Notes under the pieces: model-generated
The model's database searches: none
The model's input: only the letters and a program-made list of their open reading frames with translations
Told to the model about the DNA's origin: nothing
Position numbers and translations under genes: made by a program
DNA from: Minisyncoccota bacterium
GTDB taxonomy: Bacteria; Patescibacteriota; Minisyncoccia; Phycocordibacterales; UBA1006
Length of the DNA: 64,000 nt
Assembly (NCBI GenBank): GCA_028697455.1
Contig: JAQVEZ010000002.1
Coordinates: 25,486 to 89,485, forward strand
Direction: 5' to 3'
Part shown: one piece after another, positions 1 through 64,000 of the stretch
Layout of the letters: each line of letters opens with the position of its first letter
Numbering within the stretch: position 1 is the first letter of the stretch

Positions 1-745
1 AACTTTTGCATATTCAAAATCCTTACCAACGGCAAGGGCAACATTGCCCGGGAGTGTCCATGGTGTCGTGGTCCACGCCAAAAAATAAGTACGGGGTTCA
101 TCAACAAGTTCAAACTGAGCTGTTACTGAAATGTCAGTAACATCTTTATATCCTTGATTGACTTCAAAGTTTGCGAGAGTTGTCTCACAACGTGGACACA
201 AATACATCGCCTTAAACCCTTCATACGCAAGCCCCTTCTTATGAAGCTCTGAAAAAATCCACCATCCTGTTTCCATATATGAGCTGTCCATCGAGGTGTA
301 AGGATTTTCCATATCAACGAAGCGCCCAGATCGCGGAACATATTCTTTCCATTCTTTTTCGTAACGTAACACTGAATCACGAGCAGCTTTGTTGAATTTT
401 TCAATACCATAGTCTTCGATATCTTTCTTGGTTTTGAGGTTTAATTCTTTTTCAATAAGATTTTCAATTGGAAGTCCGTGAGTATCCCAACCCCAACGTC
501 TTTGAACATGATATCCTTGCATTGTTTTATAACGTGGAATCAAGTCTTTTACCGTTCCCGGTAGCAAATGTCCGTAGTGAGGAAGCCCTGTTGCAAAAGG
601 AGGCCCATCATAAAAGACAAACTCTCCTTGAGGAGCTTCCTTTTCGAGAGTTTTTTGAAAAATATTTTGTTCCTTCCAAAAATCAAGAATCTTTTCTTCT
701 TTGTGAGCAGTTGTTGACTTTTGTACTTCGTTTTCTGTGTTCATA
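1..745 (-). CDS. ileS: Isoleucyl-tRNA synthetase, N-terminal part; the gene runs off the window start. Type 2 (eukaryote-like) enzyme.
   Basis: My own minus-strand translation from the ATG at 743-745 gives MNTENEVQKST...DGPPFATGLPHYGHLLPGTVKDLIPRYKTMQGYHV...WTTTPWTLPGN. PPFATGLPHYGH is the HIGH motif in the form typical of type-2 IleRS. The gene is missing from the ORF track only because it has no in-window stop. Confidence 0.8.
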
Positions 746-776
746 TATTTTGTATTGTATCACGATCTTATATAAA

Positions 777-808
777 GAAAGGAGCACCTTTTTCGGGCGC
801 TCCTTTTG
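777..808 (-). terminator. Probable rho-independent terminator downstream of argS (hairpin AAAGGAGCGCC...GGTGCTCCTTT followed by a T-run on the minus strand), 35 nt upstream of the ileS ATG.
   Basis: Inverted repeat aggagcacc/ggcgctcct visible at 781-806, followed on the minus strand by tttctttatat. Confidence 0.4.
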
Positions 809-935
809 TTATTATTATTCAACTACAAAGAAACCCGAATTACGCTGCGGAATATCCAATAATTGAAATAATAATGATTGGTGAATACATATCTACAGAA
901 TATCAGAAAAAGTACTCCTGTAAATATGTCGTGTT

Positions 936-2642
936 TTACATTTTTTCGAGCGTTTCAATCCCAAGTACTCCCAAAGCATTCTTGATTACCTCTGCCGTTG
1001 CCATAACAAGAACAAGCTTATAAGGACTTTCCTTATTTTCAGTATCAATAATTTTTTCTTGTCCGTACCATGTGTTAAAAATCTGCGCAAGCTCAGTCAC
1101 GTAATTCACAACGAGGTGGGGTTGCAAACTCAAAAAGGATTCTTCTAAAACTTCTGGGTATCGAGACAAATATCTTTCAAGATCCGTCGTCTCCCATGAA
1201 TACGGAACTTCTTCTGAAGAAATAATCTGACTTTCTTCTGCTCGTCTAAGAAGTGATCGAGAACGCGCATAGGTGTATTGAAGATACGGACCTGAATCTC
1301 CCTCAAAGGACAGTGACTTTTCTGGGTCAAAATTAATATCCTTTCCAGCCTGAACTCTCAAAATCGTATATTTAAGAGCTCCGATAGCAATAATCTCTTG
1401 TTCTCTTCGGTTAAGCTCTCTGCTTTTATTCTGCTCAACGAGTTCATCAATCACCGTATCAATCATATCTGAAACAAGGGGTGTGTTTCCAAGGCGAGAA
1501 GACATTTTCTCTCCTTTAAATTTCATTCTCCCATGTGTTTTATGAACAGTTTTCTCCTTCCATTCGGAATTAATTTTTCCTGCAGCAGAAACAACGACTT
1601 GAAAATAAGGCCCTTGTTCGTGGTCAGTAACAAAAATAGAAAGATCTGGATGATAACGATCGAATTTTAATTTGAGTAATCCTGTATCTTTTGTTTCGTA
1701 GGTAGGATTACCATCCGCATTAATAAAAACTCGTGTGTGAAGACCGTCTTTTTCTCCTTCATAAATAACCGCTCCCTGAGAAGAGGAATAAATTTGAGGG
1801 ATATTCTTTTCAATAATTTCTTTTCCAATAATTCCTGCTTCTGATTCAAAAATAAAATCATCAAAAGTAGATCCCAGTTGCTGGGTCATACTATTAAAAT
1901 ATTCAAGATTTAAATCTCTTCCAACAAGATATGCTCGGTATGCTTCTGTATCACGATGCTCATAAATATCCTGGGTAATCTCTCGAATACGTGACTCAAG
2001 CTCTGGATGATTTTGCAGGGCTTCGGTTCCTTCGGCATAACAGCGTCCTAAAAATTTTAATTTTTCTGGAAGAGTTTTGTATTGATCAAGGGTATCAACA
2101 CCATAATCAAGAAGTTTCCAAACAGCTTTTCCGATACCGAGTGACACATCCGAAGGATATGAAATAGCCGTAACATCAGCTCCACTTGTTTTACAAATAC
2201 GCACAATGGCTTCCCCAATAGTATTATTCATCATGTGTCCAATATGAAAGGGTTTAAAAAGGTTTGGTGAAGAGTGCTCAACAAGAATTTTTTTTCCTTT
2301 CCATGAATGATTCTTCCCATAAGTTTCTTTATTACGAAGAATCGCACCCATTTCTTTAGAAAAAAAATCTTGTGAGAGAGTAATATTGATGAATCCGGGC
2401 TGAGCCACATGAATGTCTGAAATATAGCCAATATTTTCTTTGAGCAATTGCTCTTGAATTTCTTTTGCAATATCAAAAGCTGGTCGCTCCAACTGCTTTG
2501 AAAGAACCATCGCAATATTTGTTGCAAAATCACCATGTGACATATCACGTGGGTGTTCCACTCGAATATCAACAAGACTTCCAAAACCAAGTTGCTCTAA
2601 GGCTTTATTGAGGTCTTTTTGAATTTGCTCAATAACTGTCAT
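936..2642 (-). CDS. argS: Arginyl-tRNA synthetase
   Basis: MTVIEQIQKDL...HPRDMSHGDFATNIAM (ArgRS N-terminal add-on domain), HSSPNLFKPFHIGHMMN (class I HIGH motif), KMSSRLGN (KMSKS-like motif). I chose the start at M50 of the tracked ORF (ATG at 2642), because the upstream 49 codons look non-coding. Confidence 0.9.
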   Translation of the reverse strand: MTVIEQIQKDLNKALEQLGFGSLVDIRVEHPRDMSHGDFATNIAMVLSKQLERPAFDIAKEIQEQLLKENIGYISDIHVAQPGFINITLSQDFFSKEMGAILRNKETYGKNHSWKGKKILVEHSSPNLFKPFHIGHMMNNTIGEAIVRICKTSGADVTAISYPSDVSLGIGKAVWKLLDYGVDTLDQYKTLPEKLKFLGRCYAEGTEALQNHPELESRIREITQDIYEHRDTEAYRAYLVGRDLNLEYFNSMTQQLGSTFDDFIFESEAGIIGKEIIEKNIPQIYSSSQGAVIYEGEKDGLHTRVFINADGNPTYETKDTGLLKLKFDRYHPDLSIFVTDHEQGPYFQVVVSAAGKINSEWKEKTVHKTHGRMKFKGEKMSSRLGNTPLVSDMIDTVIDELVEQNKSRELNRREQEIIAIGALKYTILRVQAGKDINFDPEKSLSFEGDSGPYLQYTYARSRSLLRRAEESQIISSEEVPYSWETTDLERYLSRYPEVLEESFLSLQPHLVVNYVTELAQIFNTWYGQEKIIDTENKESPYKLVLVMATAEVIKNALGVLGIETLEKM

Positions 2643-2703
2643 AATTCTTATTATCATACCTTTTTTCTCATTTCTTAAAAGAGAGAATGAAAAAAGCCAG
2701 AAA

Positions 2704-3216
2704 CTATTCATCTCTGACTTCAAGCATCTTTTCTTCATCAAAAAGAACTGTGTGCCCCTTTTCCCAAATTCGATGTTCGTCTCGAACAATCAACTGAGCT
2801 CTTCCTCTCCAAGAATACCACCACAAAAAAGTTTGGTTTCCTTTTTTATTGATCGTTGTAAGTTCTATCGAAAGTGAAAAAGGTTCTTCCGAGTAAAGAA
2901 GAATTTCCCCTTTTTGCAAGAGATCGTAAAGAACGCCAAAAGCTTGGGACAGAGGGATTCGGATAAAACCTTTCAGGCCTGCGATTTCTCTGTTGGAAAA
3001 CCTATCAAGAGTTAGTTCTTTTAAATAGGGTTTAAACTTGATATATTTTTCATCCGAAGCAACATCCCAGTGGAACCAAGAGTAGATATCTCTATCAAAG
3101 CAAAAATATTGCGCTGTTTCATCAAGATAGGCTCTGAGGAGATTAGATTTCTCTAAGGTGTTTGAACCTGTCATAACTTGTAGATATGTTTGAAAGGAGT
3201 GTAGCATTTTTAACAA
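2704..3216 (-). CDS. Hypothetical cytoplasmic protein, member A of a tandem paralog pair
   Basis: 170 aa. Shares with the next ORF the motifs IYxWFHWD, FxRIPLxQAF, LLWWxSxxGR and IxRDEHRIWEKGH. The 3' flank AAAAAGCCAGAAACTATTCA is also duplicated, at 2690-2709 and 3222-3241. Confidence 0.6.
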   Translation of the reverse strand: MLKMLHSFQTYLQVMTGSNTLEKSNLLRAYLDETAQYFCFDRDIYSWFHWDVASDEKYIKFKPYLKELTLDRFSNREIAGLKGFIRIPLSQAFGVLYDLLQKGEILLYSEEPFSLSIELTTINKKGNQTFLWWYSWRGRAQLIVRDEHRIWEKGHTVLFDEEKMLEVRDE

Positions 3217-3237
3217 ATTAAAAAAGCCAGAAACTAT

Positions 3238-3726
3238 TCATTCCTGGCTATAAACAGTATTTTCCTGTTCTTGTACTAAAACAAGGTGTCCTTTTTCCCA
3301 AATTCGATGTTCATCTCGGATAATAATTTCTACTCTTCCTTCAAATGAATGCCACCACAAAAGCGGTTCGTTTCCTTTTTTATTCTTGGAACTCAAATAA
3401 AGAGAAAGAGAAAATCTTTCTTCGGGAAAAAGAGGAATTTCTCCTAATAAAATCTTACTGTAAAGAATATCAAAAGCCTGAAAGAGCGGAATCCGTAAAA
3501 AATTTTCAAACCTTCCAATATCTCCGTCGGAATACGTCCCTTTATCAAGGGGGAGAAAAAACGGCTTTACCTTAAGAAATTTCTCTTGAGAGACGAGATC
3601 CCAATGAAACCATGTGTAGATATCTTCATCAAAACGAAATGAGTAGGTGTTATTCTCAAGAAAGCTTATCAGGCGATGAGTCTTCTCTCTCATGCTAGTC
3701 ATTTTTAAAAACTTATTTATATACAA
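3238..3726 (-). CDS. Hypothetical cytoplasmic protein, member B of the tandem paralog pair
   Basis: 162 aa, clear paralog of 2704..3216 with the same conserved blocks. No signal peptide and no recognisable domain. Confidence 0.6.
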   Translation of the reverse strand: MYINKFLKMTSMREKTHRLISFLENNTYSFRFDEDIYTWFHWDLVSQEKFLKVKPFFLPLDKGTYSDGDIGRFENFLRIPLFQAFDILYSKILLGEIPLFPEERFSLSLYLSSKNKKGNEPLLWWHSFEGRVEIIIRDEHRIWEKGHLVLVQEQENTVYSQE

Positions 3727-3744
3727 AATAGCACAAAGAAAAAT

Positions 3745-4401
3745 TTAAGAAAGAATGTTCCCTTTCCTTTTTCTCTTTTTGAGTTTCTTCTTTCCAAACC
3801 AATAAATCAAAAACCCAAGAATCGCAAAGAGCACGATTTTTTCTAAAATATCAAAAAAATTTGATATCCCAAGAAGCTGACTTCCCATAAACCACCCAAC
3901 GAGCCCCATGAGAACCGCACCCAAAAAAACTCCGAGGAGTGTGAGCACCGCATAACGAAGATATGACATCTTGCTCATACCAGCATACAAAGCAAAAGCA
4001 ACACTTGGAACAAAAGGCACGGCCCTCAAAAAAACAAAAAGAAAATCTCGATAAGGGTTTCCCTCTCCATAACCAAAAAGATATTCAACGTCACGCTTTC
4101 GCACTCCAAGATATTTTCCGTAACGCTCAACAAAAGTCATCCCCAAGAGCCGAGCAAGATAAACATAAGGAAGAGACCCAACAAGCACCCCAAGAGCAGA
4201 GGCAACGCCCACAACCCACAAAAAAGAAAGAAAGGATCCAGGTTCAAAAGGAACCCCCGCAAACAAAATCATTCCAGCAAAACCCTGAACGAGAGTCGAA
4301 GGAATCAAAGCAATAAGCTCCTCAACAATTCCCGCAGAAAAAACTCCCAAAAAACCATAGTTCCCAATCCAAAGTTGAAGTGACTGAATAATAGCGTCCA
4401 T
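3745..4401 (-). CDS. DedA / SNARE-associated (TVP38/TMEM64) family membrane protein
   Basis: 218 aa polytopic membrane protein; VVGVASALGVLVGSLPYVYLARLLG...FVERYGKYLGV is a typical DedA core; basic C-terminal tail. Confidence 0.75.
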   Translation of the reverse strand: MDAIIQSLQLWIGNYGFLGVFSAGIVEELIALIPSTLVQGFAGMILFAGVPFEPGSFLSFLWVVGVASALGVLVGSLPYVYLARLLGMTFVERYGKYLGVRKRDVEYLFGYGEGNPYRDFLFVFLRAVPFVPSVAFALYAGMSKMSYLRYAVLTLLGVFLGAVLMGLVGWFMGSQLLGISNFFDILEKIVLFAILGFLIYWFGKKKLKKRKRKGNILS

Positions 4402-4502
4402 AGAAACCCAAGTATAGCACGAGAATCTTTTTCTCTAAAAGAGACTTGACAAAAAGATTAAAAAGGCTTATAATAGTATTAAGAACTTTAAAATTTAAAA
4501 AA

Positions 4503-5411
4503 ATGAAGAAACTTATTTTTGCAATCTTCGCAGCTATCGGAATGATATTTGCGGGGAACGTGCTCTCTTGCAAGAGCAATGACACCAAAAACACCGATTT
4601 GGTAGTTATCACCGGGGAACCCACTCCCAAGGAGTGTCCGCCGGTTGTTATCACTGCAGACCATGAGAGAAAGGATATCCTCGAGATCATCCTCTCGCTC
4701 AAAGGATTTGACCAACCCGTTGAATGGGTTATCGTTGACAAACCGGTTCAAATCCTCTACCCAAACCAAAATGGTTCTGGTTTTATTGAGGGGTTCAAGG
4801 TGAATGGGGTAGAAATACCTTATTCGAGAACCTTGTTGATAAAGACAGAAAAAATTCTCAGCAAATTTTCTGACCACTCGGTGAGTGAGCAGAAAGTTCT
4901 CGTTGAGGATTTGATCTGTAGTGAGCAGCTGAAAATGCTCAAGAGCGAGCTTGAAAAAGCAAGATGTGATGAACAACCAACACTTGCTCCAGTTCCTCCG
5001 GTAGTACCAGATGACGACAATGATGATGGTTGCTGGTTATGGCCATTCCCTTGGTGGTTATGGGTCCTATTAATAGCAGCCTTGCTCTTGTTTCTTTTTT
5101 GGTTACTAAACCGACTAAGAGATATGGATGATGGAGAGAATGAGGAGGTACAACAAAATCACTTTGTTGTACCTCCAGCTCCAGCTCCAGCTCCAAGTGA
5201 TGAGGAAGGAGATCCTTGCAGAGAGTGCAAGGATTACAATAGCAAATGCTGTTGCTGCAGGGAAAAGGAACTTTCAAAAAGATGGGAGAGCGCTATGCTT
5301 GCCCTGTCTTTGAGAAAAGAAGGTTCTTTCTCTGCAGAAATGCAGGATGGAGAGTTTAAAATCTCTGTCTCAGCAGAACAGCCCCGGGAAACCTCTCACC
5401 GGAAGAAATAG
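4503..5411 (+). CDS. Hypothetical lipoprotein with one internal Trp-rich transmembrane helix, a PAPAPAP repeat and a CxxC...CCCC cysteine cluster
   Basis: MKKLIFAIFAAIGMIFAGNVLSC is a lipobox-type signal peptide. I chose the start at ATG 4503, not the tracked 4446. The TM segment is CWLWPFPWWLWVLLIAALLLFLFWLL; the C-terminal part carries CRECKDYNSKCCCC. Confidence 0.5.
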   Translation: MKKLIFAIFAAIGMIFAGNVLSCKSNDTKNTDLVVITGEPTPKECPPVVITADHERKDILEIILSLKGFDQPVEWVIVDKPVQILYPNQNGSGFIEGFKVNGVEIPYSRTLLIKTEKILSKFSDHSVSEQKVLVEDLICSEQLKMLKSELEKARCDEQPTLAPVPPVVPDDDNDDGCWLWPFPWWLWVLLIAALLLFLFWLLNRLRDMDDGENEEVQQNHFVVPPAPAPAPSDEEGDPCRECKDYNSKCCCCREKELSKRWESAMLALSLRKEGSFSAEMQDGEFKISVSAEQPRETSHRKK

Positions 5412-5430
5412 AGGGGCTAACAATTAAATA

Positions 5431-5458
5431 AAACCGCGGATTCGTTCGCGGTTTTTTT
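5431..5458. terminator. Bidirectional rho-independent terminator shared by the convergent genes 4503..5411 and pepF
   Basis: AAACCGCGgattcgttCGCGGTTTTTTT, a perfect 7-bp stem flanked by A-run and T-run. Confidence 0.65.
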
Positions 5459-7262
5459 AAATCCTCTTGAGTTTCTTTGCAAGTTTTTTTGTCTCTTTGA
5501 GAAGTTCTCCTATCTCATCAATACCCTCTTGCCAAAAATCAGCCTTGGTAATATCAACACCCATTTTTGCAAAAATTTCTTTCGGAGAAAGACTACTTCC
5601 CGTTTGATAAAATTCTTTAATTTCCTTAATAAAGGAAGGATCTTTTTTTAGTTTTGATTGCATTGCTTTCGCACACAAAAGACCCATAGCATACGAATAC
5701 ACATAAAAAGGACTTCGAAAATGACCCCAATAAATCCAACCAAGAGCTGAGTCAGAATCAAAACGTACTTTTTTGCCAAGATATGACTGCATATGAGTAT
5801 TAAATATTTTTCCAATTGCATCTCGTGAAAGGTATCCCGCTTCTCTAAAGGTATGATGAAGCTCAAATTCAAAATTATAAGCCGCAATTTGTCTAAAGAT
5901 GGTGTTTATCTGGTCTTGAAGTTTATCAAGCATCATCACCAATCGTTCCTCATCCGAAACTCCAGCAAGCATTTCTTCAAAAACAAAATCTTCACAGAAG
6001 GTTGAAGCAACTTCTGCCGTTGCCATTGGGGGATTGTAATTAAGCTGTAATTCACCGCGTGCACAACTCGCATGAATGGCATGTCCTGTTTCATGAGCAA
6101 GGGTTGTTACATCTCGTGCTGTTTCCGTATAATTGAGCATAATATAAATAGGATCCAAAACTCCATATGAAGCGCAGAAAGCTCCTCCCGTTTTTCCCTT
6201 CTTCGGGAAGACATCAACAGCCCCCGAAGAAACAAGCCCTTGGAAAATATCAACAAACTCTGTATCAATTCGTGAAAAGGCTTGTTCAACAATATGAACA
6301 GATTCTTGATAAGAATATTTCTTGTGAAGTTTCCCATAGCGAAGATTTCGCTCTGCATACCGAAAAGAATCTTGTTTTAAGAGCTTTGCCTTAAGACGAT
6401 AAAAATCATGAGCAAGGGAAAAATTTTTTGCAACAACAGTCCTTAAGGTATCAACGATTTCAGGACTGACCCCTTCTGCAAGATGCCGCGCAGCATCAGG
6501 GCGATCAAAAGAACGAAGCTCGTCATTAATTTTCTTGTCTTCAAGAAGGCTATTCATTTCTTTTTCAGCAAGAGGTGCCAGTCGTGTGAGGACCTTATTC
6601 ATTGCGTGTTCTGCACTTTCTCGAATTTTTTTCTTTGGAGAAGAAAGTTCTGATAAGATTTTTTCAAAAGGAACTTTTTCTTTGATAATTTTTGTTTTTC
6701 CAGAAATAGTTTTTTCAAGCCAAATCGTTTCTTCTTCTTGAGAAAGAAATTCATCCAACATGGCAGCCCAATTTCCTGAAGCAACTCCTGATTTGAGGCT
6801 TAATATTTTTTCTTCTTTTTCAGAAAGATTGTACTGTGCATTCGCAAAAAGATCTTTGAGAAGCTGGCGATAAGGTTTCAACTCCAAAGATTGTATAAAA
6901 ATCTTTTGATATTTTTTTTCTGTTTGAGCAAGCTCGAGCATAAAAAACCGTATATACTCAGAAAGCTGATTCCCAAAGTCCTCAAGCTTTTTTGCTGCTG
7001 CTTGAAGCTCTATATTTCCCCCATCCAAAGAAAGTGCGAGGAATAAATAAAGAGATTCTTTATTCCCTGTTTCTGCAATATCATTATATTGGTCGAGAGC
7101 CTTTCTTAGTTTCTTTTCATCATTCAAAAAACTTTTATCTTTCCCCCATTTTTTTGCAAAGGCTTGCACTTTTTCAAGAACGAGTGCTCTTTCTTTTTTA
7201 AACTTTGGATCATTAATTCCTTTTCCAAGTTTCGATAAATCCCATTGTGTTTGTAGTTTCAT
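5457..7262 (-). CDS. pepF: Oligoendopeptidase F (M3 family metallopeptidase)
   Basis: HETGHAIH zinc-binding HEXXH motif; the N-terminus MKLQTQWDLSKL matches the typical PepF start (start chosen at ATG 7262, M20 of the tracked ORF); about 600 aa. Confidence 0.85.
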   Translation of the reverse strand: MKLQTQWDLSKLGKGINDPKFKKERALVLEKVQAFAKKWGKDKSFLNDEKKLRKALDQYNDIAETGNKESLYLFLALSLDGGNIELQAAAKKLEDFGNQLSEYIRFFMLELAQTEKKYQKIFIQSLELKPYRQLLKDLFANAQYNLSEKEEKILSLKSGVASGNWAAMLDEFLSQEEETIWLEKTISGKTKIIKEKVPFEKILSELSSPKKKIRESAEHAMNKVLTRLAPLAEKEMNSLLEDKKINDELRSFDRPDAARHLAEGVSPEIVDTLRTVVAKNFSLAHDFYRLKAKLLKQDSFRYAERNLRYGKLHKKYSYQESVHIVEQAFSRIDTEFVDIFQGLVSSGAVDVFPKKGKTGGAFCASYGVLDPIYIMLNYTETARDVTTLAHETGHAIHASCARGELQLNYNPPMATAEVASTFCEDFVFEEMLAGVSDEERLVMMLDKLQDQINTIFRQIAAYNFEFELHHTFREAGYLSRDAIGKIFNTHMQSYLGKKVRFDSDSALGWIYWGHFRSPFYVYSYAMGLLCAKAMQSKLKKDPSFIKEIKEFYQTGSSLSPKEIFAKMGVDITKADFWQEGIDEIGELLKETKKLAKKLKRI

Positions 7263-7321
7263 ATTGATAACTATACCCAAAATTAAAACAAAAGAAAAAC
7301 CCTTTTTGGTATAATACAAAC

Positions 7322-7900
7322 ATGAAATGCCAAGAAGTTTTAAAAAAACTTGTAGAGTCTATAAAACGAGGGGTCAACGCTGAAACAGAAAAAATATGTG
7401 AAGAAATTCTTTTAAACCCAGAGGAATACAATGGGGAGATTAATGGGAAAAAACTCATCGAATGGATAAAAGAGATCGAAGATCGTAACTATGATTATTA
7501 TCCAGTAGGAATTTTGGATGAAATGGATAATGAGGGAGAACTATCGAAAAGTATTGGGTATCAAATTTTCAATCGAGGACAAGAATCAGAACTTCCTTTT
7601 TTTGATGATTATTTTATCGTCAAAGAACAAAGGCCCCCTCAGTGGACTTTTGACGACTTTGTTAAGATGCAGTTTAAAAAGCTCATTCAGTCACTAAAAA
7701 ATCATAACCAAATCCTTGTACAAAAAATTCTCCAATCAGAGATCTGGGATGATGTTTTTTACGAAACACTTGAAAGCTCTGCTCCTCATGTATACTTTGA
7801 TATCAATTTCATAACCAAAGAAATAGGATTACCTGGAACCTACCAAAGCATCCTCGCTCAAATAGAGCAGAGCAGTGCGATTCAGGAATATATCAATTAA
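7322..7900 (+). CDS. Hypothetical protein
   Basis: 192-aa ORF with coding-like composition; no recognisable motif. Confidence 0.45.
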   Translation: MKCQEVLKKLVESIKRGVNAETEKICEEILLNPEEYNGEINGKKLIEWIKEIEDRNYDYYPVGILDEMDNEGELSKSIGYQIFNRGQESELPFFDDYFIVKEQRPPQWTFDDFVKMQFKKLIQSLKNHNQILVQKILQSEIWDDVFYETLESSAPHVYFDINFITKEIGLPGTYQSILAQIEQSSAIQEYIN

Positions 7901-7989
7901 ATTCTTGACAAAAAATGGCTAAGATATTTAAGAGAATTTCATAAAAAAGCCCGTTGCAAAACGGGCTTTCATTTTTTGATTTTCACTTT

Positions 7990-8598
7990 TTATATCAGTG
8001 ACTGTCTTTGATAGTCGAAAGTAAGCAAAATATCAATAAACGCTTGATGAACCGAAGGAATTGATTGGCGAGAATTTATGATCTTCCAACCAAGTTCCTT
8101 TGCAAAATCAAGATGATATTCACGCGTCTTTTGAACCTTTTCAAAATCTTCTTCGAAGTAGTACCCCTTTTCTTTTGCCTCAAGATAACGAAACCCATCC
8201 AAAAGAATTGAAATATCCGGTTCCAAAAGCCCCTGATTCATAGCAAGCAGCTCATCCTTGGGAACTCCATCAGCCATTCCAAAGCAAATACCCGAATAGG
8301 TATACATTTCGGTAAGAACAAAATCATTTTCTTCCAAAAGCTTTTCAAGCTCAGGTTGGAAGTCTCTTCTGTTCTGAGCACACAGTTCTTGAATTTGTTT
8401 TGGACTAAGTTTTCTGGGATTTTTATTACGGAAGATATCGTTAATCTCTTTGCCCGTAGGAGAAAGATCATAAACAGGGTATCTTACGAACGCAACCTTA
8501 TACCCTCTTTTTGATAAAACTTCTTCAAGGAGCTTTAGTTGCGTTGTTTTTCCCGTGTTGTTAACTCCCAACACAGTAACAAACTGAGCTCTTTTCAT
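7990..8598 (-). CDS. tmk: Thymidylate (dTMP) kinase-like P-loop kinase
   Basis: FVTVLGVNNTGKTTQ P-loop; overall layout like Tmk (P-loop...R...DRY/TEMY..S...AY-like...PDISILLD 'PDLT..LD' region...lid). Sits in a thymidylate-cycle gene cluster. Confidence 0.65.
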   Translation of the reverse strand: MKRAQFVTVLGVNNTGKTTQLKLLEEVLSKRGYKVAFVRYPVYDLSPTGKEINDIFRNKNPRKLSPKQIQELCAQNRRDFQPELEKLLEENDFVLTEMYTYSGICFGMADGVPKDELLAMNQGLLEPDISILLDGFRYLEAKEKGYYFEEDFEKVQKTREYHLDFAKELGWKIINSRQSIPSVHQAFIDILLTFDYQRQSLI

Positions 8599-8698
8599 TT
8601 TTCATTATTTTTTATGAATCATAACAAAGAATAAAAAATTTACTATCCCTATTGAATAATCCTTACAAAAAGGTACCCTAGAGAAAAACATAACACCT

Positions 8699-9106
8699 AT
8701 GGATGATATTTTAACAAAAATTAAAAAATGGAATAAGGAGCGCCTCCTCCACAAGGTTCCTTTTGATCACACAAGAGAAGCTTCGTTTATTATTGAAGAA
8801 CTCCTTGAAAGTACAGGAACTTATGATAGTGTTACAGCACGAACGCTCGCCGAGAACTATGCAAAAGAAATCATCAGTACCAGTGCAGAATCAAAAGAAG
8901 CAATTCTCGATTCTTTTGCAGATATTGTCGTTTTTGCAGTAGGAACGATGGTAAAACTTGGCTATGACCCTGCAAAGGTTATGGAAGAGGTTTTCAAAGA
9001 AATCGATTCCCGAAAAGGAACGGTCATCAACGGGAAATTCGTTAAAGACCCTAATGCAAAAAGATATACTGCTGATTTTTCACAATGTATTGAGAGAGAA
9101 GATTAA
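8699..9106 (+). CDS. MazG-like all-alpha NTP pyrophosphohydrolase (possible dUTP/non-canonical dNTP house-cleaning enzyme)
   Basis: 135 aa; FIIEELLE...DSFADIVVFAVGTMVKLGYD resembles the EExxE...D metal-binding helices of MazG/HisE-like enzymes. The thymidylate context supports this, but the assignment is tentative. Confidence 0.45.
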   Translation: MDDILTKIKKWNKERLLHKVPFDHTREASFIIEELLESTGTYDSVTARTLAENYAKEIISTSAESKEAILDSFADIVVFAVGTMVKLGYDPAKVMEEVFKEIDSRKGTVINGKFVKDPNAKRYTADFSQCIERED

Positions 9107-9178
9107 TTTCTTCTCTTTTTTTGTTTGATTTTGTTTTTAAATGATGTTAAATAAAGATAAATTCTAAAATTTTATAGT

Positions 9179-9694
9179 ATGACAATCTCAATTATTGTAA
9201 GTATCCAAGTTTGCCCTGATTCTCCAAACCATTTTGGAATCGGAAAGGGTTTAGAACTCCTTCATGATCTTTCCGATGATAAAAAAAATTTCAAGGAAGT
9301 CACCAAGAACAAAGTAGTCATTATGGGAAGAAACACCTGGGAATCAATTCCTCGACAATTCAGACCACTTCCCAATCGAAAAAATGTTCTTATCTCCTCA
9401 ACGATACAACCAGAGGGTGTCGAGACATATCACGATCTTGATTCAGCTCTCAAAGCACTCGAAGACTCAGGTGAACACGAAGAGGTATTCATCATGGGAG
9501 GAAGCAGGCTTTATTTGGAAGCATTACCAAAAACTCAGCGTATCTATTTAACAATAGTCCGGGCTGATAAAGAAGCTGATATTTTCTTTCCAAAAACTGA
9601 CTTAAAGAAGGAATTCCCTACACTTCGCAAAAGAGTAAAACTCATTGACGAAAAAACAGGAATCCCATGGGAATATCTCATTATTGAGAGATAA
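9179..9694 (+). CDS. folA: Dihydrofolate reductase
   Basis: VIMGRNTWESIPRQFRPLPNRKNVLIS and FIMGGSRLY are classical DHFR motifs; 171 aa. Confidence 0.85.
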   Translation: MTISIIVSIQVCPDSPNHFGIGKGLELLHDLSDDKKNFKEVTKNKVVIMGRNTWESIPRQFRPLPNRKNVLISSTIQPEGVETYHDLDSALKALEDSGEHEEVFIMGGSRLYLEALPKTQRIYLTIVRADKEADIFFPKTDLKKEFPTLRKRVKLIDEKTGIPWEYLIIER

Positions 9695-9704
9695 TTTAAA
9701 AATG

Positions 9705-9741
9705 AGCGCCTAAATAAAGTTTAGGCGCTTTCTTTATTCAA
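9705..9741 (+). terminator. Rho-independent terminator after folA
   Basis: GAGCGCCTAAAtaaagTTTAGGCGCTTTCTTT. Confidence 0.6.
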
Positions 9742-9799
9742 AAATTGACAAAAAGAAATAAAAACTAATAATGAAATAAAATATAAAACTTTATAAACT

Positions 9800-10756
9800 A
9801 TGAGTTATCACATTGATAAAAACTATCATGGACTTCTCAAAGAAATCCTTGATCACGGCCTCTTTAGAAGCCCTGAAGAAGAACGAACAGGAACAGGAAC
9901 AAAAGGAATTTTTGGCTACCAATACCGGTGCCCTAATGTTTCTGAACAATTCCCCCTCATAACAACCAAAAAAGTTTATTTTAAATCGGTTGTTACTGAG
10001 CTCTTATGGAAAATTTCTGGCTCAACAAACATCAGACCCTTGGTGCTTGCTGAAAATCGCATTTGGAACGAATGGCCTTTTCAAAATTATTTGAAAAAAA
10101 CAAATCAGGAAAAAGACTTTCCAAAATATTCAGAGCAGTGGGAATTTGCTATGAAAATGTTTGTTGAAGATATTAAGTCATCAGAAGATTTTGCAAAAAA
10201 GTGGGGTGGTCTTGGCCCAACTTATGGACATCATTTCAGACATTTTTCTGGATACAACCCTGAAACGGACACCCTTGTAGAAGGCTTTGACCAACTTATT
10301 GACGCAATCAACACGATCAGAGATAACCCGGGTTCACGTCGTATCATCATCAGTCTTTGGAATGCAACGGAGAACCCTTACACGCTCTTGCCTCCATGTC
10401 CTTGTTTCTACCACTTTGCTGTACTTGGTGGAAAATTACATCTCCAGATGTATCAGCGAAGCTGTGATACTTTTCTTGGGGTACCCTTTAACACGGCACA
10501 AGATGCTTTATTTCTGTTGCTTGTTGCACAGGTATGTGGTCTCCCTGCAGGAGATTTTATTCACACCTTTGGAGATGCTCATATTTATTCAAATCATTTT
10601 GAACAAGTAAGATTGCAGCTATCCCGGGACTCCAGACCTATGCCTCGAGTAGAGTTGAATCCCAGTATTAAAAATATTGACGGATTCACCCCTGAGGATA
10701 TCAAACTTGTTGGGTATGATCCTCATCCTACTATTAAGGCACGGGTTGCGGTGTAA
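9800..10756 (+). CDS. thyA: Thymidylate synthase (ThyA type), with an internal insertion
   Basis: RRIIISLWN, LPPCPCFYHF (catalytic Cys in the LPPCH-like motif), MYQRSCDTFLGVPFN, DAHIYSNH; 318 aa. Confidence 0.9.
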   Translation: MSYHIDKNYHGLLKEILDHGLFRSPEEERTGTGTKGIFGYQYRCPNVSEQFPLITTKKVYFKSVVTELLWKISGSTNIRPLVLAENRIWNEWPFQNYLKKTNQEKDFPKYSEQWEFAMKMFVEDIKSSEDFAKKWGGLGPTYGHHFRHFSGYNPETDTLVEGFDQLIDAINTIRDNPGSRRIIISLWNATENPYTLLPPCPCFYHFAVLGGKLHLQMYQRSCDTFLGVPFNTAQDALFLLLVAQVCGLPAGDFIHTFGDAHIYSNHFEQVRLQLSRDSRPMPRVELNPSIKNIDGFTPEDIKLVGYDPHPTIKARVAV

Positions 10757-10774
10757 CTCTCAAAAAAAGTGAAT

Positions 10775-10812
10775 AAACAAAAAAGCTTTTCCATTTTTTC
10801 TTTGGAAAAGCT
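10775..10812. terminator. Bidirectional terminator between thyA and the convergent M15 peptidase gene
   Basis: AAAAGCTTTTCCAttttttctTTGGAAAAGCTTTTTT. Confidence 0.6.
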
Positions 10813-10815
10813 TTT

Positions 10816-11733
10816 TTATAATCCATTTTCAAGAGGTTCTTCGGTATTTTCAAGTGTCTTAGGAGAAAAATTCTTGAGAATATCAGGAGACACCCACACA
10901 AACTCCCATGGCTCTGGATCAGGTCCTTGTGGGCGACCGCCTTCAGGGTAGCTTGGAATAAAACCAAAGCGTTTTGCATTTTCAAAATTCTCAGCCGAAA
11001 GCCATTCATAACAATTAGTAGAGGCAAAACTATAAACCAAGTAATCATCTCCACAACCAAAATCAACCGCGTATCCTGTATGATGTTTTGAATATCCCGG
11101 GAGAGCAGAAACCTTAAGCATTTTATCAATAAGGTCATCATATATCCCAGAAGGGATAAGTTCTGTCTGGATACCCATAAGTTTATTCTTTATCAACGTT
11201 CTTTGGTGAGTTGACGAGCGATATCCAGAAACAAAGTGGAGCCGTATTCCTTCTTTCATCATTTCATTTCTCATTCGGACATATGCATCACGAACTTCGG
11301 GATAGGTTTCAACATTTTCGAAGTGAATAATTTTTTTGGGATCAGCAAACCCTCTTTGTTGATACCCACGAGATTCTGCAAGATTTCGCAGATAGTTATC
11401 GACGAGCTCATCCTGAAAGATATATTTTCGAAGAAAAGAGAGATGTGCGTTTCTTTCAAAAAGATTAAAGAGATCAACAAAGTCCTGTGCATCCATGCAA
11501 GGAAACAAGCCACAAAAAGGAATTTTTTCTTCTTCTGGTATTACCTCCTCTTGAAACATCTCGACCTTTTCAACATTTACTTCTTCAAAATTATCATCCT
11601 GAGCAAGTTCTTCTTGATGCTCTTCCTGAGGGAAGGTATGAAGAAGTGAAAATCGCTCAACGACAAAAAGCGCTGCTCCCCAAAGAAGGAGCACCAAGAA
11701 AATAACAATATATTTTTTATTTCCCTGAAACAT
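10816..11733 (-). CDS. VanY-like D-alanyl-D-alanine carboxypeptidase (peptidase M15), membrane-anchored
   Basis: N-terminal TM (IVIFLVLLLWGAALFVV); SGYRSSTHQ...HHTGYAVDF is the Zn-binding SxHxxGxAxD signature of VanY/M15B peptidases. Confidence 0.7.
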   Translation of the reverse strand: MFQGNKKYIVIFLVLLLWGAALFVVERFSLLHTFPQEEHQEELAQDDNFEEVNVEKVEMFQEEVIPEEEKIPFCGLFPCMDAQDFVDLFNLFERNAHLSFLRKYIFQDELVDNYLRNLAESRGYQQRGFADPKKIIHFENVETYPEVRDAYVRMRNEMMKEGIRLHFVSGYRSSTHQRTLIKNKLMGIQTELIPSGIYDDLIDKMLKVSALPGYSKHHTGYAVDFGCGDDYLVYSFASTNCYEWLSAENFENAKRFGFIPSYPEGGRPQGPDPEPWEFVWVSPDILKNFSPKTLENTEEPLENGL

Positions 11734-12928
11734 ATGATGCGTGTTGTCTTAGAATGGTATCAATTCGACCGGCGAGTACTTTTATTTCTTTTTCTTTAAT
11801 ACCTTTGGTTGTTTCAAAAGCCATCCCCAAACGAATTCCCGATGGATCTTGAGGAGAGCGTGTGTCGAAGGGAATTGTGTTCATATTTACAATAATTCCT
11901 TCTTTTTCTAAAAATTCACTAGCTTCTTTTCCCCCTAATCCCTTCCCTTTGTTCCAAACATCAAGAAGAAAAAGGTGATTATCAGTACCGCCACTTACAA
12001 TTCTCCATCCTTTTTTCTGAAGTTCAGAAGAAAGGGTTTTTGTGTTGTTTATTACTTTTTGTATATAGGTCTTAAAAGAAGTGCTTTTTGCCTCTTTCAA
12101 GGCAACAGCAATTCCTGCGATTTGATTCATGTGAGGACCTCCTTGGAGTCCTGGGAAAACAGCCTTCTGAATCTTTTCAAAAAAACCAGTATCTTTCTTT
12201 GAAAAAATAAGTGCCCCTCGCGGACCACGCAGAGTTTTGTGGGTTGTTGTGGTAACAACATCAGCATATACAAAAGGTGAAGGGTGAAGTCCTGTTGCAA
12301 CCAGACCCGCAATGTGAGAAATATCAACCATCAAAATACTACCCCCTGCATCAGCAGCTTCGCGCATTTTTTTAAAATTAATTTTTCTTGAATAGGCGGA
12401 ATAACCAACCACAAGAATGTCAGGGCGTTCTTTAGTAGCAATCTCTTTAATCTTTTCATAATCAAGTCGTTCTGTTTTTGGATCAAGTTCATAAGAAACT
12501 TGTTTCCATAATTTTCCTGTAACAGAAACAGCGTGTCCGTGGGTGAGGTGTCCTCCATGAGAGAGTTTCATTCCCATAATCTTACCTCCAAGAGGAACAA
12601 GCGCATGATACACCGCAAGGTTTGCAGGAGATCCAGAAAGAGCCTGAACATTAACTCCCCATTTCTTTAGATTAAGATTAAAAAGATCTCCTGCTCTTGT
12701 TATTGCAAGATTCTCAAGTTCATCAATAAAAATATTTCCTCGATAGTAACGAGCCCCTGGATATCCTTCGGCATATTTATTTCCTAAATCAGAGGCAAGT
12801 GCTTCTTTTACATCCTGAGAAACATAATTTTCTGATGCAATAAGATTTATCGTTTTTTTCTGTCGTTCTGATTCTTTTGTGAGAATTTTTTTAACCATAA
12901 GGTCCTTCATATTTGACCAGTATAGCAA
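11717..12928 (-). CDS. glyA: Serine hydroxymethyltransferase
   Basis: LIASENYVSQDV, GHLTHG, VVTTTTHKTLRGPRGALIF (PLP-lysine region); 403 aa. An alternative start at ATG 12910 is possible. Confidence 0.9.
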   Translation of the reverse strand: MLYWSNMKDLMVKKILTKESERQKKTINLIASENYVSQDVKEALASDLGNKYAEGYPGARYYRGNIFIDELENLAITRAGDLFNLNLKKWGVNVQALSGSPANLAVYHALVPLGGKIMGMKLSHGGHLTHGHAVSVTGKLWKQVSYELDPKTERLDYEKIKEIATKERPDILVVGYSAYSRKINFKKMREAADAGGSILMVDISHIAGLVATGLHPSPFVYADVVTTTTHKTLRGPRGALIFSKKDTGFFEKIQKAVFPGLQGGPHMNQIAGIAVALKEAKSTSFKTYIQKVINNTKTLSSELQKKGWRIVSGGTDNHLFLLDVWNKGKGLGGKEASEFLEKEGIIVNMNTIPFDTRSPQDPSGIRLGMAFETTKGIKEKEIKVLAGRIDTILRQHASYVSGK

Positions 12929-13007
12929 AATGAGAGAAAAAACAAGAACGAAAAACTAAAGAAAAACTAAAATGACAAATGGGAGTATCTATGCTATAAT
13001 CCAAAAT

Positions 13008-13808
13008 ATGAATAGCAAAAACAAAAAACTTATCGTCGCAAACTGGAAAATGAACGTTGTTTCTGAAAAAGACGCTGAAAATCTCTTCCTTTCCATAAAA
13101 AACGTCGTTCCAAAGCTTGATTATGTAAAAATGGTAACCTGCCCTCCTCATATGTATGTATCTCAGGTGGCTGCTCTTGTTGATCACCCTAACTATCGTG
13201 TTGGTGGGCAGGACGCCTACCCAGAGGAATCCGGGTCACGTACGGGAGAAACTTCTGTTCTTATGATGAAGAACGCTGGGGCAGAATACATTATTCTTGG
13301 GCATTCAGAACGACGACACCTCGAAACAAAACTTGATGTTGCTCGCAAAATAAGTGCTGTTCTCGAACATGAAATGACTCCTATTATTTGTATCGGAGAA
13401 GAGTCTCGTGATAAAACCTGGAAAAAACAACTCCAAAAACAACTCCAAGATGTTTTTACACGCGTTCCAAAAAAGAACCCAGAGAATATCATTATTGCCT
13501 ATGAACCTATTTGGGCAATTAGCTCAGATAAAAAATCTCCAGCAAGTGCTGCTGAATGTATGGAAGCGCTCGAGGTAATTAAAGCTGAGCTCCTCAAGAT
13601 ATTCAAAACAGCAAAAGCCGTCTCTGCAATACGATTTCTCTATGGAGGGTCTCTTGACGACAAAAATATTGAAGAGTTTCTCAAAGAAACTGACGTTGAC
13701 GGTTTCCTTATTGGAAGAGTATCTCTTGACCCACGAATTCTGATGACGATGTTTCGTTTGGTTGATGATCATGTGTATCAATCATCACTAAAAAAAGAAG
13801 AGGAATAA
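13008..13808 (+). CDS. tpiA: Triosephosphate isomerase
   Basis: LIVANWKMN, GHSERR, IAYEPIWAIS, YGGS. Start placed at ATG 13008, which has a TATAAT box 7 nt upstream. Confidence 0.85.
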   Translation: MNSKNKKLIVANWKMNVVSEKDAENLFLSIKNVVPKLDYVKMVTCPPHMYVSQVAALVDHPNYRVGGQDAYPEESGSRTGETSVLMMKNAGAEYIILGHSERRHLETKLDVARKISAVLEHEMTPIICIGEESRDKTWKKQLQKQLQDVFTRVPKKNPENIIIAYEPIWAISSDKKSPASAAECMEALEVIKAELLKIFKTAKAVSAIRFLYGGSLDDKNIEEFLKETDVDGFLIGRVSLDPRILMTMFRLVDDHVYQSSLKKEEE

Positions 13809-13847
13809 CTCTTCTTTTTTTATTTCTTCATATTGTATTATTCAAGC

Positions 13848-15155
13848 TTAACAAGATTGAGTTTGTGCTTGTGGTTTTGGTTGAGGACAAAGATTCTCAG
13901 GTACTTGATTTCCTTGGTTGTCTTTACAGATAGCCGTACGTGTTTGGCTTGCTCCAGTGACATTCCAGGTACAAAGATTGTTTGTGTAAAAAGGATCGGT
14001 ACAATCTTCTTCACTGTAATTATAATATGCACAAATGGTATCACTATAAAGAGGAACAGAACCAGTAACACTATTTACATACCCTGGAGTTGAAGGTCCT
14101 CCACCAGGGTTATCTGACCCTTGCCCAGGAGTAACACTAACTCTGTGCCAAACCCCATTATTGATAGAAGGTTCGTAATAAAGAGATCCCCAAAATCCTC
14201 CAATTTCTCGAATACAAGCTCCTGCCCCCATAGGGTTTAAGTCCATATTTGTCCCAACATTGACGTCTCTTCCGAGTGGTGTTTCCGGGGCACACTGATA
14301 AAAATTTTGAGCTTGAGTTGGGGTAGAATAAACCCTTCCATTAACCCATTCAAAAGGATTCCCTGCCCAATCAACCTTATAATGAGCCGATGGTCCTTGA
14401 CAGCTTCCTACACCACCAGTACAAGCTCCCCAAGGAGACCAGTCCCAATGATAGGTTGTTGTTACCTTATTTGCCCAACAGTTTGCGGTAGGACCTCCGA
14501 GTTGTCCAGTACAACTCCATTTGAAGAGGTTCCCTTCCGTGATAACTCCAGGCATTGATCCAGTAATAAGACAGAGTCCTTCTGTTGGTGGTTCAGCAAA
14601 GGTCTGTTGATGTGAAGGTCCACAGACTCCAGGAATAGGGGTTGGATCATCAGGAGGAGTTGTTGTTGAACAACGTTCAATTCTTCCAAAATCATTCACA
14701 CAGGCGGGGACATAAGGGTCAGCACTTGGATCAGCCAAACTATCAATACGGATATATCCGTCTACTCTCAAAGGTGCATCTGCAGGGGCTGACGATACCG
14801 ATCCAACCGTAAGACGATGGATAAGGGTGTCTTGATAGGCAACGATATTGTTAAAGAACGATGTTCCAAAAACACGGAAGGTAATATTTTTTGCAGTATT
14901 AAACCAACTCAAAGGAGTTGTTCCAAGAGATCCGTTTGAAAATTGCTTTGGTGCAAGCTGAAATGATGGAATCAAAAATGAACTTCCAAGAGAACCGTTT
15001 CCAAGTTTTGTAAGGAGTTGCCCCACAACTCCTGGTTCCTGAGTATCGTCTATTCCTCCACCAATAGTTCCTTGGGCAAGAACAGGAGAAACAAAAGAAG
15101 AAGAAAGAAGTGCAAAAGCAAACACAAAGGATGTTACAATAAGGTATTTTTTCAT
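13848..15155 (-). CDS. Secreted Cys-rich repeat protein (4-Cys modules plus thrombospondin-type-1-like WxxWxxW...C repeats)
   Basis: Signal peptide MKKYLIVTSFVFAFALLSSSFVSPVLA. Modules GVCGPSHQQTFAEPPTEGLCLITG...WSCTGQLGGPTANCWA, then YHWDWSPWGACTGGVGSC and TRTAICKDNQGN...LC. N-terminal domain homologous to that of 17559..19034 (ITFRVFGTS vs VTFRVLQNATFATS). Confidence 0.6.
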   Translation of the reverse strand: MKKYLIVTSFVFAFALLSSSFVSPVLAQGTIGGGIDDTQEPGVVGQLLTKLGNGSLGSSFLIPSFQLAPKQFSNGSLGTTPLSWFNTAKNITFRVFGTSFFNNIVAYQDTLIHRLTVGSVSSAPADAPLRVDGYIRIDSLADPSADPYVPACVNDFGRIERCSTTTPPDDPTPIPGVCGPSHQQTFAEPPTEGLCLITGSMPGVITEGNLFKWSCTGQLGGPTANCWANKVTTTYHWDWSPWGACTGGVGSCQGPSAHYKVDWAGNPFEWVNGRVYSTPTQAQNFYQCAPETPLGRDVNVGTNMDLNPMGAGACIREIGGFWGSLYYEPSINNGVWHRVSVTPGQGSDNPGGGPSTPGYVNSVTGSVPLYSDTICAYYNYSEEDCTDPFYTNNLCTWNVTGASQTRTAICKDNQGNQVPENLCPQPKPQAQTQSC

Positions 15156-15187
15156 AATAATATAATAGATTGACTCAATAATAACGA

Positions 15188-15829
15188 TTAACCTTGCTCA
15201 CTTCCTAACCCTCCTCCACCAGAACTTCGTGGACACAAAATAATTTTACCACTTTGGTCAGAGCACACTTTTCTTTGCCTCGTAGTATTTTGTGGGGCAT
15301 AGGTTATTCCCGACCACCATGCCAAAGAACTCAAGAGCATACTGTGAATACTTGATCCTACATCTCCTTTTATAATAAATGAACTGTCATAGGATTCAAA
15401 GCTTCCTCCTCCTGATCCACTACCCGTTCCTACCGTAACAAGTCCTCCTACTTGTGCAGGGGTTCGAACGACAAGTCGTGGAAAGACAGCAGAGCCGTTC
15501 ACATCAAGACATGATTGTGCTTGGGTTGCAAATTTTTCTGGAACACTTGGGTTAAAAATAAGACACCGATTAACAAGACTCTCTTCTCCCCCAAAAAGAG
15601 GGGCAATTCTCCAGTAGTTAGGACTTGAACTGTGTCCAATTGCCAAAGACCCGAGTCGACTAATAAAACTCCCTGGGGAGATAAAAGGAAGGGTATTTTG
15701 TATCTCTGGCGCGCTATTCCCAACAGGGTTTGAGAGCTGCGCTCTTGCAATCAGGGCTGAACCTCCAATGACTGCAATCCCAAGAACCACAGCAAAAGCA
15801 AAATAAGAAAAGTTAAAAGAATTTTTCAT
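15188..15829 (-). CDS. Secreted Gly/Ser-rich protein of the same tandem family
   Basis: Signal peptide MKNSFNFSYFAFAVVLGIAVIGGSALIARA; GSGSGGGS and SSGGGGLG low-complexity runs. Confidence 0.5.
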   Translation of the reverse strand: MKNSFNFSYFAFAVVLGIAVIGGSALIARAQLSNPVGNSAPEIQNTLPFISPGSFISRLGSLAIGHSSSPNYWRIAPLFGGEESLVNRCLIFNPSVPEKFATQAQSCLDVNGSAVFPRLVVRTPAQVGGLVTVGTGSGSGGGSFESYDSSFIIKGDVGSSIHSMLLSSLAWWSGITYAPQNTTRQRKVCSDQSGKIILCPRSSGGGGLGSEQG

Positions 15830-15966
15830 AGATATGATAATTGATCAACTATTAGAAATTAATAGTACCTTTAGTATATCATAGATAATTTGAGCAAGAC
15901 AAGTAAAAAAGCCTTCTACATATCGAGTATGTAAAAGGCTTTAAGTCACAAAGAAAGAAAGGCTTT

Positions 15967-17433
15967 TCATTTCTTAATGACTTTCTGGGTAAAAACTTTT
16001 TTCCCATCGTGGACCTTGAGGATATACACCCCAGCAGGAAGATTCTCCAAAGAAATTCTGTTCTCATAGAGAGCACCTCTTGAGACCCGTACTCCTGCGA
16101 GTGTATAGAGCTCAAAAGACTCGAGTCTCACATCACTTTCAAGATGCAACACGCTACTCGTTGGATTCGGATAGACGCGAACTGAGAGCTTGTTCTCTCC
16201 TTGATCGCTGGTTCCCATAATGAGGTTGCTGAAATAAATTTCAGCCTCAGCAAAGTCCGTTTGTGGATGTTTACCCATATAGAAAAGATCATCATCTCCG
16301 TCTCCGTCAAAATCAGCAGCAATGGCAGAACCAAAATAGAGCTGCTTAAGGAGCAATGCCTTATTAAGGGAGAAAGTCCCCCCATCATTCAAGAAAAGCC
16401 TCCCATCATCATCGTTGTTCGCCGAAGATGCATAGAATTCATCGTAGCCGTCCCCATCAAAATCATGGAGGAATATTGTGTCTGACGTCCAATTAAACTG
16501 CTGAGAGAGGCTAAAACTACCATCTCCGTTGTTAACATAGAACAAAGTTTGGTCTCCTTCATGACTCATGACAAAATCAGGAAGACTATCTCCGTTAATA
16601 TTTCCAGTAGCAAAAGACACAATTCCTGCTGGAGGGAAAGGAACAAATTGTCCACCCCCAGTACGAACAGGATTAATAACTTCTTCAAAATTCCCAGAGC
16701 CGTAATTAAGGAACAATCGTGTAGGTCCTTGTCCTCCATAAAAAATGTCAGGATAACCATTACCGTCAATATCAGCAAAAGCTATGCCAAGACCAGTTTC
16801 ACCATCAAGATCAGGGAGGTTTGATGTTACTTCAGTAAAAGTTCCGTCGCCATTATTACGGAGAAACTTGATTTTTGTCTTTCCTCGGTCATATTTATCA
16901 ACCCAACGAAAAACAATATCCTTGTCTCCATCCCCGTCAAAATCTATAGCAAAACATGAAGTATAAAACGGTGTCCAAGAGATAATAATTTCTACTTCAA
17001 TAAAGGTTCCGTCTCCATTTCCAAGATACAGAAAACTCTTAAAGTTTTCGGGGTTTTGATTATAGGATTCAAAAACTCCTGAAATAAAAACATCTTCGTG
17101 ACCATCATTATTGAAATCATCAACAACAGGTTCACCCCCAGCAAGGTGCTGAAAGGGTGTACTAGCTGTCCAGGTTCGGTCTCCATTATTAATATGGAGA
17201 TGACTTTCGATTACCAAGGTAAAGGGTATCGGCGTCATTACTTGTTTAATTGCCCCGATCGTTACGATATCCAGGAGCCCATCTTCATCAAAGTCTCCAA
17301 CAGCTGGCTTTCCAGCAAATTTACCCTGGATGCCATGATTTAGTCCACGAGTGAACGAAAGCTCACCCGAATGTTGCTGCGCTCCGAGGTAGCATCCCGC
17401 TACCAGCATGAGCAAGAAAATAAAGTTTTTCAT
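15967..17433 (-). CDS. FG-GAP/VCBS-repeat beta-propeller protein with a T9SS-type C-terminal sorting domain
   Basis: Signal peptide. Repeated Ca-binding-like motifs DFDEDGLLDIV, DFNNDGHEDVF, DFDGDGDKDIV, DIDGNGYPDIF, DFDGDGYDEF, DFDGDGDDDLF. C-terminus VYPNPTSSVLHLES...FELYTLAGVRV...LPAGVYILKV...TQKVIKK matches the Por secretion C-terminal domain consensus. Confidence 0.65.
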   Translation of the reverse strand: MKNFIFLLMLVAGCYLGAQQHSGELSFTRGLNHGIQGKFAGKPAVGDFDEDGLLDIVTIGAIKQVMTPIPFTLVIESHLHINNGDRTWTASTPFQHLAGGEPVVDDFNNDGHEDVFISGVFESYNQNPENFKSFLYLGNGDGTFIEVEIIISWTPFYTSCFAIDFDGDGDKDIVFRWVDKYDRGKTKIKFLRNNGDGTFTEVTSNLPDLDGETGLGIAFADIDGNGYPDIFYGGQGPTRLFLNYGSGNFEEVINPVRTGGGQFVPFPPAGIVSFATGNINGDSLPDFVMSHEGDQTLFYVNNGDGSFSLSQQFNWTSDTIFLHDFDGDGYDEFYASSANNDDDGRLFLNDGGTFSLNKALLLKQLYFGSAIAADFDGDGDDDLFYMGKHPQTDFAEAEIYFSNLIMGTSDQGENKLSVRVYPNPTSSVLHLESDVRLESFELYTLAGVRVSRGALYENRISLENLPAGVYILKVHDGKKVFTQKVIKK

Positions 17434-17558
17434 TTTTAATTATTAATATTTTGACTTTAGTATACTACATAAACAATATAAATCAAGGAGTTATCAACAA
17501 GTAAAAACTCACCCTTTTGGGTGAGTTTTTGGCAAAATAAGAGTATTAAAGAAGTGCG

Positions 17559-19034
17559 TTAATAGGAACCTCCTCGTCCATGAATAATCGTTGAGAGAAA
17601 TGGGTTTCCAAGAGCATTGTAGAGGGTAAGACTTGCTGAAGAATCTCCATCTCCATTACCTGCTTCTGATTCAGTTCCTCCACAAGCCTGAATCTCAACG
17701 GTTGCTTTTCCTGTGGCATCAAGTTTGAAGGTTCCGGTATTTTGTTGGTACCTTGGTATCCCAAGACTTGCACCACCGACATGTCGTATAAAGGTGTATC
17801 CTGAAGCAGCATGTCCTGGATTTGAAAGTGCCATGTAATGAATCGTCTGATTGGGAGCTCCTGAGATAACATATCGCTCGAGCCAACCTGCATCCTGAGG
17901 AGGTTCAACAAATGACAATTCACACCATGATACCCATCCTCCGCTAAAGGTTGGATTACATCCTTCAGTTGTTGTTTGAGGGGCTGGTTTTGGTCCGACG
18001 TTAACAATACATACCTGATCATCATGAGTGTTTCCGTTGCTGTCTTTACAGATAGCATTTCGAGTCTTGATGCCATCAACACACTGTCCATAAGGACCCC
18101 AGTCCCAATAGTACCCTACCTGTTCTTTTGGAGCTAAACAGTTAGCAACATCTCCTGTTGCTGAGGTACAAGACCAGGTAAAGGAAGAAGATCCTTCGTT
18201 CACCGCTGAAGCAGTTCCTACTGAACACAAACCGGTCGTTGGTGCTGTTTGGGTTGGAACGCCATTGGCTGGACCACAGACTGCCATTTCAGGAACGACT
18301 CGTGGTGTTGTACAGAGCTGATTTGATCCTCCATTCTGTCCAAAACAAGTCCAACTATATGAGCTTGCTCCAATCATAATTCCCGAAGCAATACCACTGG
18401 TACAAAGATTTCCTGTTGGAGGGTTATTATAAGGGCCTCCGTTAACAATGGCTGCATTACACACCCCATTAACAGGTTGTGCTGTTGGGCAAGGAACAAG
18501 TGTTCCGTCTCGTGTGATACATACTTCTTGAGGGGTAGCTTTGTTATGAGAAAGAGGCACTGAAAGAGCTGTCCCCCATACATTTACCCTCTGAAGATAT
18601 TGAGCTGGGGTTTTTCCTGCGTAGTTTTGTTTCCAGATAGCAAGCCCTGGCCCAATAGCATCGGTGTTGGTTCCTCCAAGGAAGAGACTTGTTGCAAATG
18701 TTGCATTCTGAAGAACACGGAAGGTAACCTTTTCTTTATAATTACTATTTGTCCAACTATTATCAAAGAGACTCACGTCACTACTTTGAGATCCTCGAGT
18801 ATCGAGTTGTGCACCCGAAAGAATAGCACACAAGGCATTAGGACACCCGATACGGAGGTTATCAATGACCTGATCTCCTCCTCCTTTATGAATCAAAGGA
18901 GCAAGGGCGCTTGGTCCTGCTGGTGGAGGAGTTGCTCCTTCGGCAAGAGCAAACCAAGAAACAAGAACAAGAAGAGCCAGAACAACAAGAGGAAAATTTA
19001 TTTTTTGCTTAAAGAATTTTTTCATAGTATTCAT
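17559..19034 (-). CDS. Secreted Cys-rich repeat protein (paralog of 13848..15155)
   Basis: Signal peptide. Modules GVCNAAIVNGGPYNNPPTGNLCTSG...YSWTCFGQNGGSNQLC and AVCGPANGVPTQTAPTTGLCSVG...FTWSCTSATGDVANC, then YYWDWGPYGQCVDGIKTRNAICKDSNGN...VC (TSP1-like). Confidence 0.6.
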   Translation of the reverse strand: MNTMKKFFKQKINFPLVVLALLVLVSWFALAEGATPPPAGPSALAPLIHKGGGDQVIDNLRIGCPNALCAILSGAQLDTRGSQSSDVSLFDNSWTNSNYKEKVTFRVLQNATFATSLFLGGTNTDAIGPGLAIWKQNYAGKTPAQYLQRVNVWGTALSVPLSHNKATPQEVCITRDGTLVPCPTAQPVNGVCNAAIVNGGPYNNPPTGNLCTSGIASGIMIGASSYSWTCFGQNGGSNQLCTTPRVVPEMAVCGPANGVPTQTAPTTGLCSVGTASAVNEGSSSFTWSCTSATGDVANCLAPKEQVGYYWDWGPYGQCVDGIKTRNAICKDSNGNTHDDQVCIVNVGPKPAPQTTTEGCNPTFSGGWVSWCELSFVEPPQDAGWLERYVISGAPNQTIHYMALSNPGHAASGYTFIRHVGGASLGIPRYQQNTGTFKLDATGKATVEIQACGGTESEAGNGDGDSSASLTLYNALGNPFLSTIIHGRGGSY

Positions 19035-19042
19035 TATATTAA

Positions 19043-19996
19043 CTATACCTCTCGATAATCAGGAATGACTAGTCCTGATCCAGGACCTCCAGGTCCACCA
19101 GGATCTCCTGGATCATTTGGGTCGACAACCTCTCCACACCACGCATATGCTGATCCGATAATAACAGCACCAGAATCATTTCCAATACATCTGATGGTGA
19201 AGGTTACAGGAGTGTTTTGGTTGGTAATAGCCCCAGAAGCGAGCTCTCCCGAAGTATTTTGAGTTGCTCGAGCACCAGGGCTTACCCAAAGTCCAATTCC
19301 AGTCTGACAATCTGAAACATTTTCAGAAGTCCATCTGATCGTTGGTCGTGGAATACTACACTCTTCTTGATAAAGAACGTTTGCGTTATTGAGAGTAATA
19401 TCAACATGTTCATTACAATCACTTTGCGCGATAACAACGTCAGAAAAATCAAGATATTTTGCCCCAACAACATCTTCGTAATAATCAGTTCCCCCTACAA
19501 TGGAGAAATTATAGTTTTTTCCAAGCCCGACAAAAGCTCCTGGGTCTGATTGATAGGTAACGCCAGAAAGATCAACTTGATATGGCATATTCCCCCATGC
19601 TGCGGGATTTGCTTTTGGAGATTCAAACTCAGCTCTTTTTTGGGCCATAAGGTTTTGGTTAGTATATCCAAAATCAACCCATCCAAGATAGGGGCTCCAC
19701 GCTCTTCCTCCAAAAAGACCTGTTTGCCGGTTATAGCTTGTGTAGAAGCTTATATTGGTTGTCCCTTGTCCAGAAAGATCGTTCCATGACTGAGTACTCA
19801 TATAGATAGGTCCTGCAAAGGTAGTCATAACAACACCATACAAGTTTCCTGGTCCGTCTTCAGAACAAGCATTTCCTCCTCCAATAGTTGATTGCGCTTT
19901 GACTTCAGGAGAAAAAGCAAGTTCTGAAAAGAGAAAAGCTCCCGCAAGAACAAAAAGGAAAGAAATTTTATAAGTAGATAAAAGAATTTTTTTCAT
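19043..19996 (-). CDS. Secreted protein of the same family, with a Gly/Pro-rich C-terminus
   Basis: Signal peptide, then AQSTIGGG (compare AQGTIGGG in 13848..15155); C-terminus DPNDPGDPGGPGGPGSG. Confidence 0.55.
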   Translation of the reverse strand: MKKILLSTYKISFLFVLAGAFLFSELAFSPEVKAQSTIGGGNACSEDGPGNLYGVVMTTFAGPIYMSTQSWNDLSGQGTTNISFYTSYNRQTGLFGGRAWSPYLGWVDFGYTNQNLMAQKRAEFESPKANPAAWGNMPYQVDLSGVTYQSDPGAFVGLGKNYNFSIVGGTDYYEDVVGAKYLDFSDVVIAQSDCNEHVDITLNNANVLYQEECSIPRPTIRWTSENVSDCQTGIGLWVSPGARATQNTSGELASGAITNQNTPVTFTIRCIGNDSGAVIIGSAYAWCGEVVDPNDPGDPGGPGGPGSGLVIPDYREV

Positions 19997-20011
19997 AAGA
20001 ATAAAATAAAT

Positions 20012-20308
20012 TTAAATGGATGATCGTAGCATATCCTCGATTGTTTTTTCTCGATGCTCGTCAGTGAAAGGGGTTTGCCCTTGTACGGTTGATTCTAGGA
20101 TATTTAGTTGCTCTTCTTCAGGAAGAACTCCATCGTAGGGAGAAGAAGGTCCAAACTTATAATAAAGAAAAACAGCAAACGCTATGAGTACAAGGATACC
20201 CAACAAAACAAAAATATTTTTGTTTGTGTCGTGGTTTTCCTTTGGCGAAACAGTTTGTTTTTTTGTTTCTTCTGGAAAAATACGATCGTCTCGTAAAGGA
20301 TCTTTCAT
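20012..20308 (-). CDS. Small single-pass membrane protein, hypothetical
   Basis: 98 aa; TM segment IFVLLGILVLIAFAVFLYY. Confidence 0.4.
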   Translation of the reverse strand: MKDPLRDDRIFPEETKKQTVSPKENHDTNKNIFVLLGILVLIAFAVFLYYKFGPSSPYDGVLPEEEQLNILESTVQGQTPFTDEHREKTIEDMLRSSI

Positions 20309-20449
20309 AAAACTCTTTAAGGTTAACCAATAATAGTCAATTTAGTATATCATGTTTCCCCGTAAGCAAGCAACAGAAACAAAAGAATCCCTTAAAACAA
20401 AAAACAGGAACTCAAGTTCTGTTTTTTGTTTTACTCACGAGAAGCTTAC

Positions 20450-21712
20450 TTATTCAAAATCTTCACCGTGAGATGTATTATCTGTATTCTCTTCTTGTTC
20501 ATTTTCAAGAACCTCCTCAAGATCATCAAGAGAAACAAAGTCGTCAGATGATTCATCATCGTCAAAATTAATCCCCTCATTACTTCCTGAAATATCAATT
20601 CTCCATCCGGTAAGTTTTGCAGCAAGTCGAGCATTTTGTCCTTCTTTCCCAATAGCAAGAGAAAGTTGGTCTTCTGCAACAACAACCTTTGCCTTTTGTT
20701 CATCAAGGTTTCCTTCAATATCAAGAACTTGGGCAGGGGCAAGTGAGTTTGCAACGTAAAGGAGAGGGTCAGCAGACCACGAGATGATATCTATTTTTTC
20801 TTCTCCAAGATTTGAAGTTACCGCATTAATACGAGAACCTCTTTGTCCAACACAAGCTCCAATAGGATCAACATCAGGATCGTGGCTCATAACCGCAATT
20901 TTTGAACGTGAACCAGGTTCTCGTGCAATTGATTTTATTTCGACAACACCAGTTGCAACCTCAGGTGATTCTGCCTTGAACAGCTCTCGAATGAACTCTG
21001 GATGAGTTCGAGAGAGGCTGATACGCACTCCTCGTAAGCCTGGCTCCACAGCAAGAAGATATACCTTGAGAGTATCCCCTACTTTATACCATTCACCGCG
21101 TGGTTGGTCTTTCTTTTCAATAACGCCGAGGGTTCGCGGGGCAAGTTCAACAAAAACTTTTCCTCCAACCACTCGCTGAATTGTTCCAGAGAGAAGTGTC
21201 CCCACCATTTTTTCATACCGAGAAAGTTTAATATCTTTTTCAGCTTCACGAAGTTTTTGAAGAATTACTTGCTTTGCTGTTAGCGCCGCAACGCGCCCAA
21301 ACTCTTCATTTTCTTCAAGAGGATTATCGAGGGGGAAAATGATTTCATCCCCTACCTTCACATTAGTACGGATATGCTGAGCCTCAGGAAGATACATGTG
21401 ATGCTCTCGATTAAAACGAACACGCTCATCTCCTTCTTCATTTTCTTCAATAAAATTCGGATCCTCAAGCTCTTCTTCAGTGAGCTCTGGCTTTACGAGA
21501 CTCTCATCAACAACCGTTTTTACTTGAAAGAATTCGAGTGCTCCTGTTTCTGGATTAAAATGTGATCGAATAATTTGTCCTTTTGCTCCATAGTCTTTTT
21601 TATAAGCAGCTGCAAGAGCATGCTCAATTGCTTCGAGAATTTTCTCTCGAGGAATATTTTTTTCTTGCTCAATCTGTTCGAGCGTAGATTGTAATACCTT
21701 TAAATCAAACAT
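20450..21712 (-). CDS. nusA: Transcription termination/antitermination factor NusA
   Basis: N-terminal [29 protein letters not shown]; S1 domain ([15 protein letters not shown]); KH domains ([29 protein letters not shown]); acidic C-terminal tail. Confidence 0.9.
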
Positions 21713-21800
21713 AATTATTTTATTTTAATACTACTAAGAGGACAGTTGGTCCTACCCAAAGGGTATCAAATTCATCAAAAAAAGAAAGCTGAGCTTTCTT

Positions 21801-22802
21801 TTAAATGCCACGAGGACCACTTTCTGAAGGCACTTCACCTCCCTCTTCCGGCTCTTCCTCATACTGTGTTTGAGACATATCATCTGGAGAAGAAGTGGCT
21901 ACAACATCAAAAAATATATTCAATTTTTGTAATGTAGAGATCGTATCGTCAAAAAGTGACTCCATCTGAATGATTGATGAGACAATAATAATATCATCAG
22001 GTTCTTTGAGAAGAAGATTATCAAAAGAAGAAGAAAGGCTGCTAATATTATTGAGGAGTCGTAGGTGTGTTTCGGTAACTGACTGAGGAACCTCGGCCGA
22101 AAGGAGTTCATTGAGATATTTTTTATATTTTTCTGAGGTTACATAAAGTTTCCCAGTATATAAAGTTTGATCTTTTGCTGCAGCAACAAGAAGCTCGAAA
22201 TCAGAGAGGTTGATAGGGTATGAGCTAAGTGCTTTCTTCATTAACGACTCATAGCTTTTGATTTTTTGGTAGGTATCATTTGTTCTTTTAATATCACTCT
22301 TTAAATAAATCTTTCCCCCGAGAGGAAGGGTAGAAACGTACTGCTCGATATTTTTATCAAACTGTTCTTGGTTTTTTTCATTAAAAACTCCTCCCGCTTC
22401 TTCAAAAGCAACGACAGCACTCAGCCCGCTTCGCAGAAACTTTTCCATTTCAGAAAGAGATTCTCCCCCTTCCACAACAAAACGTGCACGTTCTCGACGC
22501 TGAATTTCCTTAAGGTAAATTCCATCAAGAACTCCGTTCCCGTTAGAATAAGGGTTCTCCGGATCGAGACCTGCAGCTATTTCTTCCCAGTCATAAGCAC
22601 CGTCATCATCACTATCCTTTACAAGGGTTGAGGCCTGTTTTGAGTCCTCAATAAGTGAGATAGAAAGGAGATTATTTCCCTTCCCTTTTATCTTTTTAAA
22701 AATAAACAGACTTACAAGAAGAAGAACTCCAACAAGGAGTAGTGCCCCAATAAGATATTGGGTTTTTTTGCTAGGAAGGTATTTTTGAAATTTGGCAAAC
22801 AT
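21801..22802 (-). CDS. Hypothetical membrane-anchored protein
   Basis: 333 aa; N-terminal TM segment LIGALLLVGVLLLVSLFIF; acidic C-terminus. Confidence 0.45.
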   Translation of the reverse strand: MFAKFQKYLPSKKTQYLIGALLLVGVLLLVSLFIFKKIKGKGNNLLSISLIEDSKQASTLVKDSDDDGAYDWEEIAAGLDPENPYSNGNGVLDGIYLKEIQRRERARFVVEGGESLSEMEKFLRSGLSAVVAFEEAGGVFNEKNQEQFDKNIEQYVSTLPLGGKIYLKSDIKRTNDTYQKIKSYESLMKKALSSYPINLSDFELLVAAAKDQTLYTGKLYVTSEKYKKYLNELLSAEVPQSVTETHLRLLNNISSLSSSFDNLLLKEPDDIIIVSSIIQMESLFDDTISTLQKLNIFFDVVATSSPDDMSQTQYEEEPEEGGEVPSESGPRGI

Positions 22803-22834
22803 ATATTTAAGTATAACAAAAAAAATAAAAAATA

Positions 22835-23641
22835 TTATTTTTTTGCAAAGAATGTATATTTATCACAAAGGTCTTTCCACAAAGGAAATAAAATATCTTC
22901 TGCTCGTGTATTCTTTGGAATATCAAGCTCAGTAAACCAAAGGTCCCAGTCTCCATTAATTTTTTTAAGATTTTTAAGTGCCTTTTTTCTTTTTTCGCTA
23001 AAAGCAGTTTTAATAATAGTAAAAAAATTTTCTCCCCAGCGAAAAGAAGGAATTTTTTCCACCCCAATATCTCTTATTAAAATAATTGCTGAATCAACCT
23101 TGGGCTTAGGCGTAAAAAAACGAGCAGGAACTTTCACAATCCACCCTGCAGAACCATAGAGTGCTACTGATAACGAAAGGATTGATGATTTCTTGTCTCG
23201 AGAAACGATTCTTTCTGCAACTTCTTTTTGAACAAGGAGGACAGCCGTCGTTGGAGAATTTTTTCTTTCTAAAAAGAATTTCAAAATATGCGTAGCAACA
23301 TAGTAAGGAAGATTGGCAACAAGCTTATAAGAAACCCCTTGGGGAATTTCTTTTTCCCAGCTTGAAAAAAGAACATCTCCCGGAACGAGGATGAGTTGTT
23401 TGCTTTCAATAAATGAAGAGAATTTCTCTGAAAGATAGTGAATCATTCTCTCGTCTATCTCACAGGCAACCACACGAGCACCAGCAGCAAGAAGAACCTC
23501 TGTAAGAGCTCCTTTCCCTGGACCAACTTCAAGAACATAATCTCCGGGATGAATTTCTGCAGAAGAAACCATTGCAGAAAGAGCTTTCTTTGATTTAAGA
23601 AAGTTTTGTCCTAATGATTTTTTAGGGGAAACATCAACCAT
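22835..23641 (-). CDS. rsmA: 16S rRNA (adenine1518/1519-N6)-dimethyltransferase
   Basis: GQNFL, VLEVGPGKGALT (SAM-binding), NLPYYVATHIL motifs of KsgA/RsmA. Confidence 0.85.
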   Translation of the reverse strand: MVDVSPKKSLGQNFLKSKKALSAMVSSAEIHPGDYVLEVGPGKGALTEVLLAAGARVVACEIDERMIHYLSEKFSSFIESKQLILVPGDVLFSSWEKEIPQGVSYKLVANLPYYVATHILKFFLERKNSPTTAVLLVQKEVAERIVSRDKKSSILSLSVALYGSAGWIVKVPARFFTPKPKVDSAIILIRDIGVEKIPSFRWGENFFTIIKTAFSEKRKKALKNLKKINGDWDLWFTELDIPKNTRAEDILFPLWKDLCDKYTFFAKK

Positions 23642-23670
23642 AGATTTAATAATAGCTTAAAAAATTCTCC

Positions 23671-25581
23671 TTACCACTCAAGATAATGAGTTATTTCTTC
23701 ACCGTCTTGAGAGTCAGCATGCTCCAAAAACTCTTCAGAAATATCTTTAAGAAATTCTGAGGGTTCATTGATACGTTCTTGTCCATAAATCATTCGGGTT
23801 CGTGCAAAAGAAAGATAAAGTTGCTTCTTAGCTCGTGTAATAGCAACATAGCAAAGTCTTCGTTCCTCTTCTTCTTCATAAGAAGTTTTAACCTCATCAC
23901 GAGTGCTCGGGAAAAGCCCCTGTTCAAGTCCGGTAATAAAAACGTAGGAAAACTCAAGTCCTTTTGATGCGTGGATAGTCATTAGTCTCACTAAAGATTC
24001 TTCTCCTTTTTCCTTTGATTCATTTTCCCCAGAAAAGAGAGCAGTCTCTTCAAAAAAAGCTTCAAAGGAGTTTTCCTGATCGTCATATTTAGTTGCATAA
24101 CTCACCAACTCTTTAAGGTTGTCGAGCCGCTCTTGTCCGTCCTCTCCTTCTTTGAGAAATTTCTTCTCTAAACCTGATTTTTGAATAATAAATTTAAGTG
24201 TTTCTGATAGAAGGTGTTCTTTAGAAAATAAAGTGATTTCATTAACAAGAGAAAGAAATCCTTCATATGATTCTTTTGCTTTTGCGGTGAGTTGTTCAGA
24301 TTGGCCTGCAAAAATTCTCGCAATAGAAACCTTACCAATCCCTCGCTTCGGTTCATTAATAATTCTCTTAAGATCAGAAAGAGATTGAGCGTTCAATGAA
24401 AATTTTAAATAACTTAAAATATCTTTCACCTCTTTTCTTTCAAAAAATTTTATCCCCACAACCGTATAAGGAATTGAGTATGAAAGAAAAAATTCTTCAA
24501 GAATTCGAGATTGGAAATTTGTTCGAAAAAGAACGGCAATGTCTCCAGGGGCGACACCATCCTGAATAAGTTTGTTGGTAGTACGTGCAACAAAATCTGC
24601 TTCTTCTTGAGATGAAAAAGCTTCAAAAACAACAATCTTATCACCTTCTGGGTTGTCCGTCTCAAGTTTTTTCTCAATTCGCTCAACATTTTTTGAAATA
24701 ACATCGTGAGCTGCCTGAAGAATTATTTTGCTGGAACGATAATTTTTCTCTAAAATAATAACTTTTGCTCCGGGAAAATCTTTTTCAAAATGAAGAATGT
24801 TGCTCATATCAGCCCCTCTCCATGAATAAATATTTTGATCACTATCTCCCACAACACAAATATTATTGTGAGCCTGGGCGAGAAGTTTTACTATCTTATA
24901 TTGTATCGTATTGGTATCTTGATACTCATCAACATGAATATACCTCCAACGTTGTTGATATTTTTTTAAAATTTCAGGATTTTGAGAAAGTAAAAGAAAG
25001 GTCTCAAGAAGAAGATCATCAAAATCAAAAGACTCTTCTTGTTTTTTAAGATATTCATAACGTTCCCAGACCATTTTTGTAATAACGCGAAGAGGATTAT
25101 TTTCCGCCATATACTCAGAAACTTTTATCCCATCTGATTTTGCTCGTGAAATTACTCCAGAAATTTTTTTAGGTTCCCATTCTTTCGGATCAATACTGTG
25201 ATAATCCATCGCTTGTTTAATAAGTGAAACCTTATCTTGGGTATCAAGGATATTAAAATAACGATTGACACTGAGTGTCTTGTGTTCTTCACGCAAAATA
25301 CGAAGCCCAAGTGCGTGGAAAGTAACAAGCAAAGGACTTAGATCGTCTTGACCGAGAAAAGGAAGGATTCTCTCTCGCATTTCCTCTGCGGCTTTATTTG
25401 TAAAAGTAATGGCAAGAAGTGATGAAGGAGAAACTCCTTGAGAAATAAGATGAAGGATTCGATGCGTAAGCATTTTCGTTTTTCCTGTTCCAGCACCCGC
25501 AACAACAAGGAGTGGGCCTTCCGTGGCGAGAACAGCTTCTTGTTGTTCTTTATTTAAAAGAGAAAGGTGCGGGTTATTCAT
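23671..25581 (-). CDS. uvrD: ATP-dependent DNA helicase UvrD/PcrA family
   Basis: LLNKEQQEAV, GAGTGKTKMLTHRI (Walker A), FTNKAAEEMRERI, DEYQDTN; start chosen at ATG 25581 (MNNPHLSLL). Confidence 0.85.
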   Translation of the reverse strand: MNNPHLSLLNKEQQEAVLATEGPLLVVAGAGTGKTKMLTHRILHLISQGVSPSSLLAITFTNKAAEEMRERILPFLGQDDLSPLLVTFHALGLRILREEHKTLSVNRYFNILDTQDKVSLIKQAMDYHSIDPKEWEPKKISGVISRAKSDGIKVSEYMAENNPLRVITKMVWERYEYLKKQEESFDFDDLLLETFLLLSQNPEILKKYQQRWRYIHVDEYQDTNTIQYKIVKLLAQAHNNICVVGDSDQNIYSWRGADMSNILHFEKDFPGAKVIILEKNYRSSKIILQAAHDVISKNVERIEKKLETDNPEGDKIVVFEAFSSQEEADFVARTTNKLIQDGVAPGDIAVLFRTNFQSRILEEFFLSYSIPYTVVGIKFFERKEVKDILSYLKFSLNAQSLSDLKRIINEPKRGIGKVSIARIFAGQSEQLTAKAKESYEGFLSLVNEITLFSKEHLLSETLKFIIQKSGLEKKFLKEGEDGQERLDNLKELVSYATKYDDQENSFEAFFEETALFSGENESKEKGEESLVRLMTIHASKGLEFSYVFITGLEQGLFPSTRDEVKTSYEEEEERRLCYVAITRAKKQLYLSFARTRMIYGQERINEPSEFLKDISEEFLEHADSQDGEEITHYLEW

Positions 25582-25631
25582 AAAAAAGAGTATACCAACC
25601 AAAAAGAAATAAACAAAAAAGCCGGAATTTT

Positions 25632-25943
25632 TTACTCGGCTTCTTTGTCAATATTTTGAAAAATAGTGAATTCTTCTTGAAGAACTTCTCCAAAGAAGGG
25701 GATATTTTCTTCAATAAATTTTGCGACCGTATCAGCATCAGGGTCTGTTTCCATAAGAGCATCAAATTTCTCTTGGGTTGCTTCTCCTGCCCGGTCGAGA
25801 GACCTGATCAGTGACGCTTCCATAATCATATCAGTTGACTCATCGAGGAGTCGTTCTTTATCCTCAGAAGAATAATCTGAAAAATCATAAAAACTTTCAA
25901 GTGCTTCTCGGATATTAAGATCTGTTTGTGTGTTTGGTTCCAT
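25632..25943 (-). CDS. Small acidic hypothetical protein
   Basis: 103 aa, highly acidic; no recognisable motif. Confidence 0.4.
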   Translation of the reverse strand: MEPNTQTDLNIREALESFYDFSDYSSEDKERLLDESTDMIMEASLIRSLDRAGEATQEKFDALMETDPDADTVAKFIEENIPFFGEVLQEEFTIFQNIDKEAE

Positions 25944-25967
25944 ATTATAAAAATACTTATTAATTAT

Positions 25968-28562
25968 TTATTGGTCAAGACCTCGTGTTCCGAGGGCTCG
26001 CGCCAATTCTCCGTAGGTTTTTCCAATAAAAGCAGCTTGGTTTTCAGAAATAGGGATAGATACTTTTGAGAGTGTCGTTCCTTCTTTTACAAAAGACTGG
26101 AAAAACTGATCTGAAATCGGCATCTTGAAGGCTCCTAAAACATCTTGAGCTTTTTGCAGTGCTACTTGCTGTGCTGATGCTTCTGAAGAACCGTACCCAG
26201 TCATTTCAAAGACATAGCGGCCATTTTTAAGCTGAGCAATTCGTGCTCCATTATAAGGACCAAGCCGTTCGTCACTAATATTCATATGAAGGGTGAATCT
26301 TCCTTCTTTCATTTGATGTAACGCTATTCGAGAAAACTTAGTATCATCAACATCTCCCTTATATTCAAAGTTTTCATTTACCCGAATTTCCCCTCCCTCT
26401 GCATCATGAAAGATTTGGAAGGGCCCAGCTTCTTGAGAAAGAAGAACTCTATTATTTCCCTCAACATTATTAATTTCGCTACTATTTAATACTGATTCTT
26501 CATTTACTCCGAAAAAATTGTCTTCATTTACTCCTTGAAGAGGGGTTTTAAGATGATCAGGAAGGGGTTGAACTTTGGGAGGGATATGATTTTCTTCTAC
26601 GACAGAGAAGGGATCTTTAACTGAACTTCCTCCTCGCCCAAGAGTATCTGTTCCAATATTGTTATTATCAAGAGAAGAAGTTGTTGGGGTAGAAGAATTC
26701 TTCCGATACAAATATTCATAATCATCCTTGTCAGATCCTTCGAATAAACTTCCTCCTTCATGTCGCTCAACGAAACTTCCTCCTTCATAAGAACCATTTA
26801 CCATTTCACCTCCCTTAAACTCTTTAATGAAATTATGACCCTCTTTATCAACGCCAAGCTGGTAAGCTGCCCCTTGTCCATCAAAAACGCGAATTTCTGA
26901 TCCATCGTCGTGGATATAACCAAAGTCTTTTGCAATACGAGCTGCGTCTACTCCTGTTGGATCTCCATCAATACCGAATGCATCTCTCAGACTTGGGTCA
27001 TTTTTGAGTTGTCTTAAAATAACATGGGTAATCCCTTCTCCTTTTCGAACCATAGCGTCGTTAGTAATAGCATCTATTTCTACTGGAACTGTTTCTGGGT
27101 CAGGAACAGGGAGTGGAGGAGGAGTAATGGTCTCAGCAGCATCTTCTGGAATAACAGCGGCATCAGCAAGGTGTTCAAGTCCACGAACAGAAAATCCTCC
27201 AAGGAGTCTCCCAAAGGTGTCCCATCGTTTACGGTTTCTATTTTTTGTTTGAATGTACTTTGCTGAACCTGCCATAAGTTCGTCACGACGTTTTTTATAC
27301 TCATCAAACTGTTTATTTAAAAAGATACCTTTTTCACTTGCAGTAAATTTTGTAGGAACTGGATTTTCTTTACGAAAATCTGCCATACGCTCACGATAGT
27401 CTTTTTTGTTTTTATCGTATATCCAGCGAGCGGTTTCTCCTCCTGCATATGATCCTGCAAAACGAATCAGGTTAGAACCTATAAGCCCAGCTGCCCCTAC
27501 TCCCGTAAGAGCGAGTAATCCAGTAACTCCTCCTGAAACGATAATTCTTCGGGAGAGCTTAGCTTTGTTCTCTGGTTTTTCATACCAAGATTTAAACTGC
27601 CGCCACCCTCTTTGGAAAAAGTTTTTTCCTTCTTCCTTCATAAGGGTATCTTCTAGCTTGCGAATTCTTTTATCGAGAATTTCGATAGCTTCTTTTTTGA
27701 GTGTTACTTTCTCGCGAGATCCTTGTTTGAGATTCTTTTCTTTAAAGTATTTATCAAAATCAATGGTTCGAACGAGCTTCTTTTCATTTTCATTAAGATC
27801 GTCATATTTTTTTGAAAAAATCTTTTGAAGCTCTCGATATTCCCTTCGTTTTTGATTTTCTTTTTCCGTGAATCCTTCAAAAAGGTGTTTCTTGTGCCCA
27901 AAGCGACGTGCTTCGAGAATACTTTTTTCTTGTTCAGAAGAAATTGTTTCTTTTTTTTGTGTTTCTGTAGTGAGAGCAGGTTTCTCTTCTTCTGGTTTTT
28001 GCCCAACAGCTTCTGAGGTTGTTTGTGTCTCAGTTTGAGCAGCTTTTTGTCTTTCTGCTTCTTCTGCGTTAGTCTCTTCCAAAATTTCACCGAAACTCTT
28101 TTCATTTTTTTCGCTTTCTTGCTGCTGAGGAGTCTCTTTACGAACGGAAGCTTTTGGTTCTTCTGTCTTATTTACTTTTACCTCAGGAGATTTTGCTGTG
28201 CTTTCCCCTGTTGACTGAGATGCTTGTGCTTTGGGTTTTTGCCCTTGTGAGCTCTGTACTTTCGCCTTGGCTTTTTGAAAAACATTCTCGAGCCCTTTGT
28301 TGTTTCGTTTTAGCTTTTTAATCTTTTCTTCCTTATCAGGCTGTACTGAAGATTCAAGTTTTTCGATACGTTGTTGGTTGATTGTAATTTGTATCGTAAT
28401 CTGTTCAGCGAGTGTTTCGCTTCCTTTTCTTTGCTCAATAGAAATACCAATAGGAGTATCCTTATCAGGAGTCGTAATATCAAGATTCACTAATTGCCCT
28501 TCGGGCAGTTTAGTCTGAAATGAATACTGATGTTGTTTTGATTTTTCTGAAGAATTATCCAT
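25968..28562 (-). CDS. Large hypothetical protein with a Lys/Glu-rich N-terminal low-complexity region and a central TM segment
   Basis: 864 aa; TM region around IIVSGGVTGLLALTGVGAAGLIGSNLI; no catalytic motif recognised. Confidence 0.45.
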   Translation of the reverse strand: MDNSSEKSKQHQYSFQTKLPEGQLVNLDITTPDKDTPIGISIEQRKGSETLAEQITIQITINQQRIEKLESSVQPDKEEKIKKLKRNNKGLENVFQKAKAKVQSSQGQKPKAQASQSTGESTAKSPEVKVNKTEEPKASVRKETPQQQESEKNEKSFGEILEETNAEEAERQKAAQTETQTTSEAVGQKPEEEKPALTTETQKKETISSEQEKSILEARRFGHKKHLFEGFTEKENQKRREYRELQKIFSKKYDDLNENEKKLVRTIDFDKYFKEKNLKQGSREKVTLKKEAIEILDKRIRKLEDTLMKEEGKNFFQRGWRQFKSWYEKPENKAKLSRRIIVSGGVTGLLALTGVGAAGLIGSNLIRFAGSYAGGETARWIYDKNKKDYRERMADFRKENPVPTKFTASEKGIFLNKQFDEYKKRRDELMAGSAKYIQTKNRNRKRWDTFGRLLGGFSVRGLEHLADAAVIPEDAAETITPPPLPVPDPETVPVEIDAITNDAMVRKGEGITHVILRQLKNDPSLRDAFGIDGDPTGVDAARIAKDFGYIHDDGSEIRVFDGQGAAYQLGVDKEGHNFIKEFKGGEMVNGSYEGGSFVERHEGGSLFEGSDKDDYEYLYRKNSSTPTTSSLDNNNIGTDTLGRGGSSVKDPFSVVEENHIPPKVQPLPDHLKTPLQGVNEDNFFGVNEESVLNSSEINNVEGNNRVLLSQEAGPFQIFHDAEGGEIRVNENFEYKGDVDDTKFSRIALHQMKEGRFTLHMNISDERLGPYNGARIAQLKNGRYVFEMTGYGSSEASAQQVALQKAQDVLGAFKMPISDQFFQSFVKEGTTLSKVSIPISENQAAFIGKTYGELARALGTRGLDQ

Positions 28563-28571
28563 ACGATATAC

Positions 28572-28835
28572 TTACAAAATATATTCTGATAAATTAAGAT
28601 TTTTAAGGTCTTCGAGTTTTCTTGAAGGAACAAGATATTGCTTCCCTTCATTACTCTCATCAAGCGCTGTTAATTTAAGATGTGGAATGCCTTCTTTTTT
28701 TATAATATCAAGAACCAGATATTCTTGACCTCCAAGTTCAAAAATATCAGAGGGAATGACAAGATGATCTCCCACCATTGTTTCAGTAAGGTAGTCATCA
28801 AGAAGGCTTTGGTTGTTTGTTTGCAAGGGGTCCAT
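28572..28835 (-). CDS. Small hypothetical protein
   Basis: 87-aa ORF immediately upstream of 25968..28562 on the same strand. Confidence 0.35.
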   Translation of the reverse strand: MDPLQTNNQSLLDDYLTETMVGDHLVIPSDIFELGGQEYLVLDIIKKEGIPHLKLTALDESNEGKQYLVPSRKLEDLKNLNLSEYIL

Positions 28836-28961
28836 ATATAAAAATTATAACACAAAGAAAAGATGGTGAGTAATAAAATTGATACTTACAATATACCATA
28901 TTTATACCCTTTCTGTCAATAGATAAAGACTCAATACGTGCTACTATAAAAACGTACTATT

Positions 28962-30155
28962 TTGGTCTCCCTTTTGGAGACCTACAAATGGCTTATCGAA
29001 ACAAATGCTCAAGACCCGTCTGGAAATGACCATACGGCGATATACCGCAATACAAAGCAAGAAAGAGTTATTGTAGCTACTCTCAGTATTTTGATTGTAC
29101 TCTTTACAATCGTTACTTTAACGAATAAATCTTCTGCGTCAGCCATAGCTGATCAATCAGCAAAGACAAACTCGCAAAAACTTGCTCTTCTCAGTTCTCC
29201 TGCCGAAGTTGATCCACGTGCTGTTGGCGGTCCTGCAGAAGCAAAAATAGATAATAAGCTTGCACTCCTTTTGCCTCAAACAACAATCAATCATAATAAT
29301 GATGTTGCTCTCAAAAATATTGAAGTGAACTCTGACGGAATTATTCTCTATACCGTACACGAAGGAGATACCCTTTCTGAAATTGCTGAATACTTCGATG
29401 TTTCCACCAACACTATTCGTTGGGAAAATAACATTAATGGAAACACCATCAAGAAGGGGCAGGAATTGAAAATCCTTCCTATCACAGGAGTTCGTCACAC
29501 AATTAAAAGTGGTGATACTCTCACTAAGATTGCAAAAGAATATGGAGTCGATCCTCTTGATATTGCTATTTACAACTATCAAGAAATCGAAACACTCTCT
29601 ACTCAAGCAGAATTAGGATCTGCCAAAAGCACAGACGTAAATGAGGCAGTAAAAAATGTCAAACTCAAGACGGGAGAAAAAATTATTATTCCAAACGGAG
29701 TAAAGAAAGCACCTGTTCAAAGTACTAGTGGGGCAAAAAGTTCAAATAGCAATACTTCGTCAAGCAGTTCTTCATCGCAAAACAACGGATTCTATGCAAG
29801 ACCCGCAAAAGGAGTTGTTACCTCTCTCATGGGTGCTCGTTGGGGACGCTATCACTATGGAATTGACTTTGGTGGAAATATTGGGGATCCTATCTATGCA
29901 ACTGCCAGTGGAACCGTAAAGCAAATAGGCTGCGGAACTGGATATGGAAAATGTCTCATCATTCAACACAGCAACGGAACCGAATCTCTCTATGCGCATA
30001 CGAGCGAAATCCTTGTAAGTTCTGGAGCAAAAGTAAAGCAAGGAGATCTTATCGCAAAAATAGGAAATACCGGAAACGTTACTGGGCCTCACCTTCACTT
30101 TGAAGTTCGAGATTCTAACTCTGGACAGAGAAAAAACATGAACTATATGAAATAA
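28962..30155 (+). CDS. LysM-domain M23 (LytM-type) peptidoglycan endopeptidase
   Basis: N-terminal TM; two LysM repeats (YTVHEGDTLSEIAEYFDV...; IKSGDTLTKIAKEYGVDPLDIAIYN); C-terminal M23 motifs HYGIDFGG...PHLHFEV. Confidence 0.8.
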   Translation: MVSLLETYKWLIETNAQDPSGNDHTAIYRNTKQERVIVATLSILIVLFTIVTLTNKSSASAIADQSAKTNSQKLALLSSPAEVDPRAVGGPAEAKIDNKLALLLPQTTINHNNDVALKNIEVNSDGIILYTVHEGDTLSEIAEYFDVSTNTIRWENNINGNTIKKGQELKILPITGVRHTIKSGDTLTKIAKEYGVDPLDIAIYNYQEIETLSTQAELGSAKSTDVNEAVKNVKLKTGEKIIIPNGVKKAPVQSTSGAKSSNSNTSSSSSSSQNNGFYARPAKGVVTSLMGARWGRYHYGIDFGGNIGDPIYATASGTVKQIGCGTGYGKCLIIQHSNGTESLYAHTSEILVSSGAKVKQGDLIAKIGNTGNVTGPHLHFEVRDSNSGQRKNMNYMK

Positions 30156-30181
30156 AAAGACACGTTGTGTGTCTTTTTATT
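30155..30181. terminator. Bidirectional terminator between the M23 peptidase gene and comM
   Basis: AAGACACgttgtGTGTCTTTTT. Confidence 0.5.
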
Positions 30182-31738
30182 TTACTGTTGGGGTCGATAT
30201 TGGAGCGCTTCAAGAATGTGATTTTGTTCAATGTTTGCTGCTCCTTCGAGATCGGCAATCGTACGAGCAACCTTAATCACACGATGAAACGCCCGCGGAG
30301 AGAGTCCCATCTTCTTTGCACTTGTTTCAAGAAGGTTTCTGGTCGCCTCATCAAAAAATTCTTCTTGGATGTTCTTTGCGTTGAGTTCGTTATTAAGAAA
30401 CTCTTTGCCGTATCTCTTGAGGCTTCGTGCAAACTGAATATCTCGCGCATCCGAAACTCTTTGCCGTAATAGATGAGAACTCTCTCCTTGATGATCATTA
30501 TGAGTGAGTTCTCGATACTCGACGTGTTCGACCGGAACCCACAAATCAATCCTATCGATAAGAGGCCCCGATATTTTTGAACGATAACGAGCAATCTGTG
30601 AAGCAGTACAAACACAGCGCCCATTGCTCGATCCATAAAATCCACAAGGACACGGATTCATCGCTGCAACAAAAATAAAATGGGCAGGAAATCGAACACT
30701 TCCCTTTGCTCGAGAAATATCAACAACCCTGTCTTCAAGAGGCTGACGCAAGCTCTCAATCACTCTCTTGTCGAATTCTGGAAACTCATCAAGGAAAAGA
30801 ACTCCACGATGAGCAAGACTCACTTCACCAGGACGCGGGGTCGTCCCCCCACCAATAAGGGCAACATAACTTGCTGTATGGTGAGGAGTTCGGAGAGGAA
30901 CTTCAGTCATATACTCAAGTGGTTTCATTCCACCAGTAACACTATGAATCGTAATCACCTCAAGGAGATGCTCTTTTTTAAGCGGGGGAAGGATTGAACA
31001 AAAAGCACGGGCAAGCATGGTCTTTCCAGTTCCGGGAGGACCAAACATACAGATATTATGTCCACCAGCAGCAGCGATCTCGAGACCTCTTTTCGCAAGG
31101 AGTTGTCCTCGGATATCTACAAAATCTGTCGTTGAAACAAGAGGAACTTTTTCTAAAAGAGGGAGAGAGGAGGATTGAGGAGTAATCTTTTTGTGAAGTT
31201 CATGTTTTTCATCAAGGTGTAAAACAAGTTCAGTTAGTGTTTCTACAGGATAGATACAAATACCATCAACAAGAGCAGCTTCCTCCCTATTTTCAAAAGG
31301 AACAAAAATTTCTTCAAAGCCAGCTTTTTTTGCAGCTTGAACAATGGGAAGAATCCCCAAAACAGGACGAACGGTCCCATCAAGTGACAACTCCCCAATA
31401 AAAACTTTCTTTTCTTTTTCAAAAGAGAGTTCTTCACTGGCAAGAAGATATGCAAGAGCAATGGCAACATCGTGATACGACCCTTCTTTTTTGAGATCAG
31501 CAGGTACGAGAGAAACAACGAGTTTTTCATTTTTTGATTTTGGGGAAGAAAAATGAGAATTCTTAAGAGCAGAACTTACTCGATCACGCGCTTCATCAAC
31601 AGCCTTCGATGCCATCCCTACAATAACAAAAGAGTGGAGGCCTCGTGAAATATCAACCTCAACCGTAATAACAGCTCCCTCTAGGTATTCAGGCTGTGCG
31701 GAGAATACGCGTGAAAACTTCATACCCTTATTATACAT
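30182..31738 (-). CDS. comM: ComM/YifB family Mg-chelatase-like AAA+ ATPase
   Basis: GPPGTGKTMLARAF Walker A, LFLDEFPEF, C-terminal ChlI-like domain; about 510 aa. A start at ATG 31723 (MKFSRVF) is also possible. Confidence 0.85.
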   Translation of the reverse strand: MYNKGMKFSRVFSAQPEYLEGAVITVEVDISRGLHSFVIVGMASKAVDEARDRVSSALKNSHFSSPKSKNEKLVVSLVPADLKKEGSYHDVAIALAYLLASEELSFEKEKKVFIGELSLDGTVRPVLGILPIVQAAKKAGFEEIFVPFENREEAALVDGICIYPVETLTELVLHLDEKHELHKKITPQSSSLPLLEKVPLVSTTDFVDIRGQLLAKRGLEIAAAGGHNICMFGPPGTGKTMLARAFCSILPPLKKEHLLEVITIHSVTGGMKPLEYMTEVPLRTPHHTASYVALIGGGTTPRPGEVSLAHRGVLFLDEFPEFDKRVIESLRQPLEDRVVDISRAKGSVRFPAHFIFVAAMNPCPCGFYGSSNGRCVCTASQIARYRSKISGPLIDRIDLWVPVEHVEYRELTHNDHQGESSHLLRQRVSDARDIQFARSLKRYGKEFLNNELNAKNIQEEFFDEATRNLLETSAKKMGLSPRAFHRVIKVARTIADLEGAANIEQNHILEALQYRPQQ

Positions 31739-31768
31739 AAAAAAGAGAAAAGTTTCCCTTTCTCTTTT

Positions 31769-32122
31769 TTACTGTGCGTATTCCGCTTTTGTTGTCGCTG
31801 AAGGATTTGCAAGAAGTCGCTCTTCTGGGATAGGATCTCCAGAAACCTCACAAATACCATAGGTGCCATTCTCAATAGCACGAAGTGCTTTTTCAATTTG
31901 CTTAAGCCCTGCTTCAAGAACATTCAATCGTGCAATTTTTTCTTCAAAATCTTCTGTAATATCTGCGTCGTCATTTGGGTCAGCCGTGCTTCCTTCACTA
32001 TCTTCAGGAAGGACCATCCAATCTCCATCCCCTTCTTTTACTCCAAGTGCATTAAGATCACTTTCAATTTCTTCTTTTTGTTTAAGAAGTATTTCTTTTT
32101 GTTTATTAATATCAATAGCCAT
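31769..32122 (-). CDS. DksA/TraR-family protein with a degenerate zinc finger
   Basis: 117 aa; coiled-coil N-terminus with acidic tip, C-terminal GTYGICEVSGDPIPEERL resembles the DksA finger but with only one Cys. Confidence 0.55.
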   Translation of the reverse strand: MAIDINKQKEILLKQKEEIESDLNALGVKEGDGDWMVLPEDSEGSTADPNDDADITEDFEEKIARLNVLEAGLKQIEKALRAIENGTYGICEVSGDPIPEERLLANPSATTKAEYAQ

Positions 32123-32161
32123 AACAATAGTGTAACAATTTATTTTAAAAAATACAGGATG

Positions 32162-35100
32162 CTATTGTGTGAGATAATTATACAAGGCTCTTCTCTTTAT
32201 TATCTCATTAATAACAATTTCATCTCGTGCAATAAGGATAGTGTTCTCATCAAGGAAAGTATAGAGCAAAACAACATCCCCTTCATTAAGGTTATCTCCT
32301 GCTGCATCAACAAGGTAATCTCGAACTCCTGGACCAAAGAGACCTTCAAGGATTCCCTTTCCTTCAAGGTATCCTTGGGGGTTCAAAGCAAAACCTGAAC
32401 CAAGATATCCTTTTTCTCGAATAAGAGCATTGAGCGCATCGTAGGTTTCGGGAGAAATGACACAACTAACAGGATCCGCAATCTCAAGCCCGTTATCAGC
32501 CTGAAATTCCTGAAGTGCCTGACATGTTTCTGCGTCAAAAACTCCATTAATTTGTGAGATAGTATAGCCTTCGGCAAAGAGAATCACCTGAAGATTTTGA
32601 ACAAGTGTTCCGTAAGAACCAAGCCCTTGAACAATCGTTATTTGTCCTTCCCCAAGAACTCCTGATCCATCAACAGTTCCAGACCCTCCAAGAGCTCCTC
32701 CTGTTGTTCCTCCTGCGGTACCGCTTGGGCCAAAGTAATCATTGATAATTGCGTCGTTCCCAACAATGCTCTCTCCTCCTTCGATAATTTCCTGAAGAAG
32801 TTCAAGAGTCGGCGGATCAATAATTCCTGTCACCTGAAGAGCGTTGGCAAGTTGTAATTGAGAAATAGCATCTTGAGTTACAAGATCAAGAGAGCCTGTA
32901 ACAGAAATTGGGTCAAGGAGTCCGAGAAGTACCAATGCTTGCTGGATAGGAATCATTCCAGCAACACTTTGTCCTGCATAGATACTAATTCCTTGTGGAA
33001 TTGGATCAAGGGTGCTCCACTGTAAGGTATTTGCTATACCGAGCGTACACTTTACAAGATCAATAATGTAGCGGAGTGATCCATAGAAGTTAAGATTCCC
33101 ATTTGGTCCTTCTTGAGGCATATCAAGATCTGGATCAATAGCATCAAGAAAGACTTCAAGATCGTGGAGGAAGGAAATAACTTGCCGAGCTTCTTCTATC
33201 TGGAGAACGTTTGCATATGCAATTTGTTCTAGAAAATCGGCTGTCTGATGAAGTGTTTGGATAAATGACTGAGAAAGTCCGAGAACCGCTCCAATATTTG
33301 CAAGAAAACGAATTTCAAACGCAGCTTGAGCTAATCGTTGTTGAATTTCCTGAGTTGTGAGGTCACTACACTTATCATTAACATCAATCGTTGTGGTAAC
33401 ACCACCAAGTGGCTCAAAACAAAATTTATAATTTCCATACAAAGGAGCGTCTGGTGAATCGGGATTTACCACTCCTCCTTCTTGGGTAATACACAATCGA
33501 TTGCTTCGTGTTTGTGGGGCGATACAAGTAACGCCTTGCATTGACGATGCTGAGCTTATGTAAGGAATATAGGTTCCATCAGCATCAAAACACAATGTCT
33601 GCTGATTAATATTTTTCATTGAAAGAAGGTCAGTAAATTGACGACATACTTTCCTTCCTTCAAAGTCATAAGGTACTCTTTGAGTACTTTGACGGCACAC
33701 AATTCCCGGTTCTCCTTCACGGATAGAAGAAACTTCAATATTTGTTCTCTCATCGATACAAACATATTTGTAACAATGATAAGAAGAGAAACAAAATCCA
33801 TAAGGATTATTTACGTCACCGAGAAGTTCTTGTTGTTCTACCGTAAGTCGTTGTCCAGAGATAGGGTCAAAACAAATATCTTTGGTGTATGAGATTTGCC
33901 CAATCTCTTGATTCCCTGTGGTAGCTCCGTTTCCTTCGGTTCCAAGCTGACAGTTTCCTCCAACAATATCAATACAATAATATCCTGGTTCTCCCTCATG
34001 AGAGCTGTCAAAAACCTGTCCTGGAAAATTATTGTTATAACAAACAATTTGCCCATTAGAACATTGACCTGCTTGTGAAGACCCTCCTCCGCCAAGAACA
34101 ACCCCTTCAGGCTCAACGGATTCAAGTTCAAGCTGAATATCGAGCGGCATGGTTTTTCCTTGTGGAACAGCGATTTCCTTAAGCGTATAAACTGCTGAGT
34201 TATCCAAGGTCGCTCCTCCTGCAACAAGGGTAAAGTTTCCAAGTGGTCCCATAAAACTATACTGACCACTTCCTCCAGTGTCACCCCCTTTTGAAGGGCT
34301 CTCTTTTACAAATACAGGAACATCAAAAACAAGATTCCCGTATTCGTCAGTAACGGTTCCAAAAATAGAACGTTCTGTTTGAGCAAAAACTGATGGAATA
34401 TCAAAAAGATTTCTCAATGGTTTTCCGAGGTAGGTAAGAAGACCTTCTTCACCTTCTTCTGAGATTCCACTATCATGAGGGATCTCCTCAGTTTCTCCAT
34501 TTTGTTTCCCCCCAAAACTATCTCCAATACTTCTCAAAAAATCAGAAATTCCTTTTCGATCACGACTTCGAGGGAGAAAACGAGCAACTCTTACGTTCTT
34601 GTTCTTAATAAGACTGTCTTCAAACCCTGGATTCAGGAGACTTCTATCATTCGCATCATTAGGAAGATCAAGAAATGGTGAGAGGTCGTCAATCATTGTC
34701 GATTCCCATTCCTTCATTCCGAGATAAGCTCGGTCATATGAAAGGGGTTTTAAAATCAAGAAAGGATAGTTTTTATCCGAGGTATAGACCCCATGCATAA
34801 AGGTGTTTTCGATATTGTCATAGAGTAAATCAGGAACAAGAGATCCTGTTCTATCAAAAACATCTTTTATTCCAAGTCTTCTGAGATTTCCAACATTATC
34901 CTGCTCAACATAATAAATTTGATCAACAGAATCTTTTGAGTGTTTTCTCTCAGTAACTTGTCGTATTGCTTGTTTAGTTCTCGCCGTATCAACTCCTGTT
35001 AAATTAATTCCTGTGTTGGTATCGGCATACACCAAAGAAGAAACTTTCTGCCCTTCAATAATCTCAACTTTTTGAGTTTTTGAGTTTTTGAGGATTGTAC

Positions 35101-35653
35101 TCAAAACCCCAACACTCGCAAGGAGAAAAATTAATGTTCCTGCAAGAAAAAGAAGGTTCTTTCGCGAACGAGGTGAATGAATCTTTTTTTCTTCATCCTC
35201 AAAACGAGAACGACGAATAAGTTCAGACATTGTTGAAGGCTCACTTGATTCCATTGCCTGTGAAAGATCTGAATAGTAAGTCTGCTCAATTCCTGGAGGT
35301 GCCTGAAAATCTTCTTCAGAAACTTTTTGCGCACGAAGAATTTCTTCACGAAGTTTTGAAATAGCTTCTTCCTCGGAAGAATTTTCTAAAGGATTTTCAG
35401 TTGGAAGCTGATCCTCTTCTCGAGAAAAATCTTCTCCAAAAGAAGAGCTCCTTTCTGCCTCATTTTCTTGCACTGGAAAAACTCCTGAGCTTTTGAGAAA
35501 ATCATTCTCAATTTCTTTTTTGAGAGACTCAATATCCTGTTCAGGAGAAACCTCAGATTGAAGTGGTGACAAAGGTAAATCGTTAACATCATTTTCTTCG
35601 TCCTGAAGAGAAATACTTCGTTTCCAATTTATCTTTTTTTGATCATCATTCAT
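32162..35653 (-). CDS. Giant membrane-anchored surface protein with a Cys-rich region and peptidoglycan-binding-like C-terminal repeats
   Basis: 1163 aa; acidic N-terminal tail, TM segment LLFLAGTLIFLLASVGVL, many Cys pairs (CYNNNFPG...CIDIVGGNC...), C-terminal FDAETCQALQEFQADNGLEIADPVSCVISPETYDALNAL resembling PG_binding_1 domains. Confidence 0.5.
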   Translation of the reverse strand: MNDDQKKINWKRSISLQDEENDVNDLPLSPLQSEVSPEQDIESLKKEIENDFLKSSGVFPVQENEAERSSSFGEDFSREEDQLPTENPLENSSEEEAISKLREEILRAQKVSEEDFQAPPGIEQTYYSDLSQAMESSEPSTMSELIRRSRFEDEEKKIHSPRSRKNLLFLAGTLIFLLASVGVLSTILKNSKTQKVEIIEGQKVSSLVYADTNTGINLTGVDTARTKQAIRQVTERKHSKDSVDQIYYVEQDNVGNLRRLGIKDVFDRTGSLVPDLLYDNIENTFMHGVYTSDKNYPFLILKPLSYDRAYLGMKEWESTMIDDLSPFLDLPNDANDRSLLNPGFEDSLIKNKNVRVARFLPRSRDRKGISDFLRSIGDSFGGKQNGETEEIPHDSGISEEGEEGLLTYLGKPLRNLFDIPSVFAQTERSIFGTVTDEYGNLVFDVPVFVKESPSKGGDTGGSGQYSFMGPLGNFTLVAGGATLDNSAVYTLKEIAVPQGKTMPLDIQLELESVEPEGVVLGGGGSSQAGQCSNGQIVCYNNNFPGQVFDSSHEGEPGYYCIDIVGGNCQLGTEGNGATTGNQEIGQISYTKDICFDPISGQRLTVEQQELLGDVNNPYGFCFSSYHCYKYVCIDERTNIEVSSIREGEPGIVCRQSTQRVPYDFEGRKVCRQFTDLLSMKNINQQTLCFDADGTYIPYISSASSMQGVTCIAPQTRSNRLCITQEGGVVNPDSPDAPLYGNYKFCFEPLGGVTTTIDVNDKCSDLTTQEIQQRLAQAAFEIRFLANIGAVLGLSQSFIQTLHQTADFLEQIAYANVLQIEEARQVISFLHDLEVFLDAIDPDLDMPQEGPNGNLNFYGSLRYIIDLVKCTLGIANTLQWSTLDPIPQGISIYAGQSVAGMIPIQQALVLLGLLDPISVTGSLDLVTQDAISQLQLANALQVTGIIDPPTLELLQEIIEGGESIVGNDAIINDYFGPSGTAGGTTGGALGGSGTVDGSGVLGEGQITIVQGLGSYGTLVQNLQVILFAEGYTISQINGVFDAETCQALQEFQADNGLEIADPVSCVISPETYDALNALIREKGYLGSGFALNPQGYLEGKGILEGLFGPGVRDYLVDAAGDNLNEGDVVLLYTFLDENTILIARDEIVINEIIKRRALYNYLTQ

Positions 35654-35712
35654 ATAAAACTATTGTAGCGTGAAGCGCATATAAAAACAATAAAAAAACC
35701 GCCTTATGGCGA

Positions 35713-35979
35713 TTATTTTTTTAATCCAAGTTTTTGGATAAGTTCCTGATAAGCTGCTTCATCCTTATTCTTAAAATTACGAAGTAATTTTCGACGAGTA
35801 TCTACCATTTTGATAAGTCCGCGTCGTGAATGGATGTCTTTTTTGTGGACCTTGAGGTGTTCAGTCAATTCCAAAATCCGTTCAGTCAAAAGAGCAATTT
35901 GCACTTGAGGAGAACCGGTGTCAGAATCGTGCGTTTTTACACCCGCGATAACGTCCTTTTTCTTCTTTGTTGTTAACAT
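35713..35979 (-). CDS. rpsO: 30S ribosomal protein S15
   Basis: [50 protein letters not shown] is a canonical S15 sequence; 88 aa. Confidence 0.9.
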
Positions 35980-36112
35980 AACAGAGTGTATCTTAGCACA
36001 GATTGTTGTTTTTGCAAATTAAAAAGGCTTCGACCAAGACTTTTTCTCCCATCCTTAAAATCCTTCTCATTTTTTATTATTTTGCGACGCTTAAATCTGT
36101 TATACTTGGCTT

Positions 36113-37033
36113 ATGGAAATACAGCGTGCTCTTAAACAATTCTTGGAATATCTTGAAATAGAAAAAGGACGAAGTCTCAAAACCGTTCGTAATTACAAAC
36201 ATTACATAAATCGTTTTATCATTTTTGGAAATCTCAAACACACCAAAGACATTAATGCTGAAACCGTTCGTTCCTTCCGACTCTATCTTAATCGACAACC
36301 AGGACAAAAATCTCAAGGACAAAGCTCAGGGACAATGAAAAAAAGGACACAGAACTACCACCTTATTGCTCTTCGTGTTTTCTTAAAATATCTTATGAAA
36401 CAAGGAATTTCGGTATATAGTCCTGATCATATTGAGCTTGCAAAAACAGGAGATCGCCACGTTGACCACCTTGAAAGTCATGAACTTTCTCGTCTTTTTG
36501 ATGCCGCAGAAAAACACCCACGAAATTACGCATTACTTCATATGCTCTTTTCTACAGGACTTCGTCTTTCTGAGCTTTGTTCTCTCAACCGAGATATTGA
36601 CCTTAATCAAGATGAACTGAGTATTAGAGGAAAAGGAGAAAAAATTCGTATTGTCTTTTTGAGTAAAGAAACAAAAGATGCTGTGCGCAAATATCTTAGC
36701 TCAAGGACTGATATCGATGAAGCGCTCTTTATTCAAGAAGGGCCTTCTCGTGTGAAACGAGAAGAAAATAATGAATCACTCAGATTAAGCCCTCGCTCTG
36801 TGGAACGTATAGTGAAACAAATGGCTCTTGAAGCAGGGATTTCAAAAAGAGTTACTCCTCATACCATTCGGCACTCCTTTGCCACTGATTTACTGAGAAA
36901 CGGCGCTGACATTAGAAGTGTCCAAATGATGCTAGGGCACAGCAATATTGCAACAACACAAATCTATACGCATATCACCGACAAGCAACTACGTGATATT
37001 CACAAAAAGTTTCACAACAAAAACAACGAGTGA
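36113..37033 (+). CDS. Tyrosine site-specific recombinase, XerC/XerD-like
   Basis: C-terminal catalytic block HTIRHSFATDLLRNGADIRSVQMMLGHSNIATTQIYTHI (R..H..R..Y); N-terminal SAM-like core-binding domain. Confidence 0.8.
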   Translation: MEIQRALKQFLEYLEIEKGRSLKTVRNYKHYINRFIIFGNLKHTKDINAETVRSFRLYLNRQPGQKSQGQSSGTMKKRTQNYHLIALRVFLKYLMKQGISVYSPDHIELAKTGDRHVDHLESHELSRLFDAAEKHPRNYALLHMLFSTGLRLSELCSLNRDIDLNQDELSIRGKGEKIRIVFLSKETKDAVRKYLSSRTDIDEALFIQEGPSRVKREENNESLRLSPRSVERIVKQMALEAGISKRVTPHTIRHSFATDLLRNGADIRSVQMMLGHSNIATTQIYTHITDKQLRDIHKKFHNKNNE

Positions 37034-37117
37034 AACCTTTTTAGGAAAAATTTTTTAAAGAAAAAATCTATCAAAGACATATCATTTTAAAAAGACAAAT
37101 TACTTTCAAAGAAAAAT

Positions 37118-37810
37118 TTGTTATACTACAAAGTAACTATGGATTACTCTCCTGAAAATCAAAAAAAATATTTTCAGTTTGCCTATCAGACAGGAAGCGA
37201 TATTTGGACTCACATTCCTTATTACAGCAAAGCACTTTCCTTTCTTCCTGAACTTGAAAAAGATTCTCTTGTTCTTGATATTGGCGGTGGTCGAGGGCTT
37301 TGGGCGCTCCACCTTCTCGAACAGGGTTATCGGGTTTTGGGAATTGATTACATTCCGTCTATTGTTGATAAAGTGAACGAAAGAATACGGGGCGAAGGGC
37401 TTACCGAGCGAGCGCGTTTTGTTGTCGGTGATGCAAAAGAAATTCCTTTTGTTGATGAAGGATTTGACCTTGTCACCGATATCGGAACCATGCAACACAT
37501 TGAGGCAAAAGACTGGGATCGATATGTCCAAGAAGTTTATCGTGTTTTAAAGAAAGACGGTTTTTATCTCAACGTCTCTTATTCAAGAAAAACCGACCAA
37601 TTCCTCGGTTGGAAACCAAAAAACTCAGCAACAGGGGATTTTAATAAGTTTGGGGTTTACTATCACTTTTTTACGGAAGACGAAATTAAAGAAATTTTTG
37701 GTAAAAAATTTGAGATCACCAAACAAGATTTCCAAATCTACGAATCAAAATCAGACCCTGAAGATAAAATTGTTCTTGTTTTTAGTATTATGAAAAAAAA
37801 GCAGTCCTAA
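37118..37810 (+). CDS. Class I SAM-dependent methyltransferase
   Basis: VLDIGGGRGLWALHLLEQGYRVLGIDY (motif I) and VVGDAKEIPFVDEGFDLV (motif II/III region). Confidence 0.7.
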   Translation: MLYYKVTMDYSPENQKKYFQFAYQTGSDIWTHIPYYSKALSFLPELEKDSLVLDIGGGRGLWALHLLEQGYRVLGIDYIPSIVDKVNERIRGEGLTERARFVVGDAKEIPFVDEGFDLVTDIGTMQHIEAKDWDRYVQEVYRVLKKDGFYLNVSYSRKTDQFLGWKPKNSATGDFNKFGVYYHFFTEDEIKEIFGKKFEITKQDFQIYESKSDPEDKIVLVFSIMKKKQS

Positions 37811-37843
37811 GACTGCTTTTGTTTTTTTGTCCAACATACAACA

Positions 37844-38299
37844 TCAACCCTGTTTTTCCCACACATTTTTTGTTGTGGTGGGAACAGCACAAAGCCGGTA
37901 AGGGTGAATAAGCTCACCAAACCGGTTTTTCCCATACGATCCACTCTTAATTCTATCAAGAGCGTTTTTAAGATCAATGATATACCCAGTAACCTTGGGA
38001 AGAACTGCTGCGTTCAACACTGAAACAGAAAGATCGTCCTCGTAAGGCTTTCTTCCTCTTCCGTTCTCCACACTTCTTTTTTCTTCGTCTTTAATAAAAT
38101 CAGAAGAAGCTTTGCATTGTTCGAATTTTTCTTTAATGATTTTCTCAAAGAAGTCCAACTCTTTTTGATGATAAGCTCGTTTCCCTTCAGGAAAAGAAAG
38201 TTTTCCATCTTTTTTCCAGATCTCTTCAGGAAAAAGTTCAAGAACCCTTTCTGAGAATCCAAATACATCTTTCCCATTACTGTAACCACCTGTATTCAT
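37844..38299 (-). CDS. Hypothetical protein
   Basis: 151-aa ORF; no recognisable motif. Confidence 0.4.
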   Translation of the reverse strand: MNTGGYSNGKDVFGFSERVLELFPEEIWKKDGKLSFPEGKRAYHQKELDFFEKIIKEKFEQCKASSDFIKDEEKRSVENGRGRKPYEDDLSVSVLNAAVLPKVTGYIIDLKNALDRIKSGSYGKNRFGELIHPYRLCAVPTTTKNVWEKQG

Positions 38300-38373
38300 A
38301 TTTTTTAAATTTTGAGTAAATTATAACCAATATAAAAAAAGAATCAAGAGTACCTCTGTGTTATGATAATGCT

Positions 38374-39156
38374 ATGAAAATCATTTCATGGAATGTAAAC
38401 GGTATACGCGCGTGGCAAGAAAAGGAAGGAACCCTTTCGTTTATAAGCCAAGAGTCTCCTGATATTCTTTGTTTTCAAGAAATAAAGGCACGTGAAGAAG
38501 ATATGAACCTCGGTCTCTTTGCTGAATACCAGCATGTTGTTATCAATAGTGCAGAAAAAAGAGGCTATTCAGGAACAGCAGTTTTTTCAAAAATACAACC
38601 TCTTTCAATAGCTTATGGGATAAAAAACAGCACTTACGATACTGAAGGACGTGTCATAACGATGGAATTTGAAAATTTTTTCCTCGTGAACGTCTACACC
38701 CCAAACTCAAAACCTGATTTATCGCGACTTGATTTCCGTTATGATAATTGGGATAGAGAATTTCTAAAACATCTCAAAAAACTTGAAACAAAAAAACCCG
38801 TAATAACCTGTGGGGATTTTAATGCTGCGCATACCAATATTGACATCGCTCGACCTGATGCCAACCGCACAACCAGTACCAAACCAGGAACGGCGGGATT
38901 TACCGACAAAGAACGAGAAGGGGTTAGTAATCTTATTGGGGCAGGATTTATTGATAGCTACCGTGCCCTCTTTCCAGAAAAAATTCAATACACCTGGTGG
39001 AGCTACCGTGCTTTTGCACGAGAGCGAAATGTTGGATGGAGGATTGATTATTTTTTTGTCTCAAGTTCTCTGAAAGAAAAACTCCAATCAGCAACGATTC
39101 ACGACGGCATAAAAGGGTCTGATCACTGCCCTATAAGTATTCAAATTAAAATTTGA
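38374..39156 (+). CDS. xth: Exodeoxyribonuclease III (AP endonuclease)
   Basis: MKIISWNVNGIRA, FQEIKAREED, TCGDFNAAHTNIDIARP, SDHCPISI are ExoIII/EEP family motifs. Confidence 0.85.
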   Translation: MKIISWNVNGIRAWQEKEGTLSFISQESPDILCFQEIKAREEDMNLGLFAEYQHVVINSAEKRGYSGTAVFSKIQPLSIAYGIKNSTYDTEGRVITMEFENFFLVNVYTPNSKPDLSRLDFRYDNWDREFLKHLKKLETKKPVITCGDFNAAHTNIDIARPDANRTTSTKPGTAGFTDKEREGVSNLIGAGFIDSYRALFPEKIQYTWWSYRAFARERNVGWRIDYFFVSSSLKEKLQSATIHDGIKGSDHCPISIQIKI

Positions 39157-39200
39157 CAAAAAAAGATAAAAAAGGTATTTTGTTAAAAAAATTTTAAATT

Positions 39201-39779
39201 ATGAAAAATACTGTCCCTACTATTTTGGCCATTGTTGCTATTGCATTTTTTTATTGGTTCGGCGCTCGTCCTTTCTACCAAGAATGGCAAGACGAACAAA
39301 AACAAAAACAATACCAGCAGGAACAATTAGCTGAGGAAGCTGAAGCCAAAAAAGCAGCTGAGGCAACCAACCCCGATTATTACAAACTCACCAGGCAAGA
39401 AGTTGCAGGGATGAAGGCAGCTATTGAGAAAAAACTGTCTTCTCTCGAACAAGAGGACTCATCAGGGTCACCCCGGGAGTTCTATCTCTACAAAGAGAAC
39501 GAACTCATGATAGAGATGGGTGAACTTGTAATTAATAAAGGAAACCTCAATAATTTTACCAAACCCTTTCTCACATGGGAAAGAAGTATGTATGATCTTG
39601 AGGATGAGAGCGGTGAAAAGTATGTTATAAACATATTTTCACAGGACGAGTCGTATTATTCTTATGGGTACGTCGTTGAGTCCTCCGATATTGACGGCTC
39701 AACAAAGGCGGTAAAAAGAGATGGGCTCTTCAGCCTATTTGCTCTCGATGCTGCGAACGACTTTGAGTCATTCCAGTAA
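39201..39779 (+). CDS. Hypothetical membrane-anchored protein with a Gln/Glu-rich coiled coil
   Basis: N-terminal TM segment VPTILAIVAIAFFYWF; 192 aa. Confidence 0.45.
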   Translation: MKNTVPTILAIVAIAFFYWFGARPFYQEWQDEQKQKQYQQEQLAEEAEAKKAAEATNPDYYKLTRQEVAGMKAAIEKKLSSLEQEDSSGSPREFYLYKENELMIEMGELVINKGNLNNFTKPFLTWERSMYDLEDESGEKYVINIFSQDESYYSYGYVVESSDIDGSTKAVKRDGLFSLFALDAANDFESFQ

Positions 39780-39812
39780 TAAAGGGAAACAACTGAAACA
39801 AAAAAATTTAAA

Positions 39813-39850
39813 TCAAAAAACCCGAGACAGTTTTGTTTCGGGTTTCTTTT
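39813..39850. terminator. Bidirectional terminator between 39201..39779 and cca
   Basis: AAACCCGAgacagttttgtTTCGGGTTTCTTTTT. Confidence 0.55.
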
Positions 39851-39961
39851 TAATCTACCTTATGTTTTCGGTGAAGTTTTTTATTTCTTCTTGTTCTAAC
39901 ATTTCTTTTTGTTCTTTCCCTCTAAATTTATAAATAAATCGAGCGACACCAAAAGGATATT

Positions 39962-41473
39962 TTATACTTTGTGTTTTCTGTGTAACTTCTTAACTTCCTC
40001 CTGTTCCAAAATATCCTTTTGGTGTTTAGCCTGCTCACCAAGCTCTTGCAATTCTGTATCAGACAATTCATCAAATGCTCGCACTCGTGGCTCCAAGTAC
40101 TCACGGGTGTTTTTTGTTGGGTCTTCAAGAACCTCTTCAAGAAGTGCGTGCAGTATCCACCCCATCCTTTTACCCGGTTTCATCCCCATTTCACCAATCA
40201 TAATATCACCATTAATTTTGAGCATCCCAACACTAATGGGGTCGCGTAAGACTTCTTCAATCATTGCATGATATTTCCGCAAGCGATATGGTTTTTCTTT
40301 TGGACGCCCTGTTCCGATACGATCACAGGTTCGCAAATCCATAAGGTCCCAAATCATTTCTTCTCCAACATTTGCAACCATACGACGAACAGCTGACAAA
40401 GTAATCGCATCCGGATCAGAAAAAAACATATGATAGCGGACGAGCTTTTCTACCTTATCAGAAAGCTCCTTAGGAAATTTTAATCGCTTCATAATATCAC
40501 GTGACATATTGGCTCCGATAACTTCGTGCCCATAGAACGTCCACTCTTTGGTTCCTCGTCCATTTGCTTTTCGTCGTGATCGAGGTTTCCCAATGTCATG
40601 AAACAATGCTGCAAGTTTCACATGAAGTGAGTAAGATTTGTTAACAGCATGTTCAAAAGACTTGAGATTATGCTCAAAGACATCATAGATATGCGCTCCC
40701 CCTTGGTCACAATTGATCCCCTCTTCAAGTTCAGGAACAATCAATGAAAGCATGGTGATCTTCTGCATTAACAAAATTCCATCAACAGCATAATCAGCAT
40801 CAATCAATTTCAAAAACTCATCACGAATACGTTCGGGTGAAACATGTTTCATGAGAGGAATATTTTTTCTCAAAGAACTCAGAGTTTCTGTTTCACAAAT
40901 GAAACCGAGTTGCGCAGAAAAACGCACAGCACGCATCATGCGAAGGGCATCCTCAGAAAAACGTTCATCAGGATTTCCAACGGTACGAATAACTCCATTT
41001 TCAATATCATGAATTCCTTCATATTTATCAATCAAGGTTTCAGAAAAAGGATCGTACGCAAGGGCGTTCATCGTAAAATCTCGCCGCTTTAAATCTTCGG
41101 ATATGTGAGTACTGAAGGAAACCGTATCAGGTCTCCGCTTGTCGCTATAGTGTCCTTCACTACGATAAGGAGTAATCTCAATGGCATAATCAGGGGTGTC
41201 TTTTTCAAGCTCCTTATTAATAATACCGACTGTTCCAAAATTATTTTCATAGACAACTCGCCGATCAGTTTGTTCAAAGATAGCAATAATCTGTTCTGGA
41301 GTTGCATTGGTGGTGATATCCCAGTCATGAGGATTTTTTTTCATGATAAGATCCCGAACACACCCACCAACGATAAAACCTTCATAACCATTATTATGAA
41401 GTTGTTCAAGTGTCCAAAGAACATTTTTTGGAATATTTTTTTTTGAAATCGTCTTTTGTCGACTCATACTCAA
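39962..41473 (-). CDS. cca: CCA-adding tRNA nucleotidyltransferase / poly(A) polymerase family with HD domain
   Basis: FIVGGCVRDLIMKK...DWDITT (PolB-type NTase head), RRDFTMNALAYD, HD-domain motif HDIGKP. Confidence 0.8.
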   Translation of the reverse strand: MSMSRQKTISKKNIPKNVLWTLEQLHNNGYEGFIVGGCVRDLIMKKNPHDWDITTNATPEQIIAIFEQTDRRVVYENNFGTVGIINKELEKDTPDYAIEITPYRSEGHYSDKRRPDTVSFSTHISEDLKRRDFTMNALAYDPFSETLIDKYEGIHDIENGVIRTVGNPDERFSEDALRMMRAVRFSAQLGFICETETLSSLRKNIPLMKHVSPERIRDEFLKLIDADYAVDGILLMQKITMLSLIVPELEEGINCDQGGAHIYDVFEHNLKSFEHAVNKSYSLHVKLAALFHDIGKPRSRRKANGRGTKEWTFYGHEVIGANMSRDIMKRLKFPKELSDKVEKLVRYHMFFSDPDAITLSAVRRMVANVGEEMIWDLMDLRTCDRIGTGRPKEKPYRLRKYHAMIEEVLRDPISVGMLKINGDIMIGEMGMKPGKRMGWILHALLEEVLEDPTKNTREYLEPRVRAFDELSDTELQELGEQAKHQKDILEQEEVKKLHRKHKV

Positions 41474-41541
41474 TATAGTATAGACTTTTCGAGCTAGAAC
41501 AAGAAGCTCTTATTCAGAGCCAAGAGTGGTATACTACAAGC

Positions 41542-43299
41542 ATGATACATTATGAGGAAGTTAAGAAAGCTCTCGAAAATATTTTAGAAGGAGAGGTTTC
41601 ACAAGAAAAAAAAGATTTAGAAAATGCCAGTACTGATTGGAGCTTGTTCAAGATACAACCCGATCTCGTGGTATATCCCAAAAGCGCAAAAGACATTCAA
41701 AACCTCGTTCAGTATGTAAATAATTACAACCAAAATTCAGAACAAAAACTCACCCTGACTCCCCGAGCAGCGGGTTCTGATATGTCAGGAGGTCCGCTCA
41801 ATCATTCAATTATTGTCGATGTTACACGGTACATGAATCATATCGGAGAAATTAAGCTTGGTGATTTTGGAACACAAGAACACCGCGCTGGTTTCCCATA
41901 TTCAATTGCTGGAAAGGTTCGCGTGGAACCAGGAACAAAATATATTCCTTTTGAAGAAACAACACTCAAAAAAAATCTCCTTATGCCAACCTTCCCTGCT
42001 TCTCGCAAACTTGCTGCCGTCGGAGGTATGGTTGCCAACAACGGTGCTGGTGAGAAATCTTTCAAGTACGGCCAAAATAAGGATTTCGTAAATATGCTCA
42101 GTGTCGTACTTGCGGACGGAAACGAGTACGAGATCAAGCCATGGGATTACGCTGAGCTTCAATCTGTTATCGCTCAAGAAAATTTTCTTGGTAAGGTGTC
42201 ATCCGAAATCTTTTCACTTGTTGAAAAAAACTGGGAACTTATCCAATCCAAAAAACCACAAACAACAAAAAACTCTTCGGGGTATCTTCTTTGGAATATC
42301 ATCAGCGCAGCATCGATTGAGGATTTCAAAAAAGGAATTGGTTTTTTTGACCTCACAAAATTATTTGTAGGAGCTCAAGGGACAACGGGAATCATTACTG
42401 AAATTGAATACAAACTCATTCCCTATGAATCCAAAGAAGAGATGCTCGTGATTTTTGTAAATGATATTTATGATCTTCCAAAAATTGTTGAGATTTTCAA
42501 ATCTCACGACCTTGATACTATCGAACTTTACGACGATCACACTTTTAAAATTGGAATAAAATTCTTCAAAGATTTTATTAAGGATAAAGGATTCTTTGAT
42601 GCCCTTCGTTATGTATTAAGATTCGTTCCAGAATTCTGGAGAGCGCTTACCGGAGGAATACCAAAATTTATTATCCTCGGGGAAAGCGCTGACAAAGAAA
42701 GTAAACAGGTACACCTCGAAACCCTCAAAGCTCTCAAAGATATTCAAACAAACCTGCCTCATGCAAATGCCTTTCTTGCAACGGGAAGGTCTGCACAAAA
42801 ATATTGGGACTTCAGACATGATAGTTTTAAACTCCTTACCGAGCACAGTAAAAAAGCACGAAACGCTGGGGCCGGAACTCGTACTGCTCCCTTCATCGAT
42901 GATATTGCTATCCGCGCAGAGCACCTTCCAGAATATCTTCCTCGTCTCACCACCATATTAGATGAGTACAAAAAAGATTTTATGTATACCATTGCAGGAC
43001 ACCTTGGGGATGGGAACTTTCATATTGTTCCTATCGTTGATATGTTTGACGAAAAGAATAAAAAACGAATTCTCGAAATCTCAGAAAGAGTTTATGATCT
43101 CGTTATTGAATATGAAGGAACGATTACTGCCGAGCACAATGACGGAATTATCAGAACCCCCTTCCTTCCTCAAATGTTTGGAGACGATATGATGGCAGTC
43201 TTCAAGGAAACAAAAAAAATACTCGATCCAAAAAATATTTTCAACCCAGGCAAAAAAGTTGGTATGACCAAAGACGATATTGAAAAATATTTGGCATAA
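41542..43299 (+). CDS. FAD-linked oxidase (GlcD / D-lactate dehydrogenase-like, PCMH fold)
   Basis: TPRAAGSDMSGGPLNHSIIVDV (FAD_binding_4), C-terminal FAD-oxidase_C-like domain; 585 aa. Confidence 0.7.
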   Translation: MIHYEEVKKALENILEGEVSQEKKDLENASTDWSLFKIQPDLVVYPKSAKDIQNLVQYVNNYNQNSEQKLTLTPRAAGSDMSGGPLNHSIIVDVTRYMNHIGEIKLGDFGTQEHRAGFPYSIAGKVRVEPGTKYIPFEETTLKKNLLMPTFPASRKLAAVGGMVANNGAGEKSFKYGQNKDFVNMLSVVLADGNEYEIKPWDYAELQSVIAQENFLGKVSSEIFSLVEKNWELIQSKKPQTTKNSSGYLLWNIISAASIEDFKKGIGFFDLTKLFVGAQGTTGIITEIEYKLIPYESKEEMLVIFVNDIYDLPKIVEIFKSHDLDTIELYDDHTFKIGIKFFKDFIKDKGFFDALRYVLRFVPEFWRALTGGIPKFIILGESADKESKQVHLETLKALKDIQTNLPHANAFLATGRSAQKYWDFRHDSFKLLTEHSKKARNAGAGTRTAPFIDDIAIRAEHLPEYLPRLTTILDEYKKDFMYTIAGHLGDGNFHIVPIVDMFDEKNKKRILEISERVYDLVIEYEGTITAEHNDGIIRTPFLPQMFGDDMMAVFKETKKILDPKNIFNPGKKVGMTKDDIEKYLA

Positions 43300-43347
43300 A
43301 CAAAAAACCAAAGCGTAACTTACACCTTGGTTTTTTAATTTCAAAAA

Positions 43348-43995
43348 TTATTTTACATTTTCAGGTCGTTGGATATTCCAAAGCCTTCTTGCTTTGGCTG
43401 CACGTCCCGCTTCAAGTCCTTTGGCCTGGAGTTTCTTTTGGTACGAACGAAGTTGCATTTGATATCGCTCATAAAAAGACTGCGCAAGAAGAGAAAGATT
43501 CTGATACAAAGGTTCAAAAAGTTTCATTTTTTGATTTCCATCCCTGTGGGCATGCTCCCAAAAATACTCTCGATACTGTTTTCCTTTTTCGATATCCATA
43601 TACCCATTACATTCTGGACACAGCGGACGATAATCACATAGAGCCTTTCCTATTTCTGCCCAAGCAATAACTCTCAAGACAAAATATTTCGTTCTATGGA
43701 GACGTGGGCTAGTAAAAACTTTTTTATCTCGTGTACGAACAATAACCCAAGCAGCATCAGATATCGCAGCATTGTTAAACGAAGATAAAATCGTCGTAAG
43801 AACAAGGCATTCATAATGATTGTTGGTGTAAGAAAAACGTATTTCTCTCCCCTCTTGAAAGCGTGGCTCCTCAAGCCCAAGTCGTTGAAAATCCTTTTCA
43901 AGATCTTGATCAGCCATCTGGTGAAATCCCAGAAAAGCGAGTGATCTAAAGAGCTCTTGAATTTGATCCTCTTGAGGTAAAAATTTCTTTGGCAT
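43348..43995 (-). CDS. Hypothetical protein with a CPEC zinc-ribbon-like motif
   Basis: 215 aa; CDYRPLCPECNGYM. Confidence 0.4.
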   Translation of the reverse strand: MPKKFLPQEDQIQELFRSLAFLGFHQMADQDLEKDFQRLGLEEPRFQEGREIRFSYTNNHYECLVLTTILSSFNNAAISDAAWVIVRTRDKKVFTSPRLHRTKYFVLRVIAWAEIGKALCDYRPLCPECNGYMDIEKGKQYREYFWEHAHRDGNQKMKLFEPLYQNLSLLAQSFYERYQMQLRSYQKKLQAKGLEAGRAAKARRLWNIQRPENVK

Positions 43996-44086
43996 ATATA
44001 ATTGTTTTGATTTAACCCCAAGGTACTATCTCGTAGGAAATTGTAAATAGGAGAATAAAAAAAACACCCCCTTAAACAGGAATGCT

Positions 44087-44115
44087 AATACTTTATGTCC
44101 ACCCGCCAGGACTCG
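44087..44115. repeat. Direct-repeat copy of the 3' end of tRNA-Arg plus 10 nt of its downstream flank. The partner copy at 44286..44314 overlaps the tRNA.
   Basis: aatActttatgtccacccgccaggactcg (44087-44115) vs aatTctttatgtccacccgccaggactcg (44286-44314): 28 of 29 nt identical, 199 bp apart. Confidence 0.6.
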
Positions 44116-44296
44116 GTCACCGTTCTGGATTTTTCTTCGAGCAAAGCTCTTGAAAAACCTCATCGCCTCGACCCCGCCGCTTGCGACAAGCACTCGCTAT
44201 CGCTCGTCTTGTATACCGCTTCGCTTTTTTCGAGCCTTGCAGGAAGACTAAAGAAAAAACCACCCATACTGACATATGAGTAGTTAATTCTTTATG

Positions 44297-44368
44297 TCCA
44301 CCCGCCAGGACTCGAACCTGGAATGACGGTTCCGAAGACCGTAGTGATATCCATTTCACCACAGGTGG
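44297..44368 (-). tRNA. tRNA-Arg (anticodon TCG)
   Basis: Minus-strand cloverleaf CCACCTG-TG-GTGAAATGGATATCAC-T-ACGGT CTTCGGA ACCGT-CATT-CCAGG TTCGAGT CCTGG-CGGGTGG-A; anticodon loop CTTCGGA; 72 nt, no encoded CCA. Confidence 0.8.
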
Positions 44369-44626
44369 AATGAATCTAGTATAAATCTATTTTGAGAAAC
44401 CGCAAGAAAAAACTCTAAAAAAGACATGTCCCAAAAAGACACTCATTTAAAGAGAAAGGGCTGTCTCTCCCGTTTTTTACAATTTATAAGCCTATTCAAG
44501 CCTGTGGATAACTTTGGGTATAGAGGGGATAAAAGACAATATTTGTTTTTTGAAAAAAGAAGTCTTTTTGTCCAATAAGCTTGCCTTTTAAGGTTTTCAG
44601 GTGGATTAATGATATAATCGTTTCAT

Positions 44627-45025
44627 ATGAAACAATTCTCCTCAGAAAAGCAGAAAATAGGTCTTTACGGGGAAAATATAGTGTCCTTATGGCTTACAAA
44701 GAACGGCTTTTCTTTAATAGAAAGGAATTATGGGACACGCTATGGAGAAATAGATATTATTGCTCAAAAAGGAGAGGTTCTTTATTTTATCGAGGTCAAA
44801 AGTATTCTTTCTGAAAATACTGATTTTGTTTCCCGTGAAACACAATATAACCCAGCTGAAAACGTTTCACGTGAAAAGATGAAAAGAATGAAGCGAACCA
44901 TTGAGATATTCTTATCAGAAAGAAAAATTCGTGGAGCATTTCAGATCGATGTCTTTGTTGTCTTTATCGACAAAAGAAGTATAAAACACAAGATAAATCG
45001 TATAGAAAACATCATCCTCCCATAG
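44627..45025 (+). CDS. yraN: YraN (UPF0102) family predicted endonuclease
   Basis: GLYGENIVSLWLTKNGFSLIERNYGTRYGEIDIIAQKGEVLYFIEVK, then RMKRTIEIFL, are the YraN signature blocks. Two parS-like palindromes lie inside the 3' part of this CDS. Confidence 0.7.
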   Translation: MKQFSSEKQKIGLYGENIVSLWLTKNGFSLIERNYGTRYGEIDIIAQKGEVLYFIEVKSILSENTDFVSRETQYNPAENVSREKMKRMKRTIEIFLSERKIRGAFQIDVFVVFIDKRSIKHKINRIENIILP

Positions 45026-45534
45026 TTTCATGTGAAACTATGAAGGTAGTGTTTCCCGTGAAACATTAAACGAGGGTATTCTTTAAAAAACCCGTCCTAT
45101 TCGATACCCTTTATTTCTCAAAGCAATACTCGATCTTAAGACCAACAGAGAAAGGCTAAAAAGTTTCATGTGAAACATCCAAAAATACCGAAAGGAATTT
45201 TAAATAAGTTGAAATTTTGTTTCACGTGGAACATATCAAGCGGATGTTTCTCGTGAAACATTCTAAAAAGAACAAAACATTCAAACAAAATGTTTCCCGT
45301 GAAACACTTTAAACAAACACTGTGAAAAAGATGTATCAACAACCCCGTGTTTCATGTGAAACACACCAAGACCAAAAGAGAAGTCCTTGCGGAAAAGCAA
45401 ACCTTGTTTCACATGAAACATAGGCAAGCAATATCTAAGGGAAATAATGATGTTTTCACGTGAAACACTTCTAAGACCAAAAATTAAACAAAGCCCTCCT
45501 TCACGGAGACAGATAATAATGTTTCACATGAAAC
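44827..45534. promoter_or_regulatory. parS: Array of about 12 parS (ParB-binding, centromere-like) 16-bp palindromes
   Basis: Sites at 44827-44842 (TGTTTCCCGTGAAACA), 44863-44878 (CGTTTCACGTGAAAAG, weaker), 45024-45039 (AGTTTCATGTGAAACT), 45050-45065 (TGTTTCCCGTGAAACA), 45162-45177 (AGTTTCATGTGAAACA), 45218-45233 (TGTTTCACGTGGAACA), 45245-45260 (TGTTTCTCGTGAAACA), 45291-45306 (TGTTTCCCGTGAAACA), 45348-45363 (TGTTTCATGTGAAACA), 45405-45420 (TGTTTCACATGAAACA), 45451-45467 (TGTTTTCACGTGAAACA, with a 1-nt insertion), 45519-45534 (TGTTTCACATGAAACA). The established parS consensus is TGTTNCACGTGAAACA. Confidence 0.85.
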
Positions 45535-45552
45535 AAAAAGAAAGACTTATCT

Positions 45553-46053
45553 ATGATATACTCAATACTAATGAGAATTCTAGAAGGAAAAGAACTCCAA
45601 AACGCAGAAAACTGGATGGGGCAAGCAGTCATCTTTGGGAAAAAGGCAAGTTGTAACCGTGCTCACTATGGATCGGTTATTGTTAAAGACGGGGAACTTA
45701 TCGGAGGTGGCTTTAACAGCCCTCCTCAAGATAAAGAATCTCAACGTAAATGCTCATATTCAAAAGGCGAGTATCACAAGAAGGTCACCGATAAAACCTG
45801 CTGTATTCATGCTGTACAACGTGCAATTATGGATGCCCTAAGAAAAAACCCAGATAAATTACCTGGATCAAGGCTTTATTTTATTCGACTTGATGATGCT
45901 GATGAAATTTCTTATGCGGGGAAACCTTACTGCACAATCTGTAGTAAAATGGCTCTTGATGCTGGTATCAAGGAATTTGTTCTTTGGCACGAAGAAGGGA
46001 TTGCTGTTTATGATACCGAAGAATATAATCTCTTGTCCTATCAATACCAGTAA
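45553..46053 (+). CDS. CMP/dCMP-deaminase-fold protein, with the catalytic Glu position occupied by Val
   Basis: CCIHAVQRAI...PYCTICSKMALDAGIKEF resembles the HxE...PCxxC zinc-binding signature, but reads H-A-V instead of H-A-E. Confidence 0.5.
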   Translation: MIYSILMRILEGKELQNAENWMGQAVIFGKKASCNRAHYGSVIVKDGELIGGGFNSPPQDKESQRKCSYSKGEYHKKVTDKTCCIHAVQRAIMDALRKNPDKLPGSRLYFIRLDDADEISYAGKPYCTICSKMALDAGIKEFVLWHEEGIAVYDTEEYNLLSYQYQ

Positions 46054-46096
46054 TTTTATTGCCGAAAAATGCAATTGTGCTATTATTGTTTGGTAA

Positions 46097-46169
46097 TCGG
46101 GGTGTGGTGTAACGGCTAACATGCTTGTTTTGGGTACAAGTGACTCCGGGTTCGAATCCCGGCTCCCCG
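46097..46169 (+). tRNA. tRNA-Pro (anticodon TGG)
   Basis: CGGGGTG-TG-GTGTAACGGCTAACA-TGCTTG TTTTGGG TACAAGT (anticodon loop TTTGGGT)-GACT-CCGGG TTCGAAT CCCGG-CTCCCCG-A; followed by a hairpin terminator (AAACATCAGATAA...TTATTTGATGTTT). Confidence 0.85.
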
Positions 46170-46367
46170 ACAGAATTTAAACATCAGATAATTATTTTAT
46201 TTGATGTTTTTATTTTGCCAGAAAGGAGATGGGATTCGAAAAAAGTCGCCTGCGAAGCCTGATGTTTGAGGCAACGAAAACATCAGTAGGCGACGGCGGG
46301 GTTGAGCGAATGAGATTATATTAAGCCTTGAAAAAGCGAAAATATAATCCATGAGGGTGACCGAACT

Positions 46368-46386
46368 CGGCTCCCCAACAAAATTT
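46368..46386. repeat. Imperfect direct-repeat copy of the tRNA-Pro 3' end (partner copy at 46159..46177, within the tRNA and its flank)
   Basis: cggctccccAacaAaattt vs cggctccccGacaGaattt (17 of 19 identical), 209 bp apart. In both this and the tRNA-Arg case the copy is preceded by GGTGACCGA. Confidence 0.5.
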
Positions 46387-46413
46387 CGACTAGCAAATAA
46401 AAACAAAAAAGGC

Positions 46414-46526
46414 TTGACTTTTTTTTTGATTCGTGTAATGTAATGAATGTGAGTGGCGAGCTACATAGGTTATTATTGAGCCATGAACATCCTGCATGAA
46501 AGGCACCCTTGGGTGCTTTTTGTGTT
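46414..46526 (+). ncRNA. Putative small RNA or short transcript: sigma70-like promoter followed by a strong intrinsic terminator, with no credible ORF
   Basis: TTGACT at 46414-46419, a -10-like TAATGT/ATGTAA about 17 nt downstream, then terminator AAAGGCACCCttgGGTGCTTTTTGTGTTT at 46498-46526. The only ORF is an 18-codon MNVSGELHRLLLSHEHPA. Confidence 0.3.
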
Positions 46527-46557
46527 TATGAGGATATGCTCGTCGTATAGCAACAGC

Positions 46558-46809
46558 TTAATACTCTAAAGAATCCTGCTCGTTCAAGCGGGATTCTGCT
46601 CCGACCTCAGCTTCTTCTTGATAAGAAGTTGGTTCGGGAACAAAATGCTCCTCTTCTACCGGATCATTATTTTGCCAAAAGAAATCAGCTTGCTCCTCTT
46701 GAGGAGCGGTCTCTATTAGATAAGTATTTTCCTTTGATTTATTTTCAAGGAAAAAATAAATACCAACAGCAAGTACTAATAATATTAAAAAGCTAAGTGT
46801 TCCTTTCAT
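46558..46809 (-). CDS. Small membrane-anchored acidic protein, hypothetical
   Basis: MKGTLSFLILLVLAVGIYFFL TM segment; start chosen at the internal ATG 46809. Confidence 0.4.
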   Translation of the reverse strand: MKGTLSFLILLVLAVGIYFFLENKSKENTYLIETAPQEEQADFFWQNNDPVEEEHFVPEPTSYQEEAEVGAESRLNEQDSLEY

Positions 46810-46883
46810 AAAAGAATATAAAATAAATACGTATCTTGAGTATAGCAAAAAAGAACACCCTTGTGTTCTTTTTTAAATATTTG

Positions 46884-46954
46884 TGCGGGTGGGGAGAATC
46901 GAACTCCCGTCCTCTGGTTGGAAGCCAGATATTCTGCCACTAAACTACACCCGC
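46884..46954 (-). tRNA. tRNA-Gly (anticodon TCC)
   Basis: Minus strand: GCGGGTG-TA-GTTTAGTGGCAGAAT-A-TCTGG CTTCCAA CCAGA-GGAC-GGGAG TTCGATT CTCCC-CACCCGC-A. Confidence 0.85.
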
Positions 46955-47035
46955 AAAATCGCGAAAGAATAATCTCTCACGAAAGCTATAGTAACAAAAA
47001 GAATTTCTTTTTGCAAGAAAAAAATAACCCTAAGG

Positions 47036-47314
47036 TTATTTTCCTGCAACAATGTCCTTTAAAGCTTTTCCGGCTTTGAACTTTGGTGCTCTTTTTGCGG
47101 CTACAGATACCATTTCTCCTGTTCGAGGGTTTCTCGCTGTGCGCGCAGCTCTCATTGAACCTTCGAATTTCCCAAATCCTGCAACATCAACAAATCCTCC
47201 TTTTGCCATTTCATTTGCAATAGTATCAAAAATAGTTTTAACCACTGCTTCTGATTGAGTCTTTGTTCCTCCGATCATTTCGTAAACGATATTTGCTAAA
47301 TCTTGTTTCTTCAT
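47036..47314 (-). CDS. hup: HU/IHF family nucleoid-associated DNA-binding protein
   Basis: GFGKFEGSMRAARTARNPRTGEMVSVAAKRAPKFKAGKALKDIVAGK is a canonical HU arm and C-terminus; 92 aa. Confidence 0.85.
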   Translation of the reverse strand: MKKQDLANIVYEMIGGTKTQSEAVVKTIFDTIANEMAKGGFVDVAGFGKFEGSMRAARTARNPRTGEMVSVAAKRAPKFKAGKALKDIVAGK

Positions 47315-47454
47315 TGTGTCTTAGAAAAGATTAGTAAGTAATAAATTATAATGAAACCTAAAAAGCTTTCACCTTGTTATTATATAATGTATTTTAAGTA
47401 CTTTACAAGGAAAAAAGATTGACATTTATATAATCTATATTTTAAAAAATATCT

Positions 47455-48036
47455 TTATTTTCTCTTTGAGATAATAGCATCAACAATTCCATACTTCTTT
47501 GCTTGTTGTGCATCGAGCCAAAAGTCCCTATCCATATCCTTTTCAATCTGTTCTTTCTTTTGTCCTGTTGCCGAAACAAGCATATCAGTAAGGATTTTTT
47601 TTGTTTTTAAAATCTGTTCAGCGGTGATAGCAATGTCTGATGCCTGTCCCTCAACACCTGTCATCGGCTGGTGAATCATTATTCGTGAATTAGGAAGAAC
47701 ATAGCGCTTTCCCTTTGCTCCTTGAGAGAGAATCATCGCCCCCATAGAAGCCGCCATTCCAATACAAACAACGGAAACGTCTGGTTTGATATAATTCATG
47801 GTATCAATCATCGCCATTCCAGCATCAACTGATCCCCCTGGTGAATTTACATAAATAGTAATGTCTTTGTTAGCATCTTCTTGTTCAAGATGAAGAAGCT
47901 GTGCCACAACACTATTTGCAAGATCGTTACTAATAACACCACTCACAAAAATAATTCTTTCTTTTAATAAACGCGAATAAATATCGTACGCACGCTCTCC
48001 TGCGTGTGTTTTTTCAATAACTGTTGGTATTAACAT
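47455..48036 (-). CDS. clpP: ATP-dependent Clp protease proteolytic subunit
   Basis: [17 protein letters not shown], catalytic region [10 protein letters not shown] (Ser), IMIHQP (His); 193 aa. Confidence 0.9.
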
Positions 48037-48092
48037 ATCTGAAGTATAAACAAAAAAAAAGCCTTTTCAAGAAAAGCTTTCTCTTTAAAAAA

Positions 48093-49145
48093 TTATTTAC
48101 AATTATCAAGAAATTCAAAAACTTTTTGGTGAGTCAGTATCTCAGTAACATAATGATGTACATTTGCTTCCTGAATCCCTGGTTGGTTTTTATATTGGTT
48201 CATGAGGTACTCAACTTCTTTCTCAACAACCTCTTGTTCGGGGGTAATTTTTTCTTTCTTTGCAATCTCTCCTAAAGCAAGTTCTGTTTTAACTCGCTCT
48301 TCGGCTTGCTCTTTCCATTCTTTTCGGTAATCTTCTCGAGTTTTTTTGATAGATTCAAGATACTCATCAAAAGCCATTCCTGTCATCGTTATATTGTGCT
48401 CAAATTCATGCATCATTTTATCAAGCTCGTGATTAAGAAAAAGTTGCGGAATTTCAAATTCAGAATCTTTTACAAGTCTTTGCATAATTTCCATTCGCCT
48501 TTTTTCGATATTTTTTGCTTCTTTTTCTTTCTCGATATTTTCTTTAATTTTTGCCTTAAGATCTGAAAGATCTTTAAATTGCCCTAAGGTTTTAACCCAT
48601 TCTTCATCAAGAGGAGGGAGGTCTTCATCTTTGATATCACTCCATGATACAGGTTCTGAGCCTTGGTCTTGGATTTTTTGTTGAGCGCTCATTTTGCGGA
48701 GATTATAAATAGCCTCATCAACTTCACGATCTTCCACCTCAAAAGAATACTCTTTGTTGTTTTCTTCTTTTGCTATTTTTTTGTAATCTCCAAGCTTAAT
48801 CTCTGGAGCGAGTGCCGTTGTAATTTTAACCTCAGCATCGGTTCCTTCTGCTATTTTGGTAATGAGAATTTCTGGGTAGCCAATTGCTTCAACGCCAGAC
48901 TCTTTGATAATGTCTTGGAAACTATGACTAATCGCATGTTGGACCATTTCTTCGAAAATAGCCGCTTTGTTGAGATGTTTTTCTGCGATATCCTTTGGAA
49001 CATGTCCTTTACGGAAACCGGGAAGATCAATATTCTTTAAAAAATCGCTCTCAATGTGCTCTCGATGTGTTTCAATTTCTTTAAGAGACAAAACAACCTC
49101 AATTTCAGCACGAGCATTTTCTTTTTTTACTGTTTTTATTTTCAT
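48093..49145 (-). CDS. tig: Trigger factor (short form)
   Basis: N-terminal ribosome-binding signature GFRKGHVP; located directly upstream of clpP as in the conserved tig-clpP arrangement; 350 aa. Confidence 0.75.
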   Translation of the reverse strand: MKIKTVKKENARAEIEVVLSLKEIETHREHIESDFLKNIDLPGFRKGHVPKDIAEKHLNKAAIFEEMVQHAISHSFQDIIKESGVEAIGYPEILITKIAEGTDAEVKITTALAPEIKLGDYKKIAKEENNKEYSFEVEDREVDEAIYNLRKMSAQQKIQDQGSEPVSWSDIKDEDLPPLDEEWVKTLGQFKDLSDLKAKIKENIEKEKEAKNIEKRRMEIMQRLVKDSEFEIPQLFLNHELDKMMHEFEHNITMTGMAFDEYLESIKKTREDYRKEWKEQAEERVKTELALGEIAKKEKITPEQEVVEKEVEYLMNQYKNQPGIQEANVHHYVTEILTHQKVFEFLDNCK

Positions 49146-49229
49146 GCCTTTTACTATAACAAAAAGCTAAATTTTGACTACTTTTTCAAACAAAAAACAG
49201 CTTTTTGCTGCTTTTGATTGATGAATAAG

Positions 49230-49781
49230 CTAGTTTCCAAACTTTTCATTATAGAGAACAATGGATTTTTCGATTGCTTTTATCGCCTCATCTTTTCCTT
49301 TGATTGAATTGATAGTAACAATATCTCCTTTTCCCTTAAGTTCTTTATAGGTTTCAAAAAAATGAGTCCATTCCTTGAGGACATGGGGATTAAGATGCTC
49401 AAGCTCAGTTACTCCTTCCCATCGCTTGTCGTTTACGGGAACGGCGATAATTTTATAATCTGATTCGCCACTATCATTCATTTCCATAACGGCAACTGGT
49501 CGAACTTTCACCAAAACCCCAACTTCAAGGGGAAAGGTTGTTGGGACAATAACATCAAGAGCATCTCCGTCCTCCCACAAAGTTTGTGGGACAAAACCAT
49601 AATCAAAAGGATAAGGACTTGCACTATAATTAACTCGATCAAGGGCAATTAACCCTGTTTCCTTATCAATCTCGTATTTATTATAAGAACCCTTAGGAAT
49701 CTCAATAATACAGTTAAACTCATGAGGAATATTTTCTCCTCGTGATATGTCATGCCATAAATTCATAGTAAGTATTTTCAA
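49230..49781 (-). CDS. ppa: Inorganic pyrophosphatase (family I)
   Basis: IIEIPKGSYNKYEID, DGDALDVIV, YKIIAV are family-I PPase motifs; an alternative start is at ATG 49766. Confidence 0.85.
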   Translation of the reverse strand: MKILTMNLWHDISRGENIPHEFNCIIEIPKGSYNKYEIDKETGLIALDRVNYSASPYPFDYGFVPQTLWEDGDALDVIVPTTFPLEVGVLVKVRPVAVMEMNDSGESDYKIIAVPVNDKRWEGVTELEHLNPHVLKEWTHFFETYKELKGKGDIVTINSIKGKDEAIKAIEKSIVLYNEKFGN

Positions 49782-49884
49782 AAAAGGTAAATAATACTTC
49801 TTAGTATAGAAAAATAGAAACTTTTTTCAAGAGATGCTCTTTATTAATGACATATTTTAAGGGATCATGTTATACTTTAAGCGT

Positions 49885-52869
49885 ATGAAAAAATTTTTTA
49901 TCTTATTTATTTTTGTTTTTTCTTTGAGTTTATTCACCCCACAGAAAACCGAAGCCCTTTTTGATGTTGGGAGCTTAATACTCGTTGCAAAAGAATACGG
50001 AATGGATACCCTCACGACTATTATCAACTCACGTATTATGGATAAACTCGTGAGTGATACGGTTAACTGGGCAAATGGTGGTTTTGACGGAGAGCCTGGC
50101 TTCATCAACAACTGGGAAGATTATCTCAAGGGGACTGAACAAGATGTCTTTATTGGAGCTTTTAGTGTTGCCGAAAAAGCCACAAGCTCTTATATACAAA
50201 ACTTCTGTAACCTTGATTGTTCCGGAAACAGCCCTGAAAATATCCAAGCTGATTATGAAGAATGTCTTGCTGGTGGTGCCCCCGTTGAAACCTGTGATGC
50301 GTATGCTAACGCAGCAAGTGCTGATTACCAGCAATGCATGGCAAATCTCGAGCAAGGAGCGGGTACTTGTCAAATGCTTGATATCGGTGCGCAGGCGCAA
50401 AGTAATTATAACGCATGGAATTCGGGAGAACTTGATTCCTATCGGCTTGCTGCAGAGAGTATTGCCCTCATCGGAGGGCAGCGATTCAACTCCGACCCAC
50501 TCAAAGCGCTTATTGAAGGACAGGGTGAAACCCTTACTAAACTCCTTGGTTCAAAATCTGAAGTAGAGAATTTTAAAAATGACTTCTCTGTTGGGGGAAT
50601 ACGGGGGTGGATTGCTCTAGCTGACCCACACAACTTTCCACTCGGACAATCAACACTTATTGAATCTGCCCTAAGTCAAAAAACAGGAGAGAAGGTTCAA
50701 AATGTTGTAGAAGATTTGCAAACACCAAATAAATTCCTCGACAGAAAATGGTGTCTCGAACGAGATGATGACAACAACTGTACAAAAGAATTTACGGGGA
50801 CTCCAGGAGCTCTTATTGAATCAAAAATAAAATCAACAGCTGATTCTGACAGCGATCGTCTTAATGTTGCCCGAGAACTTTCCGACGTTCTGGCTCGAGC
50901 GCTTGGAAAACTCACCGATGGCTTACTCCAAGCAGGCTTCAATAAGCTTACTCAATCGGGAAGTTCTGGTGCGAGTGCACAACCCTTCCAACCAGCTCAA
51001 TTTTTTACAACAGGATATCAAAATGAATTCGATATTCTTGGTTTAGGAGATCTTTCTCCTTCTGGAAGCCTTCTTGGGGGAGGAACCGGTGGGGGGAATA
51101 CTCAAACACCGATCTTTGATCCCGAGACGGGAACCTTTACACCTCTTCGTGGAGGTGATGGATCTCTTCCTTATATTGGAGGACCCGAAGATGCAGTAAA
51201 TACAAGCTGGAACGAAGGTCCTGAGATTATTATTGATCTTCAGAGTGTTCTCGAAAACTCAATTAATCTTATCCAAGAAGAGCTCACGCTCCTCACAGAG
51301 ACTGAAAAAATCCTCAGAGATGGAAAAGATAATGTGATGAAACTTGATCGTTGTATCCCTGGTCCAAAATTTGGGTGGGAAGACAGGCTTCGAGATAATC
51401 TAAATCTTACTGGAGATAGTAACGACGAAGAATCTGCTTATGACCGACTTGGGCTCCAAGAAACTCGTCGTATGGCAAATGACAATATGGTGAATATCCC
51501 TGGGGCAAGTCAAATGAGAGGAACCGTAAATGCTCTCCTCTCTCAAAATGGGGAAAATCAATTTGAAGAAGTTTCGAATGAACGAAACCGAAAACAAACC
51601 TATCTTGCAATTCTTAAAAACATGAAATCTTCAATCCAACAAGATTTTAATAACTATAAAGGAGCTATTGATTCACATCTTGTTATCTTTGAAGAGGACT
51701 GGAATAAACTCTCTGATACCGAGAAAATCGCGCTCTTCTCTATCCCCGAACGAGATGAGAATGGTGATATCATTTATGTTCCCGTTGAGGTAGGGAGCTC
51801 GGGAACTATTGTCGTTAATGAAAACCAAGAACGTCCTCTCTATATTATGGAGAAATACTATCTCTTTAAACCAGGAGAAACTCCAGCATCTGTTTTTGCA
51901 AATAATCCTGATGCCGTCAAAAAAGCCGTCTTGAGTTATTCATGGGATCTCTGGCAAAGAAAGAAGGGGGAAGAGCCAGCAAGTGGAACAACCCCAAATG
52001 GAGTAACCCAAAAATCAAACCTTCGCTATCAATATTATGCCATGTCAAAATATCTCACCACAGAGTCTGATATCCTTGATGCAGAAATGAAAAAAGATGA
52101 AGTGACTCAGAGCAATAAAACCATTATTGATCTTCTTCATGACTGTATGCAGCTAAAATTATATGCACTTGGATATTCTGATGGGAATGGTGAAAATACA
52201 GAAATGTGGAAACGCCTAGACCAGACCTTGTCCCAGGAACCTTCACGATCTCTTGGAATGCTTATTGGAGGAATGAGTGTTGAGAGGGCTGATCATGGAA
52301 GTACTGCTTACCAACTCAATGTGGACAATGCTCGTACCGATCAGCAAATAAAAAATTATCTGCTCCAAGAAAAAGCCAAACAAGAAAACAACCAACCAAG
52401 TAATTTTAAGACTTCAATAATTACTAATGGTGTTGAAGAAAGTATTCTTGGTTTTGAAGAAACAACTATTAGCTGGGAGGAAGTAGCTCATTACGGACCA
52501 CCAGGGCACAACCCCTACGGATCTCCTGATGGTGACGGAAATATAACCTTGAGTCCGAGCCAAACAAGAAAAAAATACTTTGATGATTTTTATGAAAAAG
52601 ATGAAGATCTCTGGCAACCCTATTATAAATATTCAAATGGTATTGCAGAGATAGACCCAGAAAGAGCTGTTGCAAGACTCTATCAGTTCGATTATATGAC
52701 AATGGGATGGCCACGAGGGGGAAATGGGAAAGGAACACTCTATTGTAGAGTAGTGACCTCATTCGATGCACGGGGATGGCATGGAGCTCAAAATCTCCCA
52801 AAATGCTACAAAGATTGGTACAGTACGTCAAATATTACCTATGACCTTGCGTTGATGAATATTCGATAA
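49885..52869 (+). CDS. Large secreted Cys-containing protein, hypothetical; first gene of the surface/T4SS-like gene block
   Basis: Signal peptide MKKFFILFIFVFSLSLFTPQKTEA; start at ATG 49885 with a TATACT box 8 nt upstream; about 995 aa; followed by terminator AAGCCttcgGGCTTTTTT. Confidence 0.55.
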   Translation: MKKFFILFIFVFSLSLFTPQKTEALFDVGSLILVAKEYGMDTLTTIINSRIMDKLVSDTVNWANGGFDGEPGFINNWEDYLKGTEQDVFIGAFSVAEKATSSYIQNFCNLDCSGNSPENIQADYEECLAGGAPVETCDAYANAASADYQQCMANLEQGAGTCQMLDIGAQAQSNYNAWNSGELDSYRLAAESIALIGGQRFNSDPLKALIEGQGETLTKLLGSKSEVENFKNDFSVGGIRGWIALADPHNFPLGQSTLIESALSQKTGEKVQNVVEDLQTPNKFLDRKWCLERDDDNNCTKEFTGTPGALIESKIKSTADSDSDRLNVARELSDVLARALGKLTDGLLQAGFNKLTQSGSSGASAQPFQPAQFFTTGYQNEFDILGLGDLSPSGSLLGGGTGGGNTQTPIFDPETGTFTPLRGGDGSLPYIGGPEDAVNTSWNEGPEIIIDLQSVLENSINLIQEELTLLTETEKILRDGKDNVMKLDRCIPGPKFGWEDRLRDNLNLTGDSNDEESAYDRLGLQETRRMANDNMVNIPGASQMRGTVNALLSQNGENQFEEVSNERNRKQTYLAILKNMKSSIQQDFNNYKGAIDSHLVIFEEDWNKLSDTEKIALFSIPERDENGDIIYVPVEVGSSGTIVVNENQERPLYIMEKYYLFKPGETPASVFANNPDAVKKAVLSYSWDLWQRKKGEEPASGTTPNGVTQKSNLRYQYYAMSKYLTTESDILDAEMKKDEVTQSNKTIIDLLHDCMQLKLYALGYSDGNGENTEMWKRLDQTLSQEPSRSLGMLIGGMSVERADHGSTAYQLNVDNARTDQQIKNYLLQEKAKQENNQPSNFKTSIITNGVEESILGFEETTISWEEVAHYGPPGHNPYGSPDGDGNITLSPSQTRKKYFDDFYEKDEDLWQPYYKYSNGIAEIDPERAVARLYQFDYMTMGWPRGGNGKGTLYCRVVTSFDARGWHGAQNLPKCYKDWYSTSNITYDLALMNIR

Positions 52870-52930
52870 AAGCCTTCGGGCTTTTTTCTTTTACAGAAAA
52901 GAAAAATACGATATGATTAAAGGTAGTTAT

Positions 52931-55357
52931 ATGAAATCTTTTTTAAGAAAATTCTTTCTTGGGCTTATTGTTGCACAGGCTCTTTTTCTTACTCCTTTTT
53001 CTGTTGAATTAAAAGTAAATATTCCAAAAACAGAAAATTCTCTTTTTGCTGTTCAGGAAGAAAAAAGCTCACAATCTCTTGTTGAAATATCTCCCGTATT
53101 ACATACAGCAAATGCACTTTACGGTGGTGGCTGTGATGGGGGCAGCCCCACAACATGGGGGGAATGTATTCTTTCGGGGATACTTACTTTCTATCATTAT
53201 CTGTTCTTTACAACTACTCAGATTCTCGCTGCTATTGCCGCCTATTTTATGGACGTAATTATCAAATTCTCAATCAGCAGTAGTTTTTATCGAGGAATTG
53301 GAATTATCGAAGTTGGTTGGGAGATCTTACGAGACCTTTCAAATATCATCTTTCTCTTTGCCCTTCTCTATATTGCCTTTCGTTTTGCGATTAATGGGAT
53401 AAAAGATGGTCAAGCAAAAAAGAGTCTCATCAATGTTATTGTTGCAGCCCTCGTTGTCAACTTTAGTCTTTTTATTTGTTATTTCCTCATTGACGCATCG
53501 AATCTCTTTGCGCATGTATTTTATAACAGAATAACAACCGAAGCCTCTATATACCCAACTAATAATGGAGCGGGGCAAGAAGGATTAGCGACGGTTCTTA
53601 ATGATATTAAATCCCCAGCGACAGCCTTTCTTGCAGCTATCAACCCGCAACGACTTCTCTTAACAGATGCTGATATCGCAACTAACGGAGGGATGATCAA
53701 AATCCTTTCTATGATCATGGGGATGGCAATTGTTAATGGTATTGCGATTTGGGTATTTTTGTCGGTTGCACTTCTTTTCTTAACGAGAATTTTGGGGCTT
53801 ATTATTCTCTCGTTTTTATCTCCTCTCGCTTTTTCGAGTCTCGCCATCCCAGAGATGAAGAAACAAAAATACGTTGGATTTGATGATTGGTTAAATAATT
53901 TTCTGAGAATGTCTTTTGCTGCGCCAATTTTTACCTTCTTTTTATGGGTAGCAACAAAATTTGCAAGTAATGAAGGGGTGATAGGAACAATCCAAAGAAA
54001 CTCCGGCGGGGATTGGATTTTGGATATGCTCAATGTCTTTCTGGTAATGGCGCTCATTGCAGGAATACTCGTTATGAGCAAGAAAATAACACAAGACCTT
54101 GCAGGAAACTTCTCAAAACAAATCACCGGAATGATCGGAAAAGCTGTTGCAGGAACAGCAGCTGTCGGGGCGCTTGCTGTTGCAGCTCCTGTGGCAGGGG
54201 TAGGAATGCTGGCACGTGCAGGAGCTGGAGTAACCTCTGCAACGGGGGGCCTTGCAAGGGGTGCACGAGCTCTCAACATGACTGGAGCTGCTGATAGATT
54301 ACAAAAAGCACAGGAGAAATTAAAGAGCAATAGATTTGGAACAACGGCAGCAAATGCTGGGAGGGCTCTTATGTCGACAAAACTCAATGTCACCAAAATT
54401 CCTGGCTTCAGCCAGCTTGCGGGAAAAGAGCTCACCAGCATCGTCGGTAAAGTACCTGGGGTTGGGGTTTCTGCGCGGGAGCTTGAACGAAAGGCTGTTC
54501 TTTATGGAATGAGAAATGTTCCTCTCTATAGAGACAAGGAAGGCAAGTGGAAACGTAACTTCCTTACAGGAAGACAACATCAAGAAGCTGAGCTCGCTTA
54601 CGATAAAGAAAAAGAGAAGATCCGAGGAGAACGTGGAAAATGGCAAGAAGATCTCAAAAAAGAACGAGATAAATTTGAACAAGAAAAGGTTGTCAATGCA
54701 ATGCGCGATAAGGTTAGACGAGATACAAAACTCGATCCAGAGCGAAAAGCAGAACGAGATGCTCACAATGCTGTTCTTGAAAACTCAGACCTTGTCAAAA
54801 AAGAAACCGAAGCGATGGATGCTCTCAAGGGAGAATTGGCAAACCTTACTGCTCAACTTAATGCAGCCAAAGGTTCTGGAAATGATAATCTAGCAGATAC
54901 TATTCAAATGGAGATCGATGGGGTGAAAGTTAGAAGAGCTGCTCGAGAAAAAGGAATTGAGCTTTCTGGTGGAAATGCAGAAAACATGATTACTGATAAG
55001 GTTAATGGGGGTATGAGTCGAAAAGAAGCCGTTAAGGCAATTATAGAAGAGAACAAGGATGGTTTCGGAACAACTACTACTTATCATGCTAACGGTGGAG
55101 TTGATGTGACAGCGGAGACACTCCAGGGAAGACATCAACACGAGAAAAACCTTCTTAATGAAGAAGAAAGAAATCTTATTAGGGCAGAAATTACAAATCT
55201 CAGAACTCAGGCTACCGCAGCAAGGACCGCCGGAAGAGATGATGAGGCAGATACGCTCAACAAAAAGGCTTCTCATCTTTCACAAAAAATGGAAAGTATG
55301 CTTACCGATTCTTCAAAGATTGATGAAGCAGCAAATAAAGCATCGAACAAAAAATAA
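52931..55357 (+). CDS. VirB6/TrbL/ConG-like polytopic membrane protein with a long Ala/Gly-rich coiled-coil C-terminal domain
   Basis: Signal/TM1 then about 7 further TM helices in the first 380 aa (for example ILAAIAAYFMDVII, LINVIVAALVVNFSLFICYFLI, MIKILSMIMGMAIVNGIAIWVFLSVALLFL), followed by a roughly 430-aa hydrophilic coiled-coil region. The size (about 810 aa) and topology match Gram-positive VirB6 homologues such as ConG and TcpH. Confidence 0.5.
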   Translation: MKSFLRKFFLGLIVAQALFLTPFSVELKVNIPKTENSLFAVQEEKSSQSLVEISPVLHTANALYGGGCDGGSPTTWGECILSGILTFYHYLFFTTTQILAAIAAYFMDVIIKFSISSSFYRGIGIIEVGWEILRDLSNIIFLFALLYIAFRFAINGIKDGQAKKSLINVIVAALVVNFSLFICYFLIDASNLFAHVFYNRITTEASIYPTNNGAGQEGLATVLNDIKSPATAFLAAINPQRLLLTDADIATNGGMIKILSMIMGMAIVNGIAIWVFLSVALLFLTRILGLIILSFLSPLAFSSLAIPEMKKQKYVGFDDWLNNFLRMSFAAPIFTFFLWVATKFASNEGVIGTIQRNSGGDWILDMLNVFLVMALIAGILVMSKKITQDLAGNFSKQITGMIGKAVAGTAAVGALAVAAPVAGVGMLARAGAGVTSATGGLARGARALNMTGAADRLQKAQEKLKSNRFGTTAANAGRALMSTKLNVTKIPGFSQLAGKELTSIVGKVPGVGVSARELERKAVLYGMRNVPLYRDKEGKWKRNFLTGRQHQEAELAYDKEKEKIRGERGKWQEDLKKERDKFEQEKVVNAMRDKVRRDTKLDPERKAERDAHNAVLENSDLVKKETEAMDALKGELANLTAQLNAAKGSGNDNLADTIQMEIDGVKVRRAAREKGIELSGGNAENMITDKVNGGMSRKEAVKAIIEENKDGFGTTTTYHANGGVDVTAETLQGRHQHEKNLLNEEERNLIRAEITNLRTQATAARTAGRDDEADTLNKKASHLSQKMESMLTDSSKIDEAANKASNKK

Positions 55358-55408
55358 AAAACCTTCGCGGTTTTTTATTTTTAAAAAATTGCTATACTAA
55401 AACAAGTT

Positions 55409-56260
55409 ATGGAATACGACCGATCAGAAATCGAAAAAATCATTTCCGAACTTCCCAATCATATCCGACAGGCCGTTGATGCTATTGACTGGGGAGAGAT
55501 CACCAAAGAAATGCAAGAAAAGTTCAAACTCCATCTTGATGATATTGCTGCCTTTCGTGAACAATCAATGCTTGTCATTGTGGGAAAGCTTTCTTCAGAC
55601 AGATATGCAGATGCCCTTATCTATGAAATTGGTCTAAGCAAAGAGTTCGCTCATGAACTTGTTGATTTTGCAGACAAAAGAATCTTTCAGAAATTACAAA
55701 ACAATGCCTTCGGGAGAAACCAAGAACCAGAAGAAAAAATCCCTGCGTATACCTCACAATCAACAAACGATCCTTATTCAATTATTGATATCAATGATCA
55801 AAATGAGGGGAAAAATATGCCGAGCTTTTCTCCTTCTTTTAATGCAAACCTCAAAAAAGACTTAGCTGATCAGCTTTCTTCATGGCAAGTGCAAAGTGGA
55901 AAAGAAGATATTCTTAGCTCTAATAGCGGTACCGCAGGCTCATTCAAACTTGCTCCAAGGGAAAAACCTGCTGACCCAAATGCCTATCGAGAACCTATCG
56001 AAGAATCTGACCTTCGTGGAATTCCTTCTATGGACTCCCTTGAACGGTCTTCTCTCGGTCAGGCATTACAACAGCCTGAGCAGATTTTTTCATCCCCTCT
56101 TGAAGCCCAGGAAAAACGTGAAGATGTTCCAAACCTTGAAGAAGATTTACTTTCTCAAGCCTTCATTCCTAAAAATGATATCTTAAACCTTGATGATGAA
56201 AACGATATCCTTTCAGAAGAAAATGAGGGAAGTCACCTTAAAAACCTAAAGAATATATAA
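55409..56260 (+). CDS. Acidic hypothetical protein
   Basis: 283 aa, strongly acidic C-terminal half; TATACT box immediately upstream. Confidence 0.4.
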   Translation: MEYDRSEIEKIISELPNHIRQAVDAIDWGEITKEMQEKFKLHLDDIAAFREQSMLVIVGKLSSDRYADALIYEIGLSKEFAHELVDFADKRIFQKLQNNAFGRNQEPEEKIPAYTSQSTNDPYSIIDINDQNEGKNMPSFSPSFNANLKKDLADQLSSWQVQSGKEDILSSNSGTAGSFKLAPREKPADPNAYREPIEESDLRGIPSMDSLERSSLGQALQQPEQIFSSPLEAQEKREDVPNLEEDLLSQAFIPKNDILNLDDENDILSEENEGSHLKNLKNI

Positions 56261-56268
56261 TTACCCTT

Positions 56269-56691
56269 ATGAGATTCGAAGTTCCACAATTTATTAATGT
56301 TCAAGATAAACTTTTTGGACCTTTTACCTTCCAAGAAGCTCTTTATCTTGTCGGTGGAGGAGGACTTGTCTTTGTTCTTTATAAACTCCTTCCTTTTTCT
56401 TTTGCGATATTTTTTGGTGTTCCTGTTATTGCTTTTACGCTAGCGCTCATCTTTTATAAACCAAATGGGAGACCGTTTATCAATCTTGTTGAGGCTTTTA
56501 TTCTCTATTCTTTTAGTAAAAAATTCTACCTTTGGAGACAAAAAGAAAAAGGAGAAGGTCAGATACAGGAAATCACTCAAGTACATGCTCCCGTCCTCCG
56601 TGAGGGAGAAATTCCTGAAGAAGAGGTTCACCAAAAGATATCAAACCTTGCTTGGAGTCTCGATGTGCTTGATTTTGATGAAAATAAATAG
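56269..56691 (+). CDS. PrgI/VirB3-like small two-TM membrane protein
   Basis: 140 aa; N-terminal MRFEVPQFINVQDKLFGPFTFQEALYLVGGGGLVFVLYKLLP and a second TM segment IFFGVPVIAFTLALIFY. The architecture matches the PrgI family found directly upstream of VirB4 in Gram-positive T4SS. Confidence 0.45.
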   Translation: MRFEVPQFINVQDKLFGPFTFQEALYLVGGGGLVFVLYKLLPFSFAIFFGVPVIAFTLALIFYKPNGRPFINLVEAFILYSFSKKFYLWRQKEKGEGQIQEITQVHAPVLREGEIPEEEVHQKISNLAWSLDVLDFDENK

Positions 56692-56727
56692 ATATTCCTC
56701 AAAAGATAGGATATACTTTATATAATT

Positions 56728-57390
56728 ATGGCGGACACAAAAACTTACACGGGAAATAGAACTCAGGATTTTGTTCCTATCAAAGAAATACGTGATGGTA
56801 TTGTTGTTCTTGAGGACGGAACCCTTCGTGCAATTCTTATGGCTTCGGCGGTTAATATTGCACTCAAGTCAATCGAAGAGCAGCAAGCAACGATTATGCA
56901 GTTTCAAGGATTTCTTAATTCTATCGAATTCCCGGTGCAGATATCAGTACAGTCTAGACGACAAGATATCAAACCCTATCTCATGACGCTCGAAAGACGT
57001 GTACAACAACAAGAAGAAGAGCTTTTGCGCTTACAAACAAAAGAATATATTGAATTCATACGATGGTTTACTGACTCTGTTAATATTATGTCAAAGAAAT
57101 TTTATGTTGTTATTCCTTATTCTGGAGGGCTTCTCAATGCTCAAACAACACAAAAAAAAGGTTTCTTCTCAACACTCTTTGGTGGGCAGAACAAAAAACA
57201 ACAAGAACTTGGTTCTTCTGCCTTTGAAGAGCAGCGAAGTCAGCTTGAACAAAGAGTTGCTATTGTAAAATCAGGTCTTTCTCGTTTTGGGGTACGTTCT
57301 GAACAGCTCAATACTGAACAGGCAATTGAGGTATATTATAATATTTTTAACCCTGGAGATTCTCACAGGAATATTCCCCAGCTTATCTAA
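56728..57390 (+). CDS. VirB4/TraE-family N-terminal-domain-only protein (no ATPase domain)
   Basis: DFVPIKEIRDGIVVLEDGTLRAIL...SAVNIALKSIEEQQATIMQFQGFL...PVQISVQSRRQDIKPYLMTLERRV...FYVVIPYS resembles, from recalled patterns, the conserved N-terminal module of Gram-positive VirB4 proteins (PrgJ/TcpF/ConE-type). The ORF stops after 220 aa with no Walker motifs. Confidence 0.4.
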   Translation: MADTKTYTGNRTQDFVPIKEIRDGIVVLEDGTLRAILMASAVNIALKSIEEQQATIMQFQGFLNSIEFPVQISVQSRRQDIKPYLMTLERRVQQQEEELLRLQTKEYIEFIRWFTDSVNIMSKKFYVVIPYSGGLLNAQTTQKKGFFSTLFGGQNKKQQELGSSAFEEQRSQLEQRVAIVKSGLSRFGVRSEQLNTEQAIEVYYNIFNPGDSHRNIPQLI

Positions 57391-57449
57391 ACTCGTCTTT
57401 GAGTTTTTTTGATTATGAGCAATTCCAAAAATACCTTATAATAACAAAG

Positions 57450-58493
57450 ATGATAGAACGAAAAAAAATTACATATTTTTTTCTCTTTTTTGTTCTTGTG
57501 GGAGGTTTTTTTGTTCTCTCGGAAAAAGTATCTGCACAAACTGAGGCACAGATCCAACAACTTCAAAACTTCCAACTCTATTCCGCTGATGATATTTTCA
57601 TTGATATTGTTCCAGAAGTTCCTGGTCCCAACCAAGAAGTAACTCTCCGAGCAAATAGCTATAGTTTTAACCTTAATAATTATTACATTAGTTGGTTCAA
57701 AGATGGGGTTCGCCAAAATGCAGGGTTTGGACAACGAGAGTATAAATTTACAACAGGAGAAATCGGAAAGGTCACTACAGTGGTGGCAGCTGTTGAGTTT
57801 GAGGGACAGGTTTTTCGAAAAGAAATGCGTTTTGCCCCTTCAGAGGTAAATCTTTTGTGGGAGGTTATCAACGGGTACGCCCCTCCTTTTTATAAAGGAA
57901 AGGTTCTCCCTCTCCCACAATCTGAGGTACGCGTCACTGCTATTCCACAAACCTTTCTTATCAAACCTTCAGATGCACGAAACCTTATTTATTATTGGGA
58001 TCAAAATTATGAAAGAAAAGTTGCTTCATCCGGTTTTGGGAAACAATCATTTCAATTTACGGCTGGGGTTCTTTCTCAAATGGAAAAAATTTCAGTAACC
58101 GCCAATGACAGGAGAGAGGCTTCTTTTGCAAAAGAAACCCTTGATATCCCCGTAAGTTCCTTTACTCCAAAAATTCTTTTCTATGAAATTGATGAAAACG
58201 GGCGAATCCTTACCAATAAAGCTCTCAATACCAACACACAAATCTCAGGAGATACCCTCAAGCTAGCCTTTCATCCTCTTTTTATGTCAACACCAAAGAA
58301 AAACTTTACTGATCTTTTTGTTGACTGGTCTATTAATGATATCCATCAAGCTCCTCAAAATTTCAACAAACAAAACGAGCTCTATATTAGCTCTGGTGGA
58401 GAATCTGGTGCCGTCCAGATAGGAATAAATCTCGAAGGAATTAGTAAGCTCCTTCAGAAAGGTTCTCAAAAAATTGAATTACACTTTCAATAA
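57450..58493 (+). CDS. Secreted hypothetical protein
   Basis: Signal peptide MIERKKITYFFLFFVLVGGFFVLSEKVSA; about 347 aa; terminator AAAACCAAAtactTTTGGTTTTTT follows. Confidence 0.45.
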   Translation: MIERKKITYFFLFFVLVGGFFVLSEKVSAQTEAQIQQLQNFQLYSADDIFIDIVPEVPGPNQEVTLRANSYSFNLNNYYISWFKDGVRQNAGFGQREYKFTTGEIGKVTTVVAAVEFEGQVFRKEMRFAPSEVNLLWEVINGYAPPFYKGKVLPLPQSEVRVTAIPQTFLIKPSDARNLIYYWDQNYERKVASSGFGKQSFQFTAGVLSQMEKISVTANDRREASFAKETLDIPVSSFTPKILFYEIDENGRILTNKALNTNTQISGDTLKLAFHPLFMSTPKKNFTDLFVDWSINDIHQAPQNFNKQNELYISSGGESGAVQIGINLEGISKLLQKGSQKIELHFQ

Positions 58494-58540
58494 GAACAAA
58501 ATCTCAAAAAACCAAATACTTTTGGTTTTTTATTCACCAA

Positions 58541-60134
58541 AATATCGTATACTAGAAATATTACTACTATGAAAAAAGCCTATTTAACACTTTCTTTGGC
58601 AGTTATTCTTTTGGGAGGATTTTTAATGAACCCTTCTTGGGGAGAAGCACAAAATCAATGCACTGTTTCAAGTGCTACTTTTACCCAACCTGAAGATAAT
58701 TCTTTTGATAAAAAGAAGTCTACTTTAAATATCAAAACTAACGGTTGTGAATATACAAACCTTTCTGTGGTATTAAAATATTTTGCATCAGATGATTATA
58801 TATGGACCCATCAAATAAAAAACCTTCCAGGGATTTTAAAGGTTGCAAGTGATGGGGATCTCACTCTTGAAATAACTCTGGGAGAAGACCCCTGTTGGTC
58901 TGCAAACAAGGACCCTTATGGATTTCCTTGCGTTACTTTTATTGAGGTATATCAAGGAGGGAATCTCAAATTTAGTGGAAACGAAACCTACGGAAGTGAA
59001 TTTATTACCAAAGAAAAAGTAAAACTTGGTAAAAACGATCCAAATGTTCTTAAGGATTATCGTAATAAAGGTGTCCTTATTGGAGAATGTTCAAGTACTC
59101 TCTTTTGTAAAGAAGGAAGCAGCAATGTTTGGGAGTTAAGTAAGTTACTCAAAGGAACTTCACAGCAAACACAAAGCTGTATCATCAATCCCAATGATAT
59201 CCAATATGGAGAGCTTCCTTTTGAAAAAGACAGCAACGGAAACTCTTTCCCCACTATCACAAACGCCAATCTTACTCTCAATATCAATACTACAAACTGT
59301 AAGGGATTACCTATCACTCTAAGTATTTATGGTACTGAGGGGAAGGTTGATATCAAGGTCCCAGAAAAAGGCGCCGTAACTGAAATTACCAAAACTGCTG
59401 TAGGAGACGAGCTCAAATTTTCTTTCAAAACCCATGACGAAGAATGTTCTATACAAAAAAATCCTCATTGTCAGTTTGGGACAACAATCACCCAAAACGG
59501 AACTCCCATTGTAAGTACTCAAAACCTTTTAGAAACTATTGTGCCTGGAGTAGCAATTGATTGGAATTACTATCGAAACAATGGAGTCATTTTTGCTTAC
59601 TGTTCCTCAGGTCTTGGTGGTGTCTATTACTGTGAGCGTCTTGGGGCAAATGATTGGACACTTCTCAAGGTTTCAGGAAGTGCAGGGGAAGATACGCCCG
59701 AAGTATTTGAAACGATTACCCCAAAATTCGACCCCGAAAGCCCTTGTTTTGTCCAAGAGCTCAATGGGGGAAATGGGGGATATGATGAAGATTGTTACGA
59801 ACTCCTTGCTCCTGTTCCAGGATTAAAAGGAGCTACTGATCCTCTAGGAAATAATCGCTGGAGTATTAATCTTAAGAATTTTCAAATAGGAGACTATGTT
59901 AATTCACTCTTTTCTATTGCCTTAGGAATTCTAACGCTTCTTGCGGTGATTATGATTGTGATTGCTGGGGTACAGTATATGACCATTGAAAGTTTCCAGG
60001 GTAAATCTGATGCCAAAAGTAGAATTACTGGTGCTCTGACAGGGCTTCTTCTTGCCTTGAGTATTTATATTATTTTGGGAACCATTAACCCCGATCTTCT
60101 TCAGGTAAACTTTGGAAGTAACATTGAGGAGGTG
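58541..60134. repeat. 1594-bp perfect direct repeat (partner copy 60811..62404) covering the promoter, 5' UTR and first 1566 nt of the two hydrolase genes
   Basis: Both copies begin with aatatcgtatactagaaatattactactATGaaaaaagcc and are identical by eye up to ...acattgaggaggtg. They then diverge (aagttggagggg vs gcattagaggga). Confidence 0.9.
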
Positions 60135-60788
60135 AAGTTGGAGGGGATGCAACTATCACCAGAGCAATTGGCTGCGTATGGAAACGATTATAATACCGCA
60201 ATGCAACAAGGAACAGAGATTCCTCCTGATAATCAAATGTTCCAAGATGAAGGGTTTATTGCATATCTCTATCACCAACAAGGAGAAGGCGGTGCTCCTT
60301 CTATTATCTATTCCGCACAACAAGGATGGAGTAAAATTGAAAAAACTCCTTGGGCATCAAACAAATTAAAAGCTGCTGACGTCAACAAAAATATGAATAA
60401 CAACTGGCCAAGCGGCGTCAACCGAGGAAACGGGTCTCCTTCAGACTTTCTCAGGGTTTGGTGGGTGGTATGGAACCAAAGAAAGACAGAAATAAGTCTC
60501 ATACCAAAAAATGTTGCAAACATTGTTACCCAAGTTGCAAATGAAGAAAAGATTGAAGTGAACCGATTCAAAACAGTGTGTATGATAGAATCGAGTTGTA
60601 ATAATCCAAGCATCAAAAACGACCAAGGGTACAAAGGCCTTTTCCAGTTTAGTGATGACACCTTTGCTTCTCAGAAAAAACCTGGCTGTGATAGTATTTT
60701 TGATGCCTATTGTAATAGTTATGCGGGAGCACGTTATATGAAATATAATCTTTCTCGCTGGAATAAGCATAAAGCTAAGATCTTTTGA
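58569..60788 (+). CDS. Secreted membrane-anchored cell-wall hydrolase, variant 1: shared 520-aa N-terminal module plus C-terminal SLT lytic transglycosylase domain
   Basis: Signal peptide; Cys-containing N-terminal domain; hydrophobic helical hairpin LFSIALGILTLLAVIMIVIAGVQYM...ITGALTGLLLALSIYIILG; C-terminal CMIESSCNNPSIKNDQGYKGLFQFSDDTFAS carries the E-S...GLxQ lytic transglycosylase signature. Confidence 0.6.
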   Translation: MKKAYLTLSLAVILLGGFLMNPSWGEAQNQCTVSSATFTQPEDNSFDKKKSTLNIKTNGCEYTNLSVVLKYFASDDYIWTHQIKNLPGILKVASDGDLTLEITLGEDPCWSANKDPYGFPCVTFIEVYQGGNLKFSGNETYGSEFITKEKVKLGKNDPNVLKDYRNKGVLIGECSSTLFCKEGSSNVWELSKLLKGTSQQTQSCIINPNDIQYGELPFEKDSNGNSFPTITNANLTLNINTTNCKGLPITLSIYGTEGKVDIKVPEKGAVTEITKTAVGDELKFSFKTHDEECSIQKNPHCQFGTTITQNGTPIVSTQNLLETIVPGVAIDWNYYRNNGVIFAYCSSGLGGVYYCERLGANDWTLLKVSGSAGEDTPEVFETITPKFDPESPCFVQELNGGNGGYDEDCYELLAPVPGLKGATDPLGNNRWSINLKNFQIGDYVNSLFSIALGILTLLAVIMIVIAGVQYMTIESFQGKSDAKSRITGALTGLLLALSIYIILGTINPDLLQVNFGSNIEEVKLEGMQLSPEQLAAYGNDYNTAMQQGTEIPPDNQMFQDEGFIAYLYHQQGEGGAPSIIYSAQQGWSKIEKTPWASNKLKAADVNKNMNNNWPSGVNRGNGSPSDFLRVWWVVWNQRKTEISLIPKNVANIVTQVANEEKIEVNRFKTVCMIESSCNNPSIKNDQGYKGLFQFSDDTFASQKKPGCDSIFDAYCNSYAGARYMKYNLSRWNKHKAKIF

Positions 60789-60838
60789 TCTTGGTTTTTT
60801 TATTTTAAAGAATATCGTATACTAGAAATATTACTACT

Positions 60839-63076
60839 ATGAAAAAAGCCTATTTAACACTTTCTTTGGCAGTTATTCTTTTGGGAGGATTTTTAATGAA
60901 CCCTTCTTGGGGAGAAGCACAAAATCAATGCACTGTTTCAAGTGCTACTTTTACCCAACCTGAAGATAATTCTTTTGATAAAAAGAAGTCTACTTTAAAT
61001 ATCAAAACTAACGGTTGTGAATATACAAACCTTTCTGTGGTATTAAAATATTTTGCATCAGATGATTATATATGGACCCATCAAATAAAAAACCTTCCAG
61101 GGATTTTAAAGGTTGCAAGTGATGGGGATCTCACTCTTGAAATAACTCTGGGAGAAGACCCCTGTTGGTCTGCAAACAAGGACCCTTATGGATTTCCTTG
61201 CGTTACTTTTATTGAGGTATATCAAGGAGGGAATCTCAAATTTAGTGGAAACGAAACCTACGGAAGTGAATTTATTACCAAAGAAAAAGTAAAACTTGGT
61301 AAAAACGATCCAAATGTTCTTAAGGATTATCGTAATAAAGGTGTCCTTATTGGAGAATGTTCAAGTACTCTCTTTTGTAAAGAAGGAAGCAGCAATGTTT
61401 GGGAGTTAAGTAAGTTACTCAAAGGAACTTCACAGCAAACACAAAGCTGTATCATCAATCCCAATGATATCCAATATGGAGAGCTTCCTTTTGAAAAAGA
61501 CAGCAACGGAAACTCTTTCCCCACTATCACAAACGCCAATCTTACTCTCAATATCAATACTACAAACTGTAAGGGATTACCTATCACTCTAAGTATTTAT
61601 GGTACTGAGGGGAAGGTTGATATCAAGGTCCCAGAAAAAGGCGCCGTAACTGAAATTACCAAAACTGCTGTAGGAGACGAGCTCAAATTTTCTTTCAAAA
61701 CCCATGACGAAGAATGTTCTATACAAAAAAATCCTCATTGTCAGTTTGGGACAACAATCACCCAAAACGGAACTCCCATTGTAAGTACTCAAAACCTTTT
61801 AGAAACTATTGTGCCTGGAGTAGCAATTGATTGGAATTACTATCGAAACAATGGAGTCATTTTTGCTTACTGTTCCTCAGGTCTTGGTGGTGTCTATTAC
61901 TGTGAGCGTCTTGGGGCAAATGATTGGACACTTCTCAAGGTTTCAGGAAGTGCAGGGGAAGATACGCCCGAAGTATTTGAAACGATTACCCCAAAATTCG
62001 ACCCCGAAAGCCCTTGTTTTGTCCAAGAGCTCAATGGGGGAAATGGGGGATATGATGAAGATTGTTACGAACTCCTTGCTCCTGTTCCAGGATTAAAAGG
62101 AGCTACTGATCCTCTAGGAAATAATCGCTGGAGTATTAATCTTAAGAATTTTCAAATAGGAGACTATGTTAATTCACTCTTTTCTATTGCCTTAGGAATT
62201 CTAACGCTTCTTGCGGTGATTATGATTGTGATTGCTGGGGTACAGTATATGACCATTGAAAGTTTCCAGGGTAAATCTGATGCCAAAAGTAGAATTACTG
62301 GTGCTCTGACAGGGCTTCTTCTTGCCTTGAGTATTTATATTATTTTGGGAACCATTAACCCCGATCTTCTTCAGGTAAACTTTGGAAGTAACATTGAGGA
62401 GGTGGCATTAGAGGGATATGACCCCCCAACATCTCCTTATTTTTCAAGCGGCTCAACGGGGTCAAATTACAACATAAATGCAGGGTCAGTACCAACAGGA
62501 AGTGCGAGTCAGTATTTAGCAAATTCAGGGGTATACTGTCCAAAACAAGGAGGGAGGACGGTCGTAAAACAGGTTGCTGAAAGTTTCCAGGAAAAAGTTA
62601 GCTATCGCTATGGAGGACGGTTCAATGATTTAGGGCAATCTTTTCCGAGTCACTGGAAGGGTTCTGGAAAAGGATATAATAAAAACACATCATGTCAGGT
62701 AAGCTCTGGGACTCTTTGCTTAGATTGTTCGGCTTTTGTCGCCACTGTTCTCTATTGTTCTGGAATAACAGAAAAACCAGAGATTGGAACAACTACTCAA
62801 ATTTTTCAGAATTCTGAAAAAATAAACCAACTTGATAAAAAAAATGGGGTTGTTAATGGAGTACCTCTTCAGCCAGGAGACCTTATAGGAGGAAAAGGTC
62901 ATGTTGGTATTTATATAGGAAATGGAATGGTAGCAGAATCAACAAGCGATAAGGGGGGTCGGAACCTAAACAAAGCAATCAAAATTCGAGGAATGGATGG
63001 AAATTGGTTTGGTATAGGGAAAAAAGGTGGTTATGTTGTACGACTAAATAAGCTATCTGGGGTTAAACTTAATTAA
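60839..63076 (+). CDS. Secreted membrane-anchored cell-wall hydrolase, variant 2: identical N-terminal module plus C-terminal NlpC/P60-type peptidase domain
   Basis: First 522 residues identical to 58569..60788; C-terminal SSGTLCLDCSAFVATVLYCSG...LQPGDLIGGKGHVGIYIGNGMVAES has the catalytic Cys and His arrangement of NlpC/P60. Confidence 0.6.
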   Translation: MKKAYLTLSLAVILLGGFLMNPSWGEAQNQCTVSSATFTQPEDNSFDKKKSTLNIKTNGCEYTNLSVVLKYFASDDYIWTHQIKNLPGILKVASDGDLTLEITLGEDPCWSANKDPYGFPCVTFIEVYQGGNLKFSGNETYGSEFITKEKVKLGKNDPNVLKDYRNKGVLIGECSSTLFCKEGSSNVWELSKLLKGTSQQTQSCIINPNDIQYGELPFEKDSNGNSFPTITNANLTLNINTTNCKGLPITLSIYGTEGKVDIKVPEKGAVTEITKTAVGDELKFSFKTHDEECSIQKNPHCQFGTTITQNGTPIVSTQNLLETIVPGVAIDWNYYRNNGVIFAYCSSGLGGVYYCERLGANDWTLLKVSGSAGEDTPEVFETITPKFDPESPCFVQELNGGNGGYDEDCYELLAPVPGLKGATDPLGNNRWSINLKNFQIGDYVNSLFSIALGILTLLAVIMIVIAGVQYMTIESFQGKSDAKSRITGALTGLLLALSIYIILGTINPDLLQVNFGSNIEEVALEGYDPPTSPYFSSGSTGSNYNINAGSVPTGSASQYLANSGVYCPKQGGRTVVKQVAESFQEKVSYRYGGRFNDLGQSFPSHWKGSGKGYNKNTSCQVSSGTLCLDCSAFVATVLYCSGITEKPEIGTTTQIFQNSEKINQLDKKNGVVNGVPLQPGDLIGGKGHVGIYIGNGMVAESTSDKGGRNLNKAIKIRGMDGNWFGIGKKGGYVVRLNKLSGVKLN

Positions 63077-63077
63077 A

Positions 63078-63102
63078 AACAACCTTAAGGTTGTTTTTTG
63101 TT
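63078..63102 (+). terminator. Rho-independent terminator after the NlpC/P60 variant gene
   Basis: AAACAACCttaaGGTTGTTTTTTG. Confidence 0.6.
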
Positions 63103-63168
63103 TCTCTATTTCGTCATTAAAGAAAATACTTTTTTATTCCCAAAAATATCGTATACTAAAAACATCAT

Positions 63169-64000
63169 ATGAATGCATCTTTGAGAAAAATTCTCTTGGG
63201 TCTAGGAGTTCTCTTACTTATCTTTGTTATTTTTTGGGGAATTCTTTTCTTCACTCAAAAACCAAAAGAGGAAAGTGATGGGAAAGTTCTTAACCTTTTT
63301 CCTTTTGGAGAAATAAGTCTTTCACAAAAAGACAAGGCTAATGAAGAGGGCGATATTATTCCAGGACAAACCACAGAAGATAATGAGAAAAATCCTTCGC
63401 AAATTCAAACTCCTCGCCTTCGCCAATTAACTGATTTCCCAACAGCTGGTTTTGCACCTTTAACACGTGTTGAGAAGAAAGAAGTCCCTGATATTTTTGT
63501 TGATGAAAATGGAGAAGTCCAAGAAACAACGAAAATCGTTGATGTTCTCAAATATGCTGTTCGTTATACCGATATTGAAAGTGGGTCTATTTATGAAGCA
63601 AAACTTTCTCCTGAAGATATTGAGGCTGAAATGCTCGTTGATAACTTTATTCCGAATGCAGAGTACGCTTACTTTAACAACGACGGTGATATTGTTGTCT
63701 ATCAATACTGGAATATTGAAGAGCATGTACCCGAAAGCTATATTGCACGGATTAAGAAAATAGAACTTAGCATTGATCCTTGTCCATCTGATTTTAGTCC
63801 TGTTGAGCTTGGTGAAGACGACCCCAAAATTATTGGTCTCCATAAATTCTTAAATAGAGATCCAAAAACCCAGCTTGCTCGTTCTGGGGTAAATTCACCT
63901 GGGAACGAATCTTCTTTGGTTTCAGAAGCAACAATTACTGCTATCAAGAATTTCCAATCTCTCTATCAAATTGATATTGATGGGAAGATCGGTCCCGCAA
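63169..64000 (+). CDS. Secreted or membrane-anchored protein with a peptidoglycan-binding-like domain; 3' end lies beyond the window
   Basis: ATG at 63169, preceded by AAAATATCGTATACTAAAAA, the same promoter motif as the two hydrolase genes. MNASLRKILLGLGVLLLIFVIFWGILFF TM segment; ...ATITAIKNFQSLYQIDIDGKIGP resembles PG_binding_1. Confidence 0.5.
   Translation, partial: MNASLRKILLGLGVLLLIFVIFWGILFFTQKPKEESDGKVLNLFPFGEISLSQKDKANEEGDIIPGQTTEDNEKNPSQIQTPRLRQLTDFPTAGFAPLTRVEKKEVPDIFVDENGEVQETTKIVDVLKYAVRYTDIESGSIYEAKLSPEDIEAEMLVDNFIPNAEYAYFNNDGDIVVYQYWNIEEHVPESYIARIKKIELSIDPCPSDFSPVELGEDDPKIIGLHKFLNRDPKTQLARSGVNSPGNESSLVSEATITAIKNFQSLYQIDIDGKIGPA

Follow-up and report, generated by a model that had tools for sequence, protein, structure and literature searches.

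In a 64-kb stretch of DNA (referred to below, at its full length, as the window), we have identified an array of 13 parS-like palindromes that is probably the chromosomal centromere of a bacterium of the Patescibacteria (CPR), where it would serve as a compact platform for the loading of ParB. This interpretation is founded on the observed match of the sites to the parS motif, their clustering, their conservation throughout the clade (including within coding sequence), their slow evolution and their chromosomal context. An initial annotation of the same DNA had put forward three options, of which a compact chromosomal centromere or ParB-loading hub fits our data, as the sites are canonical parS, lie in one cluster, hold conserved positions even within a coding sequence and change more slowly than their spacers; an integrated or extrachromosomal replicon, also proposed there, is unsupported. 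The features of the locus are collected in Table 1.

Table 1. Positions of the parS-like sites and of the neighbouring features, numbered from the first nucleotide of the window
Feature	Coordinates	Strand	Remarks
tRNA-Arg(TCG)	44296..44368	-	Left boundary of module; linked to DnaA-box block in L031 too
Conserved non-coding core	44494..44578	-	Contains DnaA-box block 44503-44538, then A+T-rich stretch
parS-like site 1, CGTTTCATATGAAACA	44619..44634		3 mismatches; overlaps yraN start codon (ATG at 44627)
yraN, UPF0102 family, predicted nuclease	44627..45025	+	PF02021, E=2.3e-18; sites 1-3 in or at the CDS
parS site 2, TGTTTCCCGTGAAACA	44827..44842		Within yraN, encodes FVSRET
parS-like site 3, CGTTTCACGTGAAAAG	44863..44878		3 mismatches; within yraN, encodes NVSREK
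parS-like site 4, AGTTTCATGTGAAACT	45024..45039		3 mismatches; overlaps yraN stop codon; more degraded in L150
Intergenic array body, 527 bp	45026..45552		Sites 5-13 and most of site 4
parS site 5, TGTTTCCCGTGAAACA	45050..45065		
parS site 6, AGTTTCATGTGAAACA	45162..45177		
parS site 7, TGTTTCACGTGGAACA	45218..45233		
parS site 8, TGTTTCTCGTGAAACA	45245..45260		
parS site 9, TGTTTCCCGTGAAACA	45291..45306		
parS site 10, TGTTTCATGTGAAACA	45348..45363		Retained in L150 despite diverged spacers around it
parS site 11, TGTTTCACATGAAACA	45405..45420		
parS site 12, GTTTTCACGTGAAACA	45452..45467		
parS site 13, TGTTTCACATGAAACA	45520..45535		18 bp 5' of deaminase start codon
dCMP/cytidine deaminase gene	45553..46053	+	PF00383; right-hand neighbour of array
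tRNA-Pro(TGG)	46098..46171	+	Right boundary of module

The palindromes and their arrangement

The whole 64 kb was scanned for the 16-mer TGTTTCACGTGAAACA with up to three mismatches, which returned 13 sites between positions 44619 and 45535 and none elsewhere; eight differ from the 16-mer at one position, two at two and three at three, and none is a perfect match. The initial annotation had listed 12 palindromes between 44827 and 45534. All 12 are present (44827-45535), but a 13th, at 44619-44634, had been missed, and the gaps within the same span, given as 10-97 bp, actually run from 10 to 145 bp. Its observation that two sites fall inside the yraN ORF and there produce the peptide VSRE was confirmed for the sites starting at 44827 and 44863, and so was the density of the array when set against shuffled sequence: in 100 dinucleotide shuffles of the window the mean number of matches was 0.42 and the maximum 4, so that the 13 observed were equalled in none of them (0/100). 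The array spans approximately 0.92 kb, with ten of the sites within 0.51 kb, and the density is 14 sites per kb over the whole array and about 20 per kb in its intergenic part.

The arms of the palindrome, GTTTC and GAAAC, are near-invariant across the 13 window sites and 37 sites from relatives, variation being confined to the central YR, and the centres seen are CACGTG, CCCGTG, CATGTG, CACATG, CATATG and CTCGTG. All 13 sites are 16-bp inverted repeats that fit the consensus of the ParABS centromere, TGTTNCACGTGAAACA, eight of them with one mismatch. They do not fit the consensus of the Noc-binding site, ATTTCCCGGGAAAT; in the outer G/C of GTTTC...GAAAC, as in the central CA/TG, they follow parS, and a single CCCG half is found in three sites only. 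The variable centre, including the CCCGTG of those three window sites, may make for weaker binding by a canonical ParB.

Spacing within the array is irregular, the start-to-start distances from site 1 to site 13 being 208, 36, 161, 26, 112, 56, 27, 46, 57, 57, 47 and 68 bp. Tandem Repeats Finder detected no tandem unit in the array, so that its birth by tandem duplication was ruled out, and the spacers are mutually unrelated. The likeness to a plasmid iteron array suggested in the initial annotation fails on this anatomy, as there is no regular unit; the array has neither the regular tandem units nor the adjacent parAB on a mobile replicon that mark plasmid and phage centromeres of the iteron type (sopC/parC-like). 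As a separate observation, the nine short spacings in the window all lie close to n+0.45 helical turns (Rayleigh R=0.92-0.94, a value reached in 0 of 20,000 random draws). Helical phasing of the sites was dropped and is not built upon here, because the relatives lack such phasing (R=0.47).

It is hardly credible that the palindromes are a REP-like or other dispersed or selfish repeat, or an array of structured RNA. When folded as RNA, the intergenic region does score well below its shuffles (z=-8), but this value is uninformative because mutually complementary palindromes give low energy anyway, and the window holds no match to any Rfam family other than tRNAs; an RNA element was therefore ruled out and the fold score regarded as an artefact. 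As to a dispersed repeat, which the initial annotation had named as the finding that would overturn a link with ParB, no copy of the palindrome lies outside 44619-45535 in the 64 kb, relatives have hardly any beyond the homologous locus, and conservation of the sites extends into a protein-coding frame.

Chromosomal context and conservation in relatives

The DNA of the window is chromosomal and belongs to the Patescibacteria (CPR). Around the array lie housekeeping genes for an FAD oxidase, a CCA-adding enzyme, tRNA-Arg, YraN, the deaminase, tRNA-Pro, tRNA-Gly, HU, ClpP, trigger factor (Tig) and pyrophosphatase, and the closest named relatives of Tig and YraN come from MAGs designated 'Candidatus Pacebacteria/Paceibacterota', 'Minisyncoccia' and 'Patescibacteria group'. 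A further conserved neighbour, a protein of 215 aa, has no Pfam or PDB match and no recognisable DNA-binding domain. Syntenic relatives, in which YraN is 46-57% and Tig approximately 50-57% identical to the window protein, share both the gene order and the presence of parS-like sites at this place. Seven sites were counted in L122 (GCA_030433255.1; loci are given here by their L numbers) and seven in L126 (a 611-kb JGI contig), two in L128, eight in L132, three to five in L153 and at least five in L129, where the contig end cuts the locus; L031, L130 and L131 each have three sites at up to three mismatches together with a fourth palindrome, GGTTTCATATGAAACC. As the number of sites ranges from 2 to 13 across relatives, 13 are not required.

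The positions of individual sites are also conserved, even where they coincide with coding sequence. A parS site overlies the yraN start codon (TTTCAyATGAAAC, giving Met-Lys) in the window and in L126, L128, L129, L132 and L150, and the window, L128, L132, L153 and L150 agree in the position of an intragenic yraN site 208 bp after site 1. Correspondingly, the peptide V[S/T]xE[T/K] encoded by parS occupies three fixed positions of YraN across homologues and is concentrated in the top-ranked homologues of the window protein (mostly at least 45% identical).

A finer comparison was possible with the sister lineage L150-L152, whose YraN is 94% identical and in which 12 of the 13 sites are kept one for one. 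In the intergenic part, 148 of 158 site positions (93.7%) are identical between the window and L150, as against 300 of 369 spacer positions (81.3%; Fisher p=1.6e-4). Palindromes survive in L150 where the spacers around them are only about 60% identical, the centre being sometimes switched from CATGTG to CACATG. Slower change in palindromes than in spacers is the signature of putative protein-binding sites under selection, and this mark of purifying selection goes with conservation at the orthologous locus, where sites were found in seven relatives.

The overlap with genes raises the question of whether the array is mainly a device of transcriptional control, at which a palindrome-binding repressor (a KorB-like ParB or another protein) would act on yraN and the deaminase gene. 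The start codon of yraN falls within site 1 in every relative that bears the gene and shows a clear start, and site 13 lies a mere 18 bp 5' of the deaminase ATG. An operator, however, needs far fewer than thirteen sites, and promoter-like matches at the array are no commoner than in shuffled sequence. Moreover, L031 and L130 hold the array and the DnaA-box block without yraN or the deaminase gene at the locus, the array there lying directly between tRNA-Pro and tRNA-Arg; because the array is kept in these loci without yraN, it is independent of that gene. We therefore regard a mainly transcriptional role as quite improbable. Such control of transcription would be compatible with a centromere.

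A mobile-element explanation, under which the array would be the partition site of a plasmid, phage or similar element that integrated here, or a relic of such a site, has several observations in its favour: tRNA genes, which often serve as targets of integration, flank the array, tRNA 3' ends are duplicated nearby as short att-like sequences, and dense canonical parS triplets occur in 17 IMG/VR contigs (with a maximum of eight sites). However, relatives with no more than about 50-57% identity in Tig show the same housekeeping synteny, the tRNA-linked duplications fall outside the interval from tRNA-Arg to tRNA-Pro, and the composition of the DNA is not atypical. No partition, replication or mobility genes were found at the locus, and none of integrase, rep, parA or parB adjoins the array. 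By blastn the array had no similarity to any of 72,556 plasmids, and its single match in 50,697 phages was short and due to chance; plasmid or phage origin was ruled out on this basis. An integrated or extrachromosomal replicon, as envisaged in the initial annotation, is thus very improbable and the mobile-element explanation largely refuted.

ParB and dense parS clusters elsewhere

No ParA or ParB gene was found in the 64-kb window by motif scan, and a ParB HMM derived from 37 ParB ORFs, run on the window with filters off, also gave no ParB, its best score (E=0.1) falling on a Xer recombinase; the annotation had likewise seen no parA or parB here. The parAB-free stretch around the array extends for at least 44 kb to the left and 19 kb to the right, and the same HMM gave no ParB gene in the fetched CPR loci. 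A search of the literature library yielded no relevant work on parS, or on ParB, in the CPR, Patescibacteria, Saccharibacteria or Parcubacteria. We infer that this genome encodes a ParB, that the sites are bound by it and that they have a role in segregation, because the motif is the pan-bacterial parS and because chromosomal parB is encoded in 84% of bacterial orders (PMC12704722).

A survey of parS density, in which one genome per species was searched for three parS sites within approximately 130 bp, yielded at least 120 loci, the species coming from many phyla and including Collinsella, Streptomyces, Lachnospiraceae and Planctomycetes. Among the triplet loci listed, 74 of 120 have a ParB ORF in the same 8-kb chunk, and the parS-triplet pattern therefore marks ParB centromeres. 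Most of the 120 listed loci have exactly three sites, the largest numbers being 10 (L050), 8 (L032) and 7, so that the window array, with 13 sites in 0.92 kb, is at the extreme of sampled density; it is not a new kind of object. The statement in the initial annotation that chromosomal parS sites are few and dispersed was consequently too strong, given triplets in at least 120 species genomes and a cluster of 22 parS sites in about 3 kb, approximately 4 kb upstream of parAB, in Myxococcus xanthus (PMC3899335).

The M. xanthus cluster, which is bound as a whole by ParB, resembles the window array in consisting of many canonical 16-bp parS sites, irregularly spaced in one short chromosomal segment that belongs to the origin region or, for the window, probably does so. 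The window array is about twice as dense (M. xanthus has approximately 7 sites per kb), and, unlike that of M. xanthus, it belongs to a very small AT-rich CPR genome, has no parAB nearby, abuts a DnaA-box block and runs into coding sequence and over a start codon. Among other model bacteria, Pseudomonas aeruginosa has parS1-4 within 16 kb of oriC, one site being sufficient (PMC4368675), and Corynebacterium glutamicum has 10 parS sites (PMC7083940). With the parS sites of these two species and of Bacillus subtilis, those of the window share the consensus, the frequent location within genes, the (for the window, probable) proximity to the origin and the redundancy. The sites of those bacteria, however, are spread over kilobases to tens of kilobases, whereas here 13 lie within 0.9 kb.

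Arrays of comparable compactness are found in another setting. The sopC centromere of the F plasmid is built of a 43-bp unit repeated 12 times in tandem, with one 16-bp inverted repeat per unit. Among the loci we surveyed, L032 has eight sites at 46-47 bp directly upstream of parA-parB, and L050 (10 sites, 55-bp tandem) and L148 (eight sites, with five successive 38-bp spacings) likewise have parS arrays ahead of parAB. Like the window array, if that is indeed a centromere, sopC and these three loci fit roughly twelve palindromes of the ParB type into under 1 kb to make up a single centromere, but theirs are regular tandem units, usually beside parAB on a mobile replicon, whereas the window array has irregular spacing, unrelated spacers, no adjacent parAB and a conserved chromosomal context.

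The DnaA-box block and the origin question

Approximately 80 bp upstream of parS site 1 lies a 36-bp block on the minus strand, 44503-44538 (TGTCTTTTATCCCCTCTATACCCAAAGTTATCCACA), which comprises a perfect DnaA box and, oriented alike, two degenerate DnaA-box-like 9-mers. The perfect box, at 44503-44511 on the minus strand, is the only one in the window, as the initial annotation had stated of its surroundings. The block is present in every relative examined (L122, L126, L128, L031/L130/L131, L129 and L132) and always adjoins the array; indeed, a scan of metagenomes with the block pattern recovered four contigs and, in this small sample, all four had a parS array alongside. The 85-bp core around the block is 98.8% identical to that of L150, as compared with 82-87% for the flanking non-coding DNA.

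DnaA boxes accompany parS clusters in two other CPR lineages as well. In L046 (Parcubacteria), tandem units each contain a split parS, a perfect TTATCCACA and three parS sites, with 52-bp spacing, and in L112 (Magasanikbacteria) four one-mismatch DnaA boxes within about 110 bp are followed by three parS sites. At the 115 other loci with dense parS triplets, which are mostly non-CPR, the frequency of DnaA boxes near the cluster equals the background (0.24 vs 0.27 per kb).

The block may be oriC itself or a DnaA-box cluster near oriC. To the left of 49.8 kb most genes lie on the minus strand, and to the right of it all lie on the plus strand; cumulative GC skew over the window is lowest at 44-51 kb. 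At four-fold sites, GC skew mainly reflects a coding-strand bias, with a replication component on the left of the array and an ambiguous signal on the right, and the HU, ClpP, Tig and pyrophosphatase genes would be head-on to a fork starting from 44.5 kb. A motif scan found no dnaA gene in the 64-kb window, and no clear DnaA-trio or extra DnaA boxes were seen at the block. The assignment of the locus as an origin is weak; given the ambiguous skew, the head-on genes and a dnaA gene that is not nearby, we therefore term it origin-proximal rather than a demonstrated oriC.

The association with DnaA boxes bears on the main rival to a centromere, which is that the palindromes are iteron-like parts of an origin, or sites for a CPR-specific protein other than ParB, such as an HTH protein, whether of a diverged ParB/Noc-like kind or another, and organize or regulate initiation at the neighbouring DnaA boxes, not segregation. 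The array is tightly linked to the conserved DnaA-box block within the clade, the parS-like sites of L046 and L112 are interleaved with or abut DnaA boxes, the fetched CPR loci yielded no ParB gene, and the variable centre and Noc-like CCCG half-sites suggest altered specificity. The arms, however, are identical to those of canonical parS, which is read by ParB across phyla, the motif pattern goes together with parB in 74 of the 120 other genomes listed in our survey, and no candidate for an alternative binder was found, the 215-aa neighbour included. On balance, we consider a dedicated origin-binding protein of this kind unlikely.

If the array is a centromere, we propose that it acts as follows. 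ParB dimers would recognize each tGTTTCAyrTGAAACa palindrome, bind CTP, close into a clamp and slide onto the flanking DNA, and thirteen loading sites within 0.9 kb would let ParB load at a high rate and seed a single dense partition complex, on which ParA and/or SMC would act to separate sister origins. The centromere would be replicated and segregated first, because the array abuts the DnaA-box block, which is possibly oriC or close to it. An influence of ParB on initiation is conceivable, as is one on yraN expression, the start codon of this gene being contained in a site.

A precedent for such an arrangement is offered by Vibrio cholerae chromosome II, which has a parS2 site inside its origin region. 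Its ParB2 is reported to cross-talk with replication control (PMC3141006). There, as in the window, partition sites and initiator-binding sites stand side by side, suggesting that segregation and initiation are coupled, but the initiator is RctB, the parS sequence is another and there is one site; for the window array the coupling is a conjecture. We tentatively suggest, as a possibility for which the odds are rather against than for, that the centromere of Patescibacteria is joined to their DnaA-binding origin region in a single compact cis-module, with parS arrays beside or interspersed among DnaA boxes, in which ParB is loaded at the origin and initiation could be coupled to segregation. 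The idea is based on the three CPR lineages that have the pattern, which is not a feature of the 115 mostly non-CPR loci. Were it correct, selection would be strong enough to overprint parS on the coding sequence and start codon of yraN.

The element described here is real, conserved and selected, and is most likely a compact, origin-proximal parS centromere of the CPR that is physically joined with a DnaA-box cluster. Chromosomes with dense parS clusters have been described before, and the window array is an unusually compact version of such clusters, not an element of a new kind. Replication and segregation of the approximately 1-Mb genomes of the CPR/Patescibacteria are essentially unstudied, and the locus supplies a concrete, conserved cis-element for the study of ParB and for origin mapping, as well as a landmark for orienting CPR assemblies. 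Its high site density, with sites in a reading frame and over a start codon, amounts to a natural test of how the number and spacing of parS sites affect loading of the ParB-CTP clamp. If origin and centromere are truly fused, the locus would represent a minimal architecture coupling initiation and segregation, the interest of which would grow should such a fusion prove general in the CPR.

Spacing of the parS sites and additional sites in relatives

Between window positions 44827 and 45535, all nine of the short spacings from one parS-like site to the next (26–68 bp) fall at approximately n+0.45 helical turns, a phasing (Rayleigh R=0.92–0.94 at 10.2–10.5 bp) that was reached by none of 20,000 random draws. 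Spacings of this kind would place neighbouring parS sites on opposite sides of the helix. The phasing is not common to the parS sites of the relatives (R=0.47). One relative, represented by L031 and L130, carries two further parS-like sites, TGTTTCACGTGATACC and TGTTTCACGTGATACA, within its FAD-oxidase coding sequence and 1.4 kb from its main array.

Coordinates of features in the window and in other loci (window positions unless a locus is named)
Feature	Position	Strand	Remarks
Insert after tRNA-Arg	44086-44295		about 200 bp
tRNA-Arg 3' duplication	44086-44115 matches 44285-44314		
Insert after tRNA-Pro	46172-46384		about 200 bp
tRNA-Pro 3' duplication	46363-46384 matches 46155-46176		
215-aa protein	43348-43995	-	CPxC motif; between DnaA-box region and FAD oxidase gene
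Large conserved operon	49867-58493	+	mostly unannotated big proteins; diverges from tig-side genes
Two adjacent genes	58569-60788; 60839-63076	+	740 and 746 aa
Further parS-like sites	L031 6013-6098; L130 3773-3858		
Repeat region, L046	4430-4920		contig JAAZHW010000091.1 of a Parcubacteria MAG; ~220-bp units in tandem
Cluster, L112	4000-4260		Magasanikbacteria MAG; DnaA boxes, then parS sites

Surroundings of the DnaA-box block

The 215-aa CPxC protein, which has no match in Pfam or PDB, adjoins the DnaA-box/parS module as a conserved neighbour; proteins weakly similar to it occupy the same position in the related loci L122 and L126 (30% and 19% identity, respectively). The octamer AAAAGACA is present 16 times across the whole window, with three copies (at 44419, 44434 and 44531) in a 120-bp stretch upstream of yraN, 44419–44538. 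In L122, L126 and L128 the complement of the octamer, TGTCTTTT, is found repeatedly near the DnaA-box block, in either orientation. The octamer may be a second site type in the module at which a protein binds. Three relatives have a perfect DnaA box just ahead of a terminator-like hairpin (L122 6906, L124 6200 and L128 6181), lying between genes and downstream of a gene of approximately 865–1,005 aa that diverges from tig, the trigger factor gene; the corresponding position has no such box in the window or in L126.

Flanking inserts and the right-hand operon

The tRNA-Arg and tRNA-Pro genes that bound the module are each followed by an insert, at the end of which lies a second copy of the 3' part of its own tRNA, running from ‘CGA’ in the T-loop through the acceptor end and the trailer. 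Both inserts share the internal blocks TCGAAAAAAG, CGGCGGGGTYGAG..ATGAG and AATCCAnGAnGGTGACCGA, neither has an Rfam match, and they resemble a miniature element with tRNA T-loops as its target, whose insertion leaves att-like duplications behind. The internal motif occurs once in each of the sister-lineage loci L150 and L151, where it is probably the tRNA-Arg-side insert, once at another place in L126, and not at all in L031, L122, L128 or L153.

The large operon to the right has syntenic counterparts in L122, L124, L126 and L128. The relatives' versions include PrgI-like and TraC-like Pfam matches and an NlpC/P60 protein, a content that points to a type IV secretion or conjugation-like apparatus which this CPR clade has conserved. 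The products of the two adjacent genes that follow are identical over their first 50 residues (MKKAYLTLSLAVILLGG...), and the pair seems to have arisen recently, when a gene for a secreted or surface protein was duplicated in tandem.

parS clusters in other lineages

A scan of one genome per species for three parS sites within ~130 bp yielded at least 120 loci. Among the matches listed were dozens of Collinsella species genomes (many of the loci within L008–L115) whose three-parS clusters have a nearly constant footprint of ~92 bp, and this is a conserved, putative triple-parS centromere of the genus. In the Magasanikbacteria locus L112, four one-mismatch DnaA boxes within ~110 bp adjoin a tRNA gene and are followed by three parS sites, the third of which (ATGGTTTCACGTGAAACG) contains the start of an ORF and gives MVSRET. 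In each unit of the Parcubacteria locus L046, a ‘split’ parS (TGTTTCAC-N7-GTGAAACA) is combined with a perfect DnaA box, TTATCCACA, and with three canonical parS sites spaced 52 bp apart; a very A+T-rich stretch follows the tandem units. The L046 region, inside which the contig ends, resembles an origin into which centromere repeats have been built.

Follow-up and report, generated by a model that had tools for sequence, protein, structure and literature searches.

Organization of the tRNA-Pro locus

In the window, i.e. the whole 64,000-nucleotide stretch of DNA that was analysed, three features lie in order behind a tRNA-Pro(TGG) gene: a terminator, a structured insert, and an imperfect copy of the tRNA 3' end. 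This order, described in the earlier note, was confirmed by ARAGORN, Rfam, and the repeat search (17/19). The features of the Pro cassette were assigned as follows.

46098-46171, + strand: tRNA-Pro(TGG), intact, without encoded CCA (ARAGORN; Rfam, 59.3 bits)
From T-loop C56 (46153) onward, + strand: Pro repeat copy 1, the 3' part of tRNA-Pro
46172-46216, + strand: linker with trailer, intrinsic-terminator-like hairpin AAACATCAGATAA / TTATTTGATGTTT, and U-tract (inverted repeat and fold)
46217-46238, + strand: 5' strand, GCCAGAAAGGAGATGGGATTCG, complementary to the 3' strands of both the T-stem and the acceptor stem in tRNA-Pro
46239-46294, + strand: joiner AAAAAAG and variable hairpin P1 (folds)
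46295-46361, + strand: conserved core (covariance model R1, 72.7 bits, E=3e-17)
46300-46303 with 46359-46362, + strand: in the core, helix PJ, preceded by joiner GGCGG and followed by a 3x3 internal loop
46307-46312 with 46350-46355, + strand: in the core, helix P3, with tandem G.A
46315-46322 with 46341-46348, + strand: in the core, helix P2a, followed by a UGA/GAAA-type internal loop and P2b
46362-46386, + strand: Pro repeat copy 2, the 3' part of tRNA-Pro from C56, displaced and decayed (CGAA-CTCGGCTCCCCAACAAAATTT)

The two Pro repeats, CGGCTCCCCGACAGAATTT (46160-46178) and CGGCTCCCCAACAAAATTT (46368-46386), were identical at 17 of 19 positions, with a spacing of 208. Given one 1-nt deletion, the homology reached back to C56 of the T-loop (46153 vs 46362, spacing 209). 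The arms of the terminator hairpin after tRNA-Pro were located at 46171-46191 and 46197-46217 by inverted repeat search. Duplex energies and folds indicated two possible partners for the 5' strand, the 3' part of tRNA-Pro itself and the downstream copy. The P1 hairpin was composed of an outer stem GTCGCC/GGCGAC, an internal GCGAAGC motif, and an inner stem CTGATGTTT/AAACATCAG; both stems, already proposed from the letters, were present in the minimum-free-energy fold. The 3' terminus of the core was GGTGAC. The description of the insert as GC-rich held only in relative terms, with a core G+C of 0.44 (Pro) and 0.54 (Arg) compared with ~0.38 for the window. When repeat copy 2 was compared with the sister genome L122, 21 of 25 positions were identical, and the L122 copy was perfect over 23 nt. 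The Pro cassette of the window has begun to decay and is partly degraded.

The sister cassette at tRNA-Arg

A sister of the Pro cassette was located on the minus strand behind tRNA-Arg(TCG).

44296-44368, - strand: tRNA-Arg(TCG), bearing Arg repeat copy 1 (ARAGORN, Rfam, and repeat search)
44086-44295, - strand: Arg cassette, behind tRNA-Arg (covariance model, 71.5 bits)
44285-44258, - strand: terminator of the Arg cassette
44248-44231, - strand: 5' strand
44230-44180, - strand: joiner and P1
44179-44116, - strand: core
44115-44086, - strand: Arg repeat copy 2
44086-44063, - strand: second terminator, past Arg repeat copy 2

The Arg repeats (44285-44314 and 44086-44115) were identical at 29 of 30 positions, with a spacing of 199. 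The geometry proposed to be common to the Pro and Arg elements was borne out (spacings of 208-209 and 199, respectively). The blocks said to be shared by the inserts, TCGAAAAAAG, CGGCGGGGTyGAGnnnATGAG, and AATCCAnnnnGGTGACCGA, were all found, and each occurred at only these two sites within the 64 kb, where 0.1-0.16 were expected. When the inserts were aligned locally with the tRNA-derived parts left out, their similarity was significant, with a score of 42 against 20.5 +/- 3.2 (z=6.6) in 1000 dinucleotide shuffles, none of which reached 42.

Extent of the cassette family

The segment represents a single member of a widespread and undescribed family, whose ~200-bp non-coding cassettes are located 3' of tRNA genes in Patescibacteria (CPR bacteria). 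A single pattern matched 45 metagenome loci, ~40 of them genuine and sharing the blocks and the geometry. The Pro and Arg elements are homologous family members, not debris, and the family clearly extends beyond the two sites of the window and is conserved elsewhere. The covariance model added copies at tRNA-Asp, Tyr, Glu, Trp, and Cys. Cassettes adjoined at least 17 tRNA species, their same-strand neighbour tRNAs were of many kinds, and several tRNAs per contig were often occupied. Either a tRNA gene or the decayed remnant of a tRNA tail preceded every copy, including the two in 64 kb, in a sample that is biased because all loci were found through the core motif. A scan of genome contigs with GGCGGGGTNGAGNNNATGAG gave chance matches in GC-rich genomes among the matches listed, and none was used.

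No group in Rfam 15, including group I/II introns, ribozymes, and HEARO/IS605 RNAs, reached gathering scores except tRNAs. At E<=10, no Rfam match overlapped meaningfully with the inserts, and no known RNA was found by Rfam in the upstream 'tRNA-less' loci. A literature search, which is weak evidence in view of its incomplete coverage, returned no description of such elements. The rejection of tmRNA in the earlier note was upheld, as ARAGORN found no tmRNA and no Rfam tmRNA match appeared at E<=10; the inserts have no T-loop, and their acceptor copies tRNA-Pro or tRNA-Arg. Protein coding was also rejected, since the core lengths (66-84 nt) fell into all three classes modulo 3 and the stems changed by compensatory pairs.

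P1 was variable in length or missing across the family, and a GCGAAG-like motif was present in 17 of 30 P1 hairpins. The subtypes of core and P1 were independent of tRNA identity. The Arg copy of the window resembled the Gly copy of L145 and the copy of L154, and the Arg copy of L132 resembled the His copy of L152 and the Ser copy of L143. One slot was occupied by several unrelated core types. Decaying copies were common (the Pro copy of the window, L160, L124, and a weak copy in L166). In L166, a degenerate full-length tRNA-Glu copy contained the core inside its T-loop, and in L133 the repeats were perfect over at least 63 nt.

Anatomy and covarying structure of the unit

The first part of the unit is a copy that replaces the tRNA sequence from C56 to the 3' end, together with a short piece of trailer and an intrinsic terminator. 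The second part is a strand complementary to the replaced tRNA part. The third starts with an A-rich joiner and the variable hairpin P1; the long hairpin that follows (PJ-P3-P2a-P2b) is bent, contains two tandem-G.A loops, and ends with GGUGAC. The displaced original 3' part of the tRNA and the original terminator lie directly 3' of GGUGAC.

The helices of the cassette were established by covariation. What had been noticed as a covariation-like pattern in two copies proved to lie far above shuffled and slid controls. Paired cells amounted to 83.0%, compared with 62.8% in shuffles, and the covariation score was 0.465 against 0.132 in shuffles (0/500 reached it) and 0.07-0.13 in slid controls; covariation was also present in an independent MAFFT alignment. 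The outermost pair of P3 (columns 14-74 of alignment A4) was GC in 11 copies, CG in 10, AU in 7, and GU in 2, and was never unpaired. The PJ helix, otherwise invariant as GGUC/GACC, was changed to GCCC/GGGC in two copies, a double compensatory change. The two Pro cores differed at 6 sites, 3 of which were pair-preserving transitions in helices and 3 of which were in loops or joiners.

The unit folded better than shuffles, with z of -6 to -9.5, and its circular form was predicted as a continuous rod with one branch. A three-way junction probably connects the helices. Triloops made up 22 of 64 predicted loops, including 8 of the C(GNA)G type, and UNCG tetraloops were absent (0). G.U and A.C mismatches numbered 12 and 18 in the core and 14 and 13 in the terminal helix, respectively, which favoured neither strand; only the G.A excess favoured one. 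Searches by eye gave no convincing bulge-helix-bulge, hammerhead, or k-turn signature, and no convincing integrase half-sites around GGTGAC|CGA.

Mimicry of the neighbouring tRNA

The suggestion that the element mimics a tRNA 3' end was supported by pairing energies. The 5'-side strand is complementary to the duplicated tRNA part and preferred its own 3' copy, with a mean of -21.8 kcal/mol, compared with -15.4 kcal/mol for unrelated tRNA tails. The duplex of the Pro 5' strand in L122 (-27.9 kcal/mol) ranked 1 of 32, whereas that in the window reached just -13.4 kcal/mol because the partner copy is decayed. The CGA or CAA 3' of GGUGAC always agreed with the T-loop of the neighbouring tRNA (TTCGA/TTCAA), and the repeat of type-B units always started at C56. 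The copies lack CCA and include the gene trailer, which indicates derivation from DNA or precursor RNA and not from mature tRNA.

The complementary and the tRNA-derived strand would pair with each other when the cassette is single-stranded in tRNA-sense orientation, most probably as RNA. This pairing would yield an acceptor-stem/T-stem minihelix of the neighbouring tRNA, with the core in place of the T-loop.

Insertion, accretion, and selection

The cassette behaves as an insertion, as judged from empty orthologous sites and copy-number variation, in agreement with the insertion/deletion behaviour anticipated for it. In L221, a syntenic relative, the gene order was kept and only plain terminators followed tRNA-Pro and tRNA-Arg. 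The tRNA-Gly(TCC) site beside the HU gene was empty in the window and filled in L145. The tRNA-Leu arrays contained 1, 2, or 3 units among close relatives. When the terminators of L138, L129, and L221 were compared, the tRNA-proximal terminator was found to move with the cassette, and the native one became distal. Accretion was serial; the newest unit adjoined the tRNA, each unit had its own terminator, and older tRNA tails were pushed further downstream. Cargo was located between the tRNA and the cassette at two loci, 3 genes in L129 and a diversity-generating retroelement (DGR) in L139.

The core and spacer of the Arg copy were identical to those of L122 over 180 of 180 positions, and the flanking spacers were 91-93% identical. 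Overall, the window and L122 were ~90% identical in spacers and ~85% at third codon positions, with a neutral-site difference of about 10%. This comparison shows selection on the Arg copy.

Search for an enzyme, an autonomous relative, and a promoter

The earlier note had called the elements integrase-dependent, which the neighbourhoods did not support. No integrase was found in or beside any copy, the cargo loci L129 and L139 included, and no neighbour protein family was recurrent; all-against-all clustering of neighbour ORFs gave local synteny alone and no cassette-linked family. The sole recombinase in the window was Xer-like (36113-37033), 7 kb outside the repeats. No transposase or reverse transcriptase (RT) was linked to the cassettes. 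The RT of L139, the sole locus with such an enzyme, lies 200 nt upstream of the cassette and was rejected as a partner, since it belongs to the DGR with its own template and variable repeats. A tblastn search with this RT gave no homologue in the window or the other cassette loci, and three loci with RT homologues, two of them beside bAvd, were without a cassette.

Two scans of viral contigs gave 0 matches and 52 chance matches, respectively, with no true member; viral contig L175 was doubtful at 13 bits with the covariance model. A blastn search of the Arg cassette against phage and plasmid records gave no match. No autonomous relative with the same att sequences was found in viral contigs, phage records, or plasmid records. 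The cassettes may be mobilisable in cis, as proposed earlier. No sigma-70-like promoter was predicted before either element of the window.

Interpretation

We consider, with about an even chance of being right, that the unit is a non-autonomous integrative cassette that carries a tRNA-like structured RNA and enters tRNA genes at T-loop position 55/56. Entry at 55/56 would proceed by recombination via the tRNA-identical segment, either of the Campbell type or by gap repair through host functions, or by a recombinase acting in trans. The tRNA gene would suffer no harm from the insertion, as the cassette restores its sequence and supplies a terminator. The payload would be the tRNA-like structured RNA, kept by selection. 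Presumably, transcription reads through the terminator and enzymes of tRNA processing trim the product, which may serve the propagation of the cassette itself or a tRNA-related host function.

Several points weigh against this explanation. For a move to a different tRNA, the 5' strand must be derived again from the new target, and so must the 3' part; we know of no mechanism for this re-derivation. Ancient co-duplication with tRNA genes together with gene conversion could mimic mobility. An RNA payload is opposed by the good terminator before each element and the lack of a predicted sigma-70-like promoter, and its expression is only putative. Single-stranded DNA hairpins would account for the GCGAAGC motif and for the abundant predicted triloops, some of them C(GNA)G, as well as RNA would.

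There is a smaller but real chance, which we put well below even, that the unit is not mobile but a resident host RNA gene. Tails of tRNAs duplicated locally would have given rise to a small RNA that mimics a tRNA, and its gene would have spread as tRNA genes duplicated. The match of its ends to the neighbouring tRNA would be maintained by gene conversion, absences would be deletions between direct repeats, and its product would take part in tRNA biology, e.g. by targeting the cognate tRNA or the enzymes of that tRNA as a decoy, a sensor, or an antisense switch. The strong purifying selection on the Arg copy, the many tRNAs per contig with a copy, and the absence of a mobility gene are consistent with such a gene. 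The perfect repeats of L133 suggest ongoing conversion, the tRNA-Glu copy of L166 resembles a tRNA paralogue, and recombination between the repeats would make loss trivially easy. However, the independence of core and P1 subtypes from tRNA identity, the unrelated core types in one slot, the serial accretion of units with their own terminators, and the frequency of decaying copies argue against it, and a terminator in front with no predicted promoter would be odd for a host gene.

The unit would be, though we think it distinctly improbable, a folded single-stranded DNA recombination site. The terminal stem of the tRNA-sense strand would mimic the duplex at the 3' end of the tRNA gene, recombination between the folded strand and the chromosomal gene would be catalysed by a tyrosine recombinase of the host, and replication would then fix the insertion. 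XerCD recombines the folded attP of CTX phage, and the integron integrase recombines attC hairpins. The terminal stem of the cassette copies the target duplex and ends exactly at the insertion point C56, and its stems covary around invariant short boxes, as do those of attC. Triloops dominated the predicted loops, GCGAAGC was frequent, and a G.U excess was absent; d(GCGAAGC) and GNA loops form exceptionally stable DNA mini-hairpins. The Xer-type recombinase at 36113-37033 is a putative actor on the cassette, and nearby type IV secretion/pilus-like genes could import single strands. Against this, one recombinase would have to accept many different tRNA sequences, the crossover would lie between T55 and C56 and not at G|TT, and no integron-type integrase was seen and, by eye, no R-box (GTTRRRY) or dif-like box. 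A circular or single-stranded form is undocumented, and the loop census is based on predicted folds.

Passive scars, in which the repeats are the attL and attR of integrase-borne islands reduced to ~180 bp and the blocks are sites for integrase or accessory proteins in attP, would explain the tail repeats, the start in the T-loop, and the own terminator, all as in tRNA-integrating islands. The cargo of L129 and L139 would fit as well, and the unit has nearly the size of a minimal attP. This explanation is very unlikely and has already been largely refuted by the covariation, since compensatory changes in four helices are unexpected for protein-bound duplex DNA. Deletions that happened independently at >=17 different tRNAs would not all stop at the same 130-nt core, the integrase was absent from all loci, including those with cargo, and the core was absent from phage and plasmid records.

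We regard as similarly improbable a DNA copy of a retroelement RNA (retron- or DGR-like, with the RT in trans) or of a rod-like circular replicon. In the latter form, a viroid-like circle with the unit C56...GGUGAC would fold to a rod and carry a tRNA-like 'genomic tag'. The terminal inverted repeats and the small and long hairpins resemble the retron ncRNA, tandem units exist, and the fold (z of -6 to -9.5) and the predicted rod with one branch suit a circle. The one RT located 200 nt upstream of a cassette is a DGR enzyme with its own template and variable repeats, the three homologous RT loci have no cassette, and no RT was found in the window or the other loci. The copies without CCA but with gene trailer and the lack of any ribozyme family match also speak against this origin.

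Lastly, a T-loop intron with an alternative 3' exon, spliced after read-through from T55 to the distal C56, would match the position of both junctions at 55/56, the pairing of the 5' strand with either tail copy like an internal guide, and the core within the T-loop of the degenerate tRNA-Glu copy, but it is hardly credible. With a complete proximal tRNA that already has a good terminator behind it, splicing is unnecessary; decay or truncation affects many of the distal copies, group I and group II signatures are absent, and the core is smaller than any self-splicing intron is known to be.

Comparison with known systems

Integrative elements of tRNA genes (prophages, genomic islands, integrase-less derivatives of these such as CIMEs, and tycheposon-type arrays) share several properties with the cassette. 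Both lie between direct repeats derived from the 3' part of the tRNA, with a repeat start inside the T-loop; a new tRNA tail is supplied, units stack with the newest next to the tRNA, and relatives have empty sites. In contrast, the cassette is ~200 bp long and gene-free, no integrase is nearby, and no autonomous parent was found. Its interior is a conserved covarying single-strand structure instead of coding DNA, it holds an inverted copy of the target besides the direct one, and one family extends over >=17 tRNA species.

The integron attC and CTX attP(+) sites are non-coding and about 60-150 nt long. They likewise form imperfect hairpins in which stems covary and short boxes are fixed, and the folded stem of CTX attP(+) imitates its chromosomal target as the stem of the cassette does. 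The cassette differs in having no integron integrase, cassette ORF, or R-box, its target is the T-loop of a tRNA and not attI or dif, and its stem changes with the target tRNA.

In tRNA-like RNAs (tmRNA, YrlA/Y RNA, mascRNA, and viral tRNA-like structures), an acceptor-like helix stacked on a T-stem-like helix is combined with a non-tRNA domain, as in the cassette. However, the cassette has the core in place of the T-loop, no analogue of the D or anticodon arm, and no tag reading frame; its helix copies the adjacent tRNA and not tRNA-Ala, and ARAGORN and Rfam found nothing. The retron msr-msd resembles the cassette in its terminal inverted repeats, its short and long hairpins, and its length of about 150-200 nt, whereas the cassette has no adjacent RT, its terminal repeats are tRNA-derived, and it is located only behind tRNA genes. 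A MITE was rejected, since the inverted repeat comes from the target and differs from tRNA to tRNA, and copies were present only behind tRNA genes or tail remnants.

Implications

Beyond the non-autonomous integrative cassette preferred here, a bolder possibility, which we hold to be unlikely, is a new, protein-less class of mobile element. It would be a structured RNA or folded single-stranded DNA of ~200 nt that recognises a tRNA gene because it carries both acceptor/T-stem strands of that tRNA, and that uses host enzymes only. Such an element would insert at T-loop position 55/56, rebuild the tRNA, and spread via host tRNA-processing, recombination, or Xer-type enzymes. If true, CPR bacteria would possess a tRNA-templated counterpart to integron cassettes or to viroid-like 'genomic-tag' replicons.

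If our interpretation holds, a conserved structured element absent from databases trails many tRNA genes in the Patescibacteria, a vast radiation of bacteria that is still poorly understood. It would constitute a new, well-supported class of RNA (or folded DNA) with a target-specific tRNA mimic, and would account for small 'tRNA tail duplications' ignored by annotation pipelines. The cassette family would also be a natural scaffold for the display of RNA domains on a tRNA-like stem. The question raised is how a gene-less 200-bp unit homes to many T-loops and derives both target strands anew, and the answer could reveal a new route of recombination or RNA processing, or a new tRNA-directed regulator.

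Two related elements behind tRNA genes

The window contained three tRNA genes (ARAGORN and Rfam), and its organism was assigned to the Patescibacteria by trigger-factor homologues, with sources named Patescibacteria group, Ca. Pacebacteria and Minisyncoccia. The genome used the standard genetic code.

tRNA genes and features behind tRNA-Pro
44296–44368, minus strand, tRNA-Arg(TCG)
46098–46171, plus strand, tRNA-Pro(TGG)
46171–46191 and 46197–46217, arms of a terminator-like hairpin behind tRNA-Pro
46368–46386, copy of the tRNA-Pro tail, 17/19 identical
46883–46954, minus strand, tRNA-Gly(TCC)

The segment behind tRNA-Pro folded well (-52.2 kcal/mol, z = -3.6), and the repeat homology extended back to C56 of the T-loop (46153 versus 46362) when one 1-nt deletion was allowed. 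The same layout was found at tRNA-Arg, with a 29/30 repeat 199 bp apart. The order described in the earlier note, tRNA, terminator, folded segment and tail copy at both genes, was confirmed by the tRNA calls, repeats and folds. The blocks that it had described as common to the two inserts were all present in both and nowhere else in the 64 kb. The likeness of the inserts, compared without their tRNA-derived parts, was significant, with a z-score of 6.6 and a score reached by 0 of 1000 shuffles. The cassettes had no match in Rfam, and tmRNA was rejected, none being found by ARAGORN.

Cassette anatomy and tRNA mimicry

Parts of one unit, in the tRNA sense
1, tRNA from C56 to its end, with a few trailer bases
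2, terminator of A-tract, hairpin and U-tract
3, 5′ strand, complementary to the 3′ strands of the T-stem and acceptor
4, UCG, then an A-rich joiner (AAAAG)
5, variable hairpin P1, missing in some copies, often with a GCGAAGC motif
6, joiner CGGCG
7, helix PJ, GGUC paired with GACC
8, 3×3 internal loop
9, helix P3, NNNAUG with CAUNNN
10, helix P2a
11, internal loop UGA/GAAA
12, helix P2b
13, GGUGAC
14, second tRNA tail, from C56

The triplet after GGUGAC was CGA where the neighbouring tRNA had TTCGA and CAA where it had TTCAA. It tracked the T-loop of the neighbour, and the repeat boundary was therefore fixed exactly at C56. The terminal helix copied the neighbouring tRNA. The mean energy of the 5′ strand with its own 3′ copy was -21.8 kcal/mol, versus -15.4 ± 3.9 kcal/mol with the tails of other tRNA types, and in many copies the own 3′ copy ranked first to third of 32 partners.

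In two variants, at L137 and L156, an additional hairpin split the 5′ strand between its acceptor-like and its T-stem-like part. A degenerate copy in L166 (~10300–10500), adjoining an intact tRNA-Glu with a cassette of its own, had on its 5′ side the complete 5′ portion of a tRNA-Glu-like sequence (acceptor, D and anticodon arms, T-stem). A decayed core and a tRNA tail came next, so that the copy amounted to a tRNA whose T-loop contained the core. Because of these forms, the terminal helix is best seen as corresponding to the upper half of the adjacent tRNA, the core standing in for the T-loop.

Distribution of the family

Both elements were present at the same two tRNAs in the sister genome L122 (~93–94% nucleotide identity to the window), where the tail copy at the end of the Pro element was perfect over 23 nt; the copy in the window is therefore a decayed one. 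A search pattern that joined two conserved blocks, GGGGTNGAGNNNATGAG and then GGTGACCRA, across a gap of 25–55 nt matched 45 metagenome loci, and ~40 of them, in low-GC contigs, had the full layout. Most had a same-strand tRNA 120–200 nt upstream of the cassette, these being Ser(GGA, TGA), Gly(TCC), Arg(TCG, CCT), Leu(TAA, CAA), Met, His, Phe and Asp. The R1 covariance model, built on the core, added copies of greater divergence at tRNA-Asp, Tyr, Glu, Trp and Cys and revealed single contigs with copies at several tRNAs. In this biased sample of loci, 26 of 56 distinct tRNAs had their last 17 nt repeated downstream. The cassettes are thus a widespread family and not two oddities.

The same slot held other, unrelated cores behind tRNA-Lys, Arg(CCT), Thr and Tyr. 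Examples were L140 3330–3640, L133 1957–2110, L157 8257–8410 and L135 downstream of tRNA-Tyr 965–1049, each arranged as tRNA, terminator, complementary strand, core and tRNA tail copy. They included a 66-nt 'type A' core in two identical tandem units, and GCGAAGC or AAGCGAAG recurred in their loops. Four cassettes without a detectable tRNA (L124, L130, L134 and L160) shared a sequence of ~100 nt, located ~100 nt upstream (GACCCACRUACCUUAUUUU ... CAGAAANCCUUAUGGGGUCUU ...), with a decayed tRNA-tail-like end. Further upstream of the cassette, L130 and L136 had a TTGGCATTTGTTGGCATTTT motif.

Gain, loss and accretion of units

Sites were gained or lost, and unit numbers altered, among relatives. 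The NCBI Patescibacteria assembly L221, with a trigger factor 56% identical to that of the window, shared its gene order (trigger factor, ClpP, HU, tRNA-Gly ... tRNA-Pro ... tRNA-Arg). The covariance model found no core in L221, and only a plain terminator lay behind tRNA-Pro and tRNA-Arg. The tRNA-Gly site beside HU was filled in L145 and empty in the window. Among close relatives, tRNA-Leu(CAA) was followed by one hybrid unit in L137 and L158, two units in L135, and three in L140 (a pair of identical 'type A' units plus one of 'type B'); these differences are copy-number changes via the tRNA-derived repeats. P1 and core subtypes did not track tRNA identity.

The distal terminator of L138 was the one found directly behind tRNA-Gly in L129, and further downstream lay an older tRNA-Gly remnant and then the terminator native in L221. 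The cassette carries its own terminator, and the tRNA-adjacent terminator travels with it. Units in L138 have accreted one after another, the most recent lying beside the tRNA, in the manner of classical tRNA integration hot spots.

In L129 (1029–1100 and 3040–3330), a replacement tail lay behind tRNA-Gly, then a terminator and part of an old tail (GATTCTCTCCGCCC), with no core; this arrangement may be a scar. Repeats that include GGGAAATATGTACCAAATCGAAC flanked a segment of 2.2 kb with three genes.

Conserved fold and covariation

The family has a conserved single-strand structure. Two core alignments, by MAFFT (30 distinct cores) and model-based (35 distinct cores), were scored against the proposed structure.

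Support for the proposed core structure (MAFFT; model-based)
Standard-pair cells: 80.7% versus 64.4% shuffled; 83.0% versus 62.8% shuffled
Covariation score: 0.391 versus 0.133 shuffled; 0.465 versus 0.132 shuffled
Shuffles attaining the covariation score: 0/500; 0/500
Slid controls: 0.08–0.13; 0.07–0.13

The outermost P3 pair was GC in 11 cores, CG in 10, AU in 7 and GU in 2, and was unpaired in none (MAFFT alignment). The middle two P3 pairs were Watson–Crick in some copies and tandem G·A/A·G in others. The GGUC/GACC helix was near-invariant; two copies with GCCC/GGGC in its place prove it. From C56 to GGUGAC, the unit formed a three-domain fold with z-scores of -6 to -9.5. The Pro cores of the window and L122 had six differences, and all three that fell in helices were pair-preserving transitions.

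Between these two genomes, spacers were ~90% and third codon positions ~85% identical. The Arg cassette (core and linker) was identical at 180/180 positions, and both flanks diverged again. Because of this identity amid diverged spacers and third codon positions, the Arg copy, and so at least one copy of the family, is constrained. The Pro core was identical at 120/126 positions and its 3′ copy at 21/25, with a duplex energy of -13.4 kcal/mol in the window versus -27.9 kcal/mol in L122; by these energies, the Pro copy of the window is losing its terminal helix.

RNA or folded DNA

The counts of G·U versus A·C favoured neither strand (12 versus 18 in the core, 14 versus 13 in the terminal helix). 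G·A mismatches were abundant (82 in the core; 17 versus 7 C·U in the terminal helix) and point to the tRNA-sense strand as the one that folds. No sigma-70-like promoter was predicted before the Pro or Arg element, and good terminators preceded both. Triloops were the commonest predicted loop class (22/64), eight of them C(GNA)G; UNCG tetraloops were absent, and 17 of 30 P1 hairpins had a GCGAAG-like motif. Triloops, C(GNA)G loops and GCGAAGC-type motifs are characteristic of DNA mini-hairpins of very high stability. Because the loop types recall such hairpins, folded single-stranded DNA has to be reckoned with as a possible active form.

Genes near the cassettes

No recurrent ORF family was found near the cassettes, and the sole recombinase in the window was a Xer-type gene 7 kb away. 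The core was not found in the searched viral contigs, phage records and plasmid records. Cargo between tRNA and cassette occurred at two loci, L129 (three ordinary genes) and L139. The latter (1554–4650; also L125 and L127) had a complete diversity-generating retroelement between tRNA-His and the cassette.

Retroelement of L139
1734–2453, target ORF, with the variable repeat at ~2330–2446
~2740–2852, template repeat
3207–4238, reverse transcriptase

All mismatches between its template and variable repeats were at template adenines. The reverse transcriptase had no homologue at other cassette loci. Most homologue loci elsewhere were beside bAvd, and three that were searched had no cassette; a link between the enzyme and the cassette was therefore rejected as incidental.

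The palindrome (T)GTTTCAYRTGAAAC(A), which we take to be the ParB-binding parS consensus, occurred thirteen times within 0.9 kb at 44620–45534, inside a UPF0102 gene and the 527-bp spacer before a dCMP deaminase gene (28 strand-hits versus 3 expected). If so, these sites form an unusually dense, centromere-like parS cluster between the two cassettes. The cumulative GC skew had its minimum at ~48000–50000 and the coding strand switched from minus to plus at ~49.8 kb, which, with the parS cluster, suggests a replication origin region near ~48000–50000. The closest named homologues of the dCMP deaminase (45553–46053; 64–72% identity) were mostly from DPANN archaea and also from Absconditabacteria, suggesting that the gene was exchanged horizontally between episymbiont lineages. 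Large proteins with weak type IV secretion pilin, SLT and NlpC/P60 domains were encoded at 58569–63076 and in L221–L223, and TraC-like and PrgI-like genes adjoined the trigger factor/ClpP/HU block in syntenic relatives.

Origin of the cassettes

The main rival to an integrative cassette is a tRNA-mimic RNA gene resident in the host, spread by tRNA gene duplication and lost by repeat recombination. The alternative of greatest interest is an attC- or CTX-type recombination site made of folded single-stranded DNA. The data are poorly matched by simple att scars, by a retroelement ncRNA and by a T-loop intron.

The cassettes have the same outer geometry as tRNA-integrating elements. To our knowledge, no family has been described of gene-less, covariation-supported 200-bp units that carry both target strands and occupy many tRNA species; that they are a categorically new, protein-less mobile element seems unlikely. 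The favoured reading is that the unit is a non-autonomous integrative cassette, which would enter via its tRNA-identical segment. Its insertion would be tolerated because the cassette rebuilds the tRNA, and its payload would be a tRNA-like structured RNA.

Follow-up and report, generated by a model that had tools for sequence, protein, structure and literature searches.

Type IV secretion systems (T4SSs) with a TrsD homologue, PrgI, VirB6-like and VirB2-like proteins, no relaxase and a position close to dnaA are already published for Patescibacteria (Wang 2023; Quinonero-Coronel 2025). Among T4SS components of Patescibacteria, the TrsD homologue ranks first in abundance, with 2,272 homologues in 2,221 assemblies, of which 1,664 are near virB4 and 608 are not (PMC12102498). 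Also reported from the same bacteria are homologues of PrgI, VirB6, VirB2-like proteins and VirB1, a lack of relaxase and a location close to dnaA (PMC12102498). The Patescibacteria T4SS is biologically important: in the one species tested, Southlakia epibionticum, epibiotic growth requires T4SS genes, that of the TrsD homologue among them (PMC10633639, PMC12102498). In the Trs/Tra systems of the Staphylococcus plasmids pGO1/pSK41, the gene order is VirB3-like TrsC, then TrsD (227 aa, a remote homologue of the VirB4 N-terminus), then the DUF87 VirB4 ATPase (TrsE).

Here we describe a related locus from an ultrasmall, Paceibacteria-like member of the Patescibacteria. "The window" denotes the whole 64,000-nt stretch of DNA that was analyzed. 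A first-pass annotation had described the interval 52931-57390 as a Gram-positive-type T4SS module in which VirB4 was reduced to its N-terminal domain and the motor was missing. Our analysis supports a module of this type, with a cluster related to monoderm MPF_FATA conjugation systems. The interval very probably lies within the 5′ two-thirds of a chromosomal type IV secretion-like cluster of Patescibacteria, in which VirB4 is encoded by two genes and the ATPase gene stands just past the end of the window.

Organization of the cluster

All cluster genes are on the + strand, in the order and at the positions of the first-pass annotation. The first encodes a 1000-aa secreted protein with a signal peptide (49867..52869), which has no match in Pfam or NCBIfam; in 17 of the listed loci that are more distant, tblastn found a homologue (22-35% identity) in the corresponding place upstream.

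The next gene, at the VirB6 position (52913..55357, alternative start 52931), encodes an 814-aa membrane protein with about seven hydrophobic segments between residues 100 and 440, giving a polytopic N-terminal half followed by a long, charged, coiled-coil-like C-terminal tail. The first-pass annotation called it VirB6/TrbL/ConG-like; the window protein itself matches no VirB6/TrbL model in Pfam or NCBIfam, including PF04610. Of 31 relatives, 13 have matches in membrane-protein families of monoderm ICEs. By family, NF045848 (the conjugal transfer protein MMCAP2_0566) is matched by 13 of the 31, with a best E of 1.3e-9, NF045889 (Mbov_0396 ICE transmembrane protein) by 8, CD3337/EF1877 by 2 and TrbL by 1 (E 0.037). 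An hhalign comparison with pSK41 TraL (TrbL family) gave E 9e-4 at a probability of 23% over the invariant R292...P304...W326 block. The single-sequence AF2 model was unusable (pLDDT 49.9). From this remote similarity, which is seen at the level of the family only, we infer that the protein is probably VirB6-like.

An acidic 283-aa protein follows (55409..56260); its conservation in related clusters is weak and limited to the first ~100 residues. After a gap of 8 nt comes the gene for a 140-aa protein with two transmembrane helices (56269..56691), whose earlier assignment as PrgI/VirB3-like was borne out by PF12666 (28.2 bits against a gathering score of 27; E 2.7e-6). PrgI homologues were found by tblastn in most related loci (82 + strand ORFs recovered), and in nearly all of those loci the gene is directly upstream of the TrsD-like gene, which in the window is the 220-aa ORF at 56728..57390.

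Another gap of 8 nt separates the 220-aa gene from the unrelated ORF of a conserved 347/364-aa membrane-anchored extracytoplasmic protein (57399..58493, likely start 57450). With 26-63% identity to the window protein, it is present by tblastn in most related loci (73 entries, in a few of which no ORF could be recovered), after the ATPase gene or, in the closest clade, after the TrsD-like gene. Its family profile has no match in PDB or NCBIfam.

Two paralogues with peptidoglycan hydrolase domains come next. The 739-aa protein (58569..60788) has a secreted Cys-rich N-domain, a VirB2-like pilin hairpin at residues 441-506 (NF045849, Mbov_0395 pilin-like, E 9.5e-6) and a C-terminal SLT lytic transglycosylase domain (28.7 bits, gathering score 21.3). 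The 745-aa paralogue (60839..63076) has the same N-domain and pilin hairpin and ends in an NlpC/P60 peptidase domain (26 bits, gathering score 23). In both, T4SS_pilin PF18895 scores 25.7 bits, just under its gathering score of 26.6. The DNA of the two genes is 100% identical over a stretch that begins ~30 nt before the ATG and extends to about codon 522; the remainder is unrelated. This shared 1.6-kb front half may be of minor specialist interest. The last gene, for a membrane-anchored peptidoglycan (PG)-binding protein (PG_binding_1, E 1.7e-4), begins at 63169 and is cut at 64000 by the window end, which leaves 277 codons of its 5′ part.

Profile searches (Pfam, NCBIfam) matched VirD4 or relaxase in no cluster ORF, neither was found in the 64-kb window, and a tblastn search of the window with the VirD4 and relaxase of pSK41 as queries returned noise only. 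The cell-wall hydrolases around the module and the lack of relaxase and VirD4 nearby are thus as first annotated. The claim that each gene has its own promoter and terminator did not hold: promoter-like sites occur no more often than by chance (30 against an expected 32.6), + strand terminator-like hairpins follow three genes only (52868-52885, 60771-60798 and 63075-63098), and two of the intergenic gaps are 8 nt long.

The 220-aa protein is a conserved stand-alone module

The resemblance of the 220-aa protein to the VirB4 N-terminus was confirmed by three NCBIfam profiles. The best match was VirB4_plasma (Mbov_0397 VirB4; positions 100-233 of 894, E 4e-11), followed by TrsD/TraD NF041427 (positions 16-142 of 201, E 3.2e-6) and CD1110-type VirB4 NF045971 (positions 2-118 of 752, E 2.3e-5). 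The NF041427 match of 27.1 bits falls far below the curated cutoff of 200 bits, and a direct hhalign profile comparison with pSK41 TrsD was weak (E 0.0094, probability 4%). No P-loop family in Pfam or NCBIfam matched the protein, and Walker A/B motifs were not found. It therefore shares homology with one part of VirB4 without being a VirB4 ATPase, and it is a remote relative and functional counterpart of TrsD rather than a strict member of NF041427.

For a protein identical to the 220-aa protein, PF26593 (TraC-like) is recorded. A search recovered 4573 homologues, the best 120 of which are all 210-261 aa long and carry PF26593; at 50% clustering the family has 3353 representatives, with 148 of the best 150 no longer than 443 aa. 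Members of ~220 aa number in the thousands in Patescibacteria. The listed homologues from other species share 57-78% identity with the window protein, and 66 columns are invariant in a 23-sequence alignment; the protein is under strong purifying selection.

These results show that the protein is a full-length, conserved, stand-alone member of a TrsD/"TraC-like" family and not a truncated remnant of VirB4, as the first-pass annotation had proposed. In favour of an artefact, a full-length virB4 broken by a sequencing error or frameshift, there is nothing beyond the similarity to the VirB4 N-terminus. An independent Logan contig also encodes this 220-aa protein, the length of ~220 aa is kept in thousands of homologues, the stop codon is conserved in 77/77 related loci, the next ORF, 8 nt past the stop, is unrelated, and no ATPase-like sequence exists in any frame within the window. 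An artefact of this kind, and with it a continuation of 56728-57390 into an ATPase domain, is refuted by these observations and retains practically no probability.

VirB4 is split into two genes in related loci

We compared 83 related loci, of which 78 have enough downstream sequence to be informative. A separate VirB4 ATPase gene is present in 78/78 of these. An ATPase ORF of ~600-620 aa lies directly 3′ of the 220-aa gene in 72 of the 83 loci, further downstream in 5 and rearranged to the other side in 1 (L017); in each of the 5 loci without an ATPase, the contig extends less than 4.3 kb downstream. The two genes are unfused in 77/77 loci, and the 220-aa ORF and the ATPase ORF occur in any relative frame (32/28/17 among the 77). 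The split is therefore not a frameshift.

The two proteins are complementary parts of VirB4. On NF045971, where the 220-aa protein covers positions 2-118, the related-locus ATPase covers 183-732 and passes the cutoff (372 bits against 325). Fusing the 220-aa protein and the ATPase in silico raised every VirB4 score and gave a product colinear with full-length VirB4, which matched TIGR00929 VirB4_CagE in one stretch (positions 6-724 of 792). Rare natural fusions of 797 and 898 aa (P0345 and P0392) carry the 220-aa domain at the N-terminus of a full VirB4. VirB4 in this lineage thus consists of two genes, one for the 220-aa module and one for a P-loop ATPase of ~615 aa.

Within the 64-kb window, profile and tblastn searches detected no VirB4 ATPase anywhere, so the earlier observation of a missing motor stands for the window; as a statement about the system it does not, since the window ends inside the cluster and the ATPase gene is present in every informative relative. 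We consider it very improbable that the source genome truly lacks the VirB4 ATPase, through decay of the system or because this is an ATPase-less surface machine. The absence of VirB4, VirD4 and relaxase signals from the window would fit such a reading, but the cluster genes are all intact and are retained at 82-100% identity in near-identical strains, which is not a picture of decay, and the ATPase family is more strongly conserved (74-94% identity) than the TrsD-like family. There is likewise only a slim chance that an envelope machine of TrsD-like, PrgI, VirB6-like and pilin-hydrolase proteins works without the T4SS signature ATPase or borrows another motor.

Predicted position of the ATPase gene

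In the closest clade, which includes loci L002 and L013-L015 with 68-77% identity in the 220-aa protein, the ATPase gene is ~5 kb downstream of the TrsD-like gene. All six complete loci (L002, L013, L014, L015, L093 and L094) share the order PrgI, TrsD-like protein, ~340-aa protein, pilin/hydrolase, PG-binding protein (~550 aa) and ATPase, the last directly after the PG-binding gene in 6/6. Beyond these clusters come jag-yidC-rnpA-rpmH and, in L002, whose flank extends far enough, dnaA. More widely, L002-L004 continue into jag-yidC-rnpA-rpmH and dnaA, and L093-L095 into jag-yidC-rnpA, with flanks that stop short of dnaA. The window does not contain dnaA.

Gene for gene, the window agrees with the closest clade up to the cut PG-binding gene. 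By tblastn, L002, L013, L014 and L015 each have a PG-binding homologue (38-53% identity) immediately before the ATPase gene; these ORFs are 548-553 aa long, with the ATPase start 62-90 nt further on. Because the window ends 830 bases into the PG-binding gene, the ATPase gene of the source genome is predicted just past this gene, starting ~0.9 kb beyond 64000 and occupying roughly 64.9-66.8 kb. The near-identical public contigs (L001, L005-L011) all break within the duplicated pilin/hydrolase genes, a 41-mer from the window end had no match in the genome collection, and no close relative turned up when the truncated PG-binding ORF was used as a protein query.

We judge it unlikely that the ATPase gene has moved elsewhere in the source genome, so that a distant locus provides the motor in trans. 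Gene order does vary between clades: the ATPase gene adjoins the TrsD-like gene in 72 loci, stands 5 kb downstream of it in the closest clade and is inverted in L017. TrsD homologues away from virB4 are known from the published survey. Against this, in all six complete loci of the closest clade the ATPase gene immediately follows the PG-binding gene, and the window keeps to their order up to its end. We therefore retain a location just past the window as the preferred prediction. Separately, we note that the cluster is rearranged in L017, so gene order is not absolutely fixed.

Proposed function

By analogy with the R388 VirB4 N-terminal domain and VirB3, the two-helix PrgI/VirB3 protein and the TrsD-like module may together tether a VirB4 hexamer to the membrane. 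The 814-aa polytopic protein would form a VirB6-like membrane channel, and the two pilin-hairpin/hydrolase paralogues and the PG-binding protein could open and bind peptidoglycan in a VirB1-like role. Since neither a relaxase nor a coupling protein is encoded in the cluster, the most likely role of the machine is in interaction with the host, through export of proteins or some other envelope function needed for epibiotic growth, and not in conjugation. A repurposed surface machine, one of the options raised at first pass, matches the published picture for Patescibacteria.

Comparison with known systems

The locus adds nothing new in kind: the apparently motorless VirB4 N-domain is the TrsD-like component, already known, of a two-gene VirB4. 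Short VirB4-N-like ORFs in Patescibacteria genomes should accordingly not be taken as pseudogenes, and cluster-level claims require sequence past a window edge. The move of virB4 to the cluster end in one Paceibacteria clade and the rare natural TrsD-VirB4 fusions may be of minor specialist interest.

The closest described system is the Patescibacteria-clade T4SS (Southlakia epibionticum SEML1_0006-0019, Wang et al. 2023; survey, Quinonero-Coronel et al. 2025). Of the features used to recognize it (PMC12102498), those found here are a TrsD homologue with an adjacent PrgI/VirB3, VirB2-like pilin domains, VirB1-like peptidoglycan hydrolases and no relaxase or coupling protein in the cluster. Both also have a polytopic VirB6-like protein and are chromosomal and conserved, with rnpA-rpmH-dnaA adjacent in relatives. 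They differ in that virB4 stands at the far end of the cluster in the Paceibacteria-like clade, not adjoining the TrsD-like gene, that the pilin-like hairpin is inside large hydrolase proteins and not in small tandem pilins, and that the window itself is without virB4.

With pSK41 the locus shares the synteny of VirB3-like protein, TrsD and ATPase, as PrgI followed by the TrsD-like gene in the window and as the full trio in the 72 related loci. In contrast to that plasmid, which carries a relaxase, VirD4 and TopB, the cluster here is chromosomal and has none of these nearby. The Mycoplasma ICE (Mbov_0395 pilin-like, Mbov_0396 transmembrane and Mbov_0397 VirB4 proteins; MMCAP2_0565/0566) is similar through the profile matches of the 220-aa protein, the pilin hairpins and the relatives of the 814-aa protein, all of which are under the curated cutoffs; its VirB4 is a single protein of ~890 aa, and those ICEs are mobile and conjugative. 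Finally, the model of the 220-aa protein (moderate pLDDT, 65) matches the fold of R388 TrwK/VirB4 in the inner-membrane complex with TrwM/VirB3 (PDB 7O41-7O43, 8RTB, 8RTD) at TM-scores of 0.33-0.47 and 12-16% identity, but in R388 the ATPase polypeptide itself contains the domain, within a diderm system that has an outer-membrane core complex.

Gene content of the T4SS-like cluster

Reading of the ORFs recovered all those listed in the first-pass annotation, with their sizes and order. Nine plus-strand ORFs extend from 49.8 kb up to the window end. The first encodes a secreted protein of 1000 aa (49867-52869) and the second a polytopic membrane protein of 814 aa whose tail is charged (52913-55357; the previously given start, 52931, is Met7 of this ORF). 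An acidic 283-aa protein (55409-56260) comes next, then a two-TM protein of 140 aa (56269-56691) that matches Pfam PrgI at 28.2 bits against a threshold of 27, and a soluble 220-aa protein that we refer to as TrsD-like (56728-57390). The gene for a 364-aa protein (57399-58493) begins 8 nt past the 220-aa gene. It is followed by two paralogues of 739 aa (58569-60788; pilin hairpin and SLT domain) and 745 aa (60839-63076; pilin hairpin and NlpC/P60 domain), and by an ORF with a PG_binding_1 domain (63169 onward) that is cut by the window end. The absence of a relaxase or VirD4 near the module, noted previously, extends to the whole 64-kb window, in which a VirB4 ATPase is likewise undetectable.

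Each gene had also been proposed to carry its own promoter and terminator. Promoter-like sites occur at chance level, and plus-strand terminator-like hairpins follow only three genes, which does not bear this out. With several genes spaced by 8 nt, the central part of the cluster resembles an operon. We note that cumulative GC skew reaches its minimum at ~48000-50000 and rises afterwards, coinciding with the switch from minus- to plus-strand genes at the cluster start; dnaA in relatives lies a few kb past the far end of the cluster.

The TrsD-like protein is a stand-alone VirB4 module

Matches of the 220-aa protein to VirB4 models are confined to the N-terminal parts of monoderm models, covering positions 100-233 of 894 in Mbov_0397 (E 4e-11) and 2-118 of 752 in CD1110 (E 2.3e-5). 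The TrsD/TraD model also matches (E 3.2e-6), direct profile comparison with TrsD of the staphylococcal conjugative plasmid pSK41 is marginal, and family profile searches found no P-loop family in the protein. The protein has 4573 homologues, and the top 120 range from 210 to 261 aa, every one of them with PF26593 'TraC-like'. Within this top set, the homologues of other species share 57-78% identity with the window protein and derive from Patescibacteria/Paceibacteria MAGs. An alignment of 23 sequences contains 66 invariant columns. Searching 1.84 billion cluster representatives with a profile yielded 3353 members, and 148 of the best 150 are no longer than 443 aa. The two that exceed this length, database proteins P0345 (898 aa) and P0392 (797 aa), are each a full VirB4 whose N-terminus is the TrsD-like domain. 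Based on the number of homologues, their conserved short length and these two fusions, the sequence comparisons indicate that the 220-aa protein is a genuine VirB4 N-terminal module, usually a stand-alone gene in this lineage. The earlier description of a VirB4 N-terminal homologue without an ATPase domain thus stands as regards similarity and the missing P-loop, but the protein is not a truncated remnant, as its family is stand-alone and conserved. Natural fusions such as P0345 and P0392 are rare and could reveal whether the ancestral state was split or fused.

A separate gene encodes the ATPase in related loci

We surveyed 83 related loci for the ATPase. A separate ORF of ~600-620 aa lies directly behind the 220-aa gene in 72 and farther downstream in 5; one cluster (L017) is rearranged and partly inverted. 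In the remaining five loci, which show no ATPase ORF, the contig ends less than 4.3 kb past the 220-aa gene. The partner ORF is annotated at source as a VirB4 component and passes the curated CD1110 VirB4 model NF045971 (372 bits vs 325, profile positions 183-732); in L013 its Walker A motif is of the GAGKS type. Joined in silico, the two proteins of locus L013 gave one continuous TIGR00929 VirB4_CagE alignment (positions 6-724 of 792), and every VirB4 score was higher for the joined product. Origin of the 220-aa ORF by frameshift or truncation is excluded by the ORF reading and because the TrsD-like and ATPase ORFs occur in all three relative frames, with no fusion in the 77 loci examined.

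In the clade closest to the window, the 220-aa protein of L002 and L013-L015 is 68-77% identical to that of the window. The six complete loci of this clade (L002, L013, L014, L015, L093, L094) share the order PrgI, TrsD-like, ~340-aa protein, pilin/hydrolase, PG-binding protein, ATPase. The closest-clade PG-binding protein is 548-553 aa long, and jag-yidC-rnpA-rpmH follows the cluster, then dnaA where the flank extends far enough. The window has the closest-clade order, but with the pilin/hydrolase gene duplicated, and it stops 830 bases into the PG-binding gene, homologues of which (38-53% identity) lie immediately 5′ of the ATPase. From this shared order and end point, we predict the ATPase of the window genome at ~64.9-66.8 kb. 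The earlier reading of a missing motor is unsupported, since the window ends inside the cluster and related loci encode the ATPase separately.

Exact and 97-99% identical contigs (L001, L005-L011), from public short-read assemblies, all end inside the duplicated pilin/hydrolase genes. No database record holds the exact 745-aa product, a 41-mer from the window end had no match in the genome contig collection, and the cut last ORF as protein query returned nothing above 61% identity, its best matches being partial in query coverage. The database protein P0143, a candidate for this ATPase, belongs to another species, though its gene order is the same.

Displacement of virB4 to the cluster end, ~5 kb downstream, was seen in one Paceibacteria clade that includes the window's lineage (the same six loci), in contrast to L003 and L021-L091, where virB4 directly follows the TrsD-like gene. 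L014 (JBLIKX010000014.1) carries a Patescibacteria-type cluster, yet the contig is assigned to a Crocinitomicaceae (Bacteroidota) MAG, probably by a binning error.

Other proteins of the cluster and window

Each pilin/hydrolase paralogue has a VirB2-like pilin hairpin, which scores 25.7 bits on PF18895, slightly below the gathering score. Their DNA is 100% identical over ~1.6 kb (58540-60180 vs 60810-62450), from ~30 nt 5′ of the ATG to ~codon 522, a stretch coding for the secreted Cys-rich domain and the hairpin; past it the genes diverge completely into SLT and NlpC/P60 hydrolase domains. Short-read contigs assembled independently from close relatives all end within the duplicated gene, which suggests that the repeat is real; gene conversion possibly keeps the front halves identical. 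In related species the gene is single-copy and carries either of the two hydrolase domains.

The VirB6/TrbL-like assignment of the 814-aa protein fared less clearly. The protein itself has no direct family match in profile searches; among 31 relatives searched, 13 matched the MMCAP2_0566 conjugal-transfer family, 8 the Mbov_0396 ICE membrane family, 2 CD3337/EF1877 and 1 TrbL. The family profile aligned weakly with pSK41 TraL (TrbL family) over an invariant R...P...W block (E 9e-4, probability 23%) and gave only coiled-coil noise against PDB sequences. A single-sequence structure model (pLDDT 49.9) was too poor for structure search. A VirB6 label is thus plausible at the level of remote family resemblance.

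The product of 57399-58493 (347/364 aa) is of a membrane-anchored, ~330-aa type that nearly every related cluster conserves; the family alignment has 15 invariant residues, among them P, W, G and Y. The family profile has no match among PDB sequences or NCBIfam models, and the protein may be a missing T4SS component, e.g., a VirB8 analogue.

Elsewhere in the window, a 488-aa protein (15967-17433, minus strand) combines FG-GAP repeats with a Por_Secre_tail domain (T9SS C-terminal sorting; E 5e-9), unexpected in a monoderm Patescibacteria genome. The minus strand also encodes two more very large envelope proteins: one (32162-35653, 1163 aa) carries two PG_binding_1 domains plus one CarboxypepD_reg domain, and the other (25968-28562, 864 aa) has no family match.

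Comparison with known systems

Overall, the gene layout, PrgI and the VirB4 N-terminal homology of the first-pass annotation held, and the absent motor and gene-by-gene transcription signals did not. From the observed homology and synteny we infer a mechanism in which PrgI/VirB3 and the TrsD-like module would tether a VirB4 hexamer to the membrane, as TrwM (VirB3) and the N-domain of TrwK (VirB4) do in R388. The 814-aa protein may form a VirB6-like channel, and peptidoglycan remodelling may fall to the pilin-hairpin hydrolases and the PG-binding protein. Conjugative DNA is probably not the substrate.

The pSK41 reference order is TrsC, TrsD, DUF87 ATPase. Southlakia epibionticum has an apparent T4SS with pilins, without coupling protein or relaxase, that is essential for epibiotic growth (Wang et al. 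2023, PMC10633639), and its TrsD homologue is essential (PMC12102498). A survey of Patescibacteria (Quinonero-Coronel et al. 2025, PMC12102498) described a distinct VirB4 clade related to MPF_FATA, homologues of PrgI/VirB3, VirB6, VirB2-like and VirB1 proteins, few relaxases and a site near dnaA, findings repeated in a 2025 review (PMC12857230). As its components and context match this published T4SS, the locus is an ordinary example of an already known Patescibacteria system.
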